A stretch of DNA of 64,000 nucleotides from positions 89,274 through 153,273 of the forward strand of contig VMEP01000001.1 in NCBI GenBank assembly GCA_007375595.1, in the 5' to 3' direction. The stretch is from Parcubacteria group bacterium LiPW_30 (lineage in GTDB: Bacteria > Patescibacteriota > Minisyncoccia > Phycocordibacterales > VMEP01). Shown one piece after another: positions 1 through 64,000 of the stretch (the first letter of the stretch is position 1; the number at the start of each line of letters is the position of its first letter). Below the pieces are notes generated by a model, which was not told the DNA's origin, searched no databases, and worked only from the letters and a program-made list of their open reading frames with translations. The translations under genes and the position numbers were made by a program.

Positions 1-13772: not shown

Positions 13773-14227
13773 AAAATTCTAATTTTAATGTATCCCCGAT
13801 CTACAGACTTTCATCTAAGTGTCGAAGCTACTGTGCACGATTAATCAGATTCGACATAATCCAATTTTTTAATTCGTGCGATTATTTTCCCAATCCTTCC
13901 GATACGCCTGAATTATTATTGTGGCGACACGGCAGGCTAGCTAACATTTTTATTCCTTACAACATCTAAAAGAAAGCATTACTTTGTGCTTCTGTAATTT
14001 ATTTTCTAAAGTCCGCTATTCAATTGACAATGAACGAGTTTAAACAACTTTCAGTCGACCAATTTAGAAACTGGCCAACCATAAATGAAAGTATAGTACA
14101 TATGGAACAAAAAAGGCTTGAAACATATGTGGATAACTCAAAATACAGCCCTCTTCGGCCGTGTTTTTATCAAGTTATCTTAGGCTCCATATTACTCGAA
14201 ATAGGGGTTTTGGTCAATCACTATTTG

Positions 14228-14310
14228 CATACACCCCTAAAATACACGCGTAAAATTCTGCTGAATTTTCGCTCTGCTCGATTCGTCAATCTGCGCAAGG
14301 TATTTTAGGG
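14228..14310. repeat. 15-bp perfect inverted repeat (ACACCCCTAAAATAC … GTATTTTAGGGGTGT) enclosing an AAAATTC-TGCT-GAATTTT hairpin
   Basis: Arms at 14228-14243 and 14295-14310; ~450 bp upstream of the giant surface-protein gene start. Confidence 0.6.
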
Positions 14311-14462
14311 GTGTATACGGGGAAAAGAATACTTAAATCTTCACACACTACGTAATGCTTTTAAAAGTAAAAAAAGATAAGTTTTAAGAAAATTTATCTA
14401 CTTGGAGGTTGAACCTCCAAGTAGCAACACCCAACAAAGACCCGACCTTTGTTGGAATTACC

Positions 14463-15305
14463 CTAGGCCAAGAAGTAACGAGTCCAGCGTTTCTCCCCTG
14501 TCTTTTTGAGGACCTTCTCTCCGACAAGTGCGGATAGTTCTCGTTGAATTGTTTTTTCACTACACCCAGAAATCATCGTAGAAATGTCCTTTATTGTAGA
14601 ATTTTTATTCTTATTGATTATCTTGAGTATCAAATCGCGTCTATCATTTTTCCCATTGTTCTTAACGGCCAAATTTGAATGTCTTTTTGTGCCAAAATCT
14701 GATTTTGTTTTTTTGTTTAAATAAAGGACATTTGTGCTTCCTATCTTATTGTCCTTTATACTGTCCCTTACAGAAGGCTCTGTCTTTCCATCTTTTTTGT
14801 AGCTAAAAAAATTTAAATTCTCTGGTGTGATATTTCCGTTTAAAGAGTTAGTGTCTGTTTCTTTTGGTAAAAAGAAGTTTTCCCCTAACCTTGTGCTATC
14901 CGTTGAAAAGATGAAGTTACGATGCGATATTTTTTCTCTTATTTTTTTGTATTCTTGTAGAAGAATATCTGCGTTCATTTCAGAGATGAAATTGTTTGAT
15001 TTTGAAATTCTGATAAGGGACTCGTTCTCTTTTATTAAGTACTCAATGTTAAAAACAACATCACCCCTTAAAGACAAAGGAAGGGTTACTAGTTCGTGAC
15101 TTAAGGACAAAGCTTCAATGGCATTTTGGCGTATTTTGTCTCTTAGATAATCTTCTTCAAAAAGTCCGGTTACCATAAACAAGGCCTCCGTTATGCGTTC
15201 AATAGCAATAGGTAATGAATACTGACTATAAGCCAAATTATCAGACAAGTGACCATGTCCTTGATTCTCCAGTGGTTGACCGTTATTGTCCTTTTCTTCG
15301 TTCAT
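14463..15305 (-). CDS. hypothetical protein with C-terminal winged-helix/HTH domain
   Basis: 280 aa; C-terminal KDISTMISGCSEKTIQRELSALVGEKVLKKTGEKRWTRYFL resembles HTH of Fic/DeoR-type regulators. Confidence 0.45.
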   Translation of the reverse strand: MNEEKDNNGQPLENQGHGHLSDNLAYSQYSLPIAIERITEALFMVTGLFEEDYLRDKIRQNAIEALSLSHELVTLPLSLRGDVVFNIEYLIKENESLIRISKSNNFISEMNADILLQEYKKIREKISHRNFIFSTDSTRLGENFFLPKETDTNSLNGNITPENLNFFSYKKDGKTEPSVRDSIKDNKIGSTNVLYLNKKTKSDFGTKRHSNLAVKNNGKNDRRDLILKIINKNKNSTIKDISTMISGCSEKTIQRELSALVGEKVLKKTGEKRWTRYFLA

Positions 15306-15634
15306 GTCTTTTTTAGATTACTTTGTCTTTAATTAGTCTATAAGACGTCCATTATATTCCCTGTTGGCTTATTCTGGCAATAGCTTTGTAAAACATAATG
15401 CTGTTGAATCCCTGTCATCTTAATTTCTTTCTTTACTTTTCCCTTTGGAAAACACGTATAAAACTTTGCTAAGTTTTTACTATGCTCGCGTCGCCACGCT
15501 GCGCAATGTTTTCCAAAGAGAAAAGTCCTAGTTTTTAAGAAAAACAAAAAACTAATACTTTTTAGAATTTTGAGAAGCTAACAACTAAAAGCTAGTTAAA
15601 ATATGTTATTATTTGTGGTAATTAAATAAGTTCT

Positions 15635-17935
15635 ATGGCGATAAAAAAAGTACGGAAAGAAACTAAGAGTAAAGTAAGCGCTCCTGCAACTTCAAACATT
15701 GGCGGAACGTTTTCGAAACTTAAAGAAGAAACAATTCACGCAATAATTGCTATTGGGTTTTTTGTTTTAGCGACCTTCCTTATTATGGCCTGGCTTGGAA
15801 GTCGTGGCACATTAAACACCGGACCTGCTGGGGATGTCTCTTACCGCGGATTAACATTTTTATTTGGTTACGGTTTCTTTTTAGCTCCCCTACTTTTCTT
15901 TATTTTAAGCTTCACTTTTTTCCGCTCAATAAAAACAAAGATGGGCGGGCTCTCTACCCTAGGTTCAATTCTTTTCTTGCTCTCTGGTCTTGGTTTAATA
16001 GATGCAATCTGGGCAAACAAAAGCGGTGGAATTATCGGGGAAATTGTTGCCTACCCATTTCTAAAACTATTTGATTTTTATGCCAGCTTAATTTTCCTTT
16101 CTGCTATTTTTATAATCTCACTTCTAGTTATTTTTGATGCGCGCCCACAGCTTGAGCATTTCATGTTTTGGAGATGGTTCTCCAAAAAGAACGCGGACGA
16201 AGAAGATACTTTTGAAGAAGTGACCGAGGTGATGATTGAAGAGAAAAAGGAGGAAAAGCAAAAAGAAGAACCGGAAGAGAAGAGTAAGGTTGGTGAAGCG
16301 ATGGCCTCCATTTTAGGTATTGGTAAAAAATCTGAGGAAGAAGAGGGTGGCCTTTTTATTGAACAAAATAAAAGAACTATCCGCGACATAGACGACACCT
16401 ATTCCCCTCCCCCTCTTTCTATTTTTGAAAAAGATAAAGGTAAGCCAGGTGTCGGCGACATTAAAGCGAATGCCAACATTATTAAACGAACGCTACAAAA
16501 CTTCGGTATCAATGTTGAAATGGATGAAATATCAATCGGACCGACCGTTACCCGTTATGCATTGAAACCAGCCGAGGGTGTTAAACTTTCGCGAATCGTC
16601 GGATTACAAAATGACTTAGCTCTTGCTCTTGCTGCCCACCCACTACGCATTGAAGCCCCTATCCCAGGAAAGTCTCTCGTTGGTATTGAAATTCCAAACA
16701 CCGTCAAAGCAACTGTTGGAATGGCGACTCTTTTCTCTGATGAAAAATACGAGAGTAACGACAAACCTCTACTCCTTGCTCTAGGTCGTGGTGTTTCTGG
16801 ACAATCAAGATTTACCAATTTGGCAAAGATGCCACACATGCTTATCGCAGGAACAACCGGCTCTGGAAAATCTGTCACCATTCATACATTCATCAACTCC
16901 CTTCTCTTTCGAAACTCCCCCGCTGATCTAAAGTTCATCATGATTGACCCAAAACGTGTTGAGCTCACTCTTTACAATAAAATCCCACATTTACTCACTC
17001 CGGTAATTACTGATGCTAAAAAAGCAATCCTCGCGCTTAAGTGGGCAGCAAAAGAGATGGATAGAAGGTACGACATTTTAGAATCGGAAACTGTTCGCGA
17101 TATAGATTCCTACCATAAAAACGTAGTATTCCCTGCTTATAAAAAAGAACGAGAAAAAGGTAAGGGCGAAGAAAGAGATTTCGCAGAACTCCCAGAGAGA
17201 ATGCCTTATATCGTTATTGTTTTGGATGAACTTGCCGACATCATGACAACATACCCACGCGAGCTCGAAGCTGGAATTGTTCGTTTGGCCCAAATGAGCC
17301 GTGCTGTTGGAATCCACTTAATACTCTCAACCCAAAGACCCTCTGTGAACGTCATAACCGGCTTAATTAAGGCTAATATCCCCGCTCGCGTAGCTTTACA
17401 GGTGTCCTCGCAAATCGACTCCCGTACAATCCTTGACACTACTGGCGCTGAAAAACTTCTCGGCGCCGGAGACATGCTCTTCCTCTCTGGTGAAATGTCT
17501 AAACCGGAACGTATGCAATCAGCGTTTATTTCTGAAACTGAAGTGAAGAAAGTGGTTAAATATTTATCTGATCAATATAAAGATAGCGTCCCGTCAGAAA
17601 TTGAACTTTCAACTGGCGCCCCAACAGCAAGTCCAACAATTTTTGATATGTCACTTGAATCACCCTCAAGTTTAGATGACGATGATGACATGTACGAAGA
17701 AGCGAAACAATGTGTCATTGAAGCTGGAAAAGCTTCAACTTCGTATCTACAAAGAAAACTAAAAGTCGGTTACGCCCGAGCCGCTCGTCTTATGGATATG
17801 CTTGAAGAGCGCGGTGTCGTTTCGGCCGGAGATGGGGCCAAACCACGAGAGGTTCTTGAAAAAAGCGCCCAAGCTATCGCAACAGCAAGCTTAACTAGCG
17901 CCGAAGAAACAAAAGAAAATTATGACTCTTTCTAG
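15635..17935 (+). CDS. ftsK: DNA translocase FtsK/SpoIIIE
   Basis: 766 aa; N-terminal TM helices, Walker A GTTGSGKSV, motor domain, C-terminal gamma wHTH (…YLQRKLKVGYARAARLMDMLEERGVV…). Confidence 0.9.
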   Translation: MAIKKVRKETKSKVSAPATSNIGGTFSKLKEETIHAIIAIGFFVLATFLIMAWLGSRGTLNTGPAGDVSYRGLTFLFGYGFFLAPLLFFILSFTFFRSIKTKMGGLSTLGSILFLLSGLGLIDAIWANKSGGIIGEIVAYPFLKLFDFYASLIFLSAIFIISLLVIFDARPQLEHFMFWRWFSKKNADEEDTFEEVTEVMIEEKKEEKQKEEPEEKSKVGEAMASILGIGKKSEEEEGGLFIEQNKRTIRDIDDTYSPPPLSIFEKDKGKPGVGDIKANANIIKRTLQNFGINVEMDEISIGPTVTRYALKPAEGVKLSRIVGLQNDLALALAAHPLRIEAPIPGKSLVGIEIPNTVKATVGMATLFSDEKYESNDKPLLLALGRGVSGQSRFTNLAKMPHMLIAGTTGSGKSVTIHTFINSLLFRNSPADLKFIMIDPKRVELTLYNKIPHLLTPVITDAKKAILALKWAAKEMDRRYDILESETVRDIDSYHKNVVFPAYKKEREKGKGEERDFAELPERMPYIVIVLDELADIMTTYPRELEAGIVRLAQMSRAVGIHLILSTQRPSVNVITGLIKANIPARVALQVSSQIDSRTILDTTGAEKLLGAGDMLFLSGEMSKPERMQSAFISETEVKKVVKYLSDQYKDSVPSEIELSTGAPTASPTIFDMSLESPSSLDDDDDMYEEAKQCVIEAGKASTSYLQRKLKVGYARAARLMDMLEERGVVSAGDGAKPREVLEKSAQAIATASLTSAEETKENYDSF

Positions 17936-18287
17936 TCACACAAAACAAACAATCTTCAGAAGCAGTCTCGTTGGTTTACTTTTAATAACCTCTTTGGCCT
18001 ACGGATATATCCAGAGTAGAAATTTAGTTCGTGGCCCTTCTATAACGGTCATCTCCCCTATAAATGGCTCTAGTTTGGATAATCAGTTAATAACGATAAG
18101 TGGAAAAACAAAAAATATTGCGGAGATGTCACTAAATGACCGACAAATCTTCCCAGATGAAAACGGCAACTTTACTGAAACTTTGGTGCTACCAGTTGGC
18201 TATACTATAATGAGCCTAAAAGCAGAAGATAAGTTTGGCAAAAAAACAGAGCAGTCGCTTTCTTTAACAGTAAATAAAAAAGGATAA
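17922..18287 (+). CDS. hypothetical membrane-anchored Ig-like domain protein
   Basis: 121 aa, N-terminal TM, overlaps ftsK stop by 14 nt. Confidence 0.4.
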
Positions 18288-18291
18288 TAAT

Positions 18292-19320
18292 ATGGCAATG
18301 GCAAAAAAACAGAAGTTGGAAGGTGCATCTAAAACAGAACTTGGTACATCTCAAATCGAATCAACAATTCGCGATATTCAGACAAAATACGGCGAAGGGG
18401 CAATAATGAAACTTGGCGAGAAGCCTAAGGTTAACATTGGCTCAATTTCAACCGGTTCGCTTGGTCTTGATTATGCTCTTGGTGTTGGAGGACTCCCCCA
18501 AGGACGTATCGTTGAAATTTTTGGACCAGAATCTTCTGGAAAAACAACGTTAACACTCCATGTCATTGCTGAAGCGCAAAAGAAGGGTGGGGTTTGCGCC
18601 TTCATTGACGCCGAACACGCACTCGATCCTGAATACGCCAAAAAGCTCGGCGTTAATATAAACGAACTCTTAATCTCTCAGCCAGACACAGGAGAACAAG
18701 CTCTCGAAATTACAGAGAGTCTTGTGCGTTCCGGGAAAATTGATGTTGTTGTTATCGACTCTGTCGCAGCCCTCACCCCGAAAGACGAAATTGAAGGAGA
18801 GATGGGTGCGCATCATGTTGGGAAACAAGCACGACTAATGTCGCAAGCTTTAAGAAAACTTACTGCCATCACCGCAAAATCAAAGACTATTGTTATTTTC
18901 ATTAATCAAATCCGTATGCAAATCGGAGTGATGTTTGGAAACCCAGAAACAACTCCAGGGGGGAAAGCGCTTAAATTCTATACTTCAGTACGTCTTGATA
19001 TAAGAAGGATTGCTTCAATCAAAAAAGGAGAAGATGTTGTTGGGGCGCGCACAAGAGTTAAGGTTGTTAAAAACAAAGTTGCTGCTCCTTTTAAGATGAC
19101 TGAATTTGATATTATCTACAATGAAGGAATTTCCCGCGAAGGTGAAATAATTGCTCTTGGTGAAAAGTTTGGATTGATGACAAAAAGCGGAACATCTTAT
19201 TCATACGGAGAAACAAAATTAGGCCGGGGGTATGATGCGACACGTACCTTTCTCAAAGAGAATCCTAAAATCACAAACGATCTCGTTAAACAAATAGAGA
19301 AGAAATTCCTAGAATCGTAA
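18292..19320 (+). CDS. recA: recombinase RecA
   Basis: 342 aa; [10 protein letters not shown] Walker A, canonical RecA core. Confidence 0.95.
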
Positions 19321-19346
19321 TCTTGAGAACCTTGTTAAAAAGTCGT

Positions 19347-19375
19347 TGACAGAACGGCTTTTTTTCTTACAATGA
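19347..19375 (+). promoter_or_regulatory. candidate sigma70-type promoter upstream of efp (TTGACA -17 bp- TACAAT)
   Basis: TTGACA at 19347-19352, 17-nt spacer, TACAAT at 19370-19375; ~100 nt upstream of efp start. Confidence 0.35.
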
Positions 19376-19471
19376 GCCACGATACTTGTCTTACTGAAAG
19401 GTGGTAAACGATAGGTCTCTAGAGATTAAACGGAAAAGTTTCCGAAAATTAGTAATTATAATTTCAAAAAA

Positions 19472-20056
19472 ATGCTTGAATATAACGAAATTAAACCTGG
19501 TAAATACATTGTTTGGCAAGATGAGCCATTTGAAGTTCTTGAGTCACACGTAGCAAGAACCCAACAACGTAAACCACAAAATCAAACAAAACTCCGAAAC
19601 TTAATTTCGGGAAGATTGGTTCCTGCGACATTTCATGCCACAGACAAAGTTCCAGAAGCAGATGTCTCAAAGCGTACTATTAAATTTATTTATGCATCTA
19701 AGGGAGAATTGTGTTTTTCAGAAATAAAAGACCCCAGCTCGCGCTTCTTCTTAGAGGAATCTTTAGTTGGAGACAAAGTTAAATTTTTGAAGGCCAACGT
19801 AGAAGTTGATGCGCTTACTTTCACAAATGATGATGACGAGGAAAGAATAATCGGTATAAAATTACCGGTTAAGATGGATTTCATCGTTAAAGAAGCTCCC
19901 CCATCTATAAAAGGAGATACGGCTTCTGGTGGAGGAAAAGCGGTCACCCTAGAAACCGGGGCGGTAATCACAGCACCACTTTTTATTAATGCTGGAGATG
20001 TTATCCGCATAAATACCGACACAGGACTTTACACAGAAAGAGTAGAGAAAAATTAA
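19472..20056 (+). CDS. efp: elongation factor P
   Basis: 194 aa; N-terminal KPG…V…EPFEVLE…QRKPQNQTKLRNL… pattern of EF-P. Confidence 0.85.
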   Translation: MLEYNEIKPGKYIVWQDEPFEVLESHVARTQQRKPQNQTKLRNLISGRLVPATFHATDKVPEADVSKRTIKFIYASKGELCFSEIKDPSSRFFLEESLVGDKVKFLKANVEVDALTFTNDDDEERIIGIKLPVKMDFIVKEAPPSIKGDTASGGGKAVTLETGAVITAPLFINAGDVIRINTDTGLYTERVEKN

Positions 20057-20074
20057 TCTCACAGAACATCAAAT

Positions 20075-20108
20075 AGAAAAACCGCCAATTGGCGGTTTTT
20101 CTATTTTA
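20075..20108. terminator. bidirectional terminator between efp and rpsR (AAAAACCGCCAATTGGCGGTTTTT)
   Basis: Perfect palindromic GC stem with A-run/T-run flanks between convergent genes. Confidence 0.7.
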
Positions 20109-20166
20109 TAAATTAGATTTATTTAGCAACGAAAGACTAAATCACAAAGTGATCGCCCGGTCGCCT

Positions 20167-20376
20167 TTAGCGGGCAACAAAGGGAATGAGTCCCATGAAT
20201 CTAGCGCGTTTTACGGCTGTTGCAAGCTTTCGCTGACTCTTTGCGCTAACACCAGAAAATTTCTTAGAAACCATACGTGCGTGTGGGTTCAAGAATTTCT
20301 TTAAAACTTCAACATCTTTATAGTCGATGTGCTTTATATTATTTGAAGCGAAGTAACACTTTTTTTTGTCTGTCAT
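20167..20376 (-). CDS. rpsR: 30S ribosomal protein S18
   Basis: 69 aa; …KRARFMGLIPF… conserved S18 C-terminus. Confidence 0.9.
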   Translation of the reverse strand: MTDKKKCYFASNNIKHIDYKDVEVLKKFLNPHARMVSKKFSGVSAKSQRKLATAVKRARFMGLIPFVAR

Positions 20377-20395
20377 AATATTTTTTTAATTTTTA

Positions 20396-20845
20396 TTAAA
20401 AAGGGATGTCGTTTGGATTAATGTCGCCCTCTGGATACTCAATTGATTCATCGGCACCTGTTTCAATTGGAGCTGATGGTGTTTCGCTGTAATTAGAATT
20501 TCCAGCTGGAGCTCCGCCTGCTCTTGGTCCGAACTGCACACGATCTGCAATAACTTCGGTACGGTATTTTTTTACACCATCCCCTCCGTCCCAACTTCTC
20601 GTCTGCATTCTTCCTTCAATAAAAACGCCTGAACCCTTTTTTAAATACTGGGCAACTGTTTCTGCTTGTCTCCCAAACACAACAACATTATGGAAATCAA
20701 CGGCCTCTTGACGTGTCCCGTCTTGCCCCTTCCAAGTTCTATTTGTTGCAACCGAAAAACTTGTAACCTTATTCCCTGTTGGCAATGATCTCAACTCAGG
20801 GTCGCGAGTAAGATTTCCATAAATAATTGCTTTGTTTACATACAT
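20396..20845 (-). CDS. ssb: single-stranded DNA-binding protein
   Basis: 149 aa; OB-fold N-terminus, Gly/Pro-rich linker, acidic C-terminal DIPF tail. Confidence 0.9.
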   Translation of the reverse strand: MYVNKAIIYGNLTRDPELRSLPTGNKVTSFSVATNRTWKGQDGTRQEAVDFHNVVVFGRQAETVAQYLKKGSGVFIEGRMQTRSWDGGDGVKKYRTEVIADRVQFGPRAGGAPAGNSNYSETPSAPIETGADESIEYPEGDINPNDIPF

Positions 20846-20854
20846 AATTATATT

Positions 20855-21313
20855 TTACTCCTCTTTAACCAAATCCTTAAGAGCAGAATCAAGCTCAACT
20901 TCCGAGACTTCAGCTACCACCTCTCCTTCAGTTTGACCTTTTCCTTTTGAAGATCTTACTGGAACTCTTTTTTGGGACATAGTGTCTTCACGGGAAGTTT
21001 TTATGAAAAGAAAACGAATCACTTTTTTGTTTTGATCAAGTTTCTCTTTTAGAGCAGCTGTCTCAGAAGCTGACATCTCAAACTTTACCCAACCAAAGTG
21101 ACCTTTTGTGTAGGTGTGCCAAACGTTGGCAACAGCCTTTCTCATAGGATATGCAAGTTCAGTTAGCTTAGGGTATCCATCTGCCAACATAAGCCCACCT
21201 AGAGATGAGATTGTGTCTTTTAAGTTGCCTGTTTCAGCGGAAACATCCCCTTCAGAAAGCTCTGGAACAAGGAGGTAGCCAATTTCGTATACAGTTAGTT
21301 CTTTTTCATCCAT
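20855..21313 (-). CDS. rpsF: 30S ribosomal protein S6 (with acidic/Lys-rich C-terminal extension)
   Basis: 152 aa; YEIGYLLVPELSEGD… typical S6 start; rpsF-ssb-rpsR gene order. Confidence 0.85.
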   Translation of the reverse strand: MDEKELTVYEIGYLLVPELSEGDVSAETGNLKDTISSLGGLMLADGYPKLTELAYPMRKAVANVWHTYTKGHFGWVKFEMSASETAALKEKLDQNKKVIRFLFIKTSREDTMSQKRVPVRSSKGKGQTEGEVVAEVSEVELDSALKDLVKEE

Positions 21314-21443
21314 AAAATTAAGAATTCCCGTGTTTTTAAAGCATCTCTAGAAAAAACCGAGACTTAAACACAGTTGCGTTATGTTAACAAAACAACCCCC
21401 AAAATGCAACTTGTCACCCAAACTCGTGGTTTTGTGTGGCTAA

Positions 21444-22223
21444 CTAAACACTTAAACCAAAAACACGGGCTGTGTTTGAAAGTGTGGTTTCGGCCATCTT
21501 CTCAACACTGACCCCCTTCAATTCAGCCAAACGCGCCACAACCTGATTCACAAAAATTGGTTCATTACGCTTTCCACGATTTGGGGCCGGTGACACAAAC
21601 GGGCAATCAGTCTCAGCTAAAATTGAGCTTAACGGAATAGATTTTATAACTTCATCGTAATCAGAGGCAAAAGTAATTACGCCGGTAAACGACATCGTAA
21701 AACTAAGCTCAATAAATTCTTTTGCAAATTCGACGGTTCCAGCAAAAAAATGAATGTTTCCACGAAGTTTCTCCCCGTCTTCTCCTTTTTTAAATTCTTT
21801 TAAAATCACAATAGTGTCTTCGTAAGCATTACGACAATGAATCATTAGTGGTAAATCAAGAGAAAGCGCCAACCTTATTTGAGAACGAAAAAGGTCGCGC
21901 TGGCGTGCTCTTTTTTCTTCGTTCTTTTCCCAGTAATAATCCAGACCACATTCCCCTATTGCAACAACTGATTTTTCCTTTGCAAGGTCTCTGTATAAAT
22001 CTTCGTTAAAAACTTCATCCTTATTGTCTATTGGGTGTAAGCCAATCGCCGAAAAAAAGGTTGGTTCATTTTGGGAAATCTCAACTGCACGCCCCGAAGA
22101 TTCATAATCTGTTCCAACGATAATCGTACCAATTTCTTTTTCTTTCATTCGAGAGATAACCTCTTTCAAATCAGAATCGAATTCTTTGGAGTTTAAATGA
22201 GAATGTGCGTCAATTAATTTCAT
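21444..22223 (-). CDS. tatD: TatD-family metal-dependent DNase/hydrolase
   Basis: 259 aa; MKLIDAHSHLN… and conserved His/Asp/Glu metal ligands (…IGECGLDY…, …HCR…). Confidence 0.85.
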   Translation of the reverse strand: MKLIDAHSHLNSKEFDSDLKEVISRMKEKEIGTIIVGTDYESSGRAVEISQNEPTFFSAIGLHPIDNKDEVFNEDLYRDLAKEKSVVAIGECGLDYYWEKNEEKRARQRDLFRSQIRLALSLDLPLMIHCRNAYEDTIVILKEFKKGEDGEKLRGNIHFFAGTVEFAKEFIELSFTMSFTGVITFASDYDEVIKSIPLSSILAETDCPFVSPAPNRGKRNEPIFVNQVVARLAELKGVSVEKMAETTLSNTARVFGLSV

Positions 22224-22238
22224 ATATAAACAGCTTCA

Positions 22239-22619
22239 TTAGTTTTCAGCTTCAATAGCTTCTTTAGGGTTAAGTTTTCGTATAATTGTATTTAACATTT
22301 TCATAACTTCTGTAAGTAAGCTATCTACTTCCCCGTATTTTAAATTTTTTGTTTTTGGTAACCTCTTCGATAATTCAATATGACTTTCAAGTTCTGCGCC
22401 TGAAGCATAGGCTATTCTTAAAAATTGTAAAAATTCTTTCTTAGAACCACGGAACCTCCCTTCGGCGATGTTAGCTGGAATAGAACTAGAAGCTCTCCTT
22501 ATTTGCGATATTAAACCATATATTTCTTCTTTTGGAAATTTTTCAGTAAGTTCGTAAACTTTTACCGTCAATTCCATTCCTCTTTGCCAAACTATTAAAT
22601 CTTTGTATGAATGAAGCAT
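22239..22619 (-). CDS. four-helix-bundle protein (23S rRNA intervening-sequence-associated protein family)
   Basis: 126 aa; …VWQRGMELTVKVYELTEKFPKEEIYGLISQIRRASSSIPANIAEG… is the signature of the IVS/S23p four-helix-bundle family. Confidence 0.65.
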   Translation of the reverse strand: MLHSYKDLIVWQRGMELTVKVYELTEKFPKEEIYGLISQIRRASSSIPANIAEGRFRGSKKEFLQFLRIAYASGAELESHIELSKRLPKTKNLKYGEVDSLLTEVMKMLNTIIRKLNPKEAIEAEN

Positions 22620-22656
22620 AGTTTTCTAAAAAGCTAAAAGCTGACAGCTAATGAAG

Positions 22657-24243
22657 CTAGCTTGTGATTCTTGCAAATAAAGGCTTTTCTAATGGTTTCA
22701 CGGAAAAAGAACTTGGCTCAGCACTTTTTATATCCCCCGTGATTATATCTTCAATTAACGCACTTGTTTCTGGCATTACTGGACGGATAAGCTCCCCAAC
22801 TGTGCGTAGCCCCAAAAGAACGTTCCAGAGAACGTCTTCTGTTTTATCTTTATCTGTCTTAATGAGTTTAAATGGTTCATAGTTTGCGATATATCCATCT
22901 AGTTCTTTGACTAAAACAAAAACATTATCGAGCGCATGGTGAATGCGATATTCATCCATACATTCTCTATATTTTGGAATAATTTCTTGTTCTATCGTAT
23001 AAGAAACACCATAACCTTCTATTTCTTGGTCTCCGGTCGGACTTTTTAGTTTCTTCACAAAAGGCACGGATTCTGGGCTATGTGGAGTAATATTCCCATC
23101 AAAATACTTTTCCGCCATCGCAACAGTACGCGAAAGTAAGTTACCCAAACCATTAGCTAAATTACCGTTATAGCTATCAATAAATTTCTGCTTCGTAAAA
23201 TCGCCATCTTCAAATGGTGGAATTTCTTTCGCCACAAAAAAACGAAAAGCTTCGGCGCCGTATTCATTTATGTATTCCTCTGGGTCTATAACATTACCAA
23301 GTGACTTAGACATCTTCTTGCCATCAGAGAGGATGAAGCCATGAACCAAAACACTTTTAGGTAATGGTAACTCTGCGGAAAGTAACATTGCTGGCCAAAA
23401 AACCGCGTGAAAACGCAAAATATCTTTACCAATAATGTGCATGTCTGCCGGCCACAAAGAGTTAAATTGTTCTTCGTTGCGACCATAACCAACCCCTGTA
23501 ATGTAGTTTGAAAGCGCGTCACACCAAACATACATCATGTGAGTTTTATCATTTGGAACCGGTACTCCCCACGGAACACTCGCTTCTGGGCGAGAAAAAC
23601 TTATATCTTCCAACCCTTCCTGAATAAAAGAGATTATTTCATTTTTTCTTACCTCTGGAAGAACTGTTAACTCGTTAGACAGAATTTTTTCCTCTAAAAT
23701 TTTTGCGTATTTTGATAGGCGAAAAAAATAATTCTCTTCTTCAACAACCTCGGGGGCTTTTCCGTGTAAAACACAAAGGCCGTTTACCAATTCTTTTTCG
23801 GTAATAAAACCCTCACACCCAACGCAATAAAATCCTTTGTAGTTTTTTTTATACAAATCACCAGAAGCAACTAGTTTTTCCCAAAGTTTTTGAGCTCCTG
23901 GCCAATGTTTTTCTTTATCAGACGTCCTAATGAAATCATCGTTTGAAATTAAAAGTTTTCCGTAAAGGACTTTAAAAAACTCCGATATCTGATTTACAAA
24001 CGCCTGCGCGCTCATCCCCTCTTCCTTTGCTTTTCGTAAAATCTTAGAACCATGTTCATCTGTCCCTGTTAGAAAAAAAACTTCTTGGCCGGTAGCTCTT
24101 TTGTCGCGCGCGATAATATCAGCAAGTACCGCTTCGTAAGCATGACCAACGTGTGGCTTTGCGTTGGTATAGGCAATAGACGTAGTAAGATAAAAAGGCT
24201 TATTTCTAGAATCAGCCCCAATGGATGGTTTTTCTTTTTTCAT
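22657..24243 (-). CDS. metG: methionyl-tRNA synthetase
   Basis: 528 aa; HIGH-class (…KPHVGHAYE…) and KMSKS motifs, MetRS Zn-knuckle region. Confidence 0.9.
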   Translation of the reverse strand: MKKEKPSIGADSRNKPFYLTTSIAYTNAKPHVGHAYEAVLADIIARDKRATGQEVFFLTGTDEHGSKILRKAKEEGMSAQAFVNQISEFFKVLYGKLLISNDDFIRTSDKEKHWPGAQKLWEKLVASGDLYKKNYKGFYCVGCEGFITEKELVNGLCVLHGKAPEVVEEENYFFRLSKYAKILEEKILSNELTVLPEVRKNEIISFIQEGLEDISFSRPEASVPWGVPVPNDKTHMMYVWCDALSNYITGVGYGRNEEQFNSLWPADMHIIGKDILRFHAVFWPAMLLSAELPLPKSVLVHGFILSDGKKMSKSLGNVIDPEEYINEYGAEAFRFFVAKEIPPFEDGDFTKQKFIDSYNGNLANGLGNLLSRTVAMAEKYFDGNITPHSPESVPFVKKLKSPTGDQEIEGYGVSYTIEQEIIPKYRECMDEYRIHHALDNVFVLVKELDGYIANYEPFKLIKTDKDKTEDVLWNVLLGLRTVGELIRPVMPETSALIEDIITGDIKSAEPSSFSVKPLEKPLFARITS

Positions 24244-24264
24244 GAACGAAATAACGGAAGATTA

Positions 24265-25362
24265 TTAAAGGGGTGTTTTCTCTGAAGAAGTTAGTTTTTT
24301 GCTTTTCTCAAAGTCTTCAACAACTTCAAGTAACACCGAGACGAGTGGCACCGCTAAGATAAGTCCCAAAAATCCGAATAGTTTTGCACAGACAATCAAA
24401 GAAAGAATAACAAGAATTGGTGGCACCCCAATAATCTTTCGTACAATAAGTGGATAGATTAAGTGATTTTCAAATTGTTGGATTATTATATAAAAACCAA
24501 TAACCATAAGGCCTAGCGCAATTCCGCCATGTGAAAAACCGAGAGCAACTGCTGGCACAGCAGAAATTATTGGACCGAAAAGCGGAATGAGCTCAAGGAT
24601 AGCTGCGAGAACCGCAAGAAGTAAAGCATATGGAATACCCATAATAGCTAGCCCTAAATAAACAAGAACACCAATAAAAAGTCCGAGCAAGAGTTGCCCT
24701 TGCATCCAAAGACCTATCTTATTTTGTGCTCTTTGCCACAAACCTGTTATATATGATTCATACCTAAGTGGTGTTATTCCACGTAAAAAATTCTCTATTC
24801 CCCTTTCTTGCACTGCTAAATAAAAAGAGATGACGATTATCAAAACAAAACTAAATATTCCTCCGAAAATTGCACTGGCCCCTTTTATAACGCCCCCTGA
24901 AAAACTCGAGAAAGTATTTCTTAAATTAGAAATTATTTCTTGTACTTGAAAACCTTCGGAGTTTAAAGAAGAAACAACTTCGCGAGATGAGCCGACAAAA
25001 CCTTTAACCCCTGTGTCCGAAAAAATATTTATTGAACTTAAATACTCTGGAGCAGAAGAAGCAAGACCAGACATATCGTCTAATAGTGGTGGAACGAAGA
25101 AATAAACAACTCCAATAATAAATGCGAAAAATGATACATAGGTGAAAAGTACCGCAGGTACTCTAGAAATACGGTATTTTGCAAACCACCTAGTAGCTGG
25201 CTCAACCGAAGAAGCTATAACAACAGATGTAAGAATTATTAAAACAACGTCTTGGAGAAAAAATAAACCGGCAAACAAAGTAACAATGAGTATCGTCTTA
25301 AAAATTGTGCCAGCACTTATGGTAATTGTTATTGGGCGATCAGTTTCATTCATATATAGCAA
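24265..25362 (-). CDS. AI-2E family (UPF0118/PerM-like) membrane transporter
   Basis: 365 aa; 8 TM topology and conserved C-terminal half typical of AI-2E/YdiK family. Confidence 0.6.
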   Translation of the reverse strand: MLYMNETDRPITITISAGTIFKTILIVTLFAGLFFLQDVVLIILTSVVIASSVEPATRWFAKYRISRVPAVLFTYVSFFAFIIGVVYFFVPPLLDDMSGLASSAPEYLSSINIFSDTGVKGFVGSSREVVSSLNSEGFQVQEIISNLRNTFSSFSGGVIKGASAIFGGIFSFVLIIVISFYLAVQERGIENFLRGITPLRYESYITGLWQRAQNKIGLWMQGQLLLGLFIGVLVYLGLAIMGIPYALLLAVLAAILELIPLFGPIISAVPAVALGFSHGGIALGLMVIGFYIIIQQFENHLIYPLIVRKIIGVPPILVILSLIVCAKLFGFLGLILAVPLVSVLLEVVEDFEKSKKLTSSEKTPL

Positions 25363-25427
25363 TAGTACCCGATTAAGAGAGTCCTCGCAAAGGGCTTAAA
25401 CAGCTTAAGTATTGCCGTTTTAATTTT

Positions 25428-26447
25428 TTAGAACTCCCTAACTTTAATAGTGCGGACAACAACACGAACTGTTTTTGAGTCCTTTCTGTCACTATAGGCG
25501 TTTGAACAAGTTAAGGTGAAATCTGTAGTTTCAAGAAGTTTACTTGTTGGATAGTCAAACGATGCCCCAGCAGAAAATCTGTCTGTTTCTTTTCCACTAT
25601 CTACCCCTACTCCAACAATAGTACAACCAGTGGCACCGTTAACAAACCAACTAACTACTGATCTCGTATTGGAGAAAATTGGATTTGGTGAAGCAGTAAG
25701 GGTCCAGTCCGTAGCTTGCGTCCATGTTGATTCGTCTGATTTCAAAGGATCAACATACGGACAATCTGACGGGCAGTTTGAATTATTTTCATTTATATCA
25801 CACGTCCCATTTCCGCCTGGTGTTGGGCAAGTCGTACAATTTAAATCAGATGGCGTAATCGCTGTGCATACACCAGTACAGCCAATTATTCCATTTGCTT
25901 TTTGGCCACAACTATTTGGCGCCGACTGACAAGCTACTCCATATCCAGAAATAACTGGCGGTGCAGTCTTCTCACTACAAGTTCCATCACAACCTATTGT
26001 GCCTTGATTTGACTGCCCACACACATTGGTCGCCAAACACACTCTTCCAAAATTAGGAGGAAGCGCTGGCGCAATAGCTCCACAAATTCCATTGCAATCT
26101 ATTGTCCCTTGGCTTGATCCACAAACATTTGCAGCTGAACATGTTTGACCATAATAAACACTACAAGATATATACCCGCCACCACTTGCGCCAGCATCAC
26201 CACCACTTGCTCCGGCACCTGATCCAGACCCCGCACCGGCGGCACCACAACCGGCGGCACCAGCAGAAGCAGAACAGCTTGCTGCCGCAGCAGCTGAACC
26301 AGAACCAAAAGCAATATTATAAAAAACACCCTTGGGTAAAACTGATACTGGAATAAAAAAATTAAAAAAGACTAAAACACCAAAAAAAAGAACTAGAGCC
26401 AATATATCCTTCTTTGTTTTATTTAACATAAAATTAAACTCTTTCAT
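25428..26447 (-). CDS. secreted Cys/Gly/Ala/Ser-rich modular protein with C-terminal beta-sandwich domain; paralog of the 30501..31406 protein
   Basis: 339 aa; N-terminal signal/TM, G/A/S/C low-complexity tract, repeated CGQSNQGTIGC…C and CGQKANGIIGCTGVCTAITPSDLNCTTCP modules, C-terminal …LTASPNPIFSNT…GATGCT…DYPTSKL…TDFTLTC…VRTI..REF domain. Confidence 0.7.
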   Translation of the reverse strand: MKEFNFMLNKTKKDILALVLFFGVLVFFNFFIPVSVLPKGVFYNIAFGSGSAAAAASCSASAGAAGCGAAGAGSGSGAGASGGDAGASGGGYISCSVYYGQTCSAANVCGSSQGTIDCNGICGAIAPALPPNFGRVCLATNVCGQSNQGTIGCDGTCSEKTAPPVISGYGVACQSAPNSCGQKANGIIGCTGVCTAITPSDLNCTTCPTPGGNGTCDINENNSNCPSDCPYVDPLKSDESTWTQATDWTLTASPNPIFSNTRSVVSWFVNGATGCTIVGVGVDSGKETDRFSAGASFDYPTSKLLETTDFTLTCSNAYSDRKDSKTVRVVVRTIKVREF

Positions 26448-26449
26448 TG

Positions 26450-27505
26450 TTATTTAATCCAACCACCAAACCATAAAAACTCATTGGTGTATTTATTTAA
26501 CTTTATAATATCCGTTGCAACAGAAGTCGCAATGTCATAGACAGAAATAACCACATATTCATTCCCCGTTTTTTCAGACACTCTTATTTCCTGCAAACCC
26601 AAAGACTTACCGTCTGGAGAAAATACAGACCAATAAGCTTTTACTTGGAAAACCTTAATCGGGGTTATAGAAAATGACTCCCATGAATTAATCTTTGAAA
26701 CAACGACATTTTTCTTTCCTGGTGAAGACCATGCGAGCATGTTCCTGTCACGAGATAAAGACAATTTCATCGTTTGAGAAGCTCGACCATCAACAGTTTT
26801 AACAACAACACCAATTTCTTTTGGATTTAAAGTGTCTTTAATATCAAAGATATATAACCCATCATTTTTTAAAACTAAAAGTTTTGTTTCGTCTGGAGAA
26901 AACAGAGGGTTAACTCCATTAGAAACCTTAACCGCTTTTCCAGAAAGATTAGTTAAGAAAACAGTCCAACCTTCCGGAAATTCAGTTGTTTCCCCTTCTT
27001 TAAGATCTTCTCTTTGAGAAATGTAAGCAATTAAAGACTTCGAAGGGCTTATTATTGGCTCTCTTTTAAAAACTTCTGGACCATTTGTTATTTGTCTTAT
27101 TCCTGTTCCATCTGGTAACGCTGTATATATTTGAATTGCTGGCTCACTTATCTTTCTGCCCGCAAAAACCATTATCGATTCATCGTCTGAAAATGAAGGT
27201 GATAAACGAATACTGTAATCCACCGCCGATGTTGAAGGATCAACCAATACACGCTGAAGTCTCCCTGAAATAAATTTGTAAGAATAAATACCTAAAGGTG
27301 TTGCAGTGTTGTCCGGGAAAAGAGAGAAGAACAAAGTTCCTGATATCTGTTGTTGTGGAACAACCACCTCAACGGGTGTTTTCACCACCTCCTTTCTTAA
27401 AAAACTTAAAAGAGAAGGCTGAAAAAACCAAACATAAAAACCGATGAGGACAACAACAATTATCCCAATAAGAACTAAGATTGCGGCGAGTTTTTTTGAT
27501 TCCAT
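26450..27505 (-). CDS. membrane-anchored TolB-like (PD40/WD40-like) beta-propeller protein
   Basis: 351 aa; N-terminal TM, repeated …SPDG(K/T)… PD40-like motifs. Confidence 0.55.
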   Translation of the reverse strand: MESKKLAAILVLIGIIVVVLIGFYVWFFQPSLLSFLRKEVVKTPVEVVVPQQQISGTLFFSLFPDNTATPLGIYSYKFISGRLQRVLVDPSTSAVDYSIRLSPSFSDDESIMVFAGRKISEPAIQIYTALPDGTGIRQITNGPEVFKREPIISPSKSLIAYISQREDLKEGETTEFPEGWTVFLTNLSGKAVKVSNGVNPLFSPDETKLLVLKNDGLYIFDIKDTLNPKEIGVVVKTVDGRASQTMKLSLSRDRNMLAWSSPGKKNVVVSKINSWESFSITPIKVFQVKAYWSVFSPDGKSLGLQEIRVSEKTGNEYVVISVYDIATSVATDIIKLNKYTNEFLWFGGWIK

Positions 27506-27544
27506 AAAATTTAAAAATTACTCCCTTAAGTGTAATACAAATAA

Positions 27545-28207
27545 CTATGCTTTCACAAGCACTCCAACCTCAGTCAGACGAAAATCTTCCTTAAAGAGCT
27601 TCTTACTCATAGCAAAAACCCCATAAGCTATGAACGGCGCAGCAAAAACATCAATCGTATAATGATAGTGCCCCAAAAGAGCGCTGACTCCCAAAAAAAT
27701 CGTCGTTGCGAGGAAAAAATTACGTAAAAAATTCTTATCCCAAAATACAAGTGACATCAAGTAGGTTGTGGCAACGTGTCCAGAAAAAAATAGATCTCCA
27801 CCAAAAGTAGCAAGAGAATTTATTGAAATTGAGTCAGGATATATTCCTATATTTGTCATGTTTATAAAACCAGCACGAACAACCGTGAGCATCGCCATGG
27901 TTTTCATTGCAAAAGGTAAGTAGCGCGGAAAAATAAGAAGTAAAATTATAGTTAAGTCGCGAATTCTCCCAGTAATTTCTCCATGGATAAAACTCGTGTC
28001 CATTCTTGGAACATTACTTAACACAATATCATTTACATAATTACTCGCATTTTCAGTTGCAAGCAAACCAGCCATTGAATTAATCAAATTCGCTAAATAA
28101 AGAAGACTGAAAGAAAGTAGTGCAATCAATAAAAATTCTCTATCAAGCCATAGATTCATATTATCTTTAAAATGTTGTGAAATTTTTTCTTTAATTTTAA
28201 AAAACAT
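27545..28207 (-). CDS. PAP2-superfamily membrane phosphatase / phosphotransferase-like protein
   Basis: 220 aa; PAP2 motifs …FSGHVATT… and …LLGHYHYTIDV…. Confidence 0.55.
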   Translation of the reverse strand: MFFKIKEKISQHFKDNMNLWLDREFLLIALLSFSLLYLANLINSMAGLLATENASNYVNDIVLSNVPRMDTSFIHGEITGRIRDLTIILLLIFPRYLPFAMKTMAMLTVVRAGFINMTNIGIYPDSISINSLATFGGDLFFSGHVATTYLMSLVFWDKNFLRNFFLATTIFLGVSALLGHYHYTIDVFAAPFIAYGVFAMSKKLFKEDFRLTEVGVLVKA

Positions 28208-28232
28208 AGTGTTTTACAGTAATCTATTATAT

Positions 28233-29099
28233 CTAGATTTTGCGAATTTTTTTTGAAAAATCAAAATCATTTTCTATATTCTGTCTAATCTTTTCGTCAA
28301 TAAGCGCTCCTTCTTTTGTCTCAGAAAAACTCCTACTTGTGTCAACGAGATGATTGTCATATAAATATTTATCAGAAAATATCGGAATAAACACCCTAAG
28401 TCCTAACAATGTATCATTTTTTTGTAATGATTTTTGTATATGTTGAATAACACTAGTAGCGCATGCATCTCTAAGCAAACTATACCATGTTGGTCTGTGG
28501 GACAACTCCTCGGCTCGAACAAACATATCTTCGGCAAGTATCTTCATACTCTCTTTAGGTAAAACAAGTGGATACAAATAAACTAAATTACCCCTAGAAA
28601 AAGCACGGAGAGTTAGGGCGTCTTTTTCATCAACAATTAAATAAGAAAGTTCAAGTTGCCGAAAGATAGTCTTAAAAAGAGAGTACTCCTCCCCTTTCTC
28701 CCTCATTCCCTCTGGTGAAATAGTAATATACGTTCCGTCTTCAAAACCAAAAGAGAGCATTGCGTGTGCTTTAAACTTACTGTCTGTAAAGGGTATCAAA
28801 ATATAATCTATTGAGCGGATAGTATTTAAGTCAAAAGTAGCATCATAATAGTCTTGTATATACGACTCCTTATCAGCGTGTAAAAAGCTTCTAACATTAT
28901 GAACTGTAACAATACTTCCACTAAAACTTACTTCGGGTAATTTTTGATACAAAGGATTATAATCATGCGAATATGTTGGTTCTACGGTGAAATACCAAGA
29001 AAGGAAAATAGCAAACAAAAAGATAATTAAAAGAATAAAAAAATTAAATACTTTTTTTAAAACTGGAAAAGTTTTTTGAAAAACCTTATTAAAATTCAT
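28233..29099 (-). CDS. hypothetical membrane-anchored protein (DUF4105/Lnb-like periplasmic domain suspected)
   Basis: 288 aa; N-terminal TM then a soluble domain with no recognised catalytic motifs. Confidence 0.35.
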   Translation of the reverse strand: MNFNKVFQKTFPVLKKVFNFFILLIIFLFAIFLSWYFTVEPTYSHDYNPLYQKLPEVSFSGSIVTVHNVRSFLHADKESYIQDYYDATFDLNTIRSIDYILIPFTDSKFKAHAMLSFGFEDGTYITISPEGMREKGEEYSLFKTIFRQLELSYLIVDEKDALTLRAFSRGNLVYLYPLVLPKESMKILAEDMFVRAEELSHRPTWYSLLRDACATSVIQHIQKSLQKNDTLLGLRVFIPIFSDKYLYDNHLVDTSRSFSETKEGALIDEKIRQNIENDFDFSKKIRKI

Positions 29100-29134
29100 T
29101 TATTAAATATAATGCCAATCTGTATAAAAAAGAA

Positions 29135-29167
29135 ATGCCACCCATACTTGAAAAAAGTGGGTGGCAT
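29135..29167 (-). terminator. rho-independent terminator after the 29194..29793 gene
   Basis: ATGCCACCCA…TGGGTGGCAT stem followed by T-run on minus strand. Confidence 0.55.
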
Positions 29168-29193
29168 CAAAGCTGATTGATTCATGTCCCGAA

Positions 29194-29793
29194 TTACTTC
29201 CTGACTTGAATCGCAGAGACCAATTCGCGAATCTTGTCCTTTACTGTCGAGTCGATGTTGCCGGCGTTCTGAACCCAGATGGTAAAGCCTAGGGTTTTTT
29301 CCTGCTTCCCGTCACTGTCGACAAACGAGCCACCGGGGGGCATCGGGATGTCGAAGTGATAGAACGAAACAAAGAACGTCCCGTGCTGAAGTGGCACTTC
29401 ACAATCGCGAATGACCCCCTTCTCGTTGACTGCGGAAGGTGCCGCTTCTTCGCGACACTTAATCTTCCCGTAGCCAAGGCCGTCTGACATCGCGTTATAA
29501 ACCACCTTCTCGACTGCCTCGGGCGTCACCATTTGGGTACGCCACAGGACAACGGTCCAGTAGGTTCTATCTTTCTGGATGCACACGGGGAACCGGAAAG
29601 TATTAACCCCCTCCCTCGGAAGTACTTGGTTTTTTGCAGAACATTTCAGGTCCCAGGAGAACCCGAAGAAACTCCGTTCCTGTTCGCGAAGGTCAATGGT
29701 AAAGCCATAGTTGTCGAGCAAAAATGGCTTCATCTCGACCGCCGAGGCGACAGACCAAAAAGCGCAAAGCAAAGCGAAAATCGTTTTTTTCAC
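29194..29793 (-). CDS. small secreted protein of unknown function, compositionally foreign (GC ~50%); GTG start with strong SD
   Basis: 199 aa; signal peptide MKKTIFALLCAFWSVASA; AAGGAGA SD; GC markedly above neighbours. Confidence 0.6.
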   Translation of the reverse strand: MKKTIFALLCAFWSVASAVEMKPFLLDNYGFTIDLREQERSFFGFSWDLKCSAKNQVLPREGVNTFRFPVCIQKDRTYWTVVLWRTQMVTPEAVEKVVYNAMSDGLGYGKIKCREEAAPSAVNEKGVIRDCEVPLQHGTFFVSFYHFDIPMPPGGSFVDSDGKQEKTLGFTIWVQNAGNIDSTVKDKIRELVSAIQVRK

Positions 29794-29935
29794 GGCTGTC
29801 TCCTTAAAAAAATCGTTATGTCAAAAAGCGGAATTTACCGCACAAAGCTAATGTTAATAATACATGAAATATACATTTTGTCAAACACACACCATGTATA
29901 AAATAATCGATAAAAAATAAATACTATATGTATAA

Positions 29936-29980
29936 AACAAAAAAAATGGGGGGGTACTTTACGTACCCCCCTTTTTTTCT
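29936..29980. terminator. bidirectional terminator (GGGGGGGTACTTTACGTACCCCCC hairpin with A/T flanks)
   Basis: Strong GC stem flanked by A-run and T-run between the two GC-rich genes. Confidence 0.65.
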
Positions 29981-30000
29981 TCTTGGCTTTCGCCGAATGT

Positions 30001-30405
30001 CTACATCTTCCAGATCTTCCGGACGGCGACGGCCTTGTTCTTCTCGCTGATGTACGGGCTCATTTCACAGGCCATCGTGGCGATCTGTCGCAAAATCAAC
30101 TTGTTGCGCGCGGATTCGGCGCCGGCCGGTGTGTGTACGCGAAACATCGCAGCCGCAACGGCAACGTTGAAGTTCTTGACGCGGCACTGCTTGTCCATCT
30201 TTTCCTTGTAGTCGTTGGCGAGAATAACGACGGTGTCGCGATATTCCTGACCACCGGCCGTCCACATCGCCTCAAGAACCATTTGGTTCGCGGCTTCGCT
30301 TGCGGAAAGCTTCTTTCCGGGTTGCGCAGCAACGGCCGTGGTGGCGAAAAGGAATGCGCCCAGCGCCAGCGAGACCAGCTTCAACAGCGTCTTCGTGCTT
30401 TTCAT
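30001..30405 (-). CDS. small secreted protein of unknown function, compositionally foreign (GC ~55%)
   Basis: 134 aa; signal peptide MKSTKTLLKLVSLALGAFLFATTAVAA; the overlapping + strand ORF (29983..30429) is Arg-rich antisense noise. Confidence 0.6.
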   Translation of the reverse strand: MKSTKTLLKLVSLALGAFLFATTAVAAQPGKKLSASEAANQMVLEAMWTAGGQEYRDTVVILANDYKEKMDKQCRVKNFNVAVAAAMFRVHTPAGAESARNKLILRQIATMACEMSPYISEKNKAVAVRKIWKM

Positions 30406-30500
30406 GGCCCTTCTCCTTTGTTTGATTGAATGTACGAGTCGTTGCTCCGGGAACTCCGAAACATCTTTATATCATACAGATAATTTAATTTTTGTCAAGT

Positions 30501-31406
30501 CTAAAACTCCCTAATATTAATAGTACGAACAATAACACGAACAGTTTTTGAGTCACTTCTACCACTGTAAGCATTTTTACAAGTTAAAGTGAAGTCAGTA
30601 TTTTCTTGCAGTTTACTTGTTGGGTAGTCAACGGCTGGTCCTCCTACATATCTATCGGTTTCTTTTCCGGTATTTACCCCAACTCCAACCAAAGTACATC
30701 CGGTTGCTCCAGTAACTTCGTAACTTACCATTGTTTTTGTATTAGAGAAGATTGGGTTTGGAGATGCTGTAAGAGCCCACTCTGAAGCAGGTGTCCAGAT
30801 AGCACCTTCTCCTGCTGGAGTTGATGTTGTTGCTGGAGCAACATATGGACAATCTGCTGGGCAGTTTGAATTATTTTCTTTTGGATCACAAACTCCGTTA
30901 CCTTTTGGTGCGGGACAAGTTGTACAATTTAAATCAGACGGTGTAATCGCTGTACATACACCAGTACATCCGATTATTCCGTTTGCTTTTTGCCCACAGC
31001 TATTAGCAGATGACTGACATGGTGTTCCGTATCCAGAAGGTAGTGCTGGTGCGGTGGTAACACTACAACCACCACCACAAACTATTGTTCCCTGGTTTGA
31101 CTGCCCACAAACATTTGAGACTAAACAAACTCTTCCAAAATCAGGTGCATCGTGATAATCACCAGACTCACAAGATGCTGGTATTATCTCCCCACCAAAA
31201 ACTCCTCTGGGTGAAATAGAGGTAAAACCAACTTCTAGTGACCCTGTGGCTATTTTATTTTTTGTATTGGAAATATTTTCTCCCACACTAAAAATAAACA
31301 ACACTCCGACAAAAAAAATAAGCAAAAATAATTTTCTTTTAATTTCTCTAAAAAAATAGCTGTCTTTATTCATTGTTGTTAATTTTATAATATCACGTAA
31401 AACCAA
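30501..31406 (-). CDS. secreted Cys-rich modular protein; last gene of the sagB-ycaO-TPR operon; paralog of 25428..26447
   Basis: 301 aa; N-terminal TM/signal, CGQSNQGTIVCGGGCS… and CGQKANGIIGCTGVCTAITPSDLNCTTCP modules identical to paralog, shared C-terminal beta domain. Confidence 0.7.
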   Translation of the reverse strand: MVLRDIIKLTTMNKDSYFFREIKRKLFLLIFFVGVLFIFSVGENISNTKNKIATGSLEVGFTSISPRGVFGGEIIPASCESGDYHDAPDFGRVCLVSNVCGQSNQGTIVCGGGCSVTTAPALPSGYGTPCQSSANSCGQKANGIIGCTGVCTAITPSDLNCTTCPAPKGNGVCDPKENNSNCPADCPYVAPATTSTPAGEGAIWTPASEWALTASPNPIFSNTKTMVSYEVTGATGCTLVGVGVNTGKETDRYVGGPAVDYPTSKLQENTDFTLTCKNAYSGRSDSKTVRVIVRTINIREF

Positions 31407-31433
31407 ACCATAAATATAAACTTATCCACTTTT

Positions 31434-32228
31434 TTAACTTTCAACACCGTCTATTAATTCAAGGTTCCTCTTTATTGATTCCCTCATTGCCCTAAGTCCG
31501 TCGCTGTAAATTTCTGGGTTATTACCAGGATAAGCCACCCCCCATTCATTAACATCCATATTCTCTGCAATAAACAGAGCCTTAACCAACACATCTTTTG
31601 CTTCTCTTTTTTGTCCAAGATTAAGTAACGCCACACCTTTTGAATTAAGTAACCAAACGCTGTCAGGATAATATTTCAAACCACTATCGGCAGTAGCAAG
31701 AACCTTTTTATAATCACCCATCCTAAAATAGACCCAGGCCAAGTCGTTATACCCTGCCCAACTATCTTTTTTCCATTCAAGAAATTCCACAAAATCACTT
31801 TCTGCCTCTTCTAGTTTGTTGTCGTATCCATTGATAAGCCCTCTAACATAATATGAGCGCCTGAAATCTGGGTATAGTTCGAGTTCTTTATTAATCTCGC
31901 TTCTTGCCTCATAAAGATTATTGTTTATGAAATGAAGTCGTGCTATTTGATAGTGTAATCTTTCTAGTGCACTATCTACCGCTAAAGCTTTTCTATAATA
32001 CTTTTCGCTTTTGCTCAAATCATAAGCCCCTTCCCCAAAGTAGTAATTACCAATATTAAAAAATAATTCTGCGTCATTTTGATTTAATAGTGTTGCAACA
32101 GCTTCAATATGAAAATTATTCCAAATCGTAGAAGCAACACTAGTGCGAAAAACAAATAAAGAAATAATACTCAACAAAAGCGCAAAACATGTTAATAGAA
32201 AAATTGTTTTTATTTTTAACTTATTCAT
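31434..32228 (-). CDS. membrane-anchored TPR-repeat protein
   Basis: 264 aa; N-terminal TM, then TPR-like helical repeats (…YYRKALAVDSALERLHYQIARLHF… / …YYVRGLINGYDNKLEEAESDF…). Confidence 0.55.
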   Translation of the reverse strand: MNKLKIKTIFLLTCFALLLSIISLFVFRTSVASTIWNNFHIEAVATLLNQNDAELFFNIGNYYFGEGAYDLSKSEKYYRKALAVDSALERLHYQIARLHFINNNLYEARSEINKELELYPDFRRSYYVRGLINGYDNKLEEAESDFVEFLEWKKDSWAGYNDLAWVYFRMGDYKKVLATADSGLKYYPDSVWLLNSKGVALLNLGQKREAKDVLVKALFIAENMDVNEWGVAYPGNNPEIYSDGLRAMRESIKRNLELIDGVES

Positions 32229-32259
32229 TTAACTAAAAAACTTCCGTGTATCCATATTA

Positions 32260-33717
32260 CTATGGAAATGGGTGTGGGTATGGATTTAATTTGAAATTTT
32301 CAACACCTTTATAGCGGGCGAATTGTTTTAACCTGTCACTATCAAAAGTTCCGTATTTTTCTACCAGAAACAACGGAAAGCAAAAAGGTATAAACGACTG
32401 TGCCACACGAAACCCTAATTTATCCATTGCTTTATTTTTAGGAAAATAAATAAGAGGGGTATACTCGCTCCCCAACTTAGTAAAAATATTTTCTAAAACA
32501 TTTGTTTCATCTTCTTCCCCTAAGGCGTTCGCGCTATTATTCACATAATTAAACACATCACCAGAAACAAACCACCTAAAAAGTTTAACCCACTCCTCTC
32601 CTTGCCACATTGTTATTCTTTTCTCTCTATCGATATCACTTATAAATGGGGTAAAATTACCAACCTCAACCTCTGCTTGATCCCTATCAAGATTAGCGAC
32701 ACATTGCTCGGCTTCTTCTAGCGCTTTTCTGACTGCAGAATGCAAATCAACACCAGCACCACCGGATACAGCAAAAGATTTTTTATTTAAATTATTCTTT
32801 CCAACGACGACACACGCTGAAGGGATACCTATGTTTGTTGTTGTTTCTAAAACATAAGTATCAACACCAATACTCTTAAAATCTTTTACGTACAAAAACA
32901 AATCCTCGGGTAATGATTCATTTATGATAACCTTTGGCGCAATTTGCGTTAACCAATGCACCAAAAAAGAATCTCTCTCTACGTATTCCAATATTGAATT
33001 TTTAATAACATCCTCCTTGGAAAAACCGCCAGCCGAACCGCTGGTGGTTGGATTCATGGTTATTATATTTTTTTTGCGCCTCCATGAAGTAAGACTTCTT
33101 GGTATCAAAGCAACTTCGTTGGTTAAAAAATTAAACCCCTTAACCCATTCTATCGCCTGATCATCATCTACTCTCAACTCCTTAAACAGCTCTCTTTGTT
33201 GTGGTAAAAATCTATGATATACAGGCGGGTAAAAAATATTTTTATATTTTATTTTTAATTCATTAAAAGAGCCCACAATAAAATCGTTATTTTCATCATA
33301 AAGCCCTGAGACAGCTCTTTCTATTAATTCCCCTATTGCCTTGGAGAGAGCCATGTCGCTATTCTTGTGGTGCCCAGTACTTTTTACTAAAAATTCTTCT
33401 CCGTCTAAAAGGCGCGTGGTATATATATTTATATTCCAATAAGAAGCAGTGTTCATTTTGCTTACCGCAGACAACATTTTGTTTCTATTCAAGAAATTAA
33501 TAATTATATCGTATGCGGGGCTATGGTCGTGAGGATATTTAATATAAACATCCTTAAGCCATGAAAACTTTAAAAATAAAGACAATAGAAAAATATGAAA
33601 TCTATCGCCAACACCAAGCGGTAATTTCCACGGTCCATTTTTTTGCATTTGGCGAATATCGTCAACGTAATCTTTCGCTAAAATATATCCAGGTGAATTA
33701 AATAAATTGTTTTCCAT
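32260..33717 (-). CDS. YcaO-domain protein (azoline-forming cyclodehydratase / backbone-amide activating enzyme family); second Met (MENNLF) taken as start
   Basis: YcaO ATP-binding signature GHHKNSDMALSKAIGELIERA; TSGSAGG motif; Pro-rich C-terminus NPYPHPFP characteristic of TOMM cyclodehydratases. Confidence 0.75.
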   Translation of the reverse strand: MENNLFNSPGYILAKDYVDDIRQMQKNGPWKLPLGVGDRFHIFLLSLFLKFSWLKDVYIKYPHDHSPAYDIIINFLNRNKMLSAVSKMNTASYWNINIYTTRLLDGEEFLVKSTGHHKNSDMALSKAIGELIERAVSGLYDENNDFIVGSFNELKIKYKNIFYPPVYHRFLPQQRELFKELRVDDDQAIEWVKGFNFLTNEVALIPRSLTSWRRKKNIITMNPTTSGSAGGFSKEDVIKNSILEYVERDSFLVHWLTQIAPKVIINESLPEDLFLYVKDFKSIGVDTYVLETTTNIGIPSACVVVGKNNLNKKSFAVSGGAGVDLHSAVRKALEEAEQCVANLDRDQAEVEVGNFTPFISDIDREKRITMWQGEEWVKLFRWFVSGDVFNYVNNSANALGEEDETNVLENIFTKLGSEYTPLIYFPKNKAMDKLGFRVAQSFIPFCFPLFLVEKYGTFDSDRLKQFARYKGVENFKLNPYPHPFP

Positions 33718-33721
33718 AAAA

Positions 33722-34453
33722 CTAAAAAGAAATCGTATAAACCAAACTCTCACTACTACCATCTAATTTAAGTAGACCCTCTACCCTTATATCACTGGAC
33801 GACCCATTTGGGATAAAAGTTAAACCATTCTCAACCCCAGACAACAATATATTCTGCCCAATATGCCCTGCTTCTAATAAAATATAACGATAACCCCGAC
33901 TTCCGTATTTACGTGTTGCACGATCAAAAACACTAGCTAGGCAAATCATTCCAAAACCGCCAACCGCCCATTTATCACTTTGATAGGAAAGTATATCGTC
34001 AGAAGAAAAACTTCTTCGCTCAACCAACTCAAGACTATGAGTTTGAAGTTCGTAATGATATACGCCAGATTCTAATTCTTCTATATTTTTAAACAAAATT
34101 AAATATAACTCGACTGAATACCTTGCTCCACCAGAAGGTGCTGTTCTATGAATTGTTCCGTCTTTTCTTTTTATTTCTCCGCAAGCACACTTTAATATTT
34201 TTGATATTTTCTCTAAAGTAACAAAATTGTCTGGTAACGATTTGCGGTCGGACGATCTTTTTTGTAAAAGATTAAATAATTCAGTATTAAAATTATCACT
34301 AAGTTTTATCGGGTCAAAAAATGGAATTTTCTTATACTCTGTGGTTTTCCAACTTATCGGCCACTTTGTTATATCAGCAGGGATTTTTATTAAACCACCC
34401 TCTGTTTTATCTTTAGTTGACCTGTGAAAAAATTTATATAAAAACGGTCTCAT
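33722..34453 (-). CDS. SagB-type (McbC-like) FMN-dependent dehydrogenase, nitroreductase superfamily
   Basis: 243 aa; nitroreductase RRSxR-like KRSSDRK and SagB signature …RTAPSGGARYSVELYLIL…; 4 bp upstream of the ycaO start. Confidence 0.7.
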   Translation of the reverse strand: MRPFLYKFFHRSTKDKTEGGLIKIPADITKWPISWKTTEYKKIPFFDPIKLSDNFNTELFNLLQKRSSDRKSLPDNFVTLEKISKILKCACGEIKRKDGTIHRTAPSGGARYSVELYLILFKNIEELESGVYHYELQTHSLELVERRSFSSDDILSYQSDKWAVGGFGMICLASVFDRATRKYGSRGYRYILLEAGHIGQNILLSGVENGLTFIPNGSSSDIRVEGLLKLDGSSESLVYTISF

Positions 34454-34506
34454 TGCGTGCTCATAATACTACATACGTAAGACTTCAGACAATTTATTAA
34501 AAACAA

Positions 34507-34536
34507 AGCGGGGCGGGTATTAAATATACCCGCCCC
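34507..34536 (-). terminator. terminator after GC-rich gene (GCGGGGCGGGTATTAAATATACCCGCCCCG)
   Basis: 10-bp GC stem; separates the GC-rich islet from the native sagB promoter region. Confidence 0.55.
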
Positions 34537-34565
34537 GGAAAATTCTGAAACACGTACTTTCCTTG

Positions 34566-35010
34566 CTACTTGACGACCTTCTTGAAGACACCGTTGTTGC
34601 GGCCGCCGGAAGGATCATGGTACCTGGCCCACAGCGTATCGCCGTGGTATTCAAAGATACAGGTACCGCTCCTTCGGGGATTGCATAGCCACGACAACTT
34701 GTCGCCCTTGATTTCTGCTCCTTCGAACGGCCATGGGTTCGTGGAGTTGTTTTCTCCGTACGAACCGCTGGCGACACAGTTCGTGCCGACCTCTTTGGCA
34801 TGAAGGCGCATCTCGCCGTAATTGCCGTAATCCCATTTGCCCACCCAAACTCCGACGAAGGCGACGCAATTTGCTGGGACAACAACCTCTGGCACCGACT
34901 TGGTGGCGTCACCTTCACCCGCCGCGAGCATCGTTTTTTGGGCAAAAGAAGGCAGGCCGAAGCCGAGGCAGAGACAAGTGGAAAATAACACCAAAAAACT
35001 CCTGATTTTC
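34566..35010 (-). CDS. small secreted protein of unknown function, compositionally foreign (GC ~53%); start at MKIRSF with GGAGG SD
   Basis: 148 aa; signal peptide MKIRSFLVLFSTCLCLGFGLPSFA; six overlapping spurious ORFs in other frames typical of local high GC. Confidence 0.55.
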
Positions 35011-35140
35011 ATGGCAACCTCCTCTTGATTTAAAATGAGTACCACTCTAAAGGTGCGGTCTTTTGTCACCTATCCATAATTGTACCATATTTTATAAATA
35101 ATGCAAGTACACAAAACCCGAGTGAAACGATTAGTATAAA

Positions 35141-36331
35141 TTACTTAAAATCAGGCTCCGTCCAACCATTAGACATGAGCCATGACTTAAATTCCGGTAC
35201 TTTATTCGCGATTAATAAAACATTCCACTTGCTGTAGATATCCATTCTTACATAATTACTACCTTCTAATTTTTGCTCAAACTTTGAATTTATTATTTTC
35301 TTAATAACACTTCCTTTGTATGAACTAGGTTTCTTTGTGTCAAAATTAAGAATAGGACCTAGTGCCATTTTTATTTCTTCGGAAGTACTTGAATCAAGTA
35401 TTGCCAAAGTTGATGAATTTACAAGAGAGGTGAAAATATTTAACTCAATAACAAAACGAGAGGAATAATCCATTGCAAATGTAAAAATTTCCCGCGATGT
35501 TTTAGCTGAAGTGTGATTGATGCCCATGGCCTCAAGGTAACGAAGGGTGGAGGCATATTGATTTAACCCAACCAAAATATCTCTGGCTGGAATATCGCTT
35601 GATGTTAACTTGCCTTCTAGTATTTTTACAACGTCATCGTTGGATGCAGACAAAAACTCTAACGCTTTTTTTATGTCACGCTCCATATTCTTTAAATAAA
35701 CACCTCTCTCCCCTTCTGGTATTTTCTTTGATCTAATTACTTTGAAATAAGTATTTCCGGCATACTGGTTTGCAGCTGTTGCTAATCCTGCAATATCAAC
35801 ATAACCATGTTTATGCAACACTTCTACGTAAGCAAGGTATATATAAAAAGACACCTCAGTATACGTTTGTGGTAATTTTTTATCCTTTAGTTTAAGAAAC
35901 TCTTCTGGATAAATACCTTCCGCTTCTTTAAGAAAAGAGAGTTCTGGGTGATTTTCTACATAATCATATATTTCATAGATATTACCCCCGTTATCGAAAA
36001 ATCTATGCGTAATGAAATAAGCGGCAGATTTCGTTTCCGCGTCATTAACACCTTTTTTAATATCCTCCACTAAAGATTTCTGAAGGGCTTCAGGTTTATT
36101 CTGTAACAAACTTTCGTAATAAGCTTTATCGTTCTGTAACAAACTTTCGTAATAAGCTTTATCGCGTTGTGCTATTTTGTTTGCCTTATCTTTTTCAAAA
36201 AAATAAAAAACGCTAAAAGAAATAAAGAAAAAAACAACAACTAGCGCAAAAAGGCTAACAAAAACAGCCTTGGATGAGATCTCGCTCACTGGCTCTTCTT
36301 GGTTATAAAAATCACCTTTTATTTCATTCAT
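35141..36331 (-). CDS. hypothetical membrane-anchored protein with internal 11-aa tandem repeat
   Basis: 396 aa; N-terminal TM; RDKAYYESLLQNDKAYYESLLQN from a 33-bp tandem DNA duplication (~36090-36160). Confidence 0.5.
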   Translation of the reverse strand: MNEIKGDFYNQEEPVSEISSKAVFVSLFALVVVFFFISFSVFYFFEKDKANKIAQRDKAYYESLLQNDKAYYESLLQNKPEALQKSLVEDIKKGVNDAETKSAAYFITHRFFDNGGNIYEIYDYVENHPELSFLKEAEGIYPEEFLKLKDKKLPQTYTEVSFYIYLAYVEVLHKHGYVDIAGLATAANQYAGNTYFKVIRSKKIPEGERGVYLKNMERDIKKALEFLSASNDDVVKILEGKLTSSDIPARDILVGLNQYASTLRYLEAMGINHTSAKTSREIFTFAMDYSSRFVIELNIFTSLVNSSTLAILDSSTSEEIKMALGPILNFDTKKPSSYKGSVIKKIINSKFEQKLEGSNYVRMDIYSKWNVLLIANKVPEFKSWLMSNGWTEPDFK

Positions 36332-36334
36332 AAC

Positions 36335-36616
36335 TTAAAATCCACCGTCGCCACTGCTACTACAATCACCGCCACCATCACCGCCACCACTACCCCCATC
36401 ACCATCACCACCACTACCCCCATCACCACCGCCACCAAAAGGATTAAATGGAACATCTGCTTTAGCAACAGGCACAAGGAAAGAGCTGTCTTTTGAGTAG
36501 TTAGAGCTTATGTAACCACCAATAGTTCCCAGTATCCCAGTAACCAAGATACTTAATAAAAATGATGTTTTCTTTTTTGCTTTTTGAATCATATTAGTGG
36601 TAAGTATATCACCCAA
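36335..36616 (-). CDS. small membrane-anchored protein with Gly/Asp/Ser-rich C-terminal tail (GGGGDGGSGGDGDGGSGGGDGGGDCSSSGDGGF)
   Basis: 93 aa; TM segment then low-complexity G/D/S/C tail; 3 bp downstream of the next gene's stop. Confidence 0.4.
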   Translation of the reverse strand: MGDILTTNMIQKAKKKTSFLLSILVTGILGTIGGYISSNYSKDSSFLVPVAKADVPFNPFGGGGDGGSGGDGDGGSGGGDGGGDCSSSGDGGF

Positions 36617-36640
36617 TAGTATATGTTTTGTGGATAACTA

Positions 36641-38578
36641 CTACACACCCTTTATTTTCTTAAGTAAAGAAGCGCCTATTAATATATGAGCTGTAGCATC
36701 AATCCAAACCTCTTGATTTAAATTATCATGGCGAAAACCACCTAAAATTTTCTCCCTAATATTATTTTTAACAAAAAAAGTGTTTTCTTTTGTGTATTGC
36801 ATGTCCATAATCCATAGCATTGTTTTCTCAATCACTTTTTTATTTTTCTCTAAATCCAAAGACAAAACTTCAAATATTTTTCCTGTCCCCCTAACGTAGG
36901 AAAATACCGAGCCATCTAAACTTGGGAAACTACCATCTTTTAACTGTTTCGAAACATACCAATCGTTAATTTTACTAGCATTTTCTAATAGTTCTTTATT
37001 ATTTGTTTTTTTACTTATCTCTTTAAATAAATAAATTAATTCCGGATACCTAGCTAGTTCTAATCTATTTTCCTTAATCCCCTTTTCATAATCTTCTAAA
37101 ACAATCTTAGTAAATTCTTTTGCTTTTTTTAAATAATCATCATCTTGAGACGCGACATCCATAAAATGAATAGCGATCTGTGAATATAAAATCGGCTCAT
37201 AACCTAAGTTGGGAATGAGGCTGATAATCATCTTTTCGCTTTTTTGGGCTTCTTCGTGTTCACCCAAAACAACAGCCAGTCTTCTGTAATAAATTAAAGA
37301 CAGACAACGCGAATATTCGGGAATGTATGGATGGTCATATAAGTTTTCTCTAAGATATAAAAAACTTTTTCTTGCTGGTTCTTTATACAAATCGTTTTTA
37401 GTCGTTTCTCCCCACAAAGAAAGCGCCCATGCTGTCAGAGCTGACCGAACCCAGTCTATTTGACTAATCTTGCCTGAGAGCGGATTTATAATCGGTGGAA
37501 TATTACCATCGCTTTCTTGAATCCTACAAATAAAGTCGGCGCTTTTGTTAACACTCTCGTAAAAACTAGAGTAAATCTCTTCTTCTTTAGTATCATCAAA
37601 ATGATTGTTACTTAAAACAATTGGCCCACTCAAAGATAATGGCTTCTTTTTTGTTGATTCTATAAAATTATCAACTTCAAATATTTCAATTAAAGCGTTC
37701 GGCAAAAAAAGTCTTGAGACACCAATCTTCTTTTCAATAAGGCTTACCAAAAAATCATTTAAACCACTGAATGAAACACAGTTAAAAACAGCTGGTAAAA
37801 ACCAACCCCGTCTACCGCCTACCGACATAAGATAGCCTTTTTCTGTATAAATAAAATTTGATGCTTTTTCCTTTTTTAAAAGCGGGATCCTTAAGCTAGA
37901 GAGAATTGCGATTTCAATCGTTGTGCTATTTAGCTCTTCAAACGAAACTGGTTTAAACCTTTCATCCCTACAGGCAAGTATCGTTGCCTCTTCAATAGCA
38001 CCCCCAAGCGGTAAACTCTCGATTATACGAGAACCGCGTAACTCACCACCAACCCACAAAGCAACGTCAACGTTCACTTTTTGAGAAAACCGACCTGTGG
38101 TAATTTTTGGCAAATCTTCCCTGTTGCCACCTTTTTTCAAAAAATTTTCTAAGATATGTCTAGAATGATTAAGTGCTTCTTCTTTTTCTTTTTCTTTTAA
38201 GCCGAAACGAATTGGTAAATTATCACTATGGTATTTTTCTTTATTTTCCCAAATCTCGAATTCGTTAGATAAAAAAATACTTTGCCAATCACTGGCGGAA
38301 CTAAAGTTGTTTTTCTCAAGAGCTTCATTAAGCCCGCCTTTTCTACAAAAAATAAAGGATGGTTTTTGTTTTGTTTTATCAAAAAAATTACCCTTCAAGA
38401 ACCTTTCTTGATGTGGAAGATCAATAAACACAACTTCATTTTCTAGTGAATTTTTTAAAAGCCAAGAAGAAAAAGCATTTATCTGCCTTAAATAATAGAT
38501 ATCGTTAAGTGTCTCAAAAAGATTAAGAAAAAACATAGATATTGTTGTAATTAGGCTTAATTGTATATACCAACACAT
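36641..38578 (-). CDS. multidomain protein: AMMECR1 domain fused to a C-terminal alpha/alpha-toroid-like domain
   Basis: 645 aa; AMMECR1 signature …VALWVGGELRGSRIIESLPLGGAIEEATILACRDERFKPV…GYLMSVGGRRGWFLPAV…; the C-terminal half has repeated (Q/K)xxDG(S/N) helical-repeat motifs. Confidence 0.5.
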   Translation of the reverse strand: MCWYIQLSLITTISMFFLNLFETLNDIYYLRQINAFSSWLLKNSLENEVVFIDLPHQERFLKGNFFDKTKQKPSFIFCRKGGLNEALEKNNFSSASDWQSIFLSNEFEIWENKEKYHSDNLPIRFGLKEKEKEEALNHSRHILENFLKKGGNREDLPKITTGRFSQKVNVDVALWVGGELRGSRIIESLPLGGAIEEATILACRDERFKPVSFEELNSTTIEIAILSSLRIPLLKKEKASNFIYTEKGYLMSVGGRRGWFLPAVFNCVSFSGLNDFLVSLIEKKIGVSRLFLPNALIEIFEVDNFIESTKKKPLSLSGPIVLSNNHFDDTKEEEIYSSFYESVNKSADFICRIQESDGNIPPIINPLSGKISQIDWVRSALTAWALSLWGETTKNDLYKEPARKSFLYLRENLYDHPYIPEYSRCLSLIYYRRLAVVLGEHEEAQKSEKMIISLIPNLGYEPILYSQIAIHFMDVASQDDDYLKKAKEFTKIVLEDYEKGIKENRLELARYPELIYLFKEISKKTNNKELLENASKINDWYVSKQLKDGSFPSLDGSVFSYVRGTGKIFEVLSLDLEKNKKVIEKTMLWIMDMQYTKENTFFVKNNIREKILGGFRHDNLNQEVWIDATAHILIGASLLKKIKGV

Positions 38579-38597
38579 TCGTTGTAAAATTCACACA

Positions 38598-40250
38598 ATG
38601 CCAAACGAAACAGAAACCGGAAAACTAAAAATAAAGGAAATCATAGAAAAAGAGGTTTTTGTAACAAAAGACAAAGAAAGAATTGTCGACCAAAATGGAG
38701 TAGACAATAGCTGGCTCTTTGATTTTAGGCGTGTTTTTTTAAGAGCAGATATCCTTGATACGGTAAGCGAATTATTTTGGGAAAAAATAAAAAATGAATA
38801 CCCTTTCCAAATAGGTGGCGTTGAAGTTGCCTCTATCCCCCTTATTACCTCTTTTGTTTTGAAAACTAAAGAAAAAGGCAAAATATCAAATGGTTTTTTT
38901 ATACGTAAATCACGTAAAAAAAGTGGTTTACTAAAAATGATTGAGGGAGAAATATCTAACGAAAAAATCATTTTGGTTGACGACATCTTAAATACCGGGA
39001 AAAGTTTTATTAGACAAGTTGAGGTTATTGAGGCGCTTGGCAAAAAAGTTAGTGCGGTATTTGTTGTCTTAAGATTTAGAGATTTACAATATTATGAATA
39101 TTTTAACGAACGTGGAATAAAAATTATCTCTCTTTTTGAGATTAATGATTTCAAGGACACACTAAAAATAGAAAATCTTATTAAATACGAAGAAAGACAA
39201 ACACCGATGCCATTTGAAACAGAGTGGTATTTCAAGAGCGAAAATCCAGACTACTTTAAGGTCATTCCAAAATCTCTACCAGCAATAGATAATGAAAAAA
39301 TTTATTTCGGTGGAGATAATGGAACTTTCTGGGCGTTAAATCAATCAAACGGAAACATAGCATGGAAATATAAAATTCTGTTTGGCGACAAAACAAAAAA
39401 AGTTTTTTCTTCGCCGATCGTCGACAATAATACTGTTTACTTTGGCGCCAACGACGGAAATTTTTATGCACTAGATTCAGAAAATGGAAAACGTAAATGG
39501 GTATTCATGGAAGCAGATTGGGTGGCCTCCTCTCCATGCATATCAAAAAGTTTAAATAGTATCTTTGTTGGACTAGAGTTTGGATTATGGGGAAAGCAAG
39601 GATGTCTTGTAGCCCTAGATTTAAATACAGGTAAAAAGAAGTGGGAATTTTCAATGTCTCAAATATCTTACTCATCACCCGCCTATTCTACGGAATCGAA
39701 CATAGTTGTTTGTGGTAATAATAATTATTCTGTTTATGGATTAGATGCAAAAACAGGAAAATTGGTCTGGGAATTTAAGACAGATGGTGAAGTAAAAGAA
39801 TCTTTCGCCTTTGACGAAAAACGTGGGTTAGTAGTTTTTGGTTCATTTGATTCGTATGTATATATTTTGGAAGCAAAAACAGGAAAACTTGTTCATAAAA
39901 CAAAGACAAATGAGGCAATATATTCTACTCCGTTGGTCCATGATGATTTTGTATACGTAGCTTCGCTTGATAAAAATCTATATTGCATTGATTTAAAAAA
40001 TGGCGCAATTGTATGGAGTTTTGCGACAAATGGCAGAATTTTTTCTTCTCCTGAAATAATTAACGACAAGATATATATTGGCTCAAATGATGGAAGACTA
40101 TATGAACTTGATAAAAAGACAGGAGAGAACACCGCTCTTTTCCAAGCAACTGAGCGGATAACAAACAAGGTCGTTTATAGTAAAAAAACCGATAGAATAT
40201 TTCTAACAACTTTTGCCAATGAGATTTATTGTTTAAAAAAGAATCTCTAA
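38598..40250 (+). CDS. fusion protein: type I phosphoribosyltransferase domain + PQQ-repeat beta-propeller
   Basis: 550 aa; PRTase PRPP-binding motif KIILVDDILNTGKSF; ≥7 PQQ-like repeats (…YALD..NGK..W…, …YGLDAKTGKLVWEF…). Confidence 0.6.
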   Translation: MPNETETGKLKIKEIIEKEVFVTKDKERIVDQNGVDNSWLFDFRRVFLRADILDTVSELFWEKIKNEYPFQIGGVEVASIPLITSFVLKTKEKGKISNGFFIRKSRKKSGLLKMIEGEISNEKIILVDDILNTGKSFIRQVEVIEALGKKVSAVFVVLRFRDLQYYEYFNERGIKIISLFEINDFKDTLKIENLIKYEERQTPMPFETEWYFKSENPDYFKVIPKSLPAIDNEKIYFGGDNGTFWALNQSNGNIAWKYKILFGDKTKKVFSSPIVDNNTVYFGANDGNFYALDSENGKRKWVFMEADWVASSPCISKSLNSIFVGLEFGLWGKQGCLVALDLNTGKKKWEFSMSQISYSSPAYSTESNIVVCGNNNYSVYGLDAKTGKLVWEFKTDGEVKESFAFDEKRGLVVFGSFDSYVYILEAKTGKLVHKTKTNEAIYSTPLVHDDFVYVASLDKNLYCIDLKNGAIVWSFATNGRIFSSPEIINDKIYIGSNDGRLYELDKKTGENTALFQATERITNKVVYSKKTDRIFLTTFANEIYCLKKNL

Positions 40251-40257
40251 AATTAGT

Positions 40258-41583
40258 CTAATTACCAATTGCACTTGAGATTTTGTTTTCCAATTCCGTA
40301 ATCAAAACACGTTCCTGTTCCCCGTTATCACGATTGCGTATTGTCACCGTGCCGTCTTCTAAGGTATCAAAATCAATCGTCACGCAAAACGGTGTACCAA
40401 TTTCATCTTGTCGGCGGTAACGCTTACCAATATTTCCATTGTCATCCCAAGCAACACGAGGAATTACTTTTTTTAAGTTTGTATAAACTTCACGCGCCTT
40501 TTCGATAAGCTCTGGTTTATTTTTCAAAAGAGGAAATACAGCAACAATAACAGGCGCAATACTTGGAGATAATTTTAAATAAACGCGAGTTTCACCGCCA
40601 AGATTATCTTCTGTGTAAGCGCTGGTTAAAACAGCAAGAACTGTTCGTTCAACACCAAATGATGGCTCAATAACATGTGGAACATATCTTTCTTTTGTTT
40701 CTTCGTCATAGTAAGACAAGTCAGTACCACTTCCTTTTGAGTGCGCAGTTAAGTCAAAATCGGTTCTGTATGCCAAACCATAAAGCTCTTTACGCCCAAA
40801 AGGGAAATCAAACTCAAAATCAATTGTTCGCTTAGAGTAATGCGCGCGGTCACCATCCCCCACTTCAAGTTCGTAAACATTTTCTTCTTTGATACCAACC
40901 TCTTTAATCCAACCCTTCATCGCTAAACGAAATTTCTCAAAGGCATTTTCCCATTCAAGAGGTTTTACGAAATACTCAATCTCCATTTGCTCAAACTCAC
41001 GCGCGCGAAAAATAAAATCTCTAGGAGCAATTTCGTTTCTAAAAGCTTTACCAGTTTGCGCCGTGCCAAAAGGTAATCGTGGATGAAAACTATCTACAAC
41101 ATTTTTAAAGTTAACAAACATTCCCCCGGCGGTTTCTGGACGCAAATAAACTACAGATGATTCATCTTCTGTCGCGCCGGCATTTGTCTTGAACATCATG
41201 TTGAACTGCCTCTCTCCCCCGAGCTTCCCACCACATTCTCCACACTTCTCTTTATTCTCTAATGTATCTGCACGAAATCTTTTTTTACATTTATCGCACT
41301 CAGTAAGCGGATCGGAAAAACCAGACACATGACCAGATGAATCCCAGACTTTTGGATTCATTAAAATCGCGGCATCAACTCCATACATATCTTCTTTTTC
41401 TTCGACAAATCTTTTCCACCATAAATTAATTATGTTTCGTTTTAAGGCGACACCAAGTGGGCCGTAGTCCCATGTACCAGCAAGGCCTCCGTAAATTTCC
41501 GAACCTTGATATATAAACCCGCGTCGCTTACAAAGCGACACAATTTTCTCCATAAGCCCTTCTTCTTTTTTGTTGTCAGACAT
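40258..41583 (-). CDS. glyQS: glycyl-tRNA synthetase (alpha2 type)
   Basis: 441 aa; MEKIVSLCKRRGFIYQGSEIYGGLAGTWDYGPLG… canonical GlyQS N-terminus; class II motifs. Confidence 0.9.
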   Translation of the reverse strand: MSDNKKEEGLMEKIVSLCKRRGFIYQGSEIYGGLAGTWDYGPLGVALKRNIINLWWKRFVEEKEDMYGVDAAILMNPKVWDSSGHVSGFSDPLTECDKCKKRFRADTLENKEKCGECGGKLGGERQFNMMFKTNAGATEDESSVVYLRPETAGGMFVNFKNVVDSFHPRLPFGTAQTGKAFRNEIAPRDFIFRAREFEQMEIEYFVKPLEWENAFEKFRLAMKGWIKEVGIKEENVYELEVGDGDRAHYSKRTIDFEFDFPFGRKELYGLAYRTDFDLTAHSKGSGTDLSYYDEETKERYVPHVIEPSFGVERTVLAVLTSAYTEDNLGGETRVYLKLSPSIAPVIVAVFPLLKNKPELIEKAREVYTNLKKVIPRVAWDDNGNIGKRYRRQDEIGTPFCVTIDFDTLEDGTVTIRNRDNGEQERVLITELENKISSAIGN

Positions 41584-41585
41584 GT

Positions 41586-43511
41586 TTATTTGACGATTAT
41601 ATCATTTCCGCTCTTAAACGATTGGTCGTTGTTTAAGGTGGTGGTTAGTGGAGAAAATATACCTGAAATAACGCTCTCGGTAAACTCGTCACTACCTTCG
41701 TATGAGATATCGCCAGTCAATGACGCTGTTCTGCCAACCTGGCCGAGTGATGGCGTAAATCCTACTTTAAAAGAAACTTCTCTGATTGGCTTAGTAAAAC
41801 CAACTCCAGGCTCAACTGCTCCGATATTCCAAACAACTTCCCCTGTCTTATCATTAAAAGTTACTTGTTCATTCTCTGGAGAAATTGTTCCAGTAAAACG
41901 AACGTAGGAAGGCAGCGTTGTCTTAACTGTAGCTTTAGTAATTCTGTTAGTAGAGTTTACAGCCGTGAAAGTAATCGCGTATGTAGTTTCTTTCCCCACC
42001 TGTGGTGGCAATTTACCCTCATTACTAAACGGACCACCGTAATACAAAATTCTTGGAGTAATCTGGAAATCGGAATTTACCCTAATGGTAGTTTTTGATT
42101 GAGATGAAACCGATTGACTACCACTTGTCTCGACGTCTGAAAATTCTCCATAAACATTAACTGAAACAACCAACTCTTTGCTTGAAAAATTATTCGACGA
42201 CGTTTCTGGCCTAAACGAAAAACTCATTCTTCCACTACTCCCTGGCTGAATTTCTCTCAATTCATTAATACTGTTTTTATCCCAAATAATGGTGTTATTA
42301 CCTGAGTTATAAAAACCACGATCCGCAGTGACCGACGACTGGTCCAACGACCCGCCAGAAAACTGAACCTCAATTCGAGCATTTGTGATTTTTGTAGGAA
42401 GATTATTTTTCCAAATTATTTCACTCTGTATACCACTACGAGATGACACCGCAACGACATCGTCGCTTTTACCATTAATTAAAAGGTTGGCGCTCAAAAA
42501 TGGTCTCTTAATTGCAACCGAATGAAATGCCGAATTATAAGCGACCCCTATCGCTTGTTCGTCTTTAAAATCTTGTTCACCAGTATAAACACGGAAGGTT
42601 CTATCCTCACCGTCTTGGCCGTGAATAATTCCTGTTACCGAAATTTCTTTAAATCCACCTTTACTTAAGTCCCCAACCCTCCAAACATTATTACCAAAAG
42701 TTGGTTTCGGTTCAGAGCTTTTATAATCAAAGCCAGCCGGATATTCGATTCGCAACAAAAGATTATTTACACCCTCTGTGGAATTAGAAGAAGCCCTTAC
42801 TTTAAATTGGTAACTCTGGTTGTCACTACCTTCTTCGGGGGCATCAACGGAAAGACTAACTGGAGCAGTGTTTATGCGGACAATATAATTTGCCTCTTTC
42901 GTAAAAACGGCGTTAGACCCTGCTATTCGATATTCAAGGGTAAATTTTATTTCTTTGTCACTTCCTTCTGCTCCAAATAGTTTTAACTTTTCAATTTTCT
43001 CTACCGAGTTGCCTGATTTTATTTCTCCTAATGAATCTCTTTCTCTTTCAATATCCTGTGTATCTTGAGCGCCAGCCCCTTTGGGATATTCAATAATCAA
43101 ATCAGCAAGCTCAAGAGTTGCACTATTACCATTATGAACCACAACCTGAAGAGCTAGTTCTTCACCCCCCGCAACAAATGCTGGCCCTGCTATTTCTATT
43201 TTAATATTTTTTGAGGAAACAATATTCCCGCCAACAAAAAAAGTATACAAAGCGTACAAAACTGAAATTATAAAAAAGATTAACGCTCCGAGAAATATTT
43301 TTTTAAACATTGATGTTGGGGTTTTTGTTTCGCTTAAATTGTCGACTGCTTCTTCTTTAGGAACCTCGTCTTCCCATTCTTTTTTTATACCGTAATTTTT
43401 TGCTTCTAGTTTCCCTGGGTGCACAAAGCTTTTCCCGCGTGCGAATGAACTATAAAGCTTCTTGGAAACTCCATCAATTGGACTAAAGTCTTTATTTTCT
43501 GACATCGCCAT
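41586..43511 (-). CDS. large membrane-anchored extracytoplasmic protein, beta-rich, function unknown
   Basis: 641 aa; cytoplasmic N-terminus, one TM (LGALIFFIISVLYALYTFFVGG), long beta-sandwich-like exterior. Confidence 0.45.
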   Translation of the reverse strand: MAMSENKDFSPIDGVSKKLYSSFARGKSFVHPGKLEAKNYGIKKEWEDEVPKEEAVDNLSETKTPTSMFKKIFLGALIFFIISVLYALYTFFVGGNIVSSKNIKIEIAGPAFVAGGEELALQVVVHNGNSATLELADLIIEYPKGAGAQDTQDIERERDSLGEIKSGNSVEKIEKLKLFGAEGSDKEIKFTLEYRIAGSNAVFTKEANYIVRINTAPVSLSVDAPEEGSDNQSYQFKVRASSNSTEGVNNLLLRIEYPAGFDYKSSEPKPTFGNNVWRVGDLSKGGFKEISVTGIIHGQDGEDRTFRVYTGEQDFKDEQAIGVAYNSAFHSVAIKRPFLSANLLINGKSDDVVAVSSRSGIQSEIIWKNNLPTKITNARIEVQFSGGSLDQSSVTADRGFYNSGNNTIIWDKNSINELREIQPGSSGRMSFSFRPETSSNNFSSKELVVSVNVYGEFSDVETSGSQSVSSQSKTTIRVNSDFQITPRILYYGGPFSNEGKLPPQVGKETTYAITFTAVNSTNRITKATVKTTLPSYVRFTGTISPENEQVTFNDKTGEVVWNIGAVEPGVGFTKPIREVSFKVGFTPSLGQVGRTASLTGDISYEGSDEFTESVISGIFSPLTTTLNNDQSFKSGNDIIVK

Positions 43512-43524
43512 ATTATATCACGCG

Positions 43525-44115
43525 TTATAGATGAGTCTCTTTAAGAGCTTTGTTAATTTCCTTAAACAACTCACTTTTTACCGACAGAGTGTCTTTAATC
43601 TTTCCCTCATTAACCTCCCCCAAAAACACTTGAGCTAGCCTATCGTTTTCTCCCCAATAACCAAGGTGGTTTAAAATGCGAGCCGCCATTATCCCTTCAA
43701 CCAAAAGAAGATCTTCAAAGCTGATATCTTTTGTTTTTATGAATTCCATAAACTTATTAACCTCTTCAAACAAAGGAGCGTTGCGTTCCTCTCCGTGTAA
43801 AAGCCGACGCGCGAGCGAAAACACCCTCGCAAGAACTTTCATTTTTGTTGTTCCGTATTCATTCAGTAAAATTTGTTTATCGCCACCAAAAACATCCACC
43901 ACCCGCCACATATTTTTTCCAAAAACCAAATCTATTTTACAAACAGAAAAGTCTTGCAATAAATATCGCAATTTTGCCTTACTAAGCCTTACACCTTGAG
44001 CGGTAGCGAAAATCAAACCAAAATCTTTTGTTAGAAGATAAAACATACGGTTTGCTTCTCCTAAGTTCACACCACCCAAGACGATACTCTCTGTTGTGTA
44101 TCGATGGTACGACAT
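43525..44115 (-). CDS. recO: DNA repair protein RecO-like
   Basis: 196 aa; N-terminal OB-fold pattern (…ESIVLGGVNLGEANRMFYLLTKDFGLIFATAQG…) typical of short RecO. Confidence 0.55.
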   Translation of the reverse strand: MSYHRYTTESIVLGGVNLGEANRMFYLLTKDFGLIFATAQGVRLSKAKLRYLLQDFSVCKIDLVFGKNMWRVVDVFGGDKQILLNEYGTTKMKVLARVFSLARRLLHGEERNAPLFEEVNKFMEFIKTKDISFEDLLLVEGIMAARILNHLGYWGENDRLAQVFLGEVNEGKIKDTLSVKSELFKEINKALKETHL

Positions 44116-44116
44116 A

Positions 44117-47100
44117 CTAAATAATCAGTTTTAAAACAAAAGATATGTCATCAAAAGAAACTTCTTCTCCGATAACAACATCAGAAAAGTATATCCCTTT
44201 AATACTCACGGCTTGAGAAATTTCTGCCTGCCATTTTTCTACAAAACTTTTTCCGTTCTCGTTTGTTGAAATACTAAGTGAGACAATATCTTTAGGGTTT
44301 AATTTTTCTTTCTTTCTTAAGTCTTGGACTGCGCGAATGAATTCACGGACCTGTCCTTCTTCTTTTAACTCGGGGGTTATTGTGACATCAAACAACACAG
44401 ACCCTTTTTCAAGAGAAGCGTTGTGTGTAATTTTTTTCACGTTTACTTCCTCCTTCACCAGCTCTTCAAAAAATTCACCATCTTGCTCGGATACTTCTAA
44501 CAAAGAGAGTGGTTGGCGAACCTTAATCCCGTGAACAGCGCGCGCGGCAAGGGCTTGTTCAACTATTCTTCTAGTATTCAACATTTCCCCAATTAAATCT
44601 TTGTTTGACCTATTTATCTTCGGCCATTTCTCAAGATGAACACTTTCTTTATCTTTTTCAGTTTTAATTTTTTGATACAAATCTTCCGCAACAAAAGGCA
44701 TGAATGGCGCAAGAATCTTAGAGAGTTCTTTCAAAACAAATAATGTTGTTTCAAGTCCTGCTTTTTTATCTTCTACATTTTCGTCCCTAAACCATCCTTC
44801 GGATGGTCGGGCGTTCAAACCATTTGAGTTTGAATTAGCCTTAAAACGTTCTCGCGAACGGCGAATGTACCAAGTCGATAAATCTTCAATAAAATCCCCG
44901 ATTGGTCTTGTTGCCTTATCAATCTCATATTTATCCATACCATCCGACACTGCTTCCTTAAGTTCGTTTAATCTCGCGATAATCCACTTATCCAAAACAT
45001 TTTTACTTTCATCTTTAGCTTCTACTTTTTCAGCATACAGCGCGTAAAAAGAATAAACATTCTCGAGGCGCACAACAATTTTTCTGTATACATCAGAAAC
45101 CGAAGCTTCAGACAAACTCAAATCCTCGGCCCGCATAATTGGAGACGAGAGTAAATAATATCGAAGTGAATCTGCTCCGTATTTTTCAATAACCTTAATT
45201 GGATCAGGGTAATTCTTTAAGCGCTTTGATATTTTTTTGCCGTCTTCGGCCATCACCATCCCGTTAACAATAACGTTTTTATATGGAGCCTTCCCAAAAA
45301 GAGCCGTGCTCAAAATCAAAAGCGTATAAAACCAACCACGCGTTTGATCTAACCCTTCCGCGATAAAATCTGCAGGGAAATTATTTTTAAATTCTTTTTC
45401 GTTCTCAAAAGGATAGTGGAATTGCGCAAATGGCATTGACCCTGATTCAAACCAACAATCAAACACTTCCAAAACACGTGTCCTTTCTCCCCCGCATTCA
45501 CAATTTAGTTTTACATCATCAATATATGGACGATGAAAATCAAGGTTTCCGTCTTTATTGCGAGGGATTGATTCGAAAATCATTTTTTCAAACTCCGCAT
45601 TACTTAAGAAATCGTCCCCTCTCTCTTTTTTCATCTTTACTGCACTTTCCACTGAAAGCCCTAATGCCATAGTAAAAAGCAACCACGCCGTGTATTCATG
45701 TGTAACAATAAGAACATTTTTCCCTTTATGCTCTTTTTCAATATTTGAAACAGCTTCAAAAACCCTTTTCTTTAAGTCAGCTAAATTCTCCCCGTTTGGA
45801 GCCCTCTTTGTAAATTTTTCTTCTAAAGAAGAGAAGTAGCCGTGATATTCCTCGTTGGTCTTTCCATTAAAATCACCAACATTTATTTCAGCCAGTCGTG
45901 GATCAAAGATAACACCAGAATTTTGTAGACCAAGTTCTTCGGCAAGAATAGACGCTGTTTGTCTTGTGCGCATAAGTGGCGAGGAAACAATGAGGTCAAT
46001 TTTTTCTTTTTTTAATTTCTGCGCGCTTTCCTTAACTTGCTCTCTCCCTTTTTCAGTTAGGTTGTCTATGTCTGTCTCTTTTGTTTTTGGAGTTCTTGTT
46101 ACATTACTTTCTGCTTGCCCATGTCTTATTACAAAATAATTATTAGAAGACGCTTTTGCCAATTTTTTAATATCAGAAAGCGAACCAACAACAAACGGTT
46201 TTTCGCATTTATTACATTTCCAAACAGGAATCGGCGCTCCCCAAAAACGAGCTCGAGAAACTGCCCAGTCGCGAGCGCCTTCAAGCCACTTACCAAAACG
46301 GTTAGTACCGATTGATTCTGGAACCCAATGTATCTTTTTATTTTCTTCAACGAGTTTATCTCTAAATTTACTAACCTCAACAAACCAAGAACTTGAAGCA
46401 TAATTTAAAAGTGGCGTCTCACATCGCCAACAAAGCGGATATGAGTGAACTATCTTTTCTTTAGAGAAGAGTGTTCCTTTTTGCGCAAGATATTTAATTA
46501 TTTCTATATCCGCCGATTGAGTATCTCCTTTTTGTTTAACATATTTACCAGCGAAATCTCTTACCTCGGGTTTAAATTGTCCACTCATTGAAACGTGTTG
46601 AACAAAAGGGAGTTTTTCTTTGATTCCAAGTTCCATGTCTTCTGCACCAAAAGCCGGAGCTTCATGAGCAATACCAGTACCGCTTTCCGCCGTCACAAAA
46701 TCGGCATGATAAACCTTCCAGCCATTCTCGTGGTTCTTTATTGTTTTATCGTTTAGATAATAATCAAAAACCGGAATATAAGCTTTACCAACTAACTCAG
46801 AGCCTTTGAATTCTTTTTCTATTTTATATGGAGTATTAAAAACAAATTCTAATCTTTCTTTTGCAAGAACGTATTTTACTCCCTCCGTCTCAACCTTCAC
46901 ATAATCAATATCTTTATTCACCGCAATCGCGACGTTCCCTGGCAATGTCCAAGGAGTTGTTGTCCAAGCTAAAAGGTAAGTTCCTGGCTCATCGGCGAGT
47001 TCAAATTTTGCCGTCACCGAAATGTCAGTCAGATCGGTATAACCTTCCGCAACCTCTGATTGCGCAAGTGGTGTCTCGCAACGTGGACAAACATACATAA

Positions 47101-47623
47101 TTTTATGTCCTTCGTAGACAAGGCCTTTTTCATGAAGAGTTTTAAATGCCCACCAAATAGATTCTGTGTATGTCGCATCCATTGTTTTATAGGCATGCTC
47201 CATATCAACAAAACGTCCTAATCTTGGAACAACTTCTTTCCAATTTGAATCAAAACGAAGAACCGCTTTTTTTGCCGACTCGTTAAACTTATCAACTCCA
47301 TACTCTTCAATATCTTTTTTATGTCCAAGATTTAACTCTTGTTCAATTAAGTTTTCTATCGGAAGACCATGACAATCCCAACCCCACTGTCTGCGTACAA
47401 AATTACCACGCATCGTTTGGTAACGTGGAATAGCGTCTTTTATTGTCCCGGCTAAAATATGTCCGTAGTGTGGCTCCCCTGTTGCGAAGGGTGGTCCATC
47501 GTAAAATACGAATTTATCATCCGCTTTCTGTTCTAGCGTTTTCTCAAAAATTTTATTTTCTCTCCAGAATTTAAGTATCCTTTTTTCATTCAGAGAAACC
47601 TGTGTATCTTTTTGTTCTTCCAT
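44117..47623 (-). CDS. ileS: isoleucyl-tRNA synthetase carrying an inserted histidine-phosphatase (PGM/RHG-family) domain
   Basis: 1168 aa; HIGH (PHYGHILAG), KMSKS (KISKRLKN), CP1 editing region; ~195-aa insert (aa ~494-690) with RHG motif FVIRHGQAESN…SSPLMRTRQTA…IVTHEYT. Confidence 0.9.
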   Translation of the reverse strand: MEEQKDTQVSLNEKRILKFWRENKIFEKTLEQKADDKFVFYDGPPFATGEPHYGHILAGTIKDAIPRYQTMRGNFVRRQWGWDCHGLPIENLIEQELNLGHKKDIEEYGVDKFNESAKKAVLRFDSNWKEVVPRLGRFVDMEHAYKTMDATYTESIWWAFKTLHEKGLVYEGHKIMYVCPRCETPLAQSEVAEGYTDLTDISVTAKFELADEPGTYLLAWTTTPWTLPGNVAIAVNKDIDYVKVETEGVKYVLAKERLEFVFNTPYKIEKEFKGSELVGKAYIPVFDYYLNDKTIKNHENGWKVYHADFVTAESGTGIAHEAPAFGAEDMELGIKEKLPFVQHVSMSGQFKPEVRDFAGKYVKQKGDTQSADIEIIKYLAQKGTLFSKEKIVHSYPLCWRCETPLLNYASSSWFVEVSKFRDKLVEENKKIHWVPESIGTNRFGKWLEGARDWAVSRARFWGAPIPVWKCNKCEKPFVVGSLSDIKKLAKASSNNYFVIRHGQAESNVTRTPKTKETDIDNLTEKGREQVKESAQKLKKEKIDLIVSSPLMRTRQTASILAEELGLQNSGVIFDPRLAEINVGDFNGKTNEEYHGYFSSLEEKFTKRAPNGENLADLKKRVFEAVSNIEKEHKGKNVLIVTHEYTAWLLFTMALGLSVESAVKMKKERGDDFLSNAEFEKMIFESIPRNKDGNLDFHRPYIDDVKLNCECGGERTRVLEVFDCWFESGSMPFAQFHYPFENEKEFKNNFPADFIAEGLDQTRGWFYTLLILSTALFGKAPYKNVIVNGMVMAEDGKKISKRLKNYPDPIKVIEKYGADSLRYYLLSSPIMRAEDLSLSEASVSDVYRKIVVRLENVYSFYALYAEKVEAKDESKNVLDKWIIARLNELKEAVSDGMDKYEIDKATRPIGDFIEDLSTWYIRRSRERFKANSNSNGLNARPSEGWFRDENVEDKKAGLETTLFVLKELSKILAPFMPFVAEDLYQKIKTEKDKESVHLEKWPKINRSNKDLIGEMLNTRRIVEQALAARAVHGIKVRQPLSLLEVSEQDGEFFEELVKEEVNVKKITHNASLEKGSVLFDVTITPELKEEGQVREFIRAVQDLRKKEKLNPKDIVSLSISTNENGKSFVEKWQAEISQAVSIKGIYFSDVVIGEEVSFDDISFVLKLII

Positions 47624-47642
47624 ATTGTCTTATATTAGCAAA

Positions 47643-49217
47643 TTACATTTTCTCTGGCGCAGAGATACCTAAAAGCGACAGTGTTTTCGCTAAAATTATT
47701 CTGGTCGACAAAACAAGCTCTAGAGCCCCAACGTTGTAATTATCCTCCTCAATAACTCGCGTGTCGCGGTAAAACTGTGAAAATTGGGAGGCAAGCTCAT
47801 AAGCATAAGTGTTCAAACGGTTGACCTGACAATCCTCTGTTGATAATTCAACAATTTCTGGAAACTGTAGGAGCTTAACAGCAAGGTCTCTTCCAGATTT
47901 ATTTTTCAAAATTTCATCAAGTTTAATTCCGTTAGGAGAAAGTGCTTTAGTATTTGCGATTATCGATGACATGCGGGCATGAGCATACTGCACATAAAAA
48001 ACAGGATTCTTGTCTGAATGCTCTTTAGCTAAAGCAACATCAAACTCCATATGGGTATTAAGCGCGCGTTCATTATAAAACCAACGCACCACATCAAGAC
48101 CAATTTCTTCTACCAAATCTTCAAGTAATACAACATTACCTGCGCGCTTCGACATTTTTGAAACTTCACCGTTTTCTTTAAGCGAAACGAGTTGGGTTAT
48201 GAAAACCTTAAACTCTCCTTCCCAACCAAGCATTTTTTTAACAGCCGTCATTCGTTTAACATGTCCGTGATGATCTGCTCCCCAAACATTAATCACTTCC
48301 CCATAACCACGCGAGAATTTATCTGAGTGATACGTAATATCTGAAAGAAAATAAGAAAATGACCCGTCGCTTCTTAAAACAACTCTGTCTTCGTCGTCAC
48401 CATATTCTGTTGTCTTTGCCCACCACGCTCCCTCTTTTTCATAAACAAGATTTTTCTCCTTGAGCTCATCAAACATTTTTTGATTAGAACCACTCGCTCT
48501 TAACTTCCCGTCTTCTGAATACCATTCATCAAAACGAACTAAAAGTTTTTCTTCAATAAAATCTCGGTTATCTCTTTGTATTAAAGTCGCTAGTTTAAAT
48601 CCGGCATCGGCTTCGCTCATTTGCGAAAAATCGTTTTGCTCTATAAGAGCGGATGTCATCTCTCCTTTATATTGTTCCCCTGTCCCAAGCGCTAATTTAC
48701 CAAGCTCTTTAATTTGATTGCTCTCGCGGGAATCATTCACATAATATTCACGTGTCACATTTCCTCCTGCAAAAGAAAAAATGTTCGCTAAAATATCTCC
48801 GTAAAAAGCTCCACGACCATGACCTAAATGCAAAGCGCCAGTTGGGTTTGCTGAAATAAATTCAATATTTATTTTTTTACCTTTTATAAAATCAAAACCT
48901 TTTTCAGACTCTTTTACTGTTTTATTTAGTTCACTTAAAACAGCTTCGGAAGATAAAGTGAAATTTATAAACCCAGGTCCGGCAATATTCGTCTCTGAAA
49001 CTTCATCTATAAATTCTTTATCTTTTTTAAGCTCGTCTATAACCAACCCTGCAATATCTTTTGGGTTTTTATCCGAAATCTTAACGACCATCGCAACATT
49101 AGTAGTGTAATCACCAAAACGATTATCAGCAGAAATATTAAAAGAAACTTCCCTTAATTCCGGGAAAATATCCTTGAGAACTTTATCTAATTTTTCTCTC
49201 AAAAAGTGAACCACCAT
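47643..49217 (-). CDS. argS: arginyl-tRNA synthetase
   Basis: 524 aa; …FISANPTGALHLGHGRGAFYGD… HIGH region; MSKR motif. Confidence 0.9.
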   Translation of the reverse strand: MVVHFLREKLDKVLKDIFPELREVSFNISADNRFGDYTTNVAMVVKISDKNPKDIAGLVIDELKKDKEFIDEVSETNIAGPGFINFTLSSEAVLSELNKTVKESEKGFDFIKGKKINIEFISANPTGALHLGHGRGAFYGDILANIFSFAGGNVTREYYVNDSRESNQIKELGKLALGTGEQYKGEMTSALIEQNDFSQMSEADAGFKLATLIQRDNRDFIEEKLLVRFDEWYSEDGKLRASGSNQKMFDELKEKNLVYEKEGAWWAKTTEYGDDEDRVVLRSDGSFSYFLSDITYHSDKFSRGYGEVINVWGADHHGHVKRMTAVKKMLGWEGEFKVFITQLVSLKENGEVSKMSKRAGNVVLLEDLVEEIGLDVVRWFYNERALNTHMEFDVALAKEHSDKNPVFYVQYAHARMSSIIANTKALSPNGIKLDEILKNKSGRDLAVKLLQFPEIVELSTEDCQVNRLNTYAYELASQFSQFYRDTRVIEEDNYNVGALELVLSTRIILAKTLSLLGISAPEKM

Positions 49218-49275
49218 AAGGCGATTCTAGCACGATTGACCGTTTTTTAAAGCTAACCTCCCAAAAGCCCGCTGG

Positions 49276-49701
49276 TTACTTTCCAGAACTACCAAAACCC
49301 TTGCCGCCTCTGTCTGTTTCGCTCAATTCTGAGACTTCAACAAATTCTACTTGTTCAATTTTCTGAATTATCATCTGGGCGACCTTCTGCCCCTTTTCAA
49401 ACTTATATGCTCTGTTGCTTAAATTAACTATTCCAACTTTAACCTCTCCGCGATACCCAGCATCTATAACTCCGCCCAACGTTTTAATTCCATTTTTTAT
49501 AGCAATACCACTTTTATCCCAAATAAGTCCAGCGTATCCGTCTGGAATTTCAAGTGCAATTCCAGTTGGCACTTCTTTCCATTCACCCGAAGCAACCTCT
49601 ATTTCTTCTCGTGAAAGTAGATCAAAAGCCGCATCTCCTTTATATGCGTAAACTGGAACCGGTAAATTTTTATCTAATCTTTTTATTTTTATTTGCATCA
49701 A
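49276..49701 (-). CDS. dut: dUTP diphosphatase
   Basis: 141 aa; dUTPase motifs (…AAFDL…, …GLIWDKSGIAIKNGI…, …DRGGKGFGSSG). Confidence 0.85.
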   Translation of the reverse strand: MMQIKIKRLDKNLPVPVYAYKGDAAFDLLSREEIEVASGEWKEVPTGIALEIPDGYAGLIWDKSGIAIKNGIKTLGGVIDAGYRGEVKVGIVNLSNRAYKFEKGQKVAQMIIQKIEQVEFVEVSELSETDRGGKGFGSSGK

Positions 49702-49815
49702 GATATTCTATAACTAAGCACCTCGAACAAGAAATGCTAGATTGACAGCAACGTCCTAAAAAGATAGTTTTGTGGTAGTAAGCTCCTCGTTAAACAAACA
49801 ACCGAAAGGAACAAC

Positions 49816-50748
49816 GTGAAATATACCTCAGCTGAAAAACCGCCAGTTGTGGCCTACAAGCCATACCGAGACCGGAAGCCAGACTATCAATTCCGGGACC
49901 TTGCAACCAGCATCATGGAATACGGTGAAATTTCCCACCCACCACAAGGAGAAGAAGCAAAACGCTTGAGTGGAGTGCAGCTCCGCTATCAGATGGAAAA
50001 CGGATTTCCCCTCATGACTGAAAGAAATCTGACCCTTGCGCTTGGGGGGTCGAACGGTGAAATAATCGGAATGACCCACGGCGAACGCACCCTCAACGGC
50101 CTCATGAAATATGGGTGCCCGGAAGTATTCTGGAAAAATTGGGTTACCCCGGAAAAATGCGCCATTTTTGGACTCCCCCCAGGAGATCTTGGTGACGGTT
50201 CGTATGGCCCTCAGTTCGGGAAACCGAAATGCGAAGGTGGTGAATTCAGTCAAATCGAGGCAGCCCTTGCGCTTGCAAAGGCTTTCCCCGATACCAGAAC
50301 CATTCGGATAACAACCTGGCGCTTAGTGGAGCTGCTACTGAATGCCGATCCAAAAAAACGGCGGACGGTGGTTGCTCCGTGTCACGGTGATTTCACAGTC
50401 GTAATCAACCGGGAAAGAAAGACGCTTAAGATCATTCATCGACAGCGCTCTGCTGACCTTCTCGTCGGATGGACAGGCAACGTCACTCAATATGCCTGGA
50501 TGGGTATGGTGTTTGCACACCTCCTTGGTTACACAATGACCGAGCTTGTGCACTACATTGAAGACGCCCATATTTACAAGCGTCAATATGAATCTTTCCG
50601 CGAACTGTTCGCAAACCAAACCAAGCCGTTCCCGACGGTTACCATTGACGAAACTGTCACTGACTACTTCAGTTTTCGTCGCGAACATCTCTTCTTGGGC
50701 AATGACTACGATTGCGGGCCGAAAATGATCATTCCAACCCCCATCTAA
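49816..50748 (+). CDS. thyA: thymidylate synthase family enzyme (ThyA-like, divergent; dUMP-directed by active-site Asn)
   Basis: 310 aa; ThyA core: …ENGFPLMTER…, catalytic VAPCHGDF, …HRQRSADLLVGWTGNVTQYAWM…, …EDAHIYKRQ…; GC ~50%. Confidence 0.7.
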   Translation: MKYTSAEKPPVVAYKPYRDRKPDYQFRDLATSIMEYGEISHPPQGEEAKRLSGVQLRYQMENGFPLMTERNLTLALGGSNGEIIGMTHGERTLNGLMKYGCPEVFWKNWVTPEKCAIFGLPPGDLGDGSYGPQFGKPKCEGGEFSQIEAALALAKAFPDTRTIRITTWRLVELLLNADPKKRRTVVAPCHGDFTVVINRERKTLKIIHRQRSADLLVGWTGNVTQYAWMGMVFAHLLGYTMTELVHYIEDAHIYKRQYESFRELFANQTKPFPTVTIDETVTDYFSFRREHLFLGNDYDCGPKMIIPTPI

Positions 50749-50856
50749 ACGCTTTTCCCTTTCACAAAAATCGCCATTCGTGGCGATTTTATTTTTTGAC
50801 AAAAATTTTATCCCGACATATAAATAACACTAGTAAGAAACTAAGGAGACCTTTTT

Positions 50857-51327
50857 ATGAACAAACCACAAGTAAACATTGCACACGCCGTAACTGAAGA
50901 TTACCGCAAAACTCTAGAGCAAATTATCCGCGACGGAGTATGCCCTTTTTGCGTGGACTTCTGTCAGGGAAACAAGCCGAGGTATCACCCCAACCCAATC
51001 ATCATAGAAACAGATTGGTGGGCAGTAACTAAAAACATGCGACCATACCCTGGAAGCTCACTTCATTTACTTCTGGTGTACAAGAAGCATGTTCTCTATC
51101 CGTGGGAGATAGACCAGAAAGCTTGGGATGATTTGCGAAATGTTATGAAAAAACTCGCAACAGATTATTCCCTCACGCATGGGACTCTCTTCCAGCGCTT
51201 TGGCGATACCGAGTTCACGGGAGCAAGCGTGACCCACTTCCATGGTCAGCTCATCGTCGGTACATCAAGAAACGAAGGGACCGATCCATTGGTTGTCTAT
51301 TGTGGATACAAGGTTCCTGGAAAATGA
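50857..51327 (+). CDS. HIT-superfamily (GalT/Ap4A-phosphorylase branch-like) nucleotidyl transferase/hydrolase
   Basis: 156 aa; N-terminal Cys cluster CPFCVDFC and HxHGQ-type motif VTHFHGQLIV. Confidence 0.45.
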   Translation: MNKPQVNIAHAVTEDYRKTLEQIIRDGVCPFCVDFCQGNKPRYHPNPIIIETDWWAVTKNMRPYPGSSLHLLLVYKKHVLYPWEIDQKAWDDLRNVMKKLATDYSLTHGTLFQRFGDTEFTGASVTHFHGQLIVGTSRNEGTDPLVVYCGYKVPGK

Positions 51328-51338
51328 AAAGAAACCAA

Positions 51339-51370
51339 AAAGGCGATCTTTGCAGATCGCCTTTTTTTAT
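51339..51370 (+). terminator. rho-independent terminator for the thyA-HIT transcript
   Basis: AAAGGCGATCTTTGCAGATCGCCTTTTTTT. Confidence 0.65.
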
Positions 51371-51401
51371 TTTTATAAAAAACAAAGCCCCCGTAGGGGG
51401 C

Positions 51402-52253
51402 TTAAAATGAAACACGGACAACTTTCACTTCGCGGTTTCGAAGAGCCTCACGGCCATTCAAATTAGCGTAGCCGTCTTTAAAGTACACGCTCCGAACACG
51501 TGCCTCTGCAAGCATTTGCGCGCAAGAAACACACGGAAAGACTGTTTGGTAGATATCAGCCCCACGAAGCGAGATGTTTTTTCGCGACGCCGCTGCCGTG
51601 AGTAACGCTCTTTCCGCATGCATGAAAAGAGAACACTCAATCATCTCCCCTGCCTGAAAATTACTCCGGGGATCCCCATTCGCATACTGCTGTTGAGGCG
51701 GTACGCTTTCGTTGAATGCGGCCAAACGCTTCCCATCGCGAGTAACCGCAATGGCTCCAATCTGACGCCAAAAATCAGAACTCCTTTTACTGAGTTCGTC
51801 TGCTTGGCGCAAAAATTTCCGAGCAGCCTCTGACGATGTCACGATAATGTCTTCGTCTGGAGGAAGCTTGGAAAGCGCAGCCATTCCATCCCAACGGAGG
51901 AAGAACGGGATGAAAGTAATGCGTTTGCGGCCGAAAAATCTTTTAGCCACGTAACGCGAAACATCTTCGTCCGGAAGAATAAGTCGCACATCCTTCCGCA
52001 TCGCAAGAGACCTAAGACCGACCGTGTTTACAACTGAAACTAAGTCGAGTGCCGGCGATACCAATCCTTTGGTTTGATTCAACATCATCGCCAAAAGCTT
52101 GGGTTCAACAGCTCTCATGTCACGGGCTATCCCGACAATTGCGTGTGACACACTCGGGTGAAGTAAGTGAAGTTCTTGTGCCCCACTTTCTTCAATAAAA
52201 CGCCGATACCCTTCGTGAAAAACAGGGATGTATGCAACCGCAACGGTCCTCAT
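51402..52253 (-). CDS. fusion of an N-terminal domain of unknown function with a C-terminal cytidine/deoxycytidylate deaminase zinc-binding domain
   Basis: 283 aa; C-terminal CMP/dCMP deaminase motifs …CSLFMHAERALL… and …PCVSCAQML…; start overlaps upstream gene by ATGA. Confidence 0.6.
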   Translation of the reverse strand: MRTVAVAYIPVFHEGYRRFIEESGAQELHLLHPSVSHAIVGIARDMRAVEPKLLAMMLNQTKGLVSPALDLVSVVNTVGLRSLAMRKDVRLILPDEDVSRYVAKRFFGRKRITFIPFFLRWDGMAALSKLPPDEDIIVTSSEAARKFLRQADELSKRSSDFWRQIGAIAVTRDGKRLAAFNESVPPQQQYANGDPRSNFQAGEMIECSLFMHAERALLTAAASRKNISLRGADIYQTVFPCVSCAQMLAEARVRSVYFKDGYANLNGREALRNREVKVVRVSF

Positions 52254-52945
52254 GATTTCGTGCCACTTATTCGAGACAGGAAACCTTCAATGACGCGATG
52301 AAGCTCCTCTGCAAGCTGTGACGCCCCAGTCAGAATCAAGGCGGAAAGCCGTGCCGTGGTCGAGTCATCAGACTGAGGAACCAACCACTCCAGCCGGCCA
52401 CAATGCTTCATCAGGTGGTCGATATGACTCTGATCCACATCTTTGGTCCCCTTCGACATAATGAGGACATCGGGGTGAATTTTTTCGACAAGCTCTTCCA
52501 GTCGTGCCCCCACATCGCGCACAGTCACGAGGTCAACGTGCCTGGTATGCAATAGCATCTCGACACGATCACCAAATGCATCAAACGGCCGAGCAGGTTC
52601 TCCTGGTTTTTGCTTTCGCTGCCGTGTCAATTCGTCAGAGTCGACACCAACCACGAGAAAGTCTCCCGCCGCTTTCGCTTTTTCAAGGTAACGAAAATGA
52701 CCCTTATGCGCCATATCGTATACACCCTGAGTCAGAACAACGACAAACCCTCCTTCCTGCAAATGCCTGACCACGCGAACCAACTCCTCGTGGTCTTGCA
52801 CAAATCGTGTTTCCTGATTCCTTTGGCGGAAATCAAAAAGATTCTTGACGATTCGGGCAAACCTTGTTTTCGGTGATACTTCCATACAAACAGAACCTTC
52901 TAATGGCGTGTTCATTCTAGACTCCTCGGTAAATGGAAAGGTCAA
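52250..52945 (-). CDS. cytidylyltransferase-like nucleotidyltransferase (HldE domain II / TagD family, HxGH motif)
   Basis: 231 aa; …VVVLTQGVYDMAHKGHFRYLEKAKAAGDFLVVGVDSDELTRQRK… aligns to heptose-1-P adenylyltransferase / G3P cytidylyltransferase core. Confidence 0.6.
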   Translation of the reverse strand: MTFPFTEESRMNTPLEGSVCMEVSPKTRFARIVKNLFDFRQRNQETRFVQDHEELVRVVRHLQEGGFVVVLTQGVYDMAHKGHFRYLEKAKAAGDFLVVGVDSDELTRQRKQKPGEPARPFDAFGDRVEMLLHTRHVDLVTVRDVGARLEELVEKIHPDVLIMSKGTKDVDQSHIDHLMKHCGRLEWLVPQSDDSTTARLSALILTGASQLAEELHRVIEGFLSRISGTKS

Positions 52946-53079
52946 ACTGCGTTAATTTATATTCCTTGAGATGCCAAAAGTAAACCCCCTACAAAAAACT
53001 TACTTTACTCCACCCTATTTTCTTTGTTAGTCTAAGCAAAGAAAGTCCTTCCCATATACACAAGAAATGGAGCGTCGAA

Positions 53080-53580
53080 ATGTCAAAACCACAACTTGCC
53101 GTAATTGCAGCAATCGAGGAAAAAACCAGAGCGATGGGTATCAACAACAAACTCCTCTGGAGGATCAGTGGCGACCTTCCAAGGTTCAAGGCGCTAACCG
53201 AAGGTCAGGTAATTATCATGGGGAAAAACACCTACCTCTCCATAGGTAGACCACTCCCAAATCGCCACAATATTGTCGTCAGTAAAACACTCGGGATGGT
53301 TTCGGGGATCGCTGTTGCCCACTACTTTGAGAACGCTATCGCATTTGCGAAAACTCTCAACTCCGAAAAGATATTTTTTATCGGAGGAGGAGAAATTTTC
53401 CGTGCGGCACTCCCGATCGCCGACATGCTTTATCTAACGCTCGTTCGCGACAACGAAGTAAAAGCTGATGCGTTTTTTCCTACCTACGAGAAATCATTCG
53501 TACAGGTCCCTGGTTCAGAAGAATCTCATCTCGACCATAGCCCGCCATTTCGTTATGTAGACTTTGTTCCCCGAAGATAA
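53080..53580 (+). CDS. folA: dihydrofolate reductase
   Basis: 166 aa; …LAVIAAIEEKTRAMGINNKLLWRISGDLPRFKALTEGQVIIMGKNTY… DHFR signature. Confidence 0.85.
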   Translation: MSKPQLAVIAAIEEKTRAMGINNKLLWRISGDLPRFKALTEGQVIIMGKNTYLSIGRPLPNRHNIVVSKTLGMVSGIAVAHYFENAIAFAKTLNSEKIFFIGGGEIFRAALPIADMLYLTLVRDNEVKADAFFPTYEKSFVQVPGSEESHLDHSPPFRYVDFVPRR

Positions 53581-53608
53581 CTTCGCGCTTCGTTTGCTCT
53601 AAACATCA

Positions 53609-53643
53609 AAAAAACCGATCACAGTTGTGATCGGTTTTTTCTA
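53609..53643. terminator. bidirectional terminator between folA and rplK (AAAACCGATCACAGTTGTGATCGGTTTT)
   Basis: Perfect palindromic stem with A/T flanks between convergent genes. Confidence 0.7.
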
Positions 53644-53658
53644 TTAAAGATTTATTTT

Positions 53659-54081
53659 CTATTTAACCTCAATTCCGGCAGAACGAGCGGAACCTTCGAT
53701 TATTTTCATTGCTGCTTCAATATCGTTTGCAGTTAAATCTGGCATTTTCTTTTCAGCAATTTCTTGTAACTGCTGTTTTGTTATTTTTCCAGCTTTTGTA
53801 ACTTTCTGTTTAGCAGCTCCTTTCTCAATACCAGCTGCTTTCAAGATAAGTCCTGTTACTGGAGGTGTCTTAACAACGAAATCAAATGTTCGATCTTCGT
53901 AAACGCGGACAACAACTGAAACTTTTTCTCCAACATTCTCTTTTGTTGCTTCATTAAATTTATTAACGAAATCTCCAATGTTCACTCCGGCCTGACCCAA
54001 GGCAGGTCCTAGTGGTGGCGCAGGTGTTGCTTTACCGGCCGCAATTTGTACTTTTATTTTTTTTGTTATTTTTTTTGCCAT
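53659..54081 (-). CDS. rplK: 50S ribosomal protein L11
   Basis: 140 aa; …[21 protein letters not shown]… L11 signature. Confidence 0.95.
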
Positions 54082-54085
54082 ATAT

Positions 54086-54631
54086 TTATATTTTCTTTAC
54101 CTGAAGGAAATCAAGCTCAACTGGTGTCTCGCGACCGAACATCGAAACCAAAACCTTAACCTTGCCACGTTCGCTATCAACCTCAGAAACCCTCCCTTCA
54201 AGCTCCTTAAATGGGCCGTCGGTGATGGTGACCATTTCACCCTGTGTTAGGGCAATTGTATGCTTCACCGTATCAGATTTCATGCGAGCAAACAACCCAT
54301 CAACTTCTTTTTGATCTAGTGGAACTGGAGTTGTCCCTGCGCCAACGAAACCAGTCACACGTGGAGTGTTGCGAACAACATACCAAGAATCGTCTGTAAC
54401 AACCATATCAACGAGAACATATCCTGGGTAGATTTTCTCTTCGGTCTCAACACGCTTCCCTCCCTTTATCTTTATCTTCTTTTCAACTGGAACAATAATA
54501 TTAAAAATTTTATCTTCCATACCAAGAGACTCCACGCGCTGTTTTAGATTTCGCATAACGGCGTTTTCATATCCTGCATACGTGTGTATTGCGTACCAGT
54601 TTCTATCTAGATTTATTTCTTGCTTAGCCAT
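54086..54631 (-). CDS. nusG: transcription termination/antitermination factor NusG
   Basis: 181 aa; NGN domain ([14 protein letters not shown]) and C-terminal KOW. Confidence 0.9.
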
Positions 54632-54632
54632 G

Positions 54633-54815
54633 TTATTGCAAAATGAAAGTCTTTATCAAAAAAGTAAAACCGAAGTCAAAAGCACCAAGCCCATAGCCGA
54701 CGATTATCGAAATCAAAATAACAACGATGGTAAAAGCAATAGTCTGGGCTTTTGATGGCCAGCTAACATGCTTCATTTCGCCTTGTGTTTCCCTTAAATA
54801 TTCAGTTAATTTCAT
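54633..54815 (-). CDS. secE: preprotein translocase subunit SecE (60 aa; the track's 140-aa ORF is over-extended into the upstream repeat element)
   Basis: [22 protein letters not shown]…single TM…; canonical secE-nusG adjacency. Confidence 0.8.
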
Positions 54816-54916
54816 ACTTTTAGTTAAAAACGCCCCCTCGGGCATTTGCACCACTCTACCTCTTATTCGAAAAAAGGTCAACCTGGCTTTTTTCCCTTTC
54901 AACCTAAGAGCACGGA

Positions 54917-54995
54917 TAATTTTCTGCTGAAAATTTCCTCGAGCTCGCGTCGCCACGCTCGCTAGTCTCTTAAGCTGAAAGGTTGAGTGGTATGT
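54917..54995. repeat. copy of the GGATAATTTTCTGCTGAAAATTTCC element plus CTCGCGTCGCCACGCT box, between a terminator and secE
   Basis: 26-nt identity to copies at 5510-5535/5698-5723/63637-63662; the CGCGTCGCCACGCT box recurs at 15486-15500. Confidence 0.6.
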
Positions 54996-55072
54996 TTCAA
55001 AAAGAAAAGAAACCCAAAAGACAAAAAACAGGGGTGACCCCTGTTTTTTTATCACACCTATTTTCGTCCTTA

Positions 55073-55891
55073 CTATTTAATTTCGTAGGAAATACTGACG
55101 TTAACGTTAATTTTATTCTCACCCTTTGCTATTTGTGGAGCAACACTTGCCTCTGAAGCATCTCCTCCCATCCCCATAGCTGATTTACTAAAGTAGATAG
55201 GATAATTTCCGTTACTTTCTGAAAAACTAACGACTCTCACCAACTTGACTCCCAACTCTTTTGCTAAAACATCAGCCTTGGCTTTAGCGTCATCAATTGC
55301 CTTCTTTCTCGCTTCGGCTTTCAAAGTGTCCTCATCATCTATCGCGAAATTAGGTCCAGAAATATCGCTAACTTTCAACTTCCCTAATCCTGCAATAATT
55401 TTTCCAGCATCATCGGTATTTCTTATCTTAACGCTAATTGTTTCTGAAACCTCATAACCAATTAGGGTTTGTCTTCCTGGTGGACAATAACCGGAAGCGC
55501 ATTGTTCTGTATCACGCTGATATTCATACTTAGGATAAGCATTGTAATTTGTCGTTTTTATATCCTTCTCCATAACCCCAGAGGTCTTTAAGAAATCAAT
55601 TGCTGAGTTCATGCGATCAGTAACATCTTTTTGAGCAAGCTCCATTGTCTTAGCATCCTTAGTTGCAGAAAAGGTTACTGTTGCGATATCTGGAACAGCA
55701 AACACCTCCCCTTCACCAGAGACAAAAATTGTACTACCAGCCTGAACACCGGTACCAATGTATTTATATTCTTTAAGAACAGATACGATTTGAGTAACAA
55801 GATAAATCGCTAACAAAAAACCAACAAGTTGCACTACCCCAAATAATTTAACCTTCTCTTTAATCAAAATTTCATTATTTGAATTATCCAT
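55073..55891 (-). CDS. SIMPL-domain (DUF541, YggE-like) membrane-anchored protein
   Basis: 272 aa; N-terminal TM; SIMPL family pattern (…TVTFSATKDAKTMELAQKD… …LKAEARKKAIDDAKAKADVLAKELGVKL…). Confidence 0.6.
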   Translation of the reverse strand: MDNSNNEILIKEKVKLFGVVQLVGFLLAIYLVTQIVSVLKEYKYIGTGVQAGSTIFVSGEGEVFAVPDIATVTFSATKDAKTMELAQKDVTDRMNSAIDFLKTSGVMEKDIKTTNYNAYPKYEYQRDTEQCASGYCPPGRQTLIGYEVSETISVKIRNTDDAGKIIAGLGKLKVSDISGPNFAIDDEDTLKAEARKKAIDDAKAKADVLAKELGVKLVRVVSFSESNGNYPIYFSKSAMGMGGDASEASVAPQIAKGENKINVNVSISYEIK

Positions 55892-55923
55892 AAAAATTAT
55901 TTAATTAAACTAATAAATTAAAC

Positions 55924-56430
55924 CTATACCACTTCCTTATTTTGTAAATATTGAAACCATATTGTAGCACCAAGAATGAAAAGTGTCGTTGATGCAACCG
56001 CGGAGAGAAGACAATAAAAACAAAAGGCCTTAATTACAAAAGCTTGCAGGTAAACGAAGTAAACCGAGGCTAGAAAACCAACCACTGAAAAAACAGAAAA
56101 TAGCTTCATCGCTCCCTGTTGTTTTGTTTCAAAATAGAAAATTGCAAGCAAAATAACTGAAAGGTAATAAAATATTCCCAAAGCTGACAAAGGAACACCA
56201 AACAAAAGTGCGTAAGGGCTCTGCGCCACCGTGTCACACCCAGTAAAAACAAAACATGGAATTGGTCCCCCAACAAAACGTTTGGCCGTAAGATATACCG
56301 AATCTAAAAACCCAGTAAAACCGATTAAAGTAATTCCGAGAAGAAAAATATTAGGAATTATCTGTGATTGCTTGATTGATTGTGTTTCGAAAATCTTCAT
56401 AACTTTGTGGATTTTGTATTTTTTTACCAT
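55924..56430 (-). CDS. vitamin K epoxide reductase (VKOR) family membrane oxidoreductase
   Basis: 168 aa; loop Cys pair (PCFVFTGC) and CFYC active-site motif in TM4. Confidence 0.7.
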   Translation of the reverse strand: MVKKYKIHKVMKIFETQSIKQSQIIPNIFLLGITLIGFTGFLDSVYLTAKRFVGGPIPCFVFTGCDTVAQSPYALLFGVPLSALGIFYYLSVILLAIFYFETKQQGAMKLFSVFSVVGFLASVYFVYLQAFVIKAFCFYCLLSAVASTTLFILGATIWFQYLQNKEVV

Positions 56431-57088
56431 TTATAAAAAATGATGGTGTAGAATTAAGGCCCATTTTGATTGATACCTTATAAGCATTAATTGCTTTTTC
56501 TTTCCCCTCTTTTGAATCTAGATTCTTCGTGAATTCTTCAACGTTAAGATCTAGTTCTTTTGCGTAATCAATAAATATTTCTCTTGCCTTTGGATTATTT
56601 GCCCAAGTAGTCTGGTTTTCAAAAAGCTTATCGTGCATTTGCCAAAACTTACCCTGTAAACCAGCAGACTCTGAAGCCGAGACAGCAAGAGCTGCTTGGA
56701 AATGTGTCTCTATTAGAGGGAAGTGTCGATAAACAAACTTAACCTTGTCTCCGAAATCTTCATCCATTAACTTTTTTACAACCTCATAATATGCGGCACA
56801 AGCTGGACACTGAAAATCACTGTACTCAACTATCACTACAGTACTATTTTCATTTCCCCTAACCCAATCACTTGCTGTGACTTCTGGAATACTACCGATA
56901 GTAACGTTTGAAGTGCTTCCGTTCTTAACAGACCAAACAATTCCCGCTGTTGCTCCGATAATGACAAACAACGTAACCCCCCAAAGAATTGCCTGTTTTA
57001 TCATTCTTTTCTGCGCTTTGGCCCTATCAGCTTCACGCTTTTCTTCTTTTTTTGTCTTCATCGAGACATCTTTGTTTTCTTCTATCAT
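56351..57088 (-). CDS. DsbA-like thioredoxin-fold protein, membrane-anchored (start trimmed to MIEENK; overlaps VKOR start region)
   Basis: CPAC active site within thioredoxin fold (…YSDFQCPACAAYY…). Confidence 0.65.
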   Translation of the reverse strand: MIEENKDVSMKTKKEEKREADRAKAQKRMIKQAILWGVTLFVIIGATAGIVWSVKNGSTSNVTIGSIPEVTASDWVRGNENSTVVIVEYSDFQCPACAAYYEVVKKLMDEDFGDKVKFVYRHFPLIETHFQAALAVSASESAGLQGKFWQMHDKLFENQTTWANNPKAREIFIDYAKELDLNVEEFTKNLDSKEGKEKAINAYKVSIKMGLNSTPSFFINGKKIQNPQSYEDFRNTINQAITDNS

Positions 57089-57176
57089 GTTCGACACATA
57101 ATACCAAACAAAATAATTAAAACAAAAAACACCATTTTGTATGGTGTTTTTTTGTTTTAATTTATCTACTCTTAAC

Positions 57177-57614
57177 TTATTTGTGCATTTCGCACTTTTC
57201 GCCACCACACTTCTCGCAATCAGAAGAATCGCATCGTGGGCAACCGGCAATCATCAAAAGACCGCCAACTATTGCAAGATTTTTTAATGTTGTAACCATT
57301 TGTCCTGCATCCCCTGCAAGCCATCCCTTGAAATGGAAAATGTATGTCGCAACAATTGTAAACAAAACTAATGCCCATGCTGCGCAACGCTTTCCCCAAG
57401 AACCCAAAACAATGAGCACGCCAGCAATAAGTTCAAGCAAACCCGCTGCCCAAGCTAGAAACACTGGATATGGTAGTCCGGCACTTGCGATATAGCCTGC
57501 TGTCCCCTCAATACCAGTTAATTTGTTGTAACCAGCATAAATGAACAATGCTGCCACGAGCACACGGATTGCTACCTTACAAAAACACTTTCCTTCACAT
57601 TTTCCTCCCATCAT
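57177..57614 (-). CDS. DoxX-family membrane protein with Cys-rich C-terminal tail
   Basis: 145 aa; DoxX TM pattern; tail CPRCDSSDCEKCGGEKCEMHK and N-terminal CEGKCFC. Confidence 0.6.
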   Translation of the reverse strand: MMGGKCEGKCFCKVAIRVLVAALFIYAGYNKLTGIEGTAGYIASAGLPYPVFLAWAAGLLELIAGVLIVLGSWGKRCAAWALVLFTIVATYIFHFKGWLAGDAGQMVTTLKNLAIVGGLLMIAGCPRCDSSDCEKCGGEKCEMHK

Positions 57615-57704
57615 ATATTTATATTTTTAATAATAACTATTAATTTTTTTCAAAATATATTATACCAAGTGCAAAAATTCGGCGCCACACAGATGAAGCT
57701 ATTC

Positions 57705-58334
57705 TTATTTTTCAACGAACTCCGAAACTTCCCCAAATAATTTTATATTTCCATCTGAATAAAACATGCCGTCCCCGTCTTTGCAGATATATATCTTTGT
57801 CTTTTTCCTCTCGACATATTCGGACAAAAAAGAATAGTCACTTTCGGAAAAATGCGGGTGAAATTCAAAATCCACAAAACCAAACCCTTTTGTATCTTTT
57901 AAATTCGGAGTATTTTCATCTTCAATAAAAGCTAAATCGATAGACAGTGTCATCATAATAGACCCAGCACTGGCACCAATAACTAATCCATCATTCTTCA
58001 GATGTTTTTCCAAAATTGAATATAAATTCCTTTTTTTTGCATCACTCATAAAAACATAGGTATTACCCCCGGAGAGATAAATAACCCCATACTTTAGTAA
58101 CCCGTCTATGTCTTCGTCGGAAAAACTTTCGGATAAATCAAAATAATCAACCTGTATATCATTGTTGATTTCTTTGTAATCTTTTATAGTTGAAAGGTAA
58201 TAAGGTTTATCTTCCTCTTGTGGTTCGGAAGAAATATAAGCAACAATATTTCCTCTTTTGGAAATCTCTTCCTTGAGAGAATCTCTTAGGTCACTATTTA
58301 AATTGTCCGTCATACTAAGAAAAAAAATTTTCAT
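57705..58334 (-). CDS. peptidase S51 (dipeptidase E)-like / class I glutamine amidotransferase-fold protein
   Basis: 209 aa; …VIYLSGGNT… and …VIGASAGS… nucleophile-elbow motifs. Confidence 0.5.
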   Translation of the reverse strand: MKIFFLSMTDNLNSDLRDSLKEEISKRGNIVAYISSEPQEEDKPYYLSTIKDYKEINNDIQVDYFDLSESFSDEDIDGLLKYGVIYLSGGNTYVFMSDAKKRNLYSILEKHLKNDGLVIGASAGSIMMTLSIDLAFIEDENTPNLKDTKGFGFVDFEFHPHFSESDYSFLSEYVERKKTKIYICKDGDGMFYSDGNIKLFGEVSEFVEK

Positions 58335-58355
58335 AAATAAAGTATATCAAATTAG

Positions 58356-60077
58356 CTACGAAAGCATTCTCACTAACCTCAAATCTTCAAACGAATACTT
58401 TCCTTTAAATTTCTCAAAAACTGGAGTTAATTTACCGTCGTCGTTTTTCTTGAATTCCTTCTTTATTTCAGGGATAACTTTGATTGTTTTACCTGAAATC
58501 ATTTTTTCGATATCTTTACTTGAAATCTTTTTTTCTTCGTGCAATTTTTCTACATGAGAGATAATCGTTGATTCTGTAAGCCCCCGCTTCTTAGAGATAT
58601 CTTTGAGATCTCCTCCTTCTTTAATGAGGGCTAGAGTTTCGTCATAAGTTGATATTTTAGATTTTTTTCTCAATTTACTGTTACCAAATATTTCATTTTC
58701 TTTTTTGGACACACCGACAAATTCTCCGTCACACGCCGCAATAAAATTATTATGCATTTTTAAAATTTCCTCTTTGGAAATCTTTTCAAAACCATTGCTT
58801 GCCTCATCAGACAAAAAACGAAACGACTCATCTTTAGCTAAAATTTCAGGATGCACTTGAAAAGTCCTCGCATTCCAACCAAGGAGATGTAGTCCGGAAA
58901 GCCTTCGTACGCGAGAAAGGGCCACGTAGCCTTGCCCAAACTCAAAAACCTGAGATAGATCCATAACGGCCTCGTCTAAGCTCATTCCCTGGCTTTTGTG
59001 CACCGTAATCGCCCAAGCAAGTCGTAGTGGCACCTGAACAATTCTCGCGCGAACAACCCCATTTTCTTCAACCACCCATTCAAGCGGAGCAACCTCAATC
59101 GTCATCCCGTTTCTTGTTTTAACCAAAGGCTGACCGCTCGTTCTTGAAAAACCAACTACCGTTCCTAGTGTTCCATTAACAAAACCATCTCGCATATTAT
59201 TTTTTGTGAACATAACCGAAGCACCAACCTTAAGCGCTAATCTCTCTGGAGACAAACAACCTTTTATAAGAGCAGTAACCAAAGCTGGCGCTCCTTGCGA
59301 AGACATTTCAAAAACACGCTCTTCGTTTTCAATCTTTAAAAGAGTATCGTCGTTCACACGATCAACGTCGGCATTGTGTGAAAAAAGTTTTGGCACTCCT
59401 TTCGGGGCCGAGCTATGTGCTATTTTTCGCTTTTCAATATGCCCCATGTGCTCCTCGTCAAAATCATTACTTCGAATTGCAGATAAAATGGAAAGAAAAA
59501 TATCATCGTCCTGGCGATGTTGCTCCGTGAGATAACAAACAATCGGGCGAGCCTTCTCCCAAGCTGTCGAATCACAAGCAAAGCGCGCAACCGGACTTTC
59601 AATTAAAAGACCCTGTCTATCTTCACTTCTACCCACTCTAACGATTGGTGGAAGTTGGAAAAAATCACCAACAAAAACAACTTGTAGCCCCCCGAATGGT
59701 TCGGAGTTTTGTTTAACCTCTCTACAAACAGCATCAACCATAGAAAGCGTTTCTGCAGAAAGCATCGAAACCTCGTCAATAATTAAAATCTTTGTGCGAC
59801 GAAGGCGTTTACTAATGTGTTCACTTCCGGCAATTTTATCTAAATCATATTTATCGAGTTTATTTTTTATCCCGATTCCACTCCAAGAATGGATTGTCAT
59901 TCCTCCTATGTGCGTTGCAGCGATTCCAGTAGAAGCAGTGATTGCCGGATCAATATTATAAGAATGCAGGTATTTAACATACTCATTTACCGTATGAGTT
60001 TTACCGCTACCAGGCTCACCTGTTAGAAAAACATTAGCGCCAGTTTTTAGAATATTAAGCGCTTCGTCTTGTGTCAT
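58356..60077 (-). CDS. PIF1/RecD-like superfamily I DNA helicase with C-terminal HTH repeats
   Basis: 573 aa; Walker A GEPGSGKT, Walker B LIIDEVSM, helicase motifs; C-terminal helix-turn-helix-like segments. Confidence 0.7.
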   Translation of the reverse strand: MTQDEALNILKTGANVFLTGEPGSGKTHTVNEYVKYLHSYNIDPAITASTGIAATHIGGMTIHSWSGIGIKNKLDKYDLDKIAGSEHISKRLRRTKILIIDEVSMLSAETLSMVDAVCREVKQNSEPFGGLQVVFVGDFFQLPPIVRVGRSEDRQGLLIESPVARFACDSTAWEKARPIVCYLTEQHRQDDDIFLSILSAIRSNDFDEEHMGHIEKRKIAHSSAPKGVPKLFSHNADVDRVNDDTLLKIENEERVFEMSSQGAPALVTALIKGCLSPERLALKVGASVMFTKNNMRDGFVNGTLGTVVGFSRTSGQPLVKTRNGMTIEVAPLEWVVEENGVVRARIVQVPLRLAWAITVHKSQGMSLDEAVMDLSQVFEFGQGYVALSRVRRLSGLHLLGWNARTFQVHPEILAKDESFRFLSDEASNGFEKISKEEILKMHNNFIAACDGEFVGVSKKENEIFGNSKLRKKSKISTYDETLALIKEGGDLKDISKKRGLTESTIISHVEKLHEEKKISSKDIEKMISGKTIKVIPEIKKEFKKNDDGKLTPVFEKFKGKYSFEDLRLVRMLS

Positions 60078-60116
60078 AAAGCGATTATAGCAGATGGCTT
60101 TGCATCTTATTTTTAA

Positions 60117-60686
60117 TTAAAAACGCACAGTTTTCACCATCTCCTCAAAGTCGGTAAGTATTTTATCTTTTGGATCATTATAAAAAGCGGTAAACATGTA
60201 AACAAAATTTTGTCGCGCAATAACGATATTTTTATTTTCATATAAACCAGATGCGTGATATGAAAGCGCGGATTCTCCCGCAATAGTAGTTTCAGAAATA
60301 ACACCGTCTGATAATTTAAAGTTTGAAAAACTTGTTCCTTCTATAAAACTACGCGCGGTGTAATTATCTAAATTGTTTTGGAAAATTCCAATGGTAATCG
60401 TTGGTGGGCCATCTCTCTCTGGAGTAGAAACACCTGAAACCAAATCTCTATTCTCCTTAGTATCTTCCATAAACACGATAGTGTACCTTTCACGTTCTCC
60501 TGAACCTTCTTCTGTTATTTCATGAGCAATAAAATATCCATCTGGCACAGAAAAACTAATACCAAACTTTTCAGATACGTATTGCTCTTCTTTTGCTGGA
60601 GCACTTACCTTCTCGACAAAAAGAAGCCACGCAATAAAACTCGCTATTAAAACAAAACCTGTAAAAATTAATATATTCTTTTTCAT
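60117..60686 (-). CDS. hypothetical exported protein
   Basis: 189 aa; N-terminal signal/TM. Confidence 0.4.
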   Translation of the reverse strand: MKKNILIFTGFVLIASFIAWLLFVEKVSAPAKEEQYVSEKFGISFSVPDGYFIAHEITEEGSGERERYTIVFMEDTKENRDLVSGVSTPERDGPPTITIGIFQNNLDNYTARSFIEGTSFSNFKLSDGVISETTIAGESALSYHASGLYENKNIVIARQNFVYMFTAFYNDPKDKILTDFEEMVKTVRF

Positions 60687-60711
60687 ATTTTAAAAAATAA
60701 AATAACCGTTA

Positions 60712-61167
60712 CTAATTTCTGTTTTTAAACTCTTCTCTTACCTCCATCCAAAGTTTACCAAGATGGTTTTCGCCGTCTTTGTTTGGCCCCCAACCCCAAA
60801 AATCATCTCGCCACGAATCTTCAATTAATTCTTTGTCACCAGACTCCAAAAGCTTCTTTTTAACATAAGGGTGTTGAATAACTTTCGCCCTTAAAATATC
60901 TTTCATCACATCAAGTTTTACCTCATTCCAATCTTTTCTTTGTTTATCTTTATTAGCATTGGCGAGTTTCTGTGAGTCGTGCGCTGAGCGGGTATTTCTT
61001 ATTTGTTCTTTTAGCTCTTCGTCTTCAAATTTTTCTGAATGATAGGCATGTTCTGAGGTTGGATAAAGTTTCCCTTTCCATTCCAACATAAAAGAAGAGT
61101 AGTTGGAAAAAACATAAAACTCATGTTCGTAAAAGAAAATCTGTTTTTCTGTATCATTTCCGTGCAT
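60712..61167 (-). CDS. NADAR-domain (YbiA-like, DUF1768) protein
   Basis: 151 aa; …FYEHEFYVFSNYSSFMLEWKGKLYPTSEHAYHSEKF… NADAR signature. Confidence 0.65.
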   Translation of the reverse strand: MHGNDTEKQIFFYEHEFYVFSNYSSFMLEWKGKLYPTSEHAYHSEKFEDEELKEQIRNTRSAHDSQKLANANKDKQRKDWNEVKLDVMKDILRAKVIQHPYVKKKLLESGDKELIEDSWRDDFWGWGPNKDGENHLGKLWMEVREEFKNRN

Positions 61168-61477
61168 ATCAAGACTCTATCAAGTTATGGGGTAGATGTC
61201 ATTTAGGCTTGTTCATGATTTTGGGGTGCCTATCGGTTTGGTCACGAGTTACTAATTCTCTTCGCTCATAAGTACTCACTGTCACGCATAATTTCTTGCT
61301 AGAAATTTGCGCGACTCCGACTCGGCTCGCCCAGCCTCCGTCTCTCAATTGCTTCACTTCTCGCAATTAAGCCCGCCTCGCGCTGTCGCAGAGCGACATG
61401 CTCCGTCTTTCAAATCCCGCTCGCAAGCAAAGCCCGTCCGAACGGATTTATCCGGGCGGGCAGTTTGCTTGCTTAGA

Positions 61478-61503
61478 CACCCAACACAAAGACCGCCTTA
61501 CGG
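61478..61503 (-). terminator. hairpin terminator downstream of tRNA-His (AAAGACCGCCGTAAGGCGGTCTTT)
   Basis: 10-bp stem immediately 3' of the tRNA. Confidence 0.5.
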
Positions 61504-61506
61504 CGG

Positions 61507-61581
61507 TCTTTGTTCTTGGGTGCCTATCGGGATTTGAACCCGAACTGAGAGTTCCACAAACTCTAGTGCTAACCATTACAC
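61507..61581 (-). tRNA. tRNA-His (GTG) with G-1 and encoded CCA
   Basis: Reverse complement folds as cloverleaf: G-1, acceptor GTGCCTA/TAGGCAC, anticodon loop TTGTGGA (GTG), T-arm TCGGG-TTCAAAT-CCCGA, discriminator C then CCA. Confidence 0.8.
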
Positions 61582-61605
61582 TATAGGCACCATGTCGAGC
61601 GTCTC

Positions 61606-62160
61606 CTATTTATAAGTAGGAGACTCCTCTGTTATAGCAGATTTATGATTCGAAAGTCGAGCGAGTGCATAAAGAAGTGAGGAAAGACGATTTAAATACG
61701 ATATTGTATATTCTCCGATTTTTGCCTCCCCTTCCTCGTAAACACCGACAACTCTCCTCTCGGCCCTCCTCGCTAAGGTGCGGGCAAAATCGAGGTTTGC
61801 TGAAAGTGAAGTTCCGCCAGAAATAAAAAAAGTTTTAATTGGTGGTAATTCTTTTTCTATGTCGTCTATTATTTTTTCGACCTCTTCCACTTTTTCTTTT
61901 GTAATAATTTTATCTGCACCAGCGAGTTCTGCCTGAACGATAAAAAGATTCTGTTGTACTGAATTTATTACCTCTTCTACTTTCAACTTTCCACATTCGA
62001 CTTTCGCCTGGTGCGCAAGCACTTTACAAACACCAAGAAAGGAGTTTATTTCATCAAGTGTGCCTAAGGCTTCAGCAACCGCAGAGCTTTTAGAAATTCT
62101 TTGATCACAGCCAAAAATAGTTGTCTTTCCACTATCTCCCTTTTTTGTATATAAAGACAT
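61606..62160 (-). CDS. ATP:cob(I)alamin adenosyltransferase, PduO-type
   Basis: 184 aa; MSLYTKKGDSGKTTIFGCDQRISKSSAVAEALGTLDELNS-like PduO/ATR N-terminus. Confidence 0.7.
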   Translation of the reverse strand: MSLYTKKGDSGKTTIFGCDQRISKSSAVAEALGTLDEINSFLGVCKVLAHQAKVECGKLKVEEVINSVQQNLFIVQAELAGADKIITKEKVEEVEKIIDDIEKELPPIKTFFISGGTSLSANLDFARTLARRAERRVVGVYEEGEAKIGEYTISYLNRLSSLLYALARLSNHKSAITEESPTYK

Positions 62161-62326
62161 ATATTACTTTTTCTTACTTGCCCCGTAGGAAGTACTCTTT
62201 CCTATGGGGTCTCCCTTTCTTGTGTACAACATAAGACAATCGTACCATCCTACAGATAGATTGACGAAATAATAATTTAATCGTAGAGTTCGACTAGTTT
62301 AACTCTTTGAGAAAGGTAGGTGTCTC

Positions 62327-63016
62327 GTGCAAAACAACCATCTTACCGCTTGTTTGTTCCTTAAAACGGGGCAACGAAGCGATTGTCACTGTGGTGACGA
62401 GGTATGGCACTACACAAAGCTAACCATGATTTCATTCGGCCTTTTCATTAGCGAATTCGTTGTCGGAATCCTAATCGGAAGCCTGGCTCTCATTTCCGAT
62501 TCGTTCCATGTGCTTGTGGACGGAACAGAAAGCTTCGTTTCCATGATTGTGTCAAAGCGAGCCAGAACAAGTGTGGATGAAAAAAAACTTCGTCGGCGGG
62601 GTGGGTACCTAAGTGCACTCTTGCTTATCGGTGTTGCGCTTTGGATTATCCTCATCGAAGCCCCAGAGCGTATGGCAAACCCGCACGAAATACAAGTCGG
62701 GTACATGATCACACTTGGTTTGGTTGGCCTTTTCGCCAATCTGTTTATGTACTTCATGCACGTCAATACGCACGAGGAACATAAGAACGAAACGCATTGG
62801 TGGCAAGAGCTCCACATCATCGTCGATACTGGCGCAAGCGTGGCTGTTGTCTTCGGTGGTATCGCCATCTGGATAACTGGCGCTGTTGTCGTCGACACCA
62901 TCATCTCGTTCCTTTTGGGTGGACTAATTCTTTTCATCGCCCTGCGACGTCTGTTCCTAAAGCCGTCCGAAGACCACAGCCACTGCGGGCACGATCACCA
63001 CCACCATCACCACTAA
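62327..63016 (+). CDS. cation diffusion facilitator (CDF) family metal transporter, TM domain with His-rich C-terminus (true start may be the internal MISFGL)
   Basis: 6-TM CDF pattern (…SLALISDSFHVLVDG… HxxxD), C-terminal HSHCGHDHHHHHH. Confidence 0.65.
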   Translation: MQNNHLTACLFLKTGQRSDCHCGDEVWHYTKLTMISFGLFISEFVVGILIGSLALISDSFHVLVDGTESFVSMIVSKRARTSVDEKKLRRRGGYLSALLLIGVALWIILIEAPERMANPHEIQVGYMITLGLVGLFANLFMYFMHVNTHEEHKNETHWWQELHIIVDTGASVAVVFGGIAIWITGAVVVDTIISFLLGGLILFIALRRLFLKPSEDHSHCGHDHHHHHH

Positions 63017-63176
63017 CCACAAGTTGTGGTAAAAACAAAAACCCTGCGATAACATCAAGGGGTTTTTATATTTTTAAACAAATGTTTTTAAAAACAAAAC
63101 ATGGAAAAATATTTAGCCCAGGTGTATACTCTTGCCAGCTGAAAAAAGGTTCATTAAACAAAAAAGGAGGCACAAA

Positions 63177-63584
63177 ATGGTAAAGAAGACAAAACATGGA
63201 AGGGTCTCAAACGGAAGTGGCTGGGGAAGATCTTCCTGTGACGAATGTGACGAATCGACGAATGGAAAGGAGGTTATCCTGATATATTATCCATTGGAAG
63301 ATCATGTGGAACGTTACGATGTAACCTGTTTTCTAAAAAAGAACCCACGCCACCGTGTCCGCTACGAGATTGTTATGGCAATCATGGCAGTAAACGGCGT
63401 ACCTGAAGCATTCCAAGGAAACGGCTGCAACCTATGTGAGCAATCAACGGAAGGAGAGGACGTCCTTGTGTCCTATGTCCAAAAAAAGGGAGCTAGTCCT
63501 CGAAAATTCTTTGGCCACCTCTCCTGCTTTATGGGCGAAGACGAAGTGCGAAGTGCGCCTGATGTACATATCAGTACAAGATGA
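63177..63584 (+). CDS. tandem-duplicated CxxC zinc-binding-like small protein (start at MVKK with AAGGAGG SD)
   Basis: Two homologous halves: …GWGRSSCDECDESTNGKEVILIYY…H…CF and …FQGNGCNLCEQSTEGEDVLVSYV…H…CF. Confidence 0.5.
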   Translation: MVKKTKHGRVSNGSGWGRSSCDECDESTNGKEVILIYYPLEDHVERYDVTCFLKKNPRHRVRYEIVMAIMAVNGVPEAFQGNGCNLCEQSTEGEDVLVSYVQKKGASPRKFFGHLSCFMGEDEVRSAPDVHISTR

Positions 63585-63603
63585 AAAGAGGTTCCTTCCA
63601 GAT

Positions 63604-63635
63604 AAAGGCCCTAAACAGGGGCCTTTGTTTTTTGG
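63604..63635 (+). terminator. rho-independent terminator (AAAGGCCCTAAACAGGGGCCTTTGTTTTTT)
   Basis: GC stem plus T-run after the Zn-binding protein gene. Confidence 0.65.
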
Positions 63636-63800
63636 CCACAGATAATTTTCTGCTGAAAATTTCCGCGGTCGTGATTCGACACACAAACAGGGGGATTCGG
63701 TCAAGAACATTTTTACTCGTCGTCACTCATAAAAATTTCTCGACCCTGCTCGTTCGACCATTTCTGCTGAAATGGTACCCGAACTCGCCTTCGAGTCTCC
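63634..63800. repeat. copy of the GATAATTTTCTGCTGAAAATTTCCGCGGTC element followed by a second CCATTTC-TGCT-GAAATGG hairpin
   Basis: Same core as the other copies; the second hairpin keeps the TGCT loop with a different complementary stem. Confidence 0.6.
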
Positions 63801-63854
63801 CCTCCGAGCAACAAACAAAATCACCCGATGTTTTCACATCGGGTTCTTTGTTTG

Positions 63855-63939
63855 TGGTGCCCAGGGGGGGACTCGAACCCCCATGCCTTGCGGCGCTACC
63901 ACCTCAAGGTAGTAAGTCTACCAGTTTCTCCACCTGGGC
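63855..63939 (-). tRNA. tRNA-Leu (GAG), long variable arm, encoded CCA
   Basis: Reverse complement: acceptor GCCCAGG/CCTGGGC, anticodon arm CTACC-TTGAGGT-GGTAG, variable hairpin GCC-GCAA-GGC, T-arm GGGGG-TTCGAGT-CCCCC, A73, CCA. Confidence 0.75.
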
Positions 63940-64000
63940 ATATCTCTCCCCTAAAAATTCAGGGGCTCACTTTCGTGAGCCCCTTCATCTTACTCTGACT

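Follow-up and report, generated by a model that had tools for sequence, protein, structure and literature searches.

A cysteine-module membrane protein of a Parcubacteria bacterium and its paralog: probable members of an uncharacterised surface or attachment protein family

The gene at 25428..26447 (minus strand) of the window, i.e., the whole 64,000-nucleotide stretch of DNA that was analysed, encodes a 339-aa protein, referred to here as copy A (A-type), which we assign to an uncharacterised family of surface or attachment proteins. We consider it probable, at roughly 60%, that copy A is a type-II membrane-anchored, extracellular, disulfide-stabilised stalk protein of the Parcubacteria (CPR) cell, which attaches or binds together with a PD40-repeat propeller and is the paralog of a second protein, copy B. 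According to this reading, an uncleaved N-terminal helix would keep the protein in the membrane, a flexible G/A/S spacer would bridge the envelope, a rigid stalk would be built of three small four-Cys hairpin modules plus a five-Cys knot, and the FN3/Ig-like domain at the tip would be the likely binding surface. Copy A would act jointly with the membrane-anchored propeller encoded 2 bp upstream, serving the envelope as a device for attachment at the surface or for ligand binding. Recurrent gene conversion would keep the C-terminal two-thirds of both copies alike, and their differing N-terminal thirds would tie them to separate operons.

CPR/Patescibacteria are thought to be host-attached, and their surface molecules are almost entirely uncharacterised. 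What is new here is a disulfide module which, with a conserved C-terminal sandwich, defines a compact member of a large family, as well as a pair of paralogs that are each bound to their own conserved operon, yet swap sequence by gene conversion. Their recurrent neighbours, namely a membrane propeller, N-acyltransferase-like genes and TPR/YcaO genes, offer concrete, testable partners.

Architecture of copy A

The 339-aa Cys-module gene described in the original prediction is present as an open reading frame, and the features given in this section all lie on its strand (minus). An N-terminal membrane helix can be read from the sequence at residues 15-37 (ILALVLFFGVLVFFNFFIPVSVL; 26337..26405), with the basic stretch KTKKD just before it. 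The AlphaFold2 model, which is based on a 13-sequence alignment and is of moderate quality (mean pLDDT 59.5, pTM 0.29), places a helix over residues 2-31. By the positive-inside rule, the predicted orientation of the helix is N-terminus inside and C-terminus outside.

The helix is followed by a G/A/S low-complexity spacer of 46 aa (residues 48-93; 26169..26306). The G/A/S/C tract noted previously is real; it comprises 16 Gly, 16 Ala, 9 Ser and 2 Cys, the latter being the conserved C58 and C67. It contains no tandem repeat that would mark it as a DNA microsatellite or contingency repeat, and residues 32-95 are disordered in the model, with pLDDT values below 50. Length and sequence of the spacer differ among the A-type orthologs, and both tract Cys are kept in every ortholog of the family alignment. 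If the tract is read as a pure spacer, these two conserved Cys are without explanation.

Three tandem four-Cys modules (residues 95-203; 25839..26165) were delimited by regular-expression parsing and the family alignment. They have a length of 34-38 aa, share the pattern C-x5/6-C-G-x4/5-G-T-I-x-C-x-G-x-C and are modelled as short beta-hairpins with a pLDDT of ~75. A five-Cys knot, C-TT-C-P-x5-GT-C-x8-C-P-x-D-C-P (residues 204-230; 25758..25838), was defined from the family alignment, in which its positions are invariant or nearly so; its pLDDT in the predicted structure is below 50. The C-terminal domain (residues 247-339; 25431..25709) contains the Cys pair C275 and C314 and the conserved ...REF end. 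In the moderate model, it forms a seven-strand FN3/Ig-like beta-sandwich that is superimposable on FN3 domains. A Foldseek search of the PDB yielded generic Ig/FN3 matches only, none of them at E<=1e-3, and since the FN3/Ig sandwich is very common, the fold match says nothing about the ligand.

The number of Cys is even in 12/12 full-length family members (16-26 Cys), despite their varying module number, and in 101 of 143 distant relatives (p 9e-7). Even counts in spite of module variation fit disulfide bonding, so the Cys of copy A are probably paired in this way.

Paralogy, gene conversion and the module family

Copy B (B-type) is encoded at 30501..31373 (minus strand) and closes the gene order SagB-YcaO-TPR-B. 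The original prediction had placed it at 30501..31406; this open reading frame exists, but the start is most likely at 31373 (MNKDSYFF), and the resulting 290-aa protein has exactly the sequence of LiPW30_110, a public protein of Parcubacteria group bacterium LiPW_30. The claim that the window contains two copies is confirmed by BLASTP, in which residues 131-339 of copy A align with residues 88-301 of the 30501..31406 open reading frame over 214 aa with 153/214 identities (71%, E 1e-110); at the DNA level, identity across this stretch is about 75-80%. The similarity consists of alignable modules and not of shared composition, as the low-complexity tract of copy A aligns nowhere in copy B. Common to both are the modules M2 and M3 of copy A, the five-Cys knot and the C-terminal domain, with three modules present in copy A and two in copy B, and carboxy ends ...VREF and ...IREF, respectively. 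The C-terminal domains, previously called near-identical, do resemble each other, but to a lesser degree (74% identity over 92 aa). The N-terminal thirds are unrelated, and a tblastn search across the window found only these two copies.

Copy B carries an N-terminal signature (SLEVGFTSISPRGVFGGEIIPASCESGDYHD; B residues 45-75; 31149..31241, minus strand), defined from the family alignment and lacking in copy A. The signature, which in B-like proteins reads 'SSE-x-GF...SP-x-G..GG..PASC[E/P]S', occurs in 30 of 147 distant relatives and also in large proteins downstream of TPR genes at two distant YcaO loci (L008 and L010). Its "PASCES" motif is widespread and accompanies TPR and usually also YcaO genes; the TPR neighbourhood of the B-like proteins comprises YcaO, SagB, a PQQ-propeller and AMMECR1. 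In the PASC-type relatives, the signature Cys is part of an even total in 28/30 proteins, a parity which argues that the signature Cys of copy B is disulfide-bonded rather than heterocyclised. The N-terminus of copy A shares 'KGVF' with the signature, which hints at a degenerate 'PASC' signature, but the pairwise E-value of 0.054 does not establish it.

As judged from the distribution of sequence identity, the paralogs swap segments by gene conversion. In the related genome L007, the M2-M3 segment is ~100% DNA-identical between A and B, and the C-terminal domains are 79% identical. In the metagenome-assembled genome WC724, A and B share 94% identity with each other in their C-terminal domains, compared with 74-80% between WC724 and the other genomes. 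The dN/dS values of 0.10 for A (against the L007 ortholog) and 0.16 for B are similar to those of neighbouring genes and indicate purifying selection on both paralogs; strong positive selection was tested for and rejected on these values. A "diversifying" family had been proposed; this is true of the module number, which ranges from 2 to 4 in the family, of spacer residues gained and lost, and of gene conversion, but not of the substitution rates. The GC3 of copy A (0.25) is like that of neighbouring genes.

A profile search found the module in 415 metagenome protein clusters at E<=1e-3 and in 219 at E<=1e-10, including proteins of 1000-2300 aa; the taxonomic labels of distant relatives are Patescibacteria/Paceibacterota. 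In relatives, it co-occurs with TSP_3, PKD, FG-GAP, Big_9, CBM96 and MopE-type domains. Copies A and B themselves have no Pfam, NCBIfam or PHROGs match (Pfam E<=0.1), the family profile retrieved no meaningful match from the PDB sequences (best E 0.53), and a repeated homolog search with this profile recovered the same 14 proteins. The module and the C-terminal sandwich represent a large family of at least 415 clusters that is in no database so far. Three distant relatives (P0046, P0112, P0114) repeat the layout of copy A with a signal or membrane segment, a G-rich tract, modules and a C-terminal domain ending in E[FI]. The assignment to a surface or adhesion family, already suggested from the sequence, is in line with the membrane helix in both copies, the even Cys counts, the FN3/Ig-like domain and the extracellular co-domains.

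The C-terminal domain with its xE[FILV] end is found on 44/147 otherwise different relatives, as would be predicted for a sorting or anchoring module. Copy A could accordingly be not an adhesin but a structural envelope component, e.g., a scaffold associated with the wall or S-layer, whose sandwich and xEF end serve as an anchor or sorting element for the propeller (A) or the TPR protein (B). A membrane-anchored scaffold of a peptide-binding type does lie directly before each paralog, PD40 before A and TPR before B, and the strong purifying selection would also suit a structural role. However, a protein held in place at both of its ends would be unusual, and we know of no sorting system with such a domain in monoderm-like CPR cells; we consider this explanation rather unlikely.

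Operons, neighbours and candidate modifications

Copy A is the last gene of its unit, in the order GC199-Lnb_N-PAP2_C-PD40-A, all on the minus strand. The unit is probably opened by a GC3-rich 199-aa secreted protein (29194..29793), before which an 11/12 sigma-70-like promoter match is found at 29857-29884. It is followed by an Lnb_N (DUF4105) protein with one N-terminal membrane helix (28233..29099; PF13387, E 5.2e-22), a PAP2_C membrane phosphatase/transferase-like gene (27545..28207; PF14360, E 3.1e-9) and a membrane-anchored PD40-repeat beta-propeller of 351 aa (26450..27505; Pfam PD40, E 5.7e-6), so that the neighbour types named in the original prediction are confirmed by Pfam. The propeller had been described as TolB-like and as ending 2 bp before copy A. 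The 2-bp gap is correct, but a TolB ortholog is rejected by a TIGR02800 score of 25.9 bits against an equivalog cutoff of 343; the protein has PD40 repeats and an N-terminal membrane helix instead.

Gene order is conserved in related genomes. Orthologs of copy A hold the same position in L002, L003 and L007, with Lnb_N/PAP2_C/PD40/A in L002 and L007 and PAP2_C/PD40/A in L003, where PAP2_C is likewise syntenic and Lnb_N has no match. In L002 and L007, Lnb_N is immediately preceded by a homolog of the 199-aa protein, and in L003 such a homolog lies upstream of PAP2_C. The order SagB-YcaO-TPR-B is kept in L001, L003, L007 and L018. Each copy thus retains its own conserved operon, and in several relatives the two operons are non-adjacent: in WC724, A shares a contig neither with YcaO (476 kb and 77 kb) nor with B, and in at least three further relatives (L017, L021, L022) AI-2E/MetRS comes straight after B, the A operon being missing from this position. 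In a scan of genome contigs, L007 was the only species representative found. Homologous propellers also precede A-like proteins in the far more distant lineages L004 (E 3e-7) and L015 (E 5e-13), which is consistent with a propeller partnership, although the pairing is not universal, as none was found beside the distant relatives P0013 and P0083.

The paralogs had been said to bracket foreign GC-rich islets. They do bracket a GC-rich region, but it is a single stretch (29194-30405) rather than several islets, and it is not obviously foreign, since four related genomes contain its genes in synteny and with an equally high GC3. The 199-aa open reading frame has no PHROGs match pointing to a phage and was negative in a plasmid search; the GC-rich 134-aa and 148-aa open reading frames have no PHROGs match either.

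The Lnb_N family takes its name from Lnb, the lipoprotein N-acyltransferase of Bacteroides (PMC11573676). A structural or envelope-biogenesis role of copy A would suit its lipid-related operon partners Lnb_N and PAP2_C as well as an adhesive one. The tract Cys might also be acylated by the Lnb_N protein of the operon, from an NlpC/P60-like acyltransferase family, together with PAP2_C, so that a lipid anchor would replace or supplement the helix. Both Cys stand in lipobox-like contexts, A-S-C and A-G-C, with [AS][SG] before them in 5/5 A-type sequences, and a gene of this N-acyltransferase family (PMC11573676) is part of the A operon in the window, L002 and L007. In addition, classical Lnt-like genes adjoin relatives in two other lineages: LNT_N and CN_hydrolase are encoded directly upstream of a PASC-type protein in L013, and in L015 an A-like protein is closely preceded by LNT_N and a PD40 homolog. 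However, the tract Cys lie ~20-30 residues past the hydrophobic segment and not at its end: C58 does not match the lipobox [LVI][ASTVI][GAS]C, being 21 residues past the hydrophobic end L37 with Ala instead of Leu at position -3. Furthermore, no Lnb_N is detectable in the A operon of L003, in the A-like P0046, which is encoded beside Lnt, no Cys stands close to the signal segment, and the Cys parity of the PASC-type proteins speaks rather for disulfide bonds. Lnt/Lnb and PAP2 enzymes could act on many other substrates in the envelope, and their co-location may reflect a common envelope theme. Taken together, acylation appears doubtful. The same applies to the broader proposal that two CPR-specific cassettes for envelope maturation each serve a dedicated exported client, the A and the B proteins, respectively, with the A spacer Cys covalently modified by Lnb_N/Lnt-type and PAP2 enzymes and the protein then handled by PD40, and B recognised by the TPR protein; we hold it to be improbable, but if true, spacer and signature would represent N-terminal signals of a new class for the sorting or modification of Patescibacteria surface proteins.

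Finally, copy A had been suggested as an alternative substrate of the YcaO system. The SagB/YcaO pair would then convert Ser and Cys of a microcin-B17-type core within this large protein to azol(in)es. The composition of the tract resembles G/S/C-rich azole-peptide cores, its two Cys are conserved in an otherwise variable sequence, the YcaO protein is SagD-like (TIGR03604, 142 bits) and adjoins a SagB-family dehydrogenase (TIGR03605, 108.5 bits, above cutoff), and YcaO is followed by the A gene at a distance of 5-7 kb in the window, in L003 and in L007. However, copy A ends another unit, from which the YcaO unit is separated by two 11/12 promoter matches and a strong terminator, and it always follows Lnb_N/PAP2_C/PD40, while its linkage to YcaO is not conserved, as judged from WC724, L017, L021 and L022; only copy B shows a conserved link to the YcaO cluster. 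Moreover, the tract follows a membrane helix of 23 residues that has a positive charge at its N-terminus, and it should therefore be outside the cell, away from the presumably cytoplasmic YcaO and SagB, for which no obvious signal peptide or transmembrane segment was seen by eye. With 339 aa, a membrane helix and folded domains, copy A does not correspond to a short TOMM/LAP precursor of leader and core, it has no similarity to the leader region of small candidate precursors, and its tract contains only 2 Cys and 9 Ser in 46 residues, with a different Cys spacing in L003. Copy A is thus a weak candidate for a YcaO substrate, no support for which was found here, and we regard this role as highly improbable. 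In published CPR azole-peptide clusters, YcaO and a nitroreductase are accompanied by a ~84-aa precursor (PMC7298704). By analogy, a G/D/S/C-tailed 93-aa open reading frame at 36335-36616 in the conserved YcaO neighbourhood would fit much better than copy A, so that a tempting RiPP-substrate assignment is removed and a better precursor candidate is indicated.

Comparison with known systems

Cysteine-rich extracellular proteins that vary between strains and have a proposed role in attachment were described in the CPR lineage Peribacteria (Anantharaman et al., 2016, PMC4736985). By their description, they are similar to copy A in being of CPR origin, with 5.5-7% Cys, predicted to be exported or membrane-associated, unannotated and strain-variable; however, they average about 1,650 aa and are not resolved into modules (PMC4736985), whereas in copy A, with its 339 aa, a four-Cys module, a five-Cys knot and an FN3-like domain at the C-terminus can be defined.

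The modules also resemble the eukaryote-type thrombospondin type-1 and EGF-like repeats, which are short (~35 aa), tandem and extracellular, have 4-6 Cys and form rigid stalks. However, the spacing C-x5/6-C-x9/10-C-x3-C and the G-T-I motif of the modules are distinct. For TSP_1, with its layer motif W-x-x-W / C-S-x-T-C-G, copies A and B have no Pfam match at E<=0.1, and likewise none for EGF. In the distant relative P0013, a genuine TSP_1 domain lies directly before four modules as a separate domain.

Like microcin B17 and other linear azole precursors, copy A contains a low-complexity stretch rich in G/S/C, and its genome region also harbours a SagB-YcaO pair. Known precursors have a length of only about 50-100 aa and bear a cytoplasmic leader that the synthetase recognises; copy A, in contrast, is a 339-aa membrane protein of another operon, with unconserved linkage and 2 tract Cys.

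The MSCRAMM-like adhesins of Gram-positive bacteria differ in their C-terminal LPXTG anchor and isopeptide-bonded Ig stalk from copy A with its N-terminal anchor and putative disulfide stalk, and we know of no sequence relationship between them. In their organisation, however, with an anchor, a low-complexity spacer, a repeat stalk, an Ig-like binding domain, a variable repeat number and recombining paralogs, they are like copy A, whose role as an adhesin is proposed by analogy.

Two paralogs in two transcription units

The ORF at 25428-26447 (minus strand, 339 aa), referred to here as copy A, was compared by BLASTP with the ORF at 30501-31406, and the existence of a second copy was borne out with 153 identities over 214 positions (71%, E 1e-110). 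The alignment starts at residue 131 of copy A and residue 88 of copy B and extends to the C-terminus of each, with a DNA identity of approximately 75-80%; the N-terminal thirds of the two proteins gave no alignment in this comparison. The start of copy B is most likely at 31373 (30501-31373, minus strand), which gives a protein of 290 aa with the same sequence as LiPW30_110 of 'Parcubacteria group bacterium LiPW_30'. Copy A differs from a public protein in a single residue (D217N). The window contains two copies and no more.

According to the family alignment, the A-type proteins carry 'LPKGVFYNIAFGS' in the N-terminal region, followed by the G/A/S/C tract, and the B-type counterpart is 'SLEVGFTS.SP.G..GGEIIPASCESGDYHD'. 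In the A-type order, two GC-rich genes (134 aa, then 199 aa) are followed by Lnb_N, PAP2_C, PD40 and A; it is seen in the window, in L002 (a contig of the WC724 MAG) and in L007, the closest genome; in L003 this order is kept, but Lnb_N is not detectable. In the window, the 2-bp spacing to the preceding gene and the PAP2_C and Lnb_N/DUF4105 neighbours were confirmed, the latter by Pfam, and the neighbour described in the original prediction as TolB-like is indeed a propeller, although a membrane-anchored one with PD40 repeats and not a TolB ortholog. The B-type order is SagB, YcaO, TPR and B (window, L001, L003, L007, L018). The window, L003 and L007 are the only cases in which the two units adjoin, the A operon (25428-30405 in the window) being placed between copy B and the gene of the AI-2E permease; this block has therefore been inserted or moved as a unit. 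Since the units occupy separate contigs in WC724, and AI-2E and MetRS directly follow B in L017, L021 and L022, the position of this block is variable. Copy B also directly abuts AI-2E in L001.

The three GC-rich genes encode signal-peptide proteins of 199 aa (29194-29793), 134 aa (30001-30405) and 148 aa (34566-35012), all on the minus strand, with a GC3 of 0.65-0.77 as opposed to 0.21-0.31 in every neighbour. The GC-rich islets bracketed by the two paralogs had been regarded as foreign. The syntenic counterparts of all three genes in L001, L002, L003 and L007 are equally GC3-rich, however, and in the distant loci L008-L010 homologs of the 148-aa protein are encoded next to YcaO clusters, likewise with GC3 above that of their neighbours. 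These genes are thus neither junk nor a one-off insertion. None of the three proteins matched Pfam, NCBIfam or PHROGs, and a plasmid search with the 199-aa ORF gave no match. In consensus scans, promoter-like sites on the minus strand with 11 of 12 matching positions were found before the 134-aa gene (30471-30498, near-consensus) and the 199-aa gene (29857-29884), and terminator-like sites after the 134-aa gene (29949-29971, strong and G+C-rich) and the 148-aa gene (34509-34537, 12-bp stem); none was found downstream of the 199-aa gene. The 134-aa gene is therefore flanked by its own promoter match and terminator.

Between the window and L007, in which the AI-2E permease is 98% identical, the dN/dS values of A and B are 0.10 and 0.16, with 0.04 to 0.15 for the neighbours, and dS is elevated for A, B and TPR. 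Copy A is a true paralog of copy B and is under selection. In a segment-wise comparison, the window shows an orthologous pattern, A being nearest to other A copies and B to other B copies. In L007, the segment spanning the second and third four-cysteine modules is nearly 100% identical in DNA between A and B, with 79% for the C-terminal domains; in WC724, it is the C-terminal domains that agree closely between A and B (94% identity, as opposed to 74-80% between WC724 and the other genomes). As this mosaicism shows, the paralogs undergo recurrent gene conversion. The suggested diversification of the family therefore applies to gene conversion, gain and loss of modules (2-4) and spacer indels, but selection is purifying overall.

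Architecture and partners of copy A

Copy A consists of a basic N-terminus and a hydrophobic helix of 23 residues (residues 15-37), a tract of 46 residues (16 G, 16 A, 9 S and two Cys), three tandem modules of 34-38 aa each (C-x5/6-C-G-x4/5-G-T-I-x-C-x-G-x-C), a five-cysteine unit (C-TT-C...C...C-P-x-D-C-P) with a short linker, and a C-terminal domain of 92 aa with one Cys pair and the end ...VREF. A DNA tandem repeat was ruled out as the nature of the tract, as its DNA contains no such repeat. The protein had no match in Pfam, NCBIfam, PHROGs or PDB sequences. An even number of cysteines (16-26) was found in all 12 full-length close members, even though the number of modules varies from 2 to 4, and in 101 of 143 distant relatives (p 9e-7), as expected of fully disulfide-bonded extracellular proteins. 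Homologs of the membrane-anchored PD40-repeat propeller encoded upstream also precede A-like proteins in two much more distant lineages: in L004, a 344-aa propeller gene overlaps that of P0014 by 4 bp (21% identity over 328 aa, E 3e-7), and in L015, P0046 is closely preceded by an LNT_N gene and the gene of a 334-aa homolog (E 5e-13). With a probability of roughly 0.6, we infer that copy A is anchored in the membrane and forms a disulfide-rich extracellular stalk that ends in an FN3-like tip, acting as surface partner of the co-encoded propeller.

The lipoprotein N-acyltransferase of Bacteroides, which is NlpC/P60-like, belongs to the Lnb_N family (PMC11573676). With Lnb_N in the window and Lnt in L013 and L015, N-acyltransferase-like genes thus recur near the copy A family. 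Two further readings are based on this recurrence. Acylation of the tract cysteines by the Lnb_N/PAP2_C of the operon is improbable, as copy A has no true lipobox, and it is similarly doubtful that A- and B-type proteins are exported clients of two CPR envelope maturation cassettes.

Copy B and the YcaO neighbourhood

Copy B is a member of the YcaO neighbourhood. Behind its membrane helix it carries the signature 'SSE.GF..SP.G..GG.ΦΦPASC[E/P]S..HD' (31149-31241, minus strand, residues 45-75). In the distant loci L008 (1-2088) and L010 (1-1556), a homolog of the window TPR gene is followed by a gene for a large surface protein with '...SSEL.YIE.S..G..AGSVVPASC[ED]S' past the membrane helix, and the signature also occurs in L013 (8001-9500) and L014 (8001-10493). 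The core 'ΦPASC[E/D/P]' is found in 30 of 147 distant relatives; at least 30 otherwise dissimilar surface proteins thus bear the PASC signature, usually adjoined by a TPR homolog and often within a YcaO/SagB/PRTase-PQQ/AMMECR1 neighbourhood. For two distant PASC proteins the gene context was examined: P0110 (L014) shares its surroundings with YcaO, TPR, AMMECR1 and PRTase-PQQ propeller genes and a small ORF of 97 aa, and P0131 (L013) is preceded by a 72-aa ORF and by genes for a 369-aa protein, a TPR protein and an Lnt-like protein, no YcaO gene being present within 17 kb. In L013 (1-9500), the block '369/386-aa protein, TPR, Lnt, PASC-type surface protein' is duplicated in inverted orientation, with a 72-aa G/D-tailed ORF in the middle. 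Even Cys totals in 28 of 30 PASC-type proteins (p 9e-7) suggest that the signature cysteine is disulfide-paired rather than heterocyclised or lipidated. The signature looks like a recognition or sorting element described in no library searched.

The window YcaO is SagD-like, and the adjoining nitroreductase is a SagB-family dehydrogenase; the gap between them is 4 bp if YcaO starts at 33717, and the longest YcaO ORF (to 33762) overlaps SagB. Azoline-forming YcaOs typically have a proline-rich C-terminus, which that of the window YcaO, ...NPYPHPFP (32260-32290, minus strand), presumably resembles. Copy A had been proposed as an alternative substrate of this system, which is very unlikely: it sits in another transcription unit and lacks a conserved linkage to YcaO, its tract is predicted on the outer side of the membrane, and it has no leader similarity to the small candidates. 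In CPR genomes, clusters of YcaO and nitroreductase have been described with a precursor of approximately 84 aa beside YcaO (110 clusters, 93 genomes; PMC7298704). A better candidate for this azole-peptide precursor than copy A is the 93-aa ORF at 36335-36616 (minus strand), which combines a hydrophobic segment at the N-terminus with an 'AKADVP' motif and the G/D/S/C-rich tail ...GGGGDGGSGGDGDGGSGGGDGGGDCSSSGDGGF and is followed after 3 bp by a 396-aa membrane protein (35141-36331, minus strand). Homologous small and large gene pairs lie beside YcaO in L001 and L003 and adjoin YcaO/SagB in the distant loci L009 and L010. Since the small-ORF tails in L013 and L014 are G/D-rich without cysteine, even this candidate is not certain. 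The YcaO region is flanked by genes for an AMMECR1-domain fusion (645 aa, 36641-38578, minus strand) and a PRTase-PQQ beta-propeller fusion (550 aa, 38598-40250, plus strand), which are found again beside YcaO/SagB in L003, L008-L010 and L014. From this recurrence, the YcaO region seems to be part of a larger neighbourhood, about 8-10 genes in size, that is conserved in CPR.

Distribution of the cysteine module

Word-based searches yielded 14 close relatives, labelled, where a label is present, as Paceibacterota, Parcubacteria or Patescibacteria. An exhaustive profile search recovered the module from 415 clusters at a threshold of E<=1e-3 and from 219 at E<=1e-10; many of these are 1000-2300 aa long, and up to 11 stretches match. 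A Pfam scan of 60 of the 415 clusters listed no family covering the module; the domains alongside it are extracellular, namely TSP_3, MopE-type, Big_9, PKD, FG-GAP, CBM96, dockerin and T4SS pilin. The A-type layout of signal or membrane segment, G-rich tract and modules recurs in several distant relatives (P0046, P0112, P0114), and the terminus xE[FILV] after a similar C-terminal sandwich in 44 of 147. The family of copy A is large and described in no library searched; its general kind, cysteine-rich extracellular CPR proteins with a proposed role in attachment, has already been published (PMC4736985).

Follow-up and report, generated by a model that had tools for sequence, protein, structure and literature searches.

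GC-rich islets in a Parcubacteria genome: for the most part, old clade-restricted genes for secreted proteins

The question raised by this locus is why three short genes embedded in AT-rich DNA should have a base composition so different from that of their surroundings. We analysed a stretch of 64 kb (hereafter, the window) with a mean GC content of 0.395 (sd 0.057), whose three highest GC peaks in 300-nt windows fall on three genes of the minus strand, here called P1 (peak at 29108-29837, GC 0.56), P2 (peak at 29879-30557, 0.593) and P3 (peak at 34432-35109, 0.577); the 23S rRNA gene (0.523) lies below all of them. In 200-nt windows, GC is 0.52-0.59 within the three genes vs 0.25-0.39 in the flanks. 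A preliminary description of this DNA had reported a GC content far above that of the surroundings and spurious overlapping ORFs piled up in all frames; the former is borne out by the sliding-window check that it had proposed and the latter is seen in the ORF list, while its "~35% GC genome" is right as to AT-richness but not as to the figure, the window averaging 39.5% and native coding sequences having a GC content of 32-44%.

The excess resides in the third codon positions. GC3 is 0.65 in P1, 0.77 in P2 and 0.66 in P3, vs 0.21-0.40 in native genes and about 0.28 in the neighbours of the three genes, which do look compositionally foreign, as had been claimed. Their codon usage is atypical too: their RSCU values are anti-correlated with those of the native genes (r = -0.36) and resemble those of the native genes of higher-GC contigs (r = 0.43-0.62), namely the Parcubacteria relatives L022 and L018 and a contig of 55% GC (L001). 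The GC steps fall at the start and stop codons, and leaders and promoters are AT-rich. The ribosomal-protein and other core genes of the window are not GC3-rich (0.23 in the L11 gene), so ordinary translational selection for expression does not account for the bias. Moderately raised GC is also found in two further blocks (49816-53580 and 62327-63584). A block of genes for ThyA, DHFR, dCMP deaminase and others has intermediate GC3 and SD-like sites and resembles ordinary horizontal gene transfer (HGT), and hence this genome does take up foreign genes.

Each of the three genes is organised as a self-contained cassette, in which a consensus or near-consensus sigma-70 promoter is followed by a leader of ~55-63 nt with a 5' hairpin, a strong Shine-Dalgarno (SD) sequence, the GC-rich ORF and an intrinsic terminator. 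In P1, the promoter (29857..29884, TTGACA-16-TATTAT, matching 11/12 consensus positions) is kept in L003, and its TTGACA -35 box is kept in relatives. The 5' leader of ~57 nt (29794..29850) contains a small hairpin (GCGG-UAAAUU-CCGC) and the SD sequence TAAGGAG (29800-29806), and the coding sequence (29194..29793, GC 0.517) starts with GTG and encodes 199 aa. The terminator (29126..29167), a 10-bp hairpin (AUGCCACCCA/UGGGUGGCAU) with a T-run behind it, was overlooked by the scan because of its long loop; its stem is preserved via compensatory changes in L003, L014, L013, L012, L011 and L017.

The P2 promoter (30471..30498, minus strand as all the features described here; TTGACA-16-TATGAT, again 11/12) shares 75% identity over 28 nt with that of P1 and is kept in L003, L014, L013, L018, L022 and L020. 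The leader (30402..30464) carries the hairpin UUUCGG-AGUUC-CCGGAG and the SD sequence AAGGAG (30413-30418), and it is possible to read it as a 20-codon upstream ORF (uORF); the AUG of this candidate lies 6 nt past the -10 box and its UGA overlaps the AUG of P2 (AUGA), an overlapping uORF being found in 6/8 leaders of the P2 family. The coding sequence (30001..30405, 134 aa) is followed by a 9-10-bp G/C hairpin (29939..29971), kept in L003, L014, L013 and L018, which lies between an A-run and a T-run and is therefore a putatively bidirectional terminator. Sub-threshold Rfam matches on this hairpin were judged to be due to chance.

The P3 promoter (35079..35106, TTGCAT-16-TACAAT) has equivalents in L003 (TTGTAT..TATAAT) and L007 (TTGCAT..TATAAT). 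A leader of ~60 nt (35013..35072) with the SD sequence AGGAGGT (35017-35023) precedes the coding sequence (34566..35012, 148 aa); the gene had been described as 34566..35010 and is real, but its start codon lies at 35012. Its terminator (34499..34537), a 12-bp hairpin, 9 of whose pairs are G-C, plus a T-run, stands between P3 and a SagB-like gene and is near-identical in L003 and L007. Thus, the idea that each gene has its own strong terminator hairpin agrees with our data (a strong hairpin plus T-run in P2 and P3, a 10-bp long-loop hairpin plus T-run in P1). Repeats at the locus are limited to the arms of the terminators and to the pair of similar promoters.

These signals set the cassettes apart from the rest of the window. 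An SD sequence of at least 6 nt is present in 3/3 cassettes vs 2/55 other gene calls (Fisher p = 3e-4), almost all native genes lacking an SD sequence and many being apparently leaderless; the strong SD sites, unlike those of native genes, had been correctly recognised (they are 6-7 nt long in all three). Promoter matches of at least 11/12 number just five on both strands of the window, and include P1, P2 and the 23S rRNA gene. Given that the P1 and P2 promoters reach at least 11/12 and that all three SD sequences span at least 6 nt, the cassettes are probably strongly expressed. The SD sequence is kept across deep relatives although the leader around it diverges, and the leaders of the relatives repeat the length of ~55-63 nt, the hairpin near the 5' end (judged from per-sequence folds, since distant leaders do not align) and the SD sequence. 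The 5' hairpin motif recurs across unrelated families in relatives, and the split between SD-led cassettes and SD-less native genes is found in relatives as well, including the high-GC L022 and L018, in which the composition of the two classes is alike. No known RNA family was found by Rfam in or near the islets, and an explanation based on structured RNA was set aside, the mRNA folding z-scores being 0.1 for P2, -1.8 for P3 and, with 20 shuffles only, -3.2 for P1.

As for the products, these would be small, disulfide-bonded proteins secreted by the Sec pathway. By inspection, the signal peptides are MKKTIFALLCAFWSVASA (followed by VE), MKSTKTLLKLVSLALGAFLFATTAVAA (followed by QP) and MKIRSFLVLFSTCLCLGFGLPSFA (followed by QK), which fit the scheme of Sec type I signals (positive N-terminus, hydrophobic stretch of 10-15 residues, small amino acids at -3 and -1); the N-terminal pattern MK(K)-hydrophobic-AxA/SFA is preserved across the family alignments. 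The earlier view of small proteins with a signal peptide is therefore upheld for all three (199, 134 and 148 aa). Lipoprotein status was rejected, since the alignments show no conserved lipobox Cys. Cysteine residues are invariant or nearly so in all three families: four invariant ones in P1, four in P3 and two conserved ones in P2 (C74 without exception, C113 in 90% or more of the sequences). The dN/dS values (0.12 for P1, 0.42 for P2 and 0.13 for P3) indicate that purifying selection acts on all three genes.

The three families are mutually unrelated in profile-profile comparison. P1 is predicted to adopt a Mog1/PsbP-like alpha/beta sandwich, in which helices flank an antiparallel sheet; the structural model is confident and superposable on Mog1 or PsbP, and sequence profiles gave no membership in Pfam, NCBIfam, PHROG or PADLOC and no significant match among PDB sequences. 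For P3, an equally confident model predicts an avidin/lipocalin-like (calycin-like) eight-stranded antiparallel beta-barrel, which has a short N-terminal helix and carries the GxW motif on its first strand; likeness to avidin (13-16% identity) is at fold level alone, with no calycin membership by sequence, no match in Pfam, NCBIfam, PHROGs or PADLOC and no significant one among PDB sequence profiles. The possibility that P3 is a TOMM/YcaO precursor peptide was rejected: at 148 aa it is a folded barrel and bears a Sec signal, it is driven by a promoter of its own, a strong terminator separates it from sagB, and its distance from sagB is variable (3 kb in L007). P2, with the motif EAMWxAGGxEY, is a member of an orphan family: an exhaustive HMMER search retrieved only 22 relatives, Pfam, NCBIfam and PHROGs gave none, PDB sequence profiles none significant, and PADLOC a marginal match only (E 0.002). 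From the folds we would expect the proteins to act outside the cell, most plausibly binding or carrying hydrophobic or envelope-derived ligands.

The distribution of the homologues suggests that the islets are mostly old, clade-restricted Parcubacteria secretome genes, syntenic in relatives, and neither recent imports nor assembly errors. The gene order of the window (P3-SagB-YcaO-TPR-g301-P2-P1-Lnb_N-PAP2) is found in L003/L004/L005/L006 and L015, and the order P2-P1-Lnb_N-PAP2-g351 in L014 and L013. P1 lies near PAP2 and/or PD40-like genes in L017, L012, L016 and L027, adjoining both in L017 at an identity of 42%, and P3 is present in L007, L023 and L024. L003, a close relative, stems from the groundwater project PRJNA292723. 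The three families, with their cassette anatomy unchanged, also occur in the high-GC relatives. Wherever the context of a homologue could be retrieved, it is Parcubacteria-like (the NCBI names being Parcubacteria, Kaiserbacteria and, for some automatically labelled MAGs, 'Saccharibacteria'), except for that on L001, the 55% GC contig, on which a relative of P1 stands beside relaxase (Replic_Relax) and coupling-protein (TrwB/DUF87-like) genes. Neither the exhaustive search (P2) nor searches by words and patterns (P1 and P3) yielded a homologue from outside the Parcubacteria; tblastn against plasmids gave no match, and scans of viral contigs no relative. Around the islets there is no tRNA, no mobility domain in the neighbouring genes and no flanking direct repeat; nor is the distribution patchy, the same genes occurring in the same order in L003/L015, L014, L013, L023 and others.

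Has the GC excess decayed during this time? In pairwise comparisons with the window sequence, the dS of P1 is 0.42 for L003 (flanks 0.26-0.45) and 1.05 for L014 (flanks 0.85-1.18), and is saturated for L013, L012 and L017; despite this saturation, the GC3 of P1 is 0.50-0.67 across relatives vs 0.27-0.43 in the flanks, ranging from 0.65 to 0.51 among close relatives. P2 has a GC3 of 0.77-0.83 in four low-GC lineages sharing just 42-79% amino-acid identity; at four-fold sites it has diverged less than the flanks in two of three comparisons and to a similar degree in the third. Over all cassette genes, GC3 (0.50-0.83) bears no relation to that of the resident genome (0.26-0.67), and the correlation with flank GC3 is practically null (rho = 0.05, 22 gene-locus pairs). 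The synonymous changes polarised in P1 are 16 GC-to-AT and 18 AT-to-GC, vs about 4-5 to 1 predicted by neutral decay (binomial p about 1e-5), a test resting on 34 changes and on parsimony, which can over-count AT-to-GC changes, an excess that the flanks show as well.

On these grounds, the reading that we prefer, to which we assign a probability of roughly one half, is that of conserved, strongly expressed, self-contained secretome cassettes, in which an active process keeps the GC-rich codon usage at equilibrium. The codon usage would then be no fading trace of an import but the outcome of selection on the coding portion of mRNAs that have a leader and depend on an SD sequence; translation output and mRNA life-time are examples of what might be selected.

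It is possible, though in our opinion rather doubtful, that no selection on GC is needed, because the composition of the cassettes mirrors a shared gene pool instead of the resident genome, the units being swapped repeatedly, by homologous replacement or via mobile elements, among Parcubacteria of 35-60% GC. Indeed, the sequences indicate that P2 and P3 have undergone allele replacement between lineages. P3 has reached synonymous saturation (dS 1.3-3.6) in pairs of genomes with a flank divergence of only 0.15-0.43. The tree of P2 disagrees with the flanks: the P2 of the window is closer to that of L014 than to that of L003, and it is as close to the P2 of L018 (51%), a genome of 57% GC, as it is to the P2 of L013 (45%), a nearer relative. 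In deeper relatives, the identities of P1 do not follow the flank gene either, and together these observations imply that exchange between lineages could have a part in the composition. The same idea is favoured by the P1 relative beside the relaxase, by a GC3 independent of that of the genome, by a codon usage like that of the native genes of L022, L018 and L001, and by the promoter, SD sequence and terminator owned by each unit. Hence, of the horizontal origin proposed previously, a component of exchange stands (the P2 and P3 alleles, the P1 relative beside the relaxase), and a recent import from a donor finds no support. Against a pool as the cause of the composition are the syntenic positions, with neither an integrase nor tRNA targets nor direct repeats at the borders, and the congruence of P1 with its flanks in the subgroup of the window through dS > 1, with GC3 still 0.51-0.65. 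Moreover, the P2 GC3 of 0.77-0.83 in low-GC genomes exceeds the 0.70 of the would-be high-GC sources, and the neighbouring TPR gene has also undergone allele replacement (dS 1.14), yet it is AT-rich.

If loci such as these recombine often, perhaps as antigen-like genes under diversifying selection, biased repair might raise their synonymous GC through GC-biased gene conversion (gBGC), which we consider quite unlikely. Signs that P2 and P3 have recombined or had their alleles replaced, and the concentration of the excess at synonymous sites, fit this idea; the size of the effect does not, since bacterial gBGC is reportedly far weaker than the offset of +0.35 to +0.5 in GC3 found here. In addition, the GC step ends exactly at codon boundaries and does not spread over conversion tracts, the genes TPR, g301 and g339 recombine without being GC3-rich, and P1 is GC-rich without excess recombination in the close subgroup.

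Still less credit can be given to the recent acquisition from a higher-GC donor, for instance a host bacterium, with SD sequences and codon usage as untouched donor signals, which had been the favoured interpretation of the preliminary description. Composition, codon usage and SD sequences are all atypical, as this scenario requires, and the ThyA/DHFR/dCMP deaminase block suggests that foreign genes are taken up. However, equally GC-rich homologues in related CPR genomes, the very observation named there as speaking against it, were found in syntenic positions in L003/L015, L014, L013, L017, L007, L023, L024 and L027, in part diverged to synonymous saturation, and the same families and anatomy recur in high-GC relatives. 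The polarised changes (16 vs 18, not about 5 to 1, with the small numbers and the parsimony caveat given above) show no amelioration. A host bacterium as donor finds no counterpart in the data, the relatives all falling in small orphan families whose contexts are Parcubacteria-like with the exception of one contig, and no homologue from outside the Parcubacteria turned up in the searches described above. Lastly, an assembly chimera, in which an AT-rich contig would have taken in GC-rich reads from a different organism, has nothing but the composition in its favour and can be discarded for practical purposes, since the same junctions recur in many independent assemblies and samples (ERZ909572/74/77, SRR2177952, several MAGs, JGI contigs and a 680-kb NCBI contig), the AT-rich promoters, leaders and terminators are joined seamlessly to, and co-conserved with, GC-rich ORFs at whose start and stop codons the GC steps fall, and the dS of P1 is in line with that of its flanks.

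The implications go beyond this locus. Atypical GC content and codon usage are routinely taken as recent HGT, and composition-based HGT calls in CPR bacteria can mislead; here a gene-specific force must act, be it selection at synonymous sites or continual exchange in a clade-wide gene pool. Among the extracellular proteins of these presumed symbionts, P1, P2 and P3 are prime candidates for the most abundant ones and, as such, candidate factors for host interaction or for nutrient or lipid scavenging. The SD-led cassettes scattered among SD-less or leaderless genes also offer a handle on translation initiation in Parcubacteria. One might speculate, although we regard it as improbable, that two expression regimes coexist in this clade, an SD-less, often leaderless, AT-rich majority and a leadered, SD-led regulon of secreted proteins kept GC-rich by synonymous-site selection, with the shared 5' hairpin motif and the leaderless P2 uORF coupling leaderless initiation to SD-assisted re-initiation; the set-point of composition would then be tied to the mode of initiation.

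Several known systems can be compared with the cassettes. The fold of P1 is like that of envelope proteins of the Mog1/PsbP-like type (Apa, LpqN and MTC28 of M. tuberculosis, DcrB of Salmonella) and of T6SS immunity proteins and chaperones (TplEi, Tsi3, SciW), but the identity to Mog1/PsbP-like proteins is only 8-13%, and no partner toxin or transporter was identified. P3 shares its fold with the calycins (avidins, lipocalins and fatty-acid-binding proteins), differing in the lack of sequence-level membership and in its four invariant cysteines. With the classical HGT islets of the amelioration model, the cassettes have in common the sharp deviation in GC and codon usage, the small accessory genes and the foreign-style translation signals; they differ from such islets in being syntenic clade-wide instead of patchy and in having no mobility genes or insertion scars, and from the amelioration model itself in the absence of decay after synonymous saturation and in a GC3 independent of the resident genome.

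As for translation, some Parcubacteria subgroups reportedly lack the anti-SD motif, the uL1-less group being frequently without it (Tsurumaki et al. 2022, PMC9297842). In the window, rplA is absent next to rplK, as in uL1-less Parcubacteria. The scarcity of SD sequences genome-wide, with few SD-led genes, is reminiscent of the SD-poor Bacteroidota. In the latter, the SD-led genes are mainly targets of ribosomal-protein autoregulation, unlike those described here, which are genes for secreted proteins with a deviant composition.

A further parallel is offered by the stable mRNAs of abundant exported proteins, such as those with the 5' hairpin of E. coli ompA or the B. subtilis aprE leader, to which the STAB-SD of B. 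thuringiensis cryIIIA and the cry terminator "retroregulator" can be added. The cassettes resemble these in being single-gene units with a strong promoter and a strong SD sequence, in having one hairpin close to the 5' end and a strong one at the 3' end, and in coding for a protein that would be secreted or lie at the surface. They differ in that the coding body is shifted by +0.4-0.5 in GC3, and in that the other genes of the genome lack an SD sequence or a leader.

Three minus-strand genes coding for secreted proteins, P1 (29194-29793, 199 aa), P2 (30001-30405, 134 aa) and P3 (34566-35012, 148 aa), constitute a genuine compositional anomaly of unusual sharpness. The mean GC content of the window is 39.5%, and its three highest 300-nt GC peaks are those of P1 (0.56), P2 (0.593) and P3 (0.577), all above the value of the 23S rRNA gene; the sequence bordering the three genes has a GC content of 0.25-0.39. 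The excess is synonymous: GC1 and GC2 are raised only slightly, and GC3 is 0.65, 0.77 and 0.66, respectively, versus 0.21-0.40 in native genes. Both G-ending and C-ending codons increase (e.g., CGC, GCC, CTG and AAG in place of AGA, GCT, TTA and AAA), the relative synonymous codon usage is anti-correlated with that of native genes (r = -0.36), and the GC step falls at the start and stop codons. The GC excess reported in the preliminary description is borne out by these data, and the spurious overlapping ORFs, signal-peptide-like N-termini, Shine-Dalgarno (SD) sites and terminators described there were all found.

A second, milder compositional class (GC3 0.44-0.57) includes the block 49816-53580, harboring thymidylate synthase, a 156-aa orphan with a TAAGGAG SD, dCMP deaminase, a cytidylyltransferase-like gene and DHFR, and the block 62327-63584, with a cation-efflux gene and a 150-aa orphan. 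SD-like sites are found for several of these genes, and the blocks look like ordinary horizontally acquired nucleotide-metabolism genes.

The minus-strand order is as follows: a 396-aa protein, P3, a SagB-like nitroreductase, YcaO, a TPR protein, a Cys/Gly-rich 301-aa protein (g301), P2, P1, Lnb_N, PAP2_C and a PD40-like 351-aa protein (g351). In LiPW_30, sequences identical or almost identical to the three proteins carry the annotation hypothetical protein (LiPW30_108, LiPW30_109 and LiPW30_114). Homologue clusters were few in a word-based search (14 for P1, 4 for P2 and 7 for P3), and an exhaustive HMMER search retrieved 22 P2 relatives. The whole arrangement is repeated in groundwater contigs from several samples (L003-L006) and in a MAG contig (L015), whose flanking proteins share 87-98% identity with those of the window and whose P1-P3 homologues have a GC content of 0.52-0.57 against a 35% GC background. 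At larger distances, the P2-P1-Lnb_N-PAP2-g351 stretch is kept in L014 and L013, P1 (42-62% identity) adjoins PAP2 and/or PD40-like genes in L017, L012, L016 and L027, and P3 is kept in L007, L023 and L024. Two high-GC relatives, L018 (57% GC) and L022 (55% GC; Candidatus Parcubacteria in NCBI), carry P2-family genes in comparable neighborhoods, and the composition of these genes is native there; in L018, the genes nearby code for a PQQ-propeller protein, a nitroreductase, YcaO and a TPR protein.

In the same region, two paralogous genes (30501-31406 and 25428-26447) encode secreted or membrane-anchored proteins with a Cys/Gly/Ser/Thr-rich central region of high GC2 and low GC3. These two genes border the stretch that adjoins YcaO, the SagB-like gene and the TPR gene, and their products may be surface proteins or substrates; a short gene for a TOMM precursor was not seen. 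A two-gene module (35141-36616) is also repeated at L007:6428-7858 and 9264-10743 and in L024, and is duplicated in relatives; its first gene codes for ~90 aa (N-terminal MIQKAKKKTSF, a TM helix and a Gly/Asp-rich tail), the second for ~380-400 aa without a domain match.

The comparative analysis revealed that the high GC3 is of long standing. The dS of P1 is 0.42 between the window and L003 (flanks 0.26-0.45) and 1.05 between the window and L014 (flanks 0.85-1.18), and its synonymous sites are saturated for L013, L012 and L017; despite this saturation, P1 GC3 across relatives is 0.50-0.67 versus 0.27-0.43 in the flanks. P2 has a GC3 of 0.77-0.83 in four low-GC lineages, among which protein identity is only 42-79%. 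Over 22 gene-locus pairs, family GC3 (0.50-0.83) shows no relation to flank GC3 (0.26-0.67; rho = 0.05). The polarised synonymous changes in P1, which are few and whose AT-to-GC counts can be inflated by parsimony, comprise 16 GC-to-AT and 18 AT-to-GC, where unopposed decay would give ~4-5 to 1. The recent acquisition previously proposed is not supported: synteny is kept, and related CPR genomes, including the saturated P1 lineages, possess GC-rich homologues, the very finding that the preliminary description named as counting against its proposal.

Each gene is embedded in a single-gene cassette. P1 and P2 are preceded by promoters matching the consensus at 11 of 12 positions (TTGACA-16-TATTAT and TTGACA-16-TATGAT), P3 by TTGCAT-16-TACAAT; leaders of ~55-63 nt with a small hairpin close to the 5' end follow, then an SD of 6-7 nt located 5-8 nt upstream of the start codon, the GC-rich ORF and a hairpin plus T-run terminator. 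Only five sites on both strands of the window match the consensus at 11/12 or better, including the 12/12 promoter of the 23S rRNA gene. The remaining two 11/12 promoters lie at 19346-19373 (plus strand) and 15351-15380 (minus strand); one precedes EF-P (99-nt leader) and the other a 280-aa orphan (46-nt leader). The 23S rRNA gene itself (273-3552, minus strand) is 3280 nt long versus a 2925-position model and therefore carries insertions; its promoter (3846-3873) lies ~290 nt upstream, and no 16S or 5S gene adjoins it in the window.

The P2 leader (30402-30464, minus strand) can be read as a 20-codon uORF, whose AUG is found 6 nt past the -10 box, as is typical of native leaderless genes, and whose stop UGA overlaps the P2 AUG (AUGA). 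This overlap occurs in six of eight P2-family leaders and in one P1 relative (loci including L014, L018, L022, L020, L012:153-178 and L001) and is absent from P3 leaders and from those of P4, a fourth family. Through the putative P2 uORF, leaderless initiation may be linked to a second initiation event at the SD. A common hairpin, roughly AAGAG-yA-rGAC-GGNN-GUCUUGCUC, also recurs upstream of SD-led genes for secreted proteins, within their 5' leaders (L011:4610, L016:7912, L012:135 and 708, L018:5956, L022:7953 and 8539); it spans genomes and several families (P1, P2 and a secreted rhodanese), and 8 of 10 distinct sites of its three motif variants in 277 kb, one being a duplicate-contig copy, fall in such leaders. 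The window cassettes have other hairpins.

Among the other gene calls, 50 of 55 have no SD or one of 4 nt or less, and two have an SD of at least 6 nt (Fisher p = 3e-4). Since SDs are nearly absent and -10-like boxes cluster 0-9 nt upstream of native start codons (mode 6 nt), it seems that this genome and its relatives use leaderless mRNAs by default; examples of native genes are 58356-60077, 47643-49217, 40258-41583 and 33722-34453. Gene by gene in the low-GC contigs L007, L013 and L024, the SD-bearing genes are small and GC3-rich and mostly encode secreted proteins, including those of the P4 family; one is an 80-aa gene lacking an obvious signal peptide. In the high-GC L018 and L022, only secreted-protein genes (P2-like, plus the rhodanese in L022) are clearly SD-led, with no composition contrast, and in L027 some radical-SAM genes also have an SD; the ribosome of the clade is therefore probably able to use SDs. 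According to Tsurumaki et al. (PMC9297842), just 48% of 16S genes from Parcubacteria have a detectable anti-SD motif, and the lineages without it overlap the group lacking uL1. In the secE-nusG-rplK cluster (53659-55055), rplA is not downstream of rplK, the ThyA/DHFR block being in its place; this fits the uL1-lacking Parcubacteria subgroup, often without an anti-SD motif (PMC9297842).

What, then, has kept the GC content high? Amino-acid composition is excluded or unlikely, the effect being in GC3, and so is structured RNA (folding z-scores 0.1 for P2, -1.8 for P3 and -3.2 for P1, the last from only 20 shuffles); the AT3-richness of ribosomal-protein and other core genes makes ordinary translational selection doubtful. 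We suggest, with a probability of roughly one half, that selection acts on the coding sequence of these mRNAs, which are leadered, SD-led and probably expressed at very high levels, and that it would keep their GC high. In favor of this are the vertical history of P1 with stable GC3, the codon-exact boundaries, the reduced four-fold divergence of P2 in two of three comparisons, and a P2 GC3 that is higher in low-GC than in high-GC genomes.

A horizontal component also exists. P3 alleles are saturated (dS 1.3-3.6) between genomes whose adjacent SagB and YcaO differ by 0.15-0.43; the P2 tree is incongruent with the flanks, the P2 of the window being nearer to that of L014 than to that of L003 and equally close to those of L018 (57% GC) and of the nearer relative L013; P1 identities no longer follow the flank gene at depth. 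On a 55% GC contig (L001:1046-9181), Replic_Relax and a TrwB/DUF87-like coupling protein are encoded next to a P1 relative (53% identity) and another secreted protein, a gene content that suggests a plasmid or conjugative element. A second live explanation, less likely than selection, is that self-contained cassettes are continually exchanged in a clade-wide pool spanning genomes of 35-60% GC; it is favored by the P2 and P3 incongruence, the relaxase-linked L001 copy and the lack of correlation between gene GC3 and genome GC. No plasmid or phage match was found for P1-P3, and no integrase, tRNA target or flanking repeat at their window loci. GC-biased gene conversion is improbable, since the recombining neighbors (TPR, g301 and the neighboring gene g339) are not GC3-rich; recent transfer from a higher-GC donor is still less probable, and an assembly chimera can practically be dismissed.

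All three proteins are under purifying selection (dN/dS 0.12, 0.42 and 0.13 for P1, P2 and P3) and are mutually unrelated. P1 and P3 each have four invariant Cys, P2 one invariant and another in at least 90% of sequences. No match was found in Pfam, NCBIfam or PHROG, nothing significant among PDB sequences, and only a marginal PADLOC match for P2. The P1 model (pLDDT 79, pTM 0.79) has a Mog1/PsbP-like sandwich fold, that of P3 (core pLDDT >90) forms a barrel of eight strands starting with GxW, and P2 is an orphan family with the motif EAMWxAGGxEY...MD..C. P4 (L007:10799-11401 and L024:3431-4042, both minus strand), absent from the window, encodes ~200 aa with a signal peptide and an AAGGAGG SD, has a GC3 of 0.62-0.67 where the background GC3 is 28%, and shows weak similarity (BLASTP E 3e-6) to the gene adjoining the P1 relative on L001. 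Given the fold analogues of the models and the conserved place of P1 beside Lnb_N and PAP2_C, the most plausible guess is that P1-P3 bind hydrophobic or envelope-derived ligands extracellularly; they may have the effector or immunity role initially envisaged, but a toxin partner is absent from the context.

The explanation first given for these genes is largely wrong: P1-P3 belong to a conserved class of GC-rich, SD-led, single-gene secreted-protein cassettes in a Parcubacteria lineage whose remaining genes lack an SD and are AT-rich. It is noteworthy that a "foreign" signature outlasts synonymous saturation and is tied to how translation is initiated. The known parts of this picture are expression-class codon heterogeneity and accessory secretome genes, and it is not a new kind of system.

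Follow-up and report, generated by a model that had tools for sequence, protein, structure and literature searches.

Partner-less YcaO and SagB-type enzymes in a probable CPR envelope locus, with a small peptide as the likeliest candidate substrate

What would a YcaO enzyme and a SagB-type dehydrogenase act on when no E1-like partner is encoded beside them? This question is raised by four genes of the Parcubacteria group bacterium LiPW_30, in a stretch of 64,000 nucleotides that is referred to here as the window. A preliminary description, made from the sequence alone, had presented them as a tightly spaced, co-directional operon of a CPR organism and had suggested that the last product, a large Cys-rich protein, might itself be modified at full length. 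The CPR-like origin was confirmed, and ORF calling recovered four co-directional ORFs on the minus strand (30501-34453), at exactly the coordinates assigned to them before and with intergenic gaps of 27-31 nt:

33722-34453, minus strand: SagB-type FMN dehydrogenase (azoline oxidase type), 243 aa; TIGR03605, PF00881 and PDB relatives
32260-33717, minus strand: YcaO domain protein, 485 aa from Met16, no fused E1-like domain; PF02624
31434-32228, minus strand: N-terminally membrane-anchored TPR protein, 264 aa; several TPR Pfam models
30501-31406, minus strand: membrane-anchored disulfide-rich protein (CysR), 301 aa; family profile, no database match

Upstream of the SagB gene lie a promoter-like site (34492-34463) and a strong terminator-like hairpin (34537-34509; 12 bp stem, 9 GC), which is 3' of a GC-rich gene, and another promoter-like site (30498-30471) is found just past the Cys-rich gene. 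These predicted signals fit a single sagB-ycaO-TPR-CysR transcription unit.

Both enzyme assignments held when checked against HMMs. The SagB-type protein scored 108.5 bits against TIGR03605 (cutoff 78.4) and 61 bits against PF00881, and its closest solved relatives in the PDB were the azoline oxidases McbC (2.7e-11), BmdC and CyaGox/ThcOx. Its family keeps R.S.R, PSGG.RYP.E.Y and KYG.RGYR..EAGH..QN, including the Lys-Tyr pair, and its gene adjoins ycaO, as a SagB/McbC-type FMN dehydrogenase gene does in LAP/TOMM clusters. It was found in 40 of the 45 sources of a YcaO-seeded survey; most of the family presence counts given here are out of these 45. The YcaO ORF covers 32260-33762 (500 aa), with homologues beginning at Met16 (33717), and scored 112 bits against PF02624 (cutoff 25.7). 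Its best subfamily was SagD (TIGR03604), where 142.4 bits fell under the trusted cutoff of 219.25; against TIGR03266 it reached only 49.7 bits (cutoff 365), and it falls outside the TIGR00702 architecture of the E. coli-type YcaO (RimO/S12 accessory). The ATP-site motifs are conserved, as in the ATP/Mg-binding cyclodehydratases of LAP/TOMM systems. The azoline-forming LynD and McbD were the closest structural neighbours, and among profile matches the thioamide-forming MJ1094 (2e-25) was almost as good as MusD (4e-27). The window protein ends in NPYPHPFP, and NP.PHPFP is kept across 41 family members; such a PxPxP C-terminus is reportedly a mark of azoline-forming YcaOs. This tail and the other motifs quoted earlier (QKRSSDRK, PSGGARYSVELY, ALSKAIGELIERA, CGQSNQGTIVCGGGCS and CGQKANGIIGCTGVCTAITPSDLNCTTCP) were all located in the window proteins.

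The reported lack of an E1-like partner was also confirmed, and no E1-like, ThiF, RRE or TfuA partner was found among the scanned neighbours. What serves leader recognition in LAP/TOMM systems, be it a partner of the E1-like (C) or ThiF-like (F) kind or a fused domain with an RRE, is missing there. TfuA was absent from the scanned window genes and from the Pfam tables of the related loci that have gene tables, and ycaO is not adjoined by a TfuA gene as in YcaO-TfuA thioamidation systems. The N-terminal ~110 aa of YcaO fold into a small, helical unit that gave no RRE-like match, and no leader-binding domain was identified.

The earlier view that the locus holds no leader-core precursor of <100 aa had to be given up: a candidate is encoded 1.9 kb upstream of the operon, outside 30501-34453. 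The other genes that bear on the question are as follows:

25428-26447, minus strand: CysR paralogue, 339 aa; CysR HMM E=2e-87
34566-35069, minus strand: GC-rich single gene, small secreted protein, 167 aa; homologues in related loci
35141-36331, minus strand: p396/F4-family membrane-anchored all-alpha helical-repeat protein, 396 aa; starts 4 nt past the small-ORF stop codon
36335-36616, minus strand: small precursor-like peptide, 93 aa (TTG) or 85 aa (ATG); family HMM and motif search
36641-38578, minus strand: AMMECR1-domain fusion protein, 645 aa; PF01871 41.7 bits, TIGR04335 54 bits
38598-40250, plus strand: orotate-PRTase-like domain with PQQ/BamB-like beta-propeller (PRTase-propeller), 550 aa, divergent; PF13570 210 bits, PF13360 131 bits

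We take the SagB-YcaO-TPR-CysR operon to be one half of a more extensive locus, specific to CPR, that spans roughly 30501-40250. The small peptide belongs to another transcription unit than SagB, with p396, the GC-rich gene and the terminator between them, and the AMMECR1 fusion is the first gene of that unit. The GC-rich gene (local GC 0.48-0.54 versus ~0.35 in the flanks) has homologues near the SagB or the PRTase-propeller gene of at least 10 related loci. The AMMECR1 fusion, whose C-terminal 346 aa matched no Pfam model, occurs in 11/45 sources, always with an adjoining PRTase-propeller gene. The latter was found in 26 of the 45; its pyrE domain scored 73 bits against TIGR00336, under the cutoff, and its family, with at least 1356 matches at E<=1e-10, is far larger than the YcaO clade. 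A TM-like segment is almost never present in YcaO, SagB, the PRTase-propeller or the AMMECR1 fusion (0-4 members per family).

The true start of the small peptide is likely the ATG at 36592, which gives 85 aa (MIQKAKKK...). Its leader has a basic N-terminus and a TM helix and ends in ...SSFLVPVAKA (motif SFLVPVAKA/D), and the predicted core, DVPFNPFGGGGDGGSGGDGDGGSGGGDGGGDCSSSGDGGF, is a Gly/Ser/Asp/Cys tail with one Cys and five Ser. It matched nothing in Pfam or NCBIfam; an iterative HMM and motif search gave ~40 distinct relatives, nearly all of them neighbours of YcaO/SagB with a p396/F4 gene downstream, and the small ORF directly adjoins YcaO/SagB in at least 27 related loci. Identity between close orthologues amounts to 81% over the leader and 57% over the core, and cores vary in length, which is the pattern of a LAP/TOMM precursor with a conserved leader and a variable Cys/Ser/Thr-rich core. 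Across the family, cores are composed of 33% G, 16% S, 12% D and 7% C with almost no K/R/H (<1%); GDGCGGCSG and CTSCTSCSSCS recur, and Cys, Ser or Thr is present in every core. YcaO-linked cores have 0-9 Cys, an odd count in 13/38; in YcaO-less loci, five of the six parsed cores have exactly 2 Cys, the sixth (L095) being scored as 0 only through a mis-parsed core boundary. Close relatives carry two precursor/partner cassettes. In five related loci a variant, absent from the window, has a PT-HINT self-cleaving domain (PF07591 33.9 bits, PF01079 30.2 bits) between leader and tail, and because of this position the tail would be a released payload. Charge bias predicts an N-in orientation for 27/27 members, and the 15-25 residues between the TM segment and the AxA site are more than is usual in classical substrates of signal peptidase I. 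Since the family also occurs without a nearby YcaO, it does not depend on modification, and the two might be neighbours because both serve the envelope, not because one is the substrate of the other.

From these analyses we infer, with a probability of roughly 0.6, that YcaO and SagB form a partner-less azole synthetase within a larger CPR envelope locus, with the small peptide as the likeliest substrate. YcaO would catalyse an ATP-dependent cyclodehydration and the SagB-type flavoprotein would then oxidise the product, the two working in the cytoplasm without need of an E1-like, ThiF or RRE partner. Their substrate would be the peptide of 36335-36616 rather than the Cys-rich protein, and Ser and Cys residues of its anionic Gly/Ser/Asp/Cys tail would be turned into oxazol(in)e and thiazol(in)e rings prior to export, a timing that is assumed here and that an N-in anchored peptide would require. 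The leader would be an unusual one, an N-in membrane anchor or signal-like segment ending at a signal-peptidase-type [AVTS]-x-A/D site, and the tail would be translocated by the general insertion/secretion machinery, then released or displayed. Outside the membrane, the peptide would be handled, bound or presented by p396/F4, the TPR protein and disulfide-rich CysR, all predicted to be anchored with extracytoplasmic domains.

Several TPR models matched the TPR protein at 40-52 bits, and its family was present in 26/45 YcaO-seeded sources, usually with a Cys-rich anchored protein encoded directly after it. Because the TPR gene is immediately followed by one for a Cys-rich anchored protein in 18 of the 24 loci that contain TPR, because an iterative family profile found the pair in 20/45 YcaO-seeded sources, and because YcaO was present in 7/8 loci with at least 8 kb of upstream sequence in a CysR-seeded metagenome scan, the Cys-rich protein can be regarded as functionally linked to the locus, as was first proposed. 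The same gene order was seen in YcaO-seeded and in independently seeded loci. The Cys-rich protein has no match in Pfam or NCBIfam and is made up of a TM helix, then a stalk that is conserved (SLEVGFTSISPRGVFGGEIIPASCESG), Cys-rich modules and, at the C-terminus, a beta domain that ends in REF; in the N-terminal motif of the family E58, P76, A77, S78 and C79 are invariant. The TPR and the Cys-rich protein each carry a single TM segment at the N-terminus, with a charge bias that predicts N-in (TPR 25/25 TM-bearing members, CysR 22/23). The CysR paralogue lacks the PASC stalk, has a Gly/Ala/Ser/Cys low-complexity stretch after its TM helix and is encoded downstream of a PD40/TolB-like propeller gene (26450-27505), an arrangement also seen in two related loci (L001, L008). 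DsbA, CcdA and TlpA-like thiol-redox genes are present in related loci.

That YcaO/SagB modify the exported Cys-rich protein at full length (30501-31406), as the preliminary description had proposed, or at its invariant P-A-S-C stalk, now seems very unlikely to us. The gene of the Cys-rich protein shares the operon of SagB and YcaO, the TPR-CysR pair recurs in YcaO neighbourhoods, the stalk has an invariant Ser-Cys, and the paralogue carries a core-like stretch (...ASCSASAGAAGCGAAG...) after the TM helix. However, the number of cysteines is even in 38/39 family members, the stalk cysteine included, which argues that all of them are paired as structural disulfide partners, and heterocyclisation is not expected at structural cysteines that are exported. 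The N-in anchor would also place the body of the protein outside the compartment of the cytoplasmic enzymes. In many YcaO loci the small peptide and F4 are present and TPR/CysR absent within 10 kb, and in four of seven loci seeded with the PRTase-propeller the TPR-CysR pair was found without YcaO or SagB within 10 kb. Because of this last result, homologues without a neighbouring YcaO, which the preliminary description had named as evidence against its proposal, were in part encountered. The Cys-rich protein is probably not a YcaO/SagB substrate, and the fallback that it is a receptor or partner is viable.

Two other explanations leave the Cys-rich protein aside. YcaO and SagB might modify an unlinked cellular protein, for example a housekeeping one, with the small peptide, F4, TPR and CysR as merely conserved envelope neighbours; the envelope module does occur without YcaO, the profile match to MJ1094 nearly equals those to cyanobactin enzymes, and single-site YcaO modifications of proteins are known, such as the thioglycine of McrA. 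We consider this unlikely: the small ORF directly adjoins YcaO/SagB across very divergent lineages (YcaO identity down to 25-30%), the p396 subfamily was met only alongside YcaO (14/14 loci and the window), the cores resemble classical LAP cores, and pathways to peptide azoles typically include a SagB oxidase partner. Lower still, and quite improbable, we rate a thioamide or amidine made by YcaO on the small peptide, the nitroreductase-fold protein having some other redox role. The similar scores against thioamide-forming archaeal and azoline-forming YcaOs would agree with it, as would the rhodanese (sulfurtransferase) genes that recur beside small/F4 cassettes in relatives and the absence of an E1-like partner, which is shared with other non-canonical YcaOs. 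Against it stand the lack of TfuA among the scanned genes and tabulated loci, a SagB above its family cutoff with the Lys-Tyr motif kept, the conserved PxPxP tail, and azoline formers as the top structural neighbours; there is no rhodanese in the window, and that of locus L001 starts with an apparent N-terminal TM segment and looks extracytoplasmic.

The azole synthetase proposed here can be compared with known systems. The Gly/Ser/Cys-rich core recalls microcin B17 (McbA precursor; McbBCD synthetase), but the CPR locus lacks the E1-like McbB scaffold and the McbEFG export/immunity genes, its leader has a TM helix and an AxA/D site, its core is strongly anionic (12% Asp, <1% K/R/H), and p396/F4, TPR and CysR have no counterpart there. 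In the cyanobactin/muscoride heterocyclases LynD, TruD and MusD, of ~780 aa, an E1-like/RRE region is fused at the N-terminus, whereas the CPR YcaO has 485 aa and the ~110-aa helical N-terminal domain described above. The minimal logic of LAP/TOMM clusters is a precursor (A), a YcaO (D) and a dehydrogenase (B) (PMC7136475), and this is shared with clusters of the streptolysin S, plantazolicin and heterocycloanthracin type, as are the Cys/Ser-repeat cores of some CPR relatives (CTSCTSCSSCS in L047). However, the partner C/F that is required "in most cases" in those clusters is missing, the YcaO is under the TIGR03604 trusted cutoff, and the locus has neither a protease nor an ABC transporter of its own. 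Standalone bottromycin YcaOs also work without an E1-like, ThiF or TfuA partner (PMC7136475), a likeness by description and not by sequence comparison; bottromycin differs in the follower peptide on its precursor, in that one YcaO makes a macroamidine, and in having no SagB-type oxidase of this family. Finally, PT-HINT/Hint between a membrane leader and a Gly/Asp/Cys tail in the five related loci resembles the pretoxin-HINT modules of polymorphic toxins and would likewise release a C-terminal payload, although here a short peptide of low complexity, encoded beside YcaO, takes the place of the toxin domain.

Part of this locus is found independently of the two enzymes. Five of the seven PRTase-propeller-seeded loci have F4 and TPR yet no YcaO within 10 kb, and among these five the small peptide was present in all and a CysR-family protein in four. 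This looks like an older and wider CPR envelope module of small peptide, F4, TPR, CysR and PRTase-propeller, to which YcaO and SagB were added in a subset including this lineage. We found no paper describing the locus or the gene module. A tentative reading, to which we give less than even odds, is that of an undescribed CPR-wide envelope module comprising a cytoplasmic PRTase-propeller with or without the AMMECR1 fusion, an anionic Gly-rich peptide with a membrane-anchor leader, its cognate F4/p396, the anchored TPR protein and the disulfide-rich surface protein, with the partner-less YcaO/SagB recruited in a subset including this lineage. The leader would be a membrane-insertion/secretion signal, processed at the AxA/D site by general machinery or, in some lineages, by the embedded PT-HINT, and the azole peptide would have its role on the cell surface of an episymbiont. 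If true, this would be the first RiPP-type pathway whose leader doubles as a membrane-insertion or secretion signal.

ORF calling recovered the sagB-ycaO-TPR-Cys-rich operon at exactly the positions reported in the preliminary description, and every motif quoted for it was found. The operon and the genes around it that matter here are arranged as follows.

30501-34453, minus strand: four tightly spaced ORFs, for a SagB-type dehydrogenase, a YcaO protein, a TPR protein and a 301-aa Cys-rich protein (CysR)
35141-36331, minus strand: 396-aa gene for a helical-repeat membrane protein (p396), beginning 4 nt past the stop codon of the small-peptide ORF
36335-36616, minus strand: small-peptide ORF, probable start at the ATG at 36592
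38598-40250, plus strand: OPRTase-like domain fused to a PQQ/BamB-like propeller (PRTase-propeller), divergently transcribed

The four operon genes are bracketed by promoter-like sites and a terminator-like hairpin (34537-34509). Homologues of the YcaO protein begin at Met16 (33717), and therefore there is no real overlap between the ycaO and sagB genes. HMM searches upheld the enzyme calls, with 108.5 bits to TIGR03605 (cutoff 78.4) and 61 bits to PF00881 for SagB, and 112 bits to PF02624 for YcaO. The third protein was identified as a TPR protein by the same kind of search, and the fourth, CysR, had no match in Pfam or NCBIfam.

The best subfamily model for the YcaO protein was that of the thiazole/oxazole SagD proteins, TIGR03604, at 142 bits and under its cutoff of 219; the McrA-thioamidation and E. 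coli-type models scored 50 and 36 bits. Profile matches came in the order MusD (4e-27), MJ1094 (2e-25), TruD (1e-24), LynD (1e-21) and McbD (1.6e-8), an order that mixes classes, so that sequence alone does not split azoline-forming from thioamide-forming relatives. Several other features count toward azole formation: the PxPxP tail of YcaO is conserved, the SagB partner keeps the conserved Lys-Tyr pair, the solved SagB relatives are azoline oxidases of the McbC, BmdC and ThcOx type, and TfuA was absent from the neighbours examined. A small helical domain with no RRE or E1-like match makes up the first ~110 residues of YcaO. The scanned neighbours contained no ThiF gene and, in line with the preliminary description, no E1-like gene. 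In this one respect, the lack of the usual partner protein, the enzyme resembles the "standalone" YcaOs. By the definition summarised in PMC7136475, the locus is a LAP-type cluster without that partner.

A YcaO profile scan of one genome per GTDB species gave 43 loci, nearly all of which bear Patescibacteria/CPR lineage names; for a few, the automatic label reads, for example, "Bdellovibrionales", "Rickettsiales" or no more than "bacterium". Families were then counted around the YcaO genes using iterative HMMs.

Occurrence of families within ±10 kb in 45 non-redundant sources, including the window
YcaO: 43/45
SagB: 40/45
p396/F4 superfamily: 34/45
Small peptide: 29/45
TPR: 26/45
PRTase-propeller: 26/45
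CysR: 20/45
AMMECR1 fusion: 11/45
gc167 (GC-rich gene): 10/45

The relation between p396 and the wider F4 group is cited from iterative-HMM convergence only, the hhalign comparison not being independent because the F4 alignment already held p396 members. Neither p396/F4 nor gc167 belongs to a curated family in Pfam or NCBIfam, and the C-terminal 346 aa of the AMMECR1 fusion had no Pfam or PDB sequence match. Several distant loci (e.g. L025, L033, L034 and L048) carry a colinear run of small-peptide, F4, TPR and CysR genes.

The preliminary description had held that the locus contains no short precursor, and this proved incorrect. Inspection of neighbourhoods in distant YcaO relatives (42-44% identity) revealed an ORF of 80-98 aa directly after YcaO, followed by the gene for a ~370-aa protein. 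These ORFs share a basic N-terminus, a hydrophobic helix, the conserved motif "...S(F/L)(F/L)xPxA[HKY]A-D" and a Gly/Ser/Cys/Asp tail, e.g. ...GDGCGGCSGDASADGCADSGSDSDGCCCY. In the window both the small ORF, with leader segment YISSNYSKDSSFLVPVAKAD and core DVPFNPFGGGGDGGSGGDGDGGSGGGDGGGDCSSSGDGGF, and the 396-aa gene lie upstream of SagB. Across the loci compared, the small peptide is always directly 5' of the p396/F4 gene, it adjoins YcaO or SagB directly in at least 27 loci, and six further small peptides were spotted by eye upstream of F4 genes; no curated family in Pfam or NCBIfam covers them. Of the residues in the ~40 distinct cores, G makes up 33%, S 16%, D 12%, A 9%, C 7% and T 4%, and K, R and H together under 1%; Cys, Ser or Thr occurs in every core. 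Cores from YcaO-less loci typically have exactly two Cys. The core boundary is marked by an invariant Ala at -1, by A, V, T or S at -3, and by Asp, seldom Glu, at +1. Among six close orthologues the leader is 81% identical and the core, which varies in length, 57%. In five loci a PT-HINT/Hint domain (PF07591, 33.9 bits; PF01079, 30.2 bits) lies between leader and tail, a layout that suggests autoproteolytic release of the tail. Leader/core conservation, gene adjacency, composition and these Hint variants are hallmarks of a RiPP precursor family, and therefore the small peptide supplies the short precursor.

The Hint variants (L011:11509-12414 on the plus strand, also L012, L013, L016 and L018) are 270-300 aa long, directly follow YcaO, and consist of a membrane leader ending ...AHAD, the PT-HINT/Hint domain (CFPAG...VHN), a second 'FFIPTASAD' motif and a Gly/Asp/Cys tail. 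In one YcaO-less locus (L090:9271-9915, minus strand) the small-peptide leader and core (...GDCGSASSGAAACGADGGGGGGGGGGS) are fused to an extra C-terminal domain of ~110 aa.

The conserved gene set extends beyond the YcaO enzymes. Database searching at E<=1e-10 gave at least 1356 hits for the PRTase-propeller, of which the top 120 are all at least 50% identical; the YcaO protein, with 148 hits, is far less numerous, far less conserved and much less widespread in CPR. Seven loci seeded with the PRTase-propeller (L090-L096) all have F4 and TPR genes beside it as well as a small peptide, and five of the seven a CysR-family protein, but YcaO and SagB lie within 10 kb in only two. The p396 subfamily, in turn, was seen only with YcaO (14/14 loci plus the window); it is small, with 116 representatives among 1.84 billion proteins, and its database relatives are all "hypothetical". 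The YcaO system is thus attached to a wider module that may itself be new. Envelope-polymer genes adjoin small-peptide/p396 cassettes downstream of p396 in L015, L018, L019, L020 and L023, with putative UbiA-like prenyltransferase, SDR, IspD/TarI-like cytidylyltransferase and TagF-like genes (labels read from sequence by eye), and also in L095, with an STT3-like protein and a GT2-AMMECR1 fusion (Pfam table). This neighbourhood hints at a tie with surface glycopolymer assembly.

The Cys-rich protein had been proposed earlier as a possible substrate of YcaO and SagB, and its link to the locus is well founded. Of the 24 TPR-containing loci, 18 have a gene for a Cys-rich protein with an N-terminal anchor directly 3' of TPR. 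These proteins are highly variable in length (137-726 aa) and have a stalk motif, SSE[VL]xF...S..G...G.[IV]VPASC[EP]S, in which E, P, A, S and C are invariant; a C-terminal beta domain that ends ...EF is common to many of them. A metagenome scan with the CysR motif as its sole seed, using a narrower alignment (A3) since the first (A2) was too divergent, gave 40 loci, ~31 of them with TPR directly upstream. Eight distinct loci had 8 kb or more of sequence upstream, and YcaO was present in 7 of them. This figure is biased to kin of YcaO-linked members, from which the seed alignment was built, so that the fraction of CysR genes with a YcaO neighbour lies between this estimate and that from the PRTase-propeller-seeded loci.

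However, several lines of evidence disfavour CysR as substrate, and it was dropped as the leading model. From the PASC motif to the C-terminus the number of Cys is even in 38/39 complete family members (range 6 to 44; binomial P ~7e-11, treating proteins as independent), and the lone odd member looks frameshifted. The even count indicates that every CysR cysteine, the invariant stalk Cys included, is probably disulfide-paired; the small peptides are free of this constraint, with an odd count in 13/38. CysR is anchored N-in with its body predicted outside the cell, and YcaO and SagB have no TM segments. Finally, the family occurs without YcaO. Thiol-disulfide genes (CcdA/DsbD_TM, TlpA/AhpC-like thioredoxin, DsbA-like) lie inside the module in L042 (7853-9701), L095 and L096, and rhodanese genes in L001, L007, L092, L093 and L096, the L001 example with an apparent N-terminal TM segment; the recurrence of such genes, anchored rhodaneses included, also counts against CysR as substrate.

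Our main reading is that YcaO and SagB act on the small peptide, not on CysR, and form azoles, a reading to which we assign a probability of about 0.6. In the cytoplasm, the enzyme pair would convert Ser and Cys of the anionic tail to azol(in)es. YidC- and Sec-dependent insertion is known for small acidic-tailed proteins, e.g. phage coat proteins, and on this basis the small peptide may be short enough to be completed before membrane targeting, leaving time for modification. The leader would then insert N-in, the tail would be translocated, and signal peptidase I would cut at the [AVTS]-x-A|D site, which obeys the -3/-1 rule, although 15-25 residues separate it from the hydrophobic segment, an unusually long distance; in the Hint variants, release would be by self-cleavage instead. 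These details of export and cleavage are tentative, and we put them at somewhat below even odds. Once across the membrane, the peptide would meet p396/F4, TPR and the disulfide-rich CysR, which would bind it, present it or respond to it. Possible roles are display at the surface, interaction with a host and, for a peptide rich in Asp and azoles, the binding of metal.

Other features of the window were also recorded. Three single-gene GC-rich islands, 34566-35069 (gc167), 30001-30405 and 29194-29793, all on the minus strand, have 46-57% GC against a background of ~35%, and each encodes one small secreted protein. Near-consensus sigma-70-like promoters were seen for gc134 and gc199, and GC-rich terminator hairpins behind gc167 and gc134. 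That these islands (29.1-30.45 kb and 34.5-35.1 kb) might be assembly chimeras or foreign DNA inserted recently was rejected, since relatives with 87-92% YcaO identity have the same genes in the same places; gc167 homologues in distant loci also count against these explanations. A CysR paralogue (25428-26447, minus strand) is without the PASC stalk, carries low-complexity Gly/Ala/Ser/Cys sequence behind its TM helix, and is paired with an anchored PD40/TolB-like propeller (26450-27505, minus strand), not a TPR protein. Between it and the locus lies a 288-aa membrane protein (28233-29099, minus strand) with an Lnb_N domain (PF13387, 78.7 bits), the sole other copy of which was found in the close relative L008. 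The 23S rRNA gene (273-3552, minus strand) is 3280 nt long against a model of 2925 nt, implying insertion(s) of ~350 nt.

The proposed pathway shares its chemistry and logic with the LAP/TOMM pathways; as a system it comes nearest to microcin B17, and its YcaO to the cyanobactin heterocyclases. Unlike those pathways, the locus has no C/F partner or RRE and no dedicated protease, transporter or immunity genes, its leader serves as a membrane anchor and has an AxA|D boundary, the cores are strongly anionic, some relatives have Hint-containing precursors, and the genes are embedded in a conserved set of extracytoplasmic proteins. The genomes of CPR/Patescibacteria are tiny, and natural-product pathways are usually deemed scarce in them. 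In the published literature on CPR YcaO clusters we found only passing antiSMASH counts and no description of the present system; one such tally was read as MCR thioamidation (PMC12153355).

If YcaO and SagB do form an azole synthetase, their lack of any recognisable partner for leader binding bears on how YcaO enzymes recognise their substrates, and the membrane-anchor leader, together with a natural self-cleaving Hint variant, suggests a route of RiPP export and processing not yet described. The locus also illustrates a pitfall of genome mining: the probable precursor has to be sought beyond the enzyme operon, and the Cys-rich protein beside the enzymes acts as a decoy. CPR surface biology underlies the episymbiotic lifestyle, and the locus offers a co-conserved set of surface proteins, p396/F4, TPR, CysR and PRTase-propeller, all now annotated as hypothetical.

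Follow-up and report, generated by a model that had tools for sequence, protein, structure and literature searches.

A predicted histidine phosphatase domain nested in a type-2 isoleucyl-tRNA synthetase of the Patescibacteria

Described relatives of the synthetase and of the phosphatase

Aminoacyl-tRNA synthetases (aaRSs) are among the best-studied enzymes, and the extra domains known in them edit, bind tRNA or moonlight in signalling. The isoleucyl-tRNA synthetase (IleRS) treated here is encoded in a 64,000-nucleotide stretch of the genome of Parcubacteria group bacterium LiPW_30 (the window), and it agrees in domain order, in its HXGH- and KMSKS-type motifs and in its CP1 editing motifs with Priestia megaterium IleRS2 (8C8U) and Thermus thermophilus IleRS (1ILE; type-2, mupirocin-resistant class). 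Like the type-2 enzymes it has a DUF5915-type C-terminal tRNA-binding domain, its CP3 binds zinc as in Thermus, and its matches to solved type-2 IleRSs are strong (phmmer E-value 1e-220, Foldseek TMt 0.78-0.85). The CP3 of Thermus IleRS bears a zinc motif, and from one IleRS to another this subdomain is variable and permissive (PMC7191050). It is at the CP3 tip that the window enzyme departs from the 8C8U type, having a putatively catalytic domain of about 200 aa where the latter has a turn of about four residues. A curated IleRS family with an extra enzymatic domain does exist (NF040702, isoleucine--tRNA ligase, N-acetyltransferase domain-containing), but it carries another enzyme at another insertion site; the window IleRS scores 308.6 bits against its cutoff of 1999, and Pfam detects no acetyltransferase domain in the window protein. 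One relative (P0163) combines a GNAT domain in CP1 with the phosphatase in CP3.

On the phosphatase side, PhoE/YhfR (1H2E, 1EBB), PspA (4IJ5), GpgP (4PZ9) and CobC (6E4B) resemble the insert in fold, size, small cap and catalytic set (RHG, Asn, Arg, Glu, His), at 22-30% identity and a TM of about 0.75. These are free-standing metabolic proteins, whereas the clade of the insert is tied to aminoacyl- or acyl-adenylate-forming enzymes and has cap residues of its own and a basic charge. Among the NCBIfam equivalogs the insert fell below the cutoff of every characterised phosphatase family (bits/cutoff: CobC 98.4/162.9, dPGM_arch 95.7/225, RNase H/acid phosphatase 93.4/326, PspA 76.4/350, SixA 40.5/74.5), and membership in a characterised subfamily (CobC, PspA/PSP1, dPGM, GpmB, SixA, RNase H/acid phosphatase) was rejected on that ground.

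Fusions of a branch-1 domain to a nucleic-acid or nucleotide enzyme are represented by the actinobacterial RNase H/acid phosphatase (NF005567, Rv2228c type), which is the third-best NCBIfam match of the insert although far under its cutoff, and by mycobacterial MutT1 (Nudix plus RHG). Both are end-to-end fusions to partners other than synthetases, as opposed to the nested insertion of the window IleRS. The activity of the C-terminal RHG domain of MutT1 is called unknown in PMC11784022, which thus does not support that domain as a precedent for cleavage of nucleotide phosphoanhydrides, and our literature searches found no citable precedent for cleavage of PPi or nucleotide anhydrides by a branch-1 domain. 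Nor did they turn up a description of an IleRS-histidine phosphatase fusion, a preprint on host defence and a paper on microcin C/HIT being of tangential relevance at most, and NCBIfam has no curated model for a phosphatase-bearing IleRS; the partnership of synthetase and phosphatase, and its purpose, appear not to have been described previously.

The host enzyme and its insert

A preliminary description of the window, made from the letters alone, had reported an IleRS of 1168 aa with an in-frame insert, and the ORF is indeed single and unbroken (Table 1). Its product matches P0046 (Parcubacteria bacterium LiPW_30) at 100% identity, which bears out the CPR origin implied in the preliminary description, and the base composition of the insert is the same as that of the remainder of ileS. 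An assembly chimera or frameshift is ruled out by the clean ORF, by the even composition and by the recurrence of the arrangement, which over 200 proteins and no fewer than 80 species genomes display.

Table 1. Features of the ileS locus in window coordinates, with residue numbers of the encoded IleRS
Feature	Residues	Coordinates	Strand	Basis
recO, directly downstream of ileS		43525..44115	-	Pfam RecO_N
ileS, 1168-aa type-2 (eukaryote/archaeal-like) IleRS with nested phosphatase		44117..47623	-	single unbroken ORF, TIGR00392, Pfam
IleRS C-terminal part: rest of CP3, second Rossmann half, SC fold, anticodon-binding domain, DUF5915 C-terminal domain	691-1168	44120..45553	-	alignment to 8c8u residues 483-869 and beyond, Pfam
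KISKR (KMSKS-type motif)	797-801	45221..45235	-	
Second half of CP3 zinc knuckle, CEC	C708, C710	45494..45502	-	motif position
Nested insert: histidine phosphatase domain and short linkers	490-690	45554..46156	-	alignment to 8c8u
C-side linker with motif found only in nested copies (consensus PFPHN)	F683, P687, R/H688, N689	45557..45577	-	sequence comparison; pLDDT about 86-90 in full-length model
Pfam His_Phos_1 (PF00300) match	497-664	45632..46135	-	132.7 bits, E 1.7e-38
Distal catalytic His, in THEY	H642	45698..45700	-	aligned to PhoE/PspA
Catalytic acid, in LAEINVG	E579	45887..45889	-	aligns to Glu of PhoE/PspA
Second catalytic Arg, first Arg of MRTRQTA	R552	45968..45970	-	aligned to PhoE/PspA
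Catalytic RHG with nucleophile His	R500, H501, G502	46118..46126	-	aligns to RHG of PhoE 1h2e, PspA 4ij5
IleRS N-terminal part: first Rossmann half, CP core, CP1 editing domain, CP2, first half of CP3	1-489	46157..47623	-	alignment to 8c8u residues 13-478
First half of CP3 zinc knuckle, CNKC	C470, C473	46205..46216	-	motif position
HYGH (HXGH motif)	52-55	47459..47470	-	
argS (ArgRS, 524 aa), directly upstream of ileS		47643..49217	-	Pfam

The host is a regular member of its family. It scores 870.3 bits against the 621.4 cutoff of the ileS equivalog TIGR00392, Pfam places tRNA-synt_1, Anticodon_1 and DUF5915 (53.6 bits) on it, and by phmmer its closest PDB matches are IleRS2 8c8u and eukaryotic IleRS (E 1e-220), vs. 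1e-89 for type 1. Alignment A1 shows no variation in the CP1 editing motifs (W220-TTTPWTLPGN and G315/G317/H320/D329), and the peptides WGAPIPVWKC (aa 461-470), RPYIDDVKLNCECGG (aa 698-712) and VFDCWFESGS (aa 720-729) flank the insert on the two sides. The zinc ligands of CP3 are kept whether or not the insert is present: the C470/C473 pair in 205 of the 207 insert-bearing (fused) IleRSs and in 36 of 36 split ones, C708 and C710 in 204 and 201 of the 207, respectively, and both in all 36. We infer that the window enzyme is the housekeeping IleRS, serving aminoacylation of tRNA-Ile.

Alignment with 8c8u set query residues 489 and 691 on chain residues 478 and 483, so that aa 490-690 take the place of about four residues, namely, the turn at the tip of the CP3 zinc knuckle; an insert had earlier been put at 45556-46144, within a few codons of the boundaries in Table 1. 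Across the 207 homologues the insert measures 177-224 aa (median 200), and it diverges faster than the core (mean pairwise identity 42% vs. 55%). It had been described as no standard IleRS feature, with a normal CP or zinc-binding region as the way in which this might prove wrong; the 8c8u alignment and a Foldseek search of the PDB rule that region out, since no solved synthetase covers the insert and the solved type-2 IleRSs have only the short turn. An intein or mobile insertion was also rejected: Pfam finds no Hint or endonuclease domain in the whole protein, and the junctions (...LAKASSNNYF... and ...NKDGNLDFHRPY...) lack splice-junction residues, that is, Cys/Ser at the N-junction and His-Asn plus Cys/Ser/Thr at the C-junction.

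Assignment of the insert to the histidine phosphatases holds up well. His_Phos_1 matches it with 132.7 bits in context and 137.6 bits when the insert is taken alone, either one passing the gathering cutoff of 21.7 sixfold, and this match divides that of tRNA-synt_1 in two. The three peptides on which the preliminary description relied are all present (FVIRHGQAESN at aa 497-507, SSPLMRTRQTA at aa 547-557 and VLIVTHEYT at aa 637-645), and its choice of the RHG, the second Arg and the His as catalytic agrees with the alignment to PhoE and PspA; its Glu (E643) is not the catalytic one, the acid being E579, and N507 also belongs to the set. Conservation is nearly complete: R500, H501 and R552 in 207 of 207 homologues, H642 in 206 and G502 in 202, with Glu at position 579 in 184 and Asp in the other 23. 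To judge by these counts the catalytic residues of the insert are intact and under purifying selection, and we predict a catalytically competent branch-1 histidine phosphatase, whose phospho-His chemistry would follow from the intact residues.

Structure models, which had been proposed as a check on whether the insert is a domain of its own, gave a confident alpha/beta fold. The AF2 model of the insert alone (pLDDT 91.4, pTM 0.88) has an alpha/beta/alpha architecture with a cap subdomain and was matched by Foldseek to 4ij6, 1h2e, 6s2q and 4pz9 (probability 1.00, TM about 0.75). In the full-length model (pLDDT 87.4, pTM 0.80) the linkers too are confident. The insert is thus predicted, on these models, to fold as an independent domain that leaves the synthetase body undisturbed.

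That the linkers are short and conserved and the model is confident suggests that the domain keeps a fixed pose on CP3, its neighbour in the sequence being the WFESGS active-site loop, and such a pose would suit a regulatory or sensor module, one that binds a phosphorylated metabolite, or whose H501 is transiently phosphorylated in the manner of dPGM, and that so tunes IleRS to the energy or nutrient state; it would equally suit a module that is mainly structural or serves dimerisation. Members of the dPGM superfamily form phospho-His intermediates and many are dimers, which fits. We nonetheless regard such a module as highly improbable, because every copy, even in multi-copy proteins, keeps all of its catalytic residues, the acid/base Glu (or Asp) among them, which is more than ligand binding needs; no evidence for a ligand was found; and the free-standing forms described below would need an allosteric route that depends on docking.

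Nested, split and multi-copy arrangements

The survey of CPR synthetases that had been recommended showed the insertion to be clade-wide. It is borne by 207 related IleRSs, PF00300 is found in all of the 120 best IleRS relatives, and insert-bearing IleRSs occur in at least 80 species-representative genomes. Certain IleRSs of the same clade lack the insert, and for these the closest free-standing homologue of the insert is the product of the gene directly upstream of ileS. The phosphatase gene lay between argS and ileS for five of the five closest free-standing homologues, and approached from the other side, all three insert-less IleRS relatives that we picked without reference to the phosphatase had the phosphatase gene upstream. 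Of 80 metagenomic loci sampled without bias, 50 were split, 23 nested and one had a single intervening ORF, the remaining six being uninformative; 13 of the 50 split loci had no argS upstream and still had ileS downstream. The free phosphatase is a very basic protein of about 190 aa, whose gene often overlaps that of the insert-less synthetase. Linkage of the phosphatase to ileS, fused or adjacent, is near-obligate.

Gene order is generally conserved in the clade and recO always adjoins ileS too, so that adjacency alone is weak evidence; this conserved synteny of recO shows that the fused and split loci are orthologous. By an NJ tree and a parsimony count, both approximate, the insert-less IleRSs make up about nine clades scattered among fused ones, to whose nearest fused members they have 76-80% core identity, and the histories of phosphatase and IleRS core are incongruent. 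Incongruence of this kind implies that one form or the other is always kept when a locus changes state, and together with the scatter of the split forms it rules out a single fusion event. The alternation of fused and split states amounts to a natural Rosetta-stone pair, and the split and fused pairs constitute a ready experimental system.

Nested and free forms share the cap residues E602, K606 and G611, which outgroups lack. They differ in their linkers, the PFPHN motif being kept in 87-98% of nested copies and in none of the free-standing ones, and in charge: free partner phosphatases have a pI of 9.7 and +6.6 charges per 100 aa, nested copies +1.0 and other family members -2.2. The IleRS core has a pI of 5.8.

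The phosphatase is found at other positions and in other hosts as well. It occurs at three IleRS sites, corresponding to aa ~490, ~745 and ~865-876 of the window enzyme, and some IleRSs bear two or three copies, all with their catalytic residues. The two sites other than the CP3 tip (B and C) appear remote from the active site by secondary-structure reasoning only, which argues against tight substrate channelling. A ValRS (P0171) carries four copies and another (P0284) one, at the site equivalent to CP3. The signature residues of the phosphatase clade are also present in a fusion to TsaC (threonylcarbamoyl-adenylate synthase, P0255), of which one cluster is known, from a contig of 3.7 kb. Of the non-tandem fusions in the 150 best representatives, essentially all joined the phosphatase to IleRS, ValRS or TsaC, and none joined it to an unrelated protein.

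This partner choice bears on the possibility of a hitchhiker, i.e. an unrelated housekeeping phosphatase of the argS-ileS operon (for phosphoglycerate, phosphoserine or a sugar phosphate, say) that was captured in a permissive surface loop and is kept for an essential function of its own. Metabolic phosphatases (PspA, PhoE, GpgP, CobC) score best among the characterised relatives, the synteny of the clade is rigid, CP3 is tolerant of variation (as cited above), and the several nesting sites, apparently with no fixed geometry, fit mere tethering. A hitchhiker would hardly be so selective, however, as partners are highly non-random; nesting a domain in an essential protein puts its folding at risk, and this has happened independently at three sites and with three host enzymes; the association with ileS outlasts both the loss of argS adjacency and the switches of state by replacement; and the free form has gained a strong positive charge that is complementary to the acidic synthetase. 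We consider capture of this sort unlikely.

Candidate functions

The split and nested linkage to ileS, the multi-copy sites and the ValRS and TsaC hosts together point to an accessory phosphatase that is dedicated to adenylate-forming enzymes of the tRNA pathway. For the window we lean towards reading the insert as the dedicated accessory phosphatase of the type-2 IleRS in a large clade of Patescibacteria (Parcubacteria/Paceibacteria), nested here and split in sister lineages, where docking without a covalent link is probable. In the nested form the phosphatase sits at the end of the CP3 zinc-knuckle hairpin, joined to it by short, conserved linkers, and in the split form the basic free protein would probably dock on the acidic synthetase; in either case it would work together with the adenylate-forming active site.

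As to what such an accessory phosphatase might do, we can offer a guess, itself doubtful: that its target is a ligand or product of the activation reaction, of the adenine-nucleotide type, from which it would strip a terminal phosphate. Candidate substrates would be AMP, PPi or a phosphorylated ATP analogue, with local clearance of a product or competitive inhibitor as the possible benefit in organisms of minimal nucleotide metabolism. The literature that we searched on CPR/Parcubacteria contained no statement on the presence or absence of a PPase. A broader proposal is that the class Ia synthetases of Patescibacteria are synthetase-phosphatase holoenzymes, in which the nested or docked site carries out a chemical step linked to the activation of the amino acid, to editing or to the handling of the tRNA. 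It might, for example, destroy a nucleotide product or inhibitor on the spot or process the 3' end of the tRNA; we give this proposal a fair hearing but rather less than an even chance.

A substrate of larger size would be either the tRNA, with a 2'/3'-phosphate or pyrophosphate to be removed, ahead of charging, from a CCA end that is damaged or has been modified by a toxin, or the synthetase itself, e.g. a serine phosphate placed on the KMSKS loop by a HipA-type kinase. HipA targets the KMSKS serine of GltX and TrpS, and the corresponding S799 is kept in 202 of the 207 homologues. Next to its acidic relatives the clade stands out as markedly basic, the insertion points lie along the tRNA-binding body (CP3 and the junction of SC fold and anticodon domain), and branch-1 members that act on proteins are known: SixA is reported to act on Ndk (PMC12934123), and sensor kinases are reported as targets of MutT1 (PMC12407098). 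Set against this, TsaC, another host of the clade, has neither tRNA binding nor a KMSKS loop, and the basic charge fades on nesting, a better fit to docking on an acidic synthetase than to RNA binding. Moreover, the nearest relatives in sequence and structure are all small-molecule phosphatases with a cap subdomain, repair of tRNA-Ile alone would not rescue translation, and the loci showed neither a kinase nor a toxin as a partner. We hold a macromolecular substrate to be quite unlikely.

Should the preferred reading of a dedicated accessory phosphatase be right, an intact phosphatase nested in a catalytic core would be a new kind of accessory chemistry for aaRSs; the holoenzyme proposal, if true, would further mean a form of accessory catalysis new to any aminoacyl-tRNA synthetase and common to the t6A enzyme TsaC. 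With a large share of the Parcubacteria/Paceibacteria concerned, the arrangement may show how ultra-small symbionts with minimal nucleotide metabolism handle the products or inhibitors of activation. On the practical side, the insert is usable as a lineage marker, and it impairs automated naming, many of the proteins that bear it being labelled only 'class I tRNA ligase family protein'.

The phosphatase domain and its insertion point

The ileS ORF of the window is uninterrupted and keeps the same base composition along the whole gene. Pfam recognizes in its 1168-aa product tRNA-synt_1 (as a split match), Anticodon_1, DUF5915 and His_Phos_1, the last falling at aa 497-664, between both halves of the catalytic-domain match, with 132.7 bits (E 1.7e-38; the gathering score is 21.7); on its own the insert scores 137.6 bits. 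The preliminary description had placed a histidine phosphatase inside IleRS, and this is borne out, each of the peptides that it quoted being found where stated. The top match among solved structures was Priestia megaterium IleRS2 (8c8u, E 1e-220; type-1 enzymes, 1e-89), marking the synthetase by homology as type 2. In the alignment to 8c8u, query residues 489 and 691 pair with chain residues 478 and 483, so that the ~200 residues of aa 490-690 stand for a turn of ~4 residues; nor does any solved synthetase span the insert in a Foldseek search with the full-length model, in keeping with the earlier view that the module is not a standard IleRS feature. The replaced turn is flanked by CNKC (aa 470-473) and CEC (aa 708-710); their four Cys are kept in 201-205 of 207 fused relatives and in each of the 36 that lack the insert. 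Fifteen residues further downstream comes the WFESGS active-site segment, whose Trp is the counterpart of the one in the wall of the Ile pocket of Thermus IleRS. The region of the turn is CP3, the subdomain that links CP2 with the Rossmann fold's second half and bears a zinc motif in Thermus IleRS (Candida IleRS structure paper, PMC7191050).

The synthetase part looks intact, with an NCBIfam ileS equivalog score of 870 bits (cutoff 621) and with HYGH, KISKR and the CP1 editing motifs all found. A short Asn/Ser/Gly-rich segment within the anticodon-binding domain (…NSNSNGLNARPSEGWFRDE…) is the sole internal stretch modelled as disordered (pLDDT <50), and falls in a gap of the 8c8u alignment.

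The insert looks like a competent phosphatase, as had been proposed from its motifs: in the alignment R500-H501-G502, N507, R552, E579 and H642 fall on the catalytic residues of PhoE (1h2e) and the phosphoserine phosphatase PspA (4ij5). Of these, R500, H501 and R552 never vary among 207 fused homologues, H642 is kept in 206, position 579 is always Glu or Asp, and position 507 is Asn or Gln in 198, despite faster divergence of the insert than of the synthetase core (mean pairwise identity 42% vs 55%). A sensor or structural role for the domain seems highly improbable. AlphaFold2 predicts an independently folding domain (insert alone, pLDDT 91.4, pTM 0.88; full-length IleRS, 87.4 and 0.80, the insert and its two linkers reaching pLDDT ~86-96). 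The full-length model matches type-2 IleRS structures (TMt 0.78-0.85), and the Foldseek neighbours of the insert are the small-molecule phosphomonoesterases PspA, PhoE, GpgP, CobC and a riboflavin-pathway phosphatase (TM ~0.75, identity 22-30%). Against the characterised NCBIfam equivalogs the insert stayed below each curated cutoff, which places it inside the histidine phosphatase superfamily and outside its known subfamilies.

Nested and split forms

When relatives were surveyed for the same insertion, PF00300 was present in all 120 best IleRS matches (54-81% identity), from Yonath-, Lloyd-, Pace- and Minisyncoccota-type lineages; many bear no fuller name than 'class I tRNA ligase family protein' or 'hypothetical protein'. 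Scanning species-representative genomes gave 505 related stretches, of which the best 80 all span the junction-crossing query and have in common the gene order argS, ileS, recO, DUF11 protein. A 285-aa ORF from a 34.9-kb contig (P0021) encodes part of an IleRS that has the phosphatase at the identical site and lacks the CxxC half of the knuckle (…PVWQNADGSE…); since it was called as a short ORF of its own, it may represent a split or degraded ileS in a lineage further removed.

Searched alone, the insert finds as its closest relatives free-standing proteins of ~188 aa (41-48% identity). All five of those looked up have their gene flanked by argS and ileS, and ileS follows the phosphatase gene directly in every such locus having downstream sequence. 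One of these loci, L081, reads argS, phosphatase, insert-less ileS (977 aa), recO: the window synteny with the domain excised and moved upstream. Conversely, three insert-less IleRSs picked irrespective of the phosphatase all had a His_Phos_1 gene upstream, at one locus (L091) overlapping ileS by 4 nt. Metagenomes were sampled without bias by taking the 80 loci closest to the free-standing clade: 50 had a free phosphatase with the ileS start directly downstream, usually after 9-30 nt, and 23 were nested; in five the sequence was too short, one had a single ORF between, and one ran off the contig end. Since 13 of the 50 free loci lack upstream argS yet retain ileS downstream, the linkage is to ileS. 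Taken alone this adjacency is modest evidence, because gene order is generally rigid across this clade, recO being just as constant a neighbour. That an unrelated housekeeping phosphatase hitchhikes at ileS is, in our estimate, unlikely. At two split loci (L090 and L132) an extra ORF, matching no Pfam family in our look-up, separates the two genes; at a third (L092) a probable toxin-antitoxin insertion replaces argS upstream of the pair.

The L081 synthetase has fused IleRSs as its nearest relatives (73-76% identity in both halves; other insert-less enzymes, at most 61%), while its free phosphatase shares 42% identity with the inserts of those cores and 73-79% with other free copies. From this mismatch the locus seems to switch state by replacement or recombination, always keeping one form of the phosphatase. 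The nearest-neighbour identities are the robust part of this evidence; in a neighbour-joining tree of 243 cores, which is approximate, the 36 insert-less enzymes fall in ~9 clades among the 207 fused, requiring ~7 parsimony changes. The window enzyme has canonical HXGH, as do 124 of the 243; ~119 have a swapped GXHH-type motif, including all 36 insert-less IleRSs. GXHH has been tied to mupirocin hyper-resistance in IleRS2 (10.1101/2023.01.31.526100).

Copies also occur at other sites. Two relatives (P0237 and the 1419-aa P0292) carry one at CP3 and a second where the SC fold meets the anticodon-binding domain (window aa ~865-876), and another (P0288) adds to these a copy at aa ~745, immediately ahead of the fourth Rossmann strand. 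All copies retain the Arg-His dyad, second Arg, Glu and distal His, two having RHA for RHG. Further hosts are a ValRS with four copies (P0171; valS 411 bits vs ileS 199), a fragment of ValRS in which the domain occupies the equivalent of the CP3 site (P0284), and the threonylcarbamoyl-adenylate synthase TsaC, fused to a domain with the clade's signature residues (P0255; TIGR00057 146.8 bits vs 123.2). Of the best 150 representatives, ~90 show IleRS motifs and 49 have the size of free-standing copies; the remainder are multi-copy, ValRS or TsaC architectures or tandem phosphatases, with no fusion to an unrelated partner among them. ArgRS and MetRS of the window are of ordinary size and without phosphatase.

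Possible role and precedents

Free partners are strongly basic (median pI 9.7, +6.6 charges per 100 aa), nested copies near neutral (+1.0) and other family members acidic (-2.2); the IleRS core has pI 5.8. Such a gradient is expected if the free protein docks on an acidic synthetase, a need that eases after covalent attachment. E602, K606 and G611 of the cap region, with N494/Y496, are common to nested and free forms and missing in outgroups, which suggests one shared substrate; a PFPHN-like linker motif is confined to nested copies.

IleRS, ValRS and TsaC all form adenylates, converting ATP and an amino acid to acyl-AMP and PPi, with AMP released later. A macromolecular substrate, as in tRNA-end repair or KMSKS dephosphorylation, is weakened by the TsaC host, an enzyme that does not bind tRNA and lacks a KMSKS loop, and is judged quite improbable. 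The chemistry common to the three hosts favours instead, tentatively, removal of the terminal phosphate from an adenine-nucleotide-type ligand or product. The identity of both parts, their conservation, linkage, recurrence, host range and charge pattern are observed; beyond this we infer that the free phosphatase would dock physically on the synthetase, be coupled to the activation reaction and act on a substrate of that class. On balance we lean towards a dedicated, functionally coupled accessory phosphatase of IleRS.

Neither type-2 IleRS nor His_Phos_1 is new alone; what our literature searches did not turn up is their combination, for which NCBIfam has no curated model. NCBIfam does hold one for IleRS with a GNAT domain (NF040702, ileS_w_GNAT), and a 1325-aa relative (P0163) has a GNAT acetyltransferase in CP1 (aa 285-415) plus the CP3 phosphatase; Patescibacteria IleRS thus seems a hotspot for nested enzymatic domains. 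For fusion of a branch-1 histidine phosphatase to an enzyme of nucleic acids or nucleotides, the closest precedents come from actinobacteria (RNase H/acid phosphatase, NF005567) and mycobacteria (MutT1); what the RHG domain does in MutT1 is itself unsettled (PMC11784022). The partnership described here is near-obligate, nested or split, multi-site and multi-copy, reaching ValRS and TsaC, and its biochemical role is directly testable.

Other genes

The high-GC patch beside dut may be a horizontally acquired pyrimidine-metabolism island; its genes, and other features of the window and of split loci, are tabulated.

Coordinates of features in the window and in split loci
Feature	Location	Coordinates	Strand	Remark
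ileS	window	44117..47623	-	
Phosphatase insert	window	45554..46156	-	aa 490-690
HYGH motif	window	47459-47470		
Asn/Ser/Gly-rich segment	window	44783-44833		IleRS aa 931-947
High-GC patch	window	49750-52950		0.45-0.52 vs ~0.38 around
dut	window	49276..49701	-	adjoins high-GC patch
Thymidylate synthase ThyA	window	49816..50748	+	in high-GC patch
156-aa ORF	window	50857..51327	+	in high-GC patch; no Pfam match
dCMP/cytidine-deaminase-like protein	window	51402..52253	-	in high-GC patch
Cytidylyltransferase-like protein	window	52250..52945	-	in high-GC patch
1134-aa ORF	window	10368-13772	-	no Pfam match at E <= 1e-5
YcaO-family protein	window	32260..33762	-	
550-aa protein	window	38598-40250	+	phosphoribosyltransferase-like N-terminus, PQQ/BamB-type beta-propeller
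150-aa ORF	window	38591..39043	-	overlaps the 550-aa protein
Extra ORF	L090	4031-5014		327 aa
Extra ORF	L132	3858-4586		242 aa
AbiEii-like nucleotidyltransferase toxin (weak Pfam match) and DUF6922	L092	63-976		upstream of phosphatase-ileS pair

Follow-up and report, generated by a model that had tools for sequence, protein, structure and literature searches.

A conserved five-gene thymidylate module with a HIT-like protein, a cytidylyltransferase-family enzyme and a deaminase fusion in Parcubacteria group bacterium LiPW_30

Described relatives and layout of the locus

Bacteria and phages commonly carry thyA-folA (td-frd) gene pairs; the frd-td pair of phage KP15 and a T5-like pair were observed directly. 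The phage T4 deoxynucleotide set (gp56 dCTPase/dUTPase, Cd, Td, and Frd) extends this scheme by converting dCTP to the monophosphate, which is deaminated and methylated while folate is recycled. Further enzymes related to those considered here are the dCMP deaminases (T4 Cd, S-TIM5, and ComEB), the CTP:phosphoalcohol cytidylyltransferases (ECT, CCT, and TagD) together with HldE domain II/HldC, and the HIT superfamily (Hint/Fhit hydrolases, the Ap4A phosphorylase Rv2613c, and GalT). To our knowledge, nobody has described roles in a thymidylate operon for two extra nucleotide-handling enzymes and a deaminase fusion.

All three occur with ThyA and DHFR between dut and rplK in the window, i.e., the 64,000-nt stretch of LiPW_30 contig VMEP01000001.1 whose numbering is used throughout (Table 1). 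The first-pass annotation had placed the genes there, and the open reading frames lie where it put them; Pfam and NCBIfam profile searches agree with all of its domain assignments, and each motif it quoted (PCH, QRSADL, DAHIY, CPFC, HFHGQ, HxGH, HAE, and PCxxC) is found in the sequence. Its intuition that the region exceeds a routine dut/deaminase/ThyA/DHFR set is borne out by the HIT-like protein, the nucleotidyltransferase, and the deaminase fusion. The inverted repeat downstream of folA looks like a bidirectional terminator, and an Rfam search of it returned only sub-threshold sRNA look-alikes.

Table 1. Features of the module and its flanks, in window numbering
Feature	Coordinates	Strand	Size	Basis or remark
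dut (dUTPase), flanking gene	49276-49701	-		NCBIfam dut 147 bits, above cut-off
ThyA-clade thymidylate synthase (predicted)	49816-50748	+	310 aa	Pfam PF00303 (Thymidylat_synt) 138 bits; BLASTP; residue table; tree
HIT-like (HIT-fold) protein	50857-51327	+	156 aa	CPFC...H78...H127-F-H129-G-Q131
Fusion protein (N-domain plus dCMP-deaminase domain)	51402-52253	-
dCMP-deaminase-type zinc domain of fusion	51402-51827	-	residues 143-283	HAE + PCxxC; Pfam PF00383 53.3 bits
N-domain of fusion	51870-52253	-	residues 1-128	degenerate HIGH-type cytidylyl/adenylyltransferase fold
ATGA overlap, nucleotidyltransferase stop/fusion start	52250-52253	-	4 nt	sequence read
Cytidylyltransferase-family nucleotidyltransferase	52250-52945	-		Pfam PF01467 (CTP_transf_like) 49.7 bits
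DHFR	53080-53580	+	166 aa	Pfam PF00186 (DHFR_1) 139 bits
Inverted repeat between convergent folA and rplK	53609-53640		15 nt	perfect, with A and T runs either side
rplK, flanking gene	53659-54081	-

The enzymes of the module

The ThyA homologue had been called divergent, a fair description since its NCBIfam score falls below the equivalog cut-off (96.9 versus 108.35). It matches E. coli ThyA over its full length (BLASTP, 2e-22; about 25% identity for the clade) and resembles the known thyA-folA pairs in its fold, its full catalytic set, and its adjacent DHFR. Residues C146, H147, R166, S167, D169, N177, H207, E58, W80, W83, and Y94 are kept, as is a TS-type C-terminal tail; the tail, H147, W80/W83, and N177 rather than Asp mark a synthase, and the T4 gp42 and SPO1 gp29 hydroxymethylases lack them. 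The phylogeny suggested for telling these activities apart groups the homologue with true synthases: the clade is monophyletic, its sister group being the E. coli and phage synthases, and both hydroxymethylases fall outside (100/100). The constant presence of DHFR is explained by the fact that thymidylate synthases, but not hydroxymethylases, oxidize folate. That this ThyA is a true synthase, reductive and dependent on methylene-tetrahydrofolate, is a well-supported prediction from sequence. In contrast to the known pairs, this protein belongs to a separate clade with a 20-aa N-terminal extension and two insertions, and its module always includes the HIT-like protein, the cytidylyltransferase, and the fusion deaminase. 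Two of the four arginines that bind phosphate are also missing throughout the clade: R21 (P in LiPW_30; K, Q, P, or I across the clade) and R127, which is T here, in 84 of 84 loci, and in 119 of 120 database homologues; R166 and R126 are kept.

The HIT-like protein carries a GalT-like HxHxQ motif and retains both the nucleophile histidine and the CxxC/His pattern for zinc, and from these residues it looks like an active enzyme. It differs from the rest of the HIT superfamily in matching no Pfam family, in a 45-aa N-terminal helical extension, and in a third motif residue that varies between Q and H within its own family; unlike GalT, with its duplicated architecture, it is a single domain. Profile assignment of the two accessory enzymes, as the first-pass annotation had advised, placed the nucleotidyltransferase in Pfam CTP_transf_like and found no Pfam family for the HIT-like protein.

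The nucleotidyltransferase, whose true start is probably near 52885, has intact HxGH (H60-K-G-H63), RKG..RP, RxVD, and (S/T)TT..R motifs, conserved over 86 orthologues, and appears to be catalytically active. It shares its fold and the HxGH, RKG..RP, RxVD, and ISTT-like motifs with ECT, CCT, TagD, and HldC, but it stands in a thymidylate context, whereas these serve lipid, teichoic acid, or heptose synthesis. The family profile is matched best by human ethanolamine-phosphate cytidylyltransferase (7.5e-30) and HldC (3e-27), and the protein scores below every NCBIfam equivalog cut-off (rfaE domain II, 76.8 versus 181.5; TagD, 41.8 versus 165.4). The CTP:phosphoethanolamine cytidylyltransferase family accepts dCTP (PMC2784872). 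Translational coupling to the fusion gene, as claimed previously, is evident from the ATGA common to stop and start, and the pairing is conserved; the median spacing of the two genes is -4 nt in 38 Actinomycetota loci and +7.5 nt in 40 Patescibacteria loci.

No Pfam family matched residues 1 to 140 of the fusion protein. Its N-domain has a nucleotidyltransferase fold in which HxGH has become HxGY (H13-E-G-Y16), PDEDVS and FLRWD are conserved, and the invariant residues fall on the usual ligand-binding positions. Aligned with the nucleotidyltransferase by hhalign, it showed no detectable sequence relationship (probability 6%), so that docking of the two as a heterodimer is a mere analogy with dimeric cytidylyltransferases. 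The zinc domain (Pfam dCMP_cyt_deam_1 over residues 143 to 258 only) shares the HAE + PCxxC site with dCMP deaminases; its closest solved relatives are the phage S-TIM5 and S. mutans enzymes, and phage dCMP deaminases are 35 to 37% identical over residues 151 to 281. It differs from them in a family-specific GDPRSNF motif, in the replacement of the canonical GYNG allosteric motif by a degenerate one, and in the N-terminal pseudo-cytidylyltransferase domain, which solved and phage enzymes all lack. Conversion of a cytosine deoxynucleotide to its uracil form is the well-supported prediction for this domain.

Conservation and base composition of the block

A search with the N-domain matched 246 species genomes. 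Seventy related loci had sufficient flanking sequence, 33 from Patescibacteria and 37 from Solirubrobacterales (free-living Actinomycetota); in every one, the ThyA, DHFR, HIT-like, nucleotidyltransferase, and fusion genes lie side by side, forming a single operon in Solirubrobacterales. An independent metagenome search that took the HIT-like protein as its starting point led back to this module; 27 of the 28 loci spanning 9 kb or more contained the full set. The HIT-like family, found in this context only, always adjoins ThyA in relatives (75/75 in the metagenome search). SHMT is a neighbor in 24 of the 33 Patescibacteria loci, and Tmk is also among the neighbors in relatives; dut is a variable neighbor, next to the module in 16/33 loci from Patescibacteria and 3/37 from Actinomycetota. 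The Actinomycetota copies have the same nearest relatives in all six protein families, which implies transfer as a block. The HIT-like protein and the nucleotidyltransferase are not hitch-hikers: the context check proposed in the first-pass annotation tied both of them and the deaminase fusion to ThyA/DHFR in each of the related loci inspected, and found no conserved unrelated functions.

The elevated GC content noted earlier is real and confined to the five genes. Their region has a GC content of 0.480, the maximum in the window, against a mean of 0.392 (sd 0.028, equal-size windows). GC3 is 0.47 to 0.53 in exactly these genes and, across a sharp edge, 0.23 to 0.39 in dut (0.27), argS, ileS, rplK, nusG, and the SIMPL gene; the excess over the flanks (+0.099) is the largest among 74 loci. 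The five genes are compositionally foreign in this genome, and to that extent the proposed acquired island stands. A search around the module found no tRNA, integrase, or flanking repeats, and 27 of 40 Patescibacteria loci carry it at the same site beside secE-nusG-rplK, which fits replacement at an old site better than new insertion. Probably the module kept its ancestral position next to rplK but was exchanged there for the copy of a relative with higher GC, although gene-by-gene identities to the closest relative did not clearly indicate recent transfer. Likewise, rplK does lie far from rplJ-rplL (5861-6801), and rplA was not found within the window, but a new insertion is the less fitting cause of the separation claimed for rplK.

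A possible route from cytosine deoxynucleotides to dTMP

The deaminase domain would convert a cytosine to a uracil deoxynucleotide, ThyA would methylate dUMP with methylene-tetrahydrofolate, and DHFR would recycle dihydrofolate, joined in many relatives by dut, SHMT, and Tmk. We infer that the cytidylyltransferase and the HIT enzyme act in the same pathway. The former may turn (d)CTP and a phosphorylated acceptor X into (d)CDP-X and pyrophosphate; the degenerate N-domain may tether the deaminase to the cytidylyltransferase or its product, whose cytosine would then be deaminated; and the HIT enzyme, via a covalent nucleotidyl-histidine, may supply ThyA with the freed monophosphate (dCMP or dUMP). 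Taken together, these steps would form a dCTP-to-dUMP entry route equivalent to T4 dCTPase plus dCMP deaminase, or to Dcd plus Dut. Unlike the viral T4 set, this module is cellular and has no MazG- or dUTPase-type dCTPase, a role that the nucleotidyltransferase and HIT enzyme would fill if the step exists. Two enzymes to reach dCMP do seem needlessly complex next to a single pyrophosphatase, and a simple feeder would not lead one to expect the arrangement in Patescibacteria, where the partner of the HIT gene is ThyA and not the transferase. Alternatively, the N-domain may be a plain dCTP/dTTP sensor.

The pairing of HIT with ThyA would suit synthesis on a carrier, in which the transferase loads a nucleotidyl or phospho-X handle onto the cytosine deoxynucleotide, the deaminase and ThyA act on dCDP-X to give dUDP-X and dTDP-X, and the HIT enzyme frees dTMP/dTDP: the gene pairs would then correspond to load-convert (transferase, deaminase) and convert-unload (ThyA, HIT). 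The arginines lost from ThyA, and a deaminase that gained a nucleotide-binding fold while losing GYNG, point the same way. However, the retained R166 and R126 are presumably the arginines essential in mutagenesis work and R21 and R127 the dispensable ones, the annotated Td of phage KP15 has G at position 127, and the remaining dUMP and folate site is canonical; we consider this reading quite improbable. It is also unlikely, if slightly less so, that the fusion deaminates dCTP (or dCMP and dCTP alike), gripping the triphosphate through the HxG(H/Y) region of its N-domain, a part of this fold that binds nucleotide phosphates, and that it passes dUTP to the neighboring dUTPase, leaving regulatory or other roles to the HIT enzyme and transferase. 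In its favor, there is precedent for dCTP as a substrate of zinc deaminases (PMC12184417), the anti-phage dCTP deaminase has a core similar to that of the fusion, and dut adjoins the module here and in about half of the Patescibacteria loci. Yet dut is inconstant and outside the GC block, the defense enzyme has a different N-terminal domain and matches in the shared zinc core only, far under the cut-off (43.8 versus 400 bits), and two strictly conserved accessory enzymes would be left without explanation.

Substrates could be assigned neither to the HIT-like protein nor to the transferase, and enzymes of both kinds work in many pathways, as would suit unrelated housekeeping genes (e.g., of cofactor or envelope metabolism) beside an ordinary thyA-folA-deaminase set. 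Adjacency through two phyla with differing gene orders and flanks, the overlap with the deaminase start, a HIT-like family confined to the module, and its block transfer make this very improbable. Least credible is the first-pass proposal of phage-style base hypermodification, in which 5-hydroxymethyl pyrimidine nucleotides would be made by a ThyA-like hydroxymethylase and then elaborated, the transferase and HIT enzyme assisting. The foreign-looking GC block, the sub-equivalog ThyA score, and an insertion preceding the catalytic Cys, where T4 gp42 and SPO1 gp29 also carry one, had spoken for it. Against it stand the synthase-type residues, tail, and tree position of ThyA, which has no BLASTP similarity to gp42, the obligatory DHFR and the ties to SHMT, Tmk, and dut, and a location beside ribosomal genes of cellular genomes. 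Moreover, the module contains no glycosyl-, aminoacyl-, aminotransferase-, or kinase-type modification genes, neither the HIT-like protein nor the N-domain was found in phage or viral contigs, and phage ThyA matches are at most 28% identical.

To conclude, the region is a cellular thymidylate operon, not a phage-style DNA-modification cassette. We lean toward reading it as a conserved five-gene dTMP module with an undescribed step that would feed or channel cytosine deoxynucleotides, by the mechanism that we infer above.

Conservation of the thymidylate module

The five genes that the first-pass annotation placed between dut and rplK do lie there, and its ThyA-family, dCMP-deaminase zinc domain, cytidylyltransferase-like and DHFR assignments were confirmed by Pfam and NCBIfam. 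They form a widespread, strictly conserved variant of the thymidylate operon with a new domain fusion and a pair of enzymes of no assigned role, that is apparently undescribed; a literature search returned nothing on this gene combination, its HIT enzyme, its transferase or the fusion protein. Six contigs with homologues of the fusion or the HIT-like protein (35-77% identity) show this gene set as well, in many cases joined by SHMT, dut and Tmk. A motif scan for the N-domain of the fusion over one genome per species yielded 246 confirmed loci, the best 80 of which span many Patescibacteria classes and the Solirubrobacterales, including the cultured Solirubrobacter soli and a Conexibacter strain. 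By HMM scan, each of the 70 loci with enough flanking sequence has all five genes. An independent scan of metagenome contigs, with the HIT-like protein as its starting point, identified 402 loci; those of 9 kb or more hold the full five-gene set in 27/28 cases, and in 75/75 metagenome loci no more than 700 nt separate the HIT-like gene from ThyA.

Solirubrobacterales arrange the genes as one co-directional operon in the order ThyA-DHFR-HIT-transferase-fusion. In Patescibacteria the transferase precedes the fusion and, as a second pair, ThyA precedes HIT. The translational coupling claimed earlier for the transferase and the deaminase fusion was borne out by an ATGA common to the stop of one and the start of the other; the median junction in Actinomycetota is a 4-nt overlap. 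No further neighbour is conserved across module loci in the Actinomycetota flanks. In one related locus, L008, the module sits in an enlarged deoxynucleotide cluster.

Coordinates of the module genes, their surroundings and side features (positions in the window or in the related locus named)
Feature	Source	Position	Strand	Remarks
rplJ-rplL	window	5861-6801	-	47 kb from secE-nusG-rplK
ORF	window	10368-13772	-	1134 aa; no Pfam match; local GC moderately raised (0.42-0.44)
YcaO cyclodehydratase-family gene	window	32260-33762	-	with its neighbours, possibly a peptide-modification cluster
Isoleucyl-tRNA synthetase	window	44117-47623	-	1168 aa; His_Phos_1 (histidine-phosphatase) domain inserted mid catalytic domain, also recorded in related loci L001, L004 and L010
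dut	window	49276-49701	-	
ThyA	window	49816-50748	+	
HIT-like	window	50857-51327	+	
Spacer	window	51328-51401		AT-rich, 74 nt, between the convergent HIT-like and deaminase genes
Fusion (N-domain and deaminase)	window	51402-52253	-	
Transferase	window	52250-52945	-	
DHFR	window	53080-53580	+	
rplK	window	53659-54081	-	
secE-nusG-rplK	window	53659-55055	-	
Nearest tRNA	window	61518		
Module of the closest relative	L001	7371-10381		without DHFR and dut beside it
Enlarged cluster	L008	1-14483		extra genes: NUDIX, dut, two P-loop kinases, YfbR-like HD 5'-deoxynucleotidase, T4-type dNMP kinase (DNMK)
Second HIT paralogue	L012	5268-5891		one of several examples
Second HIT paralogue	L024	6894-7550		
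Second HIT paralogue	L042	2682-3371		

For all six protein families, the Actinomycetota copies (Solirubrobacterales loci L016-L088) have as nearest relatives the same two Patescibacteria-type loci, L065 and L006, one a Saccharimonadales MAG and the other an unassigned metagenome contig. Module diversity is far lower in the Actinomycetota copies than in those of Patescibacteria. The shared nearest loci and the low Actinomycetota diversity suggest transfer of the module as a whole, probably from Patescibacteria to Actinomycetota.

The fusion protein, the transferase and the HIT-like protein

The first 140 residues of the fusion, like the 156-aa HIT-like protein, match nothing in Pfam or NCBIfam, and the N-domain has no sequence match among solved structures. 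Structure predictions were made for the two dark domains. The N-domain has the fold of HIGH-type nucleotidyltransferases, with AYIPVLHEGY in the place of GxFDxxHxGH. HxGH has thus become HxGY (H-E-G-Y), and at the level of sequence the domain falls outside the family. Its other invariant residues are R47, PDEDVS and FLRWD, which we infer from the topology to occupy, after strands 4 and 5, the nucleotide-binding place of HIGH-type enzymes. An origin by tandem duplication of the module transferase is not shown, since hhalign joins the two with a probability of only 6%. An exhaustive profile search collected 591 clusters with the N-domain, which is essentially always N-terminal to a deaminase. 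The zinc domain of the latter is confined to residues 143-258 of the 283 aa (PF00383, 53.3 bits vs 25), with H212, E214, C241 and C244 invariant (HAE, PCxxC). In place of GYNG, the canonical allosteric motif of dCMP deaminases, it reads A-x-N-x-[HS]-x-P, and the fusion misses the ComEB equivalog cut-off (36.4 vs 219.45). As a candidate anti-phage dCTP deaminase defence gene it was rejected: the zinc core alone matches (NCBIfam 43.8 vs 400), and PADLOC likewise reports the deaminase core only, at positions 430-491 of 630 in the dCTPase model.

A profile assignment of the two unusual enzymes succeeded for the transferase (PF01467, 49.7 bits vs 21) and failed for the HIT-like protein. The transferase keeps HxGH and a C-terminal ISTT-like motif, and H60, G62, H63, R90-K91, R99-P100, D118 and T176 are invariant in its family. 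It misses the equivalog cut-offs of both HldE domain II (rfaE_dom_II, 76.8 vs 181.5) and TagD (g3p_cytidyltrns, 41.8 vs 165.4); the family profile is nearest human CTP:phosphoethanolamine cytidylyltransferase (7.5e-30), then HldC (3e-27).

The HIT-like protein belongs to the HIT fold, with H127 and H129 invariant and Q or H at the third position of an H-x-H-x-H/Q motif. The window protein gives no PF01230 or other Pfam match, and some relatives have weak or faint precomputed matches only. It does show HFHGQ, but the Q alternates with H across the family, and a single 156-aa domain is not the GalT branch, which has two tandem HIT halves, about 350 aa and H-x-H-x-Q. A second HIT paralogue of about 200 aa (CPFC ... 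H-x-H-x-N/H) adjoins the first in 16/33 Patescibacteria modules; the window has one. Related loci L008 and L084 encode a version of about 300 aa built of two HIT-like halves.

Thymidylate synthase or hydroxymethylase, and a proposed route

The first-pass annotation had likened the region to a phage-style base hypermodification cassette, in which the ThyA homologue would be a hydroxymethylase. Its residues and its place in the tree argue for a synthase. Pfam PF00303 covers residues 25-304 (138.4 bits vs a gathering score of 24.3; model positions 2-260 of 266), the alignment with E. coli ThyA spans the full length (2e-22), the best matches among solved structures are all thymidylate synthases, and BLASTP finds no match to the dCMP hydroxymethylase T4 gp42. 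The window protein has C146-H147, R166, S167, D169, N177, H207, Y209, E58, W80, W83 and Y94; across 84 module copies the catalytic and folate-site residues and the C-terminal closing tail are invariant or nearly so. By the same residue comparison T4 gp42 carries Asp at 177 and Thr at 147 and is without the synthase tail; in SPO1 gp29 position 147 is Asn, and W80 and W83 are missing. None of these hydroxymethylase marks (Asp at 177, loss of H147, of W80/W83 or of the tail) occurs in the window enzyme. In a neighbour-joining tree, a simple method applied to a small reference set with these two hydroxymethylases, the module ThyAs form a single clade (100/100), whose sister group is made up of E. 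coli ThyA and three phage synthases; the two hydroxymethylases branch outside (100/100). Residues and tree were used because PHROGs, dropped as a discriminator, place both T4 gp42 and E. coli ThyA in phrog_160.

The clade has marks of its own: its N-terminus is extended, it has two insertions, and two of the four phosphate-binding arginines (R21, R126', R127', R166) are lost. At position 127, T stands in place of R in 84/84 loci and in 119/120 homologues from the database; for R21 the window protein has P and other copies have K, Q or I. The window enzyme misses the NCBIfam equivalog cut-offs (TIGR03284, 96.9 vs 108.35; NF002497, 112.5 vs 327). R21 and R127 are reportedly the two arginines found dispensable by thymidylate-synthase mutagenesis, and an annotated phage Td has Gly at position 127, so that their loss is no argument against synthase activity. 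Only the synthase reaction consumes the reducing power of tetrahydrofolate, and the invariable DHFR neighbour therefore agrees with the synthase reading, pointing indirectly to dTMP and dihydrofolate as the predicted products.

The setting likewise tells against hypermodification. The neighbours are ribosomal, tRNA-synthetase and folate genes, with neither a phage location nor the kinase, glycosyl- or aminoacyl-transferase and PLP enzyme expected downstream in such a cassette. Two scans of viral contigs found the N-domain and the HIT-like protein in none. By tblastn, phage genomes lack a match to the HIT-like protein; the deaminase core alone matches phage dCMP deaminases, and ThyA matches reach at most 28% identity. 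The hypermodification reading was accordingly rejected.

The module offers a fixed parts list of recognizable folds and intact catalytic motifs in conserved linkage. Deaminase, ThyA and DHFR lead from a cytosine deoxynucleotide to dTMP, and the transferase and HIT enzyme would act on the same nucleotides. Cytidylyltransferases convert CTP to CDP-X, and HIT enzymes cleave NMP-X via nucleotidyl-histidine. At least one cytidylyltransferase accepts dCTP (PMC2784872), and dCDP-choline and dCDP-ethanolamine occur in cells (PMC10505902). In series, the transferase and HIT enzyme could convert dCTP to a monophosphate, a step annotated to gp56 in T4 and proposed here for these two enzymes instead. The pseudo-transferase N-domain may tether the deaminase to the transferase, or else to what the transferase makes; alternatively, it might sense dCTP/dTTP, taking over from the degenerate GYNG site. 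The HIT gene is paired with ThyA, a hint that the nucleotide may be released once it has been deaminated (dCDP-X to dUDP-X to dUMP). A more radical and less likely version, with ThyA too acting on the conjugate, would fit its lost phosphate-binding arginines. We tentatively propose, as an idea with the odds against it, that the transferase and the fusion, together with the HIT enzyme and a ThyA short of two arginines, form a dCTP-to-dTMP route with a (d)NDP-X conjugate maintained through at least deamination.

Site, base composition and significance of the module

The raised GC noted in the first pass held up, at 0.48 in the five-gene region vs 0.39 for the window; GC3 is 0.47-0.53 in the five module genes vs 0.23-0.39 in dut, argS, ileS, rplK, nusG and the SIMPL gene. 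The reading as an acquired island was supported in part, by this deviant composition with its sharp borders. Against it, tRNA and repeat searches of the window revealed neither a tRNA target nor flanking repeats of any significance, and the neighbours include no integrase. The position next to secE-nusG-rplK is an old one, as rplK lies within 6 kb of the module in 27/40 Patescibacteria loci. In some lineages the module stands between rplA and rplJ; two rplA queries detected no rplA in the window. The module-over-flank GC excess (+0.099) is the largest of 74 loci, most of which lie within 0.03, and we therefore read the GC-rich module here as a related copy that came from a higher-GC relative and replaced the earlier one. 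On a recent transfer from L001, the closest relative, gene-by-gene identities give a mixed picture: 82% for ThyA, 77% for the deaminase, 59% for HIT and 56% for the transferase, with 58% for argS; GC3 within the L001 module ranges from 0.31 (transferase) to 0.69 (ThyA). Rfam at a permissive threshold gave no riboswitch or leader, with sub-threshold sRNA look-alikes over terminator hairpins only. The spacer between the convergent genes, which collects several sub-threshold sRNA/leader look-alikes, is most likely a shared terminator region.

Thymidylate synthesis is among the best-mapped pathways in biology. Across several hundred lineages, the module ThyA and DHFR never occur without the HIT enzyme, the cytidylyltransferase and the fusion deaminase, and family models are lacking for three of these elements. 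The question is directly testable, since culturable Solirubrobacter and Conexibacter strains carry the module. Cultured Saccharibacteria grow on Actinomycetota hosts, which makes the apparent block transfer between Saccharimonadales-like bacteria and Actinomycetota of interest. Should the two enzymes supply cytosine deoxynucleotides or channel them, they would fill the poorly defined dCMP-source step of the dCMP-deaminase route and explain the dCTP/dTTP balance in genome-reduced Patescibacteria. A conjugate route from dCTP to dTMP, if true, would add a new branch to deoxypyrimidine metabolism, common to Patescibacteria and Solirubrobacterales and moved as a block.
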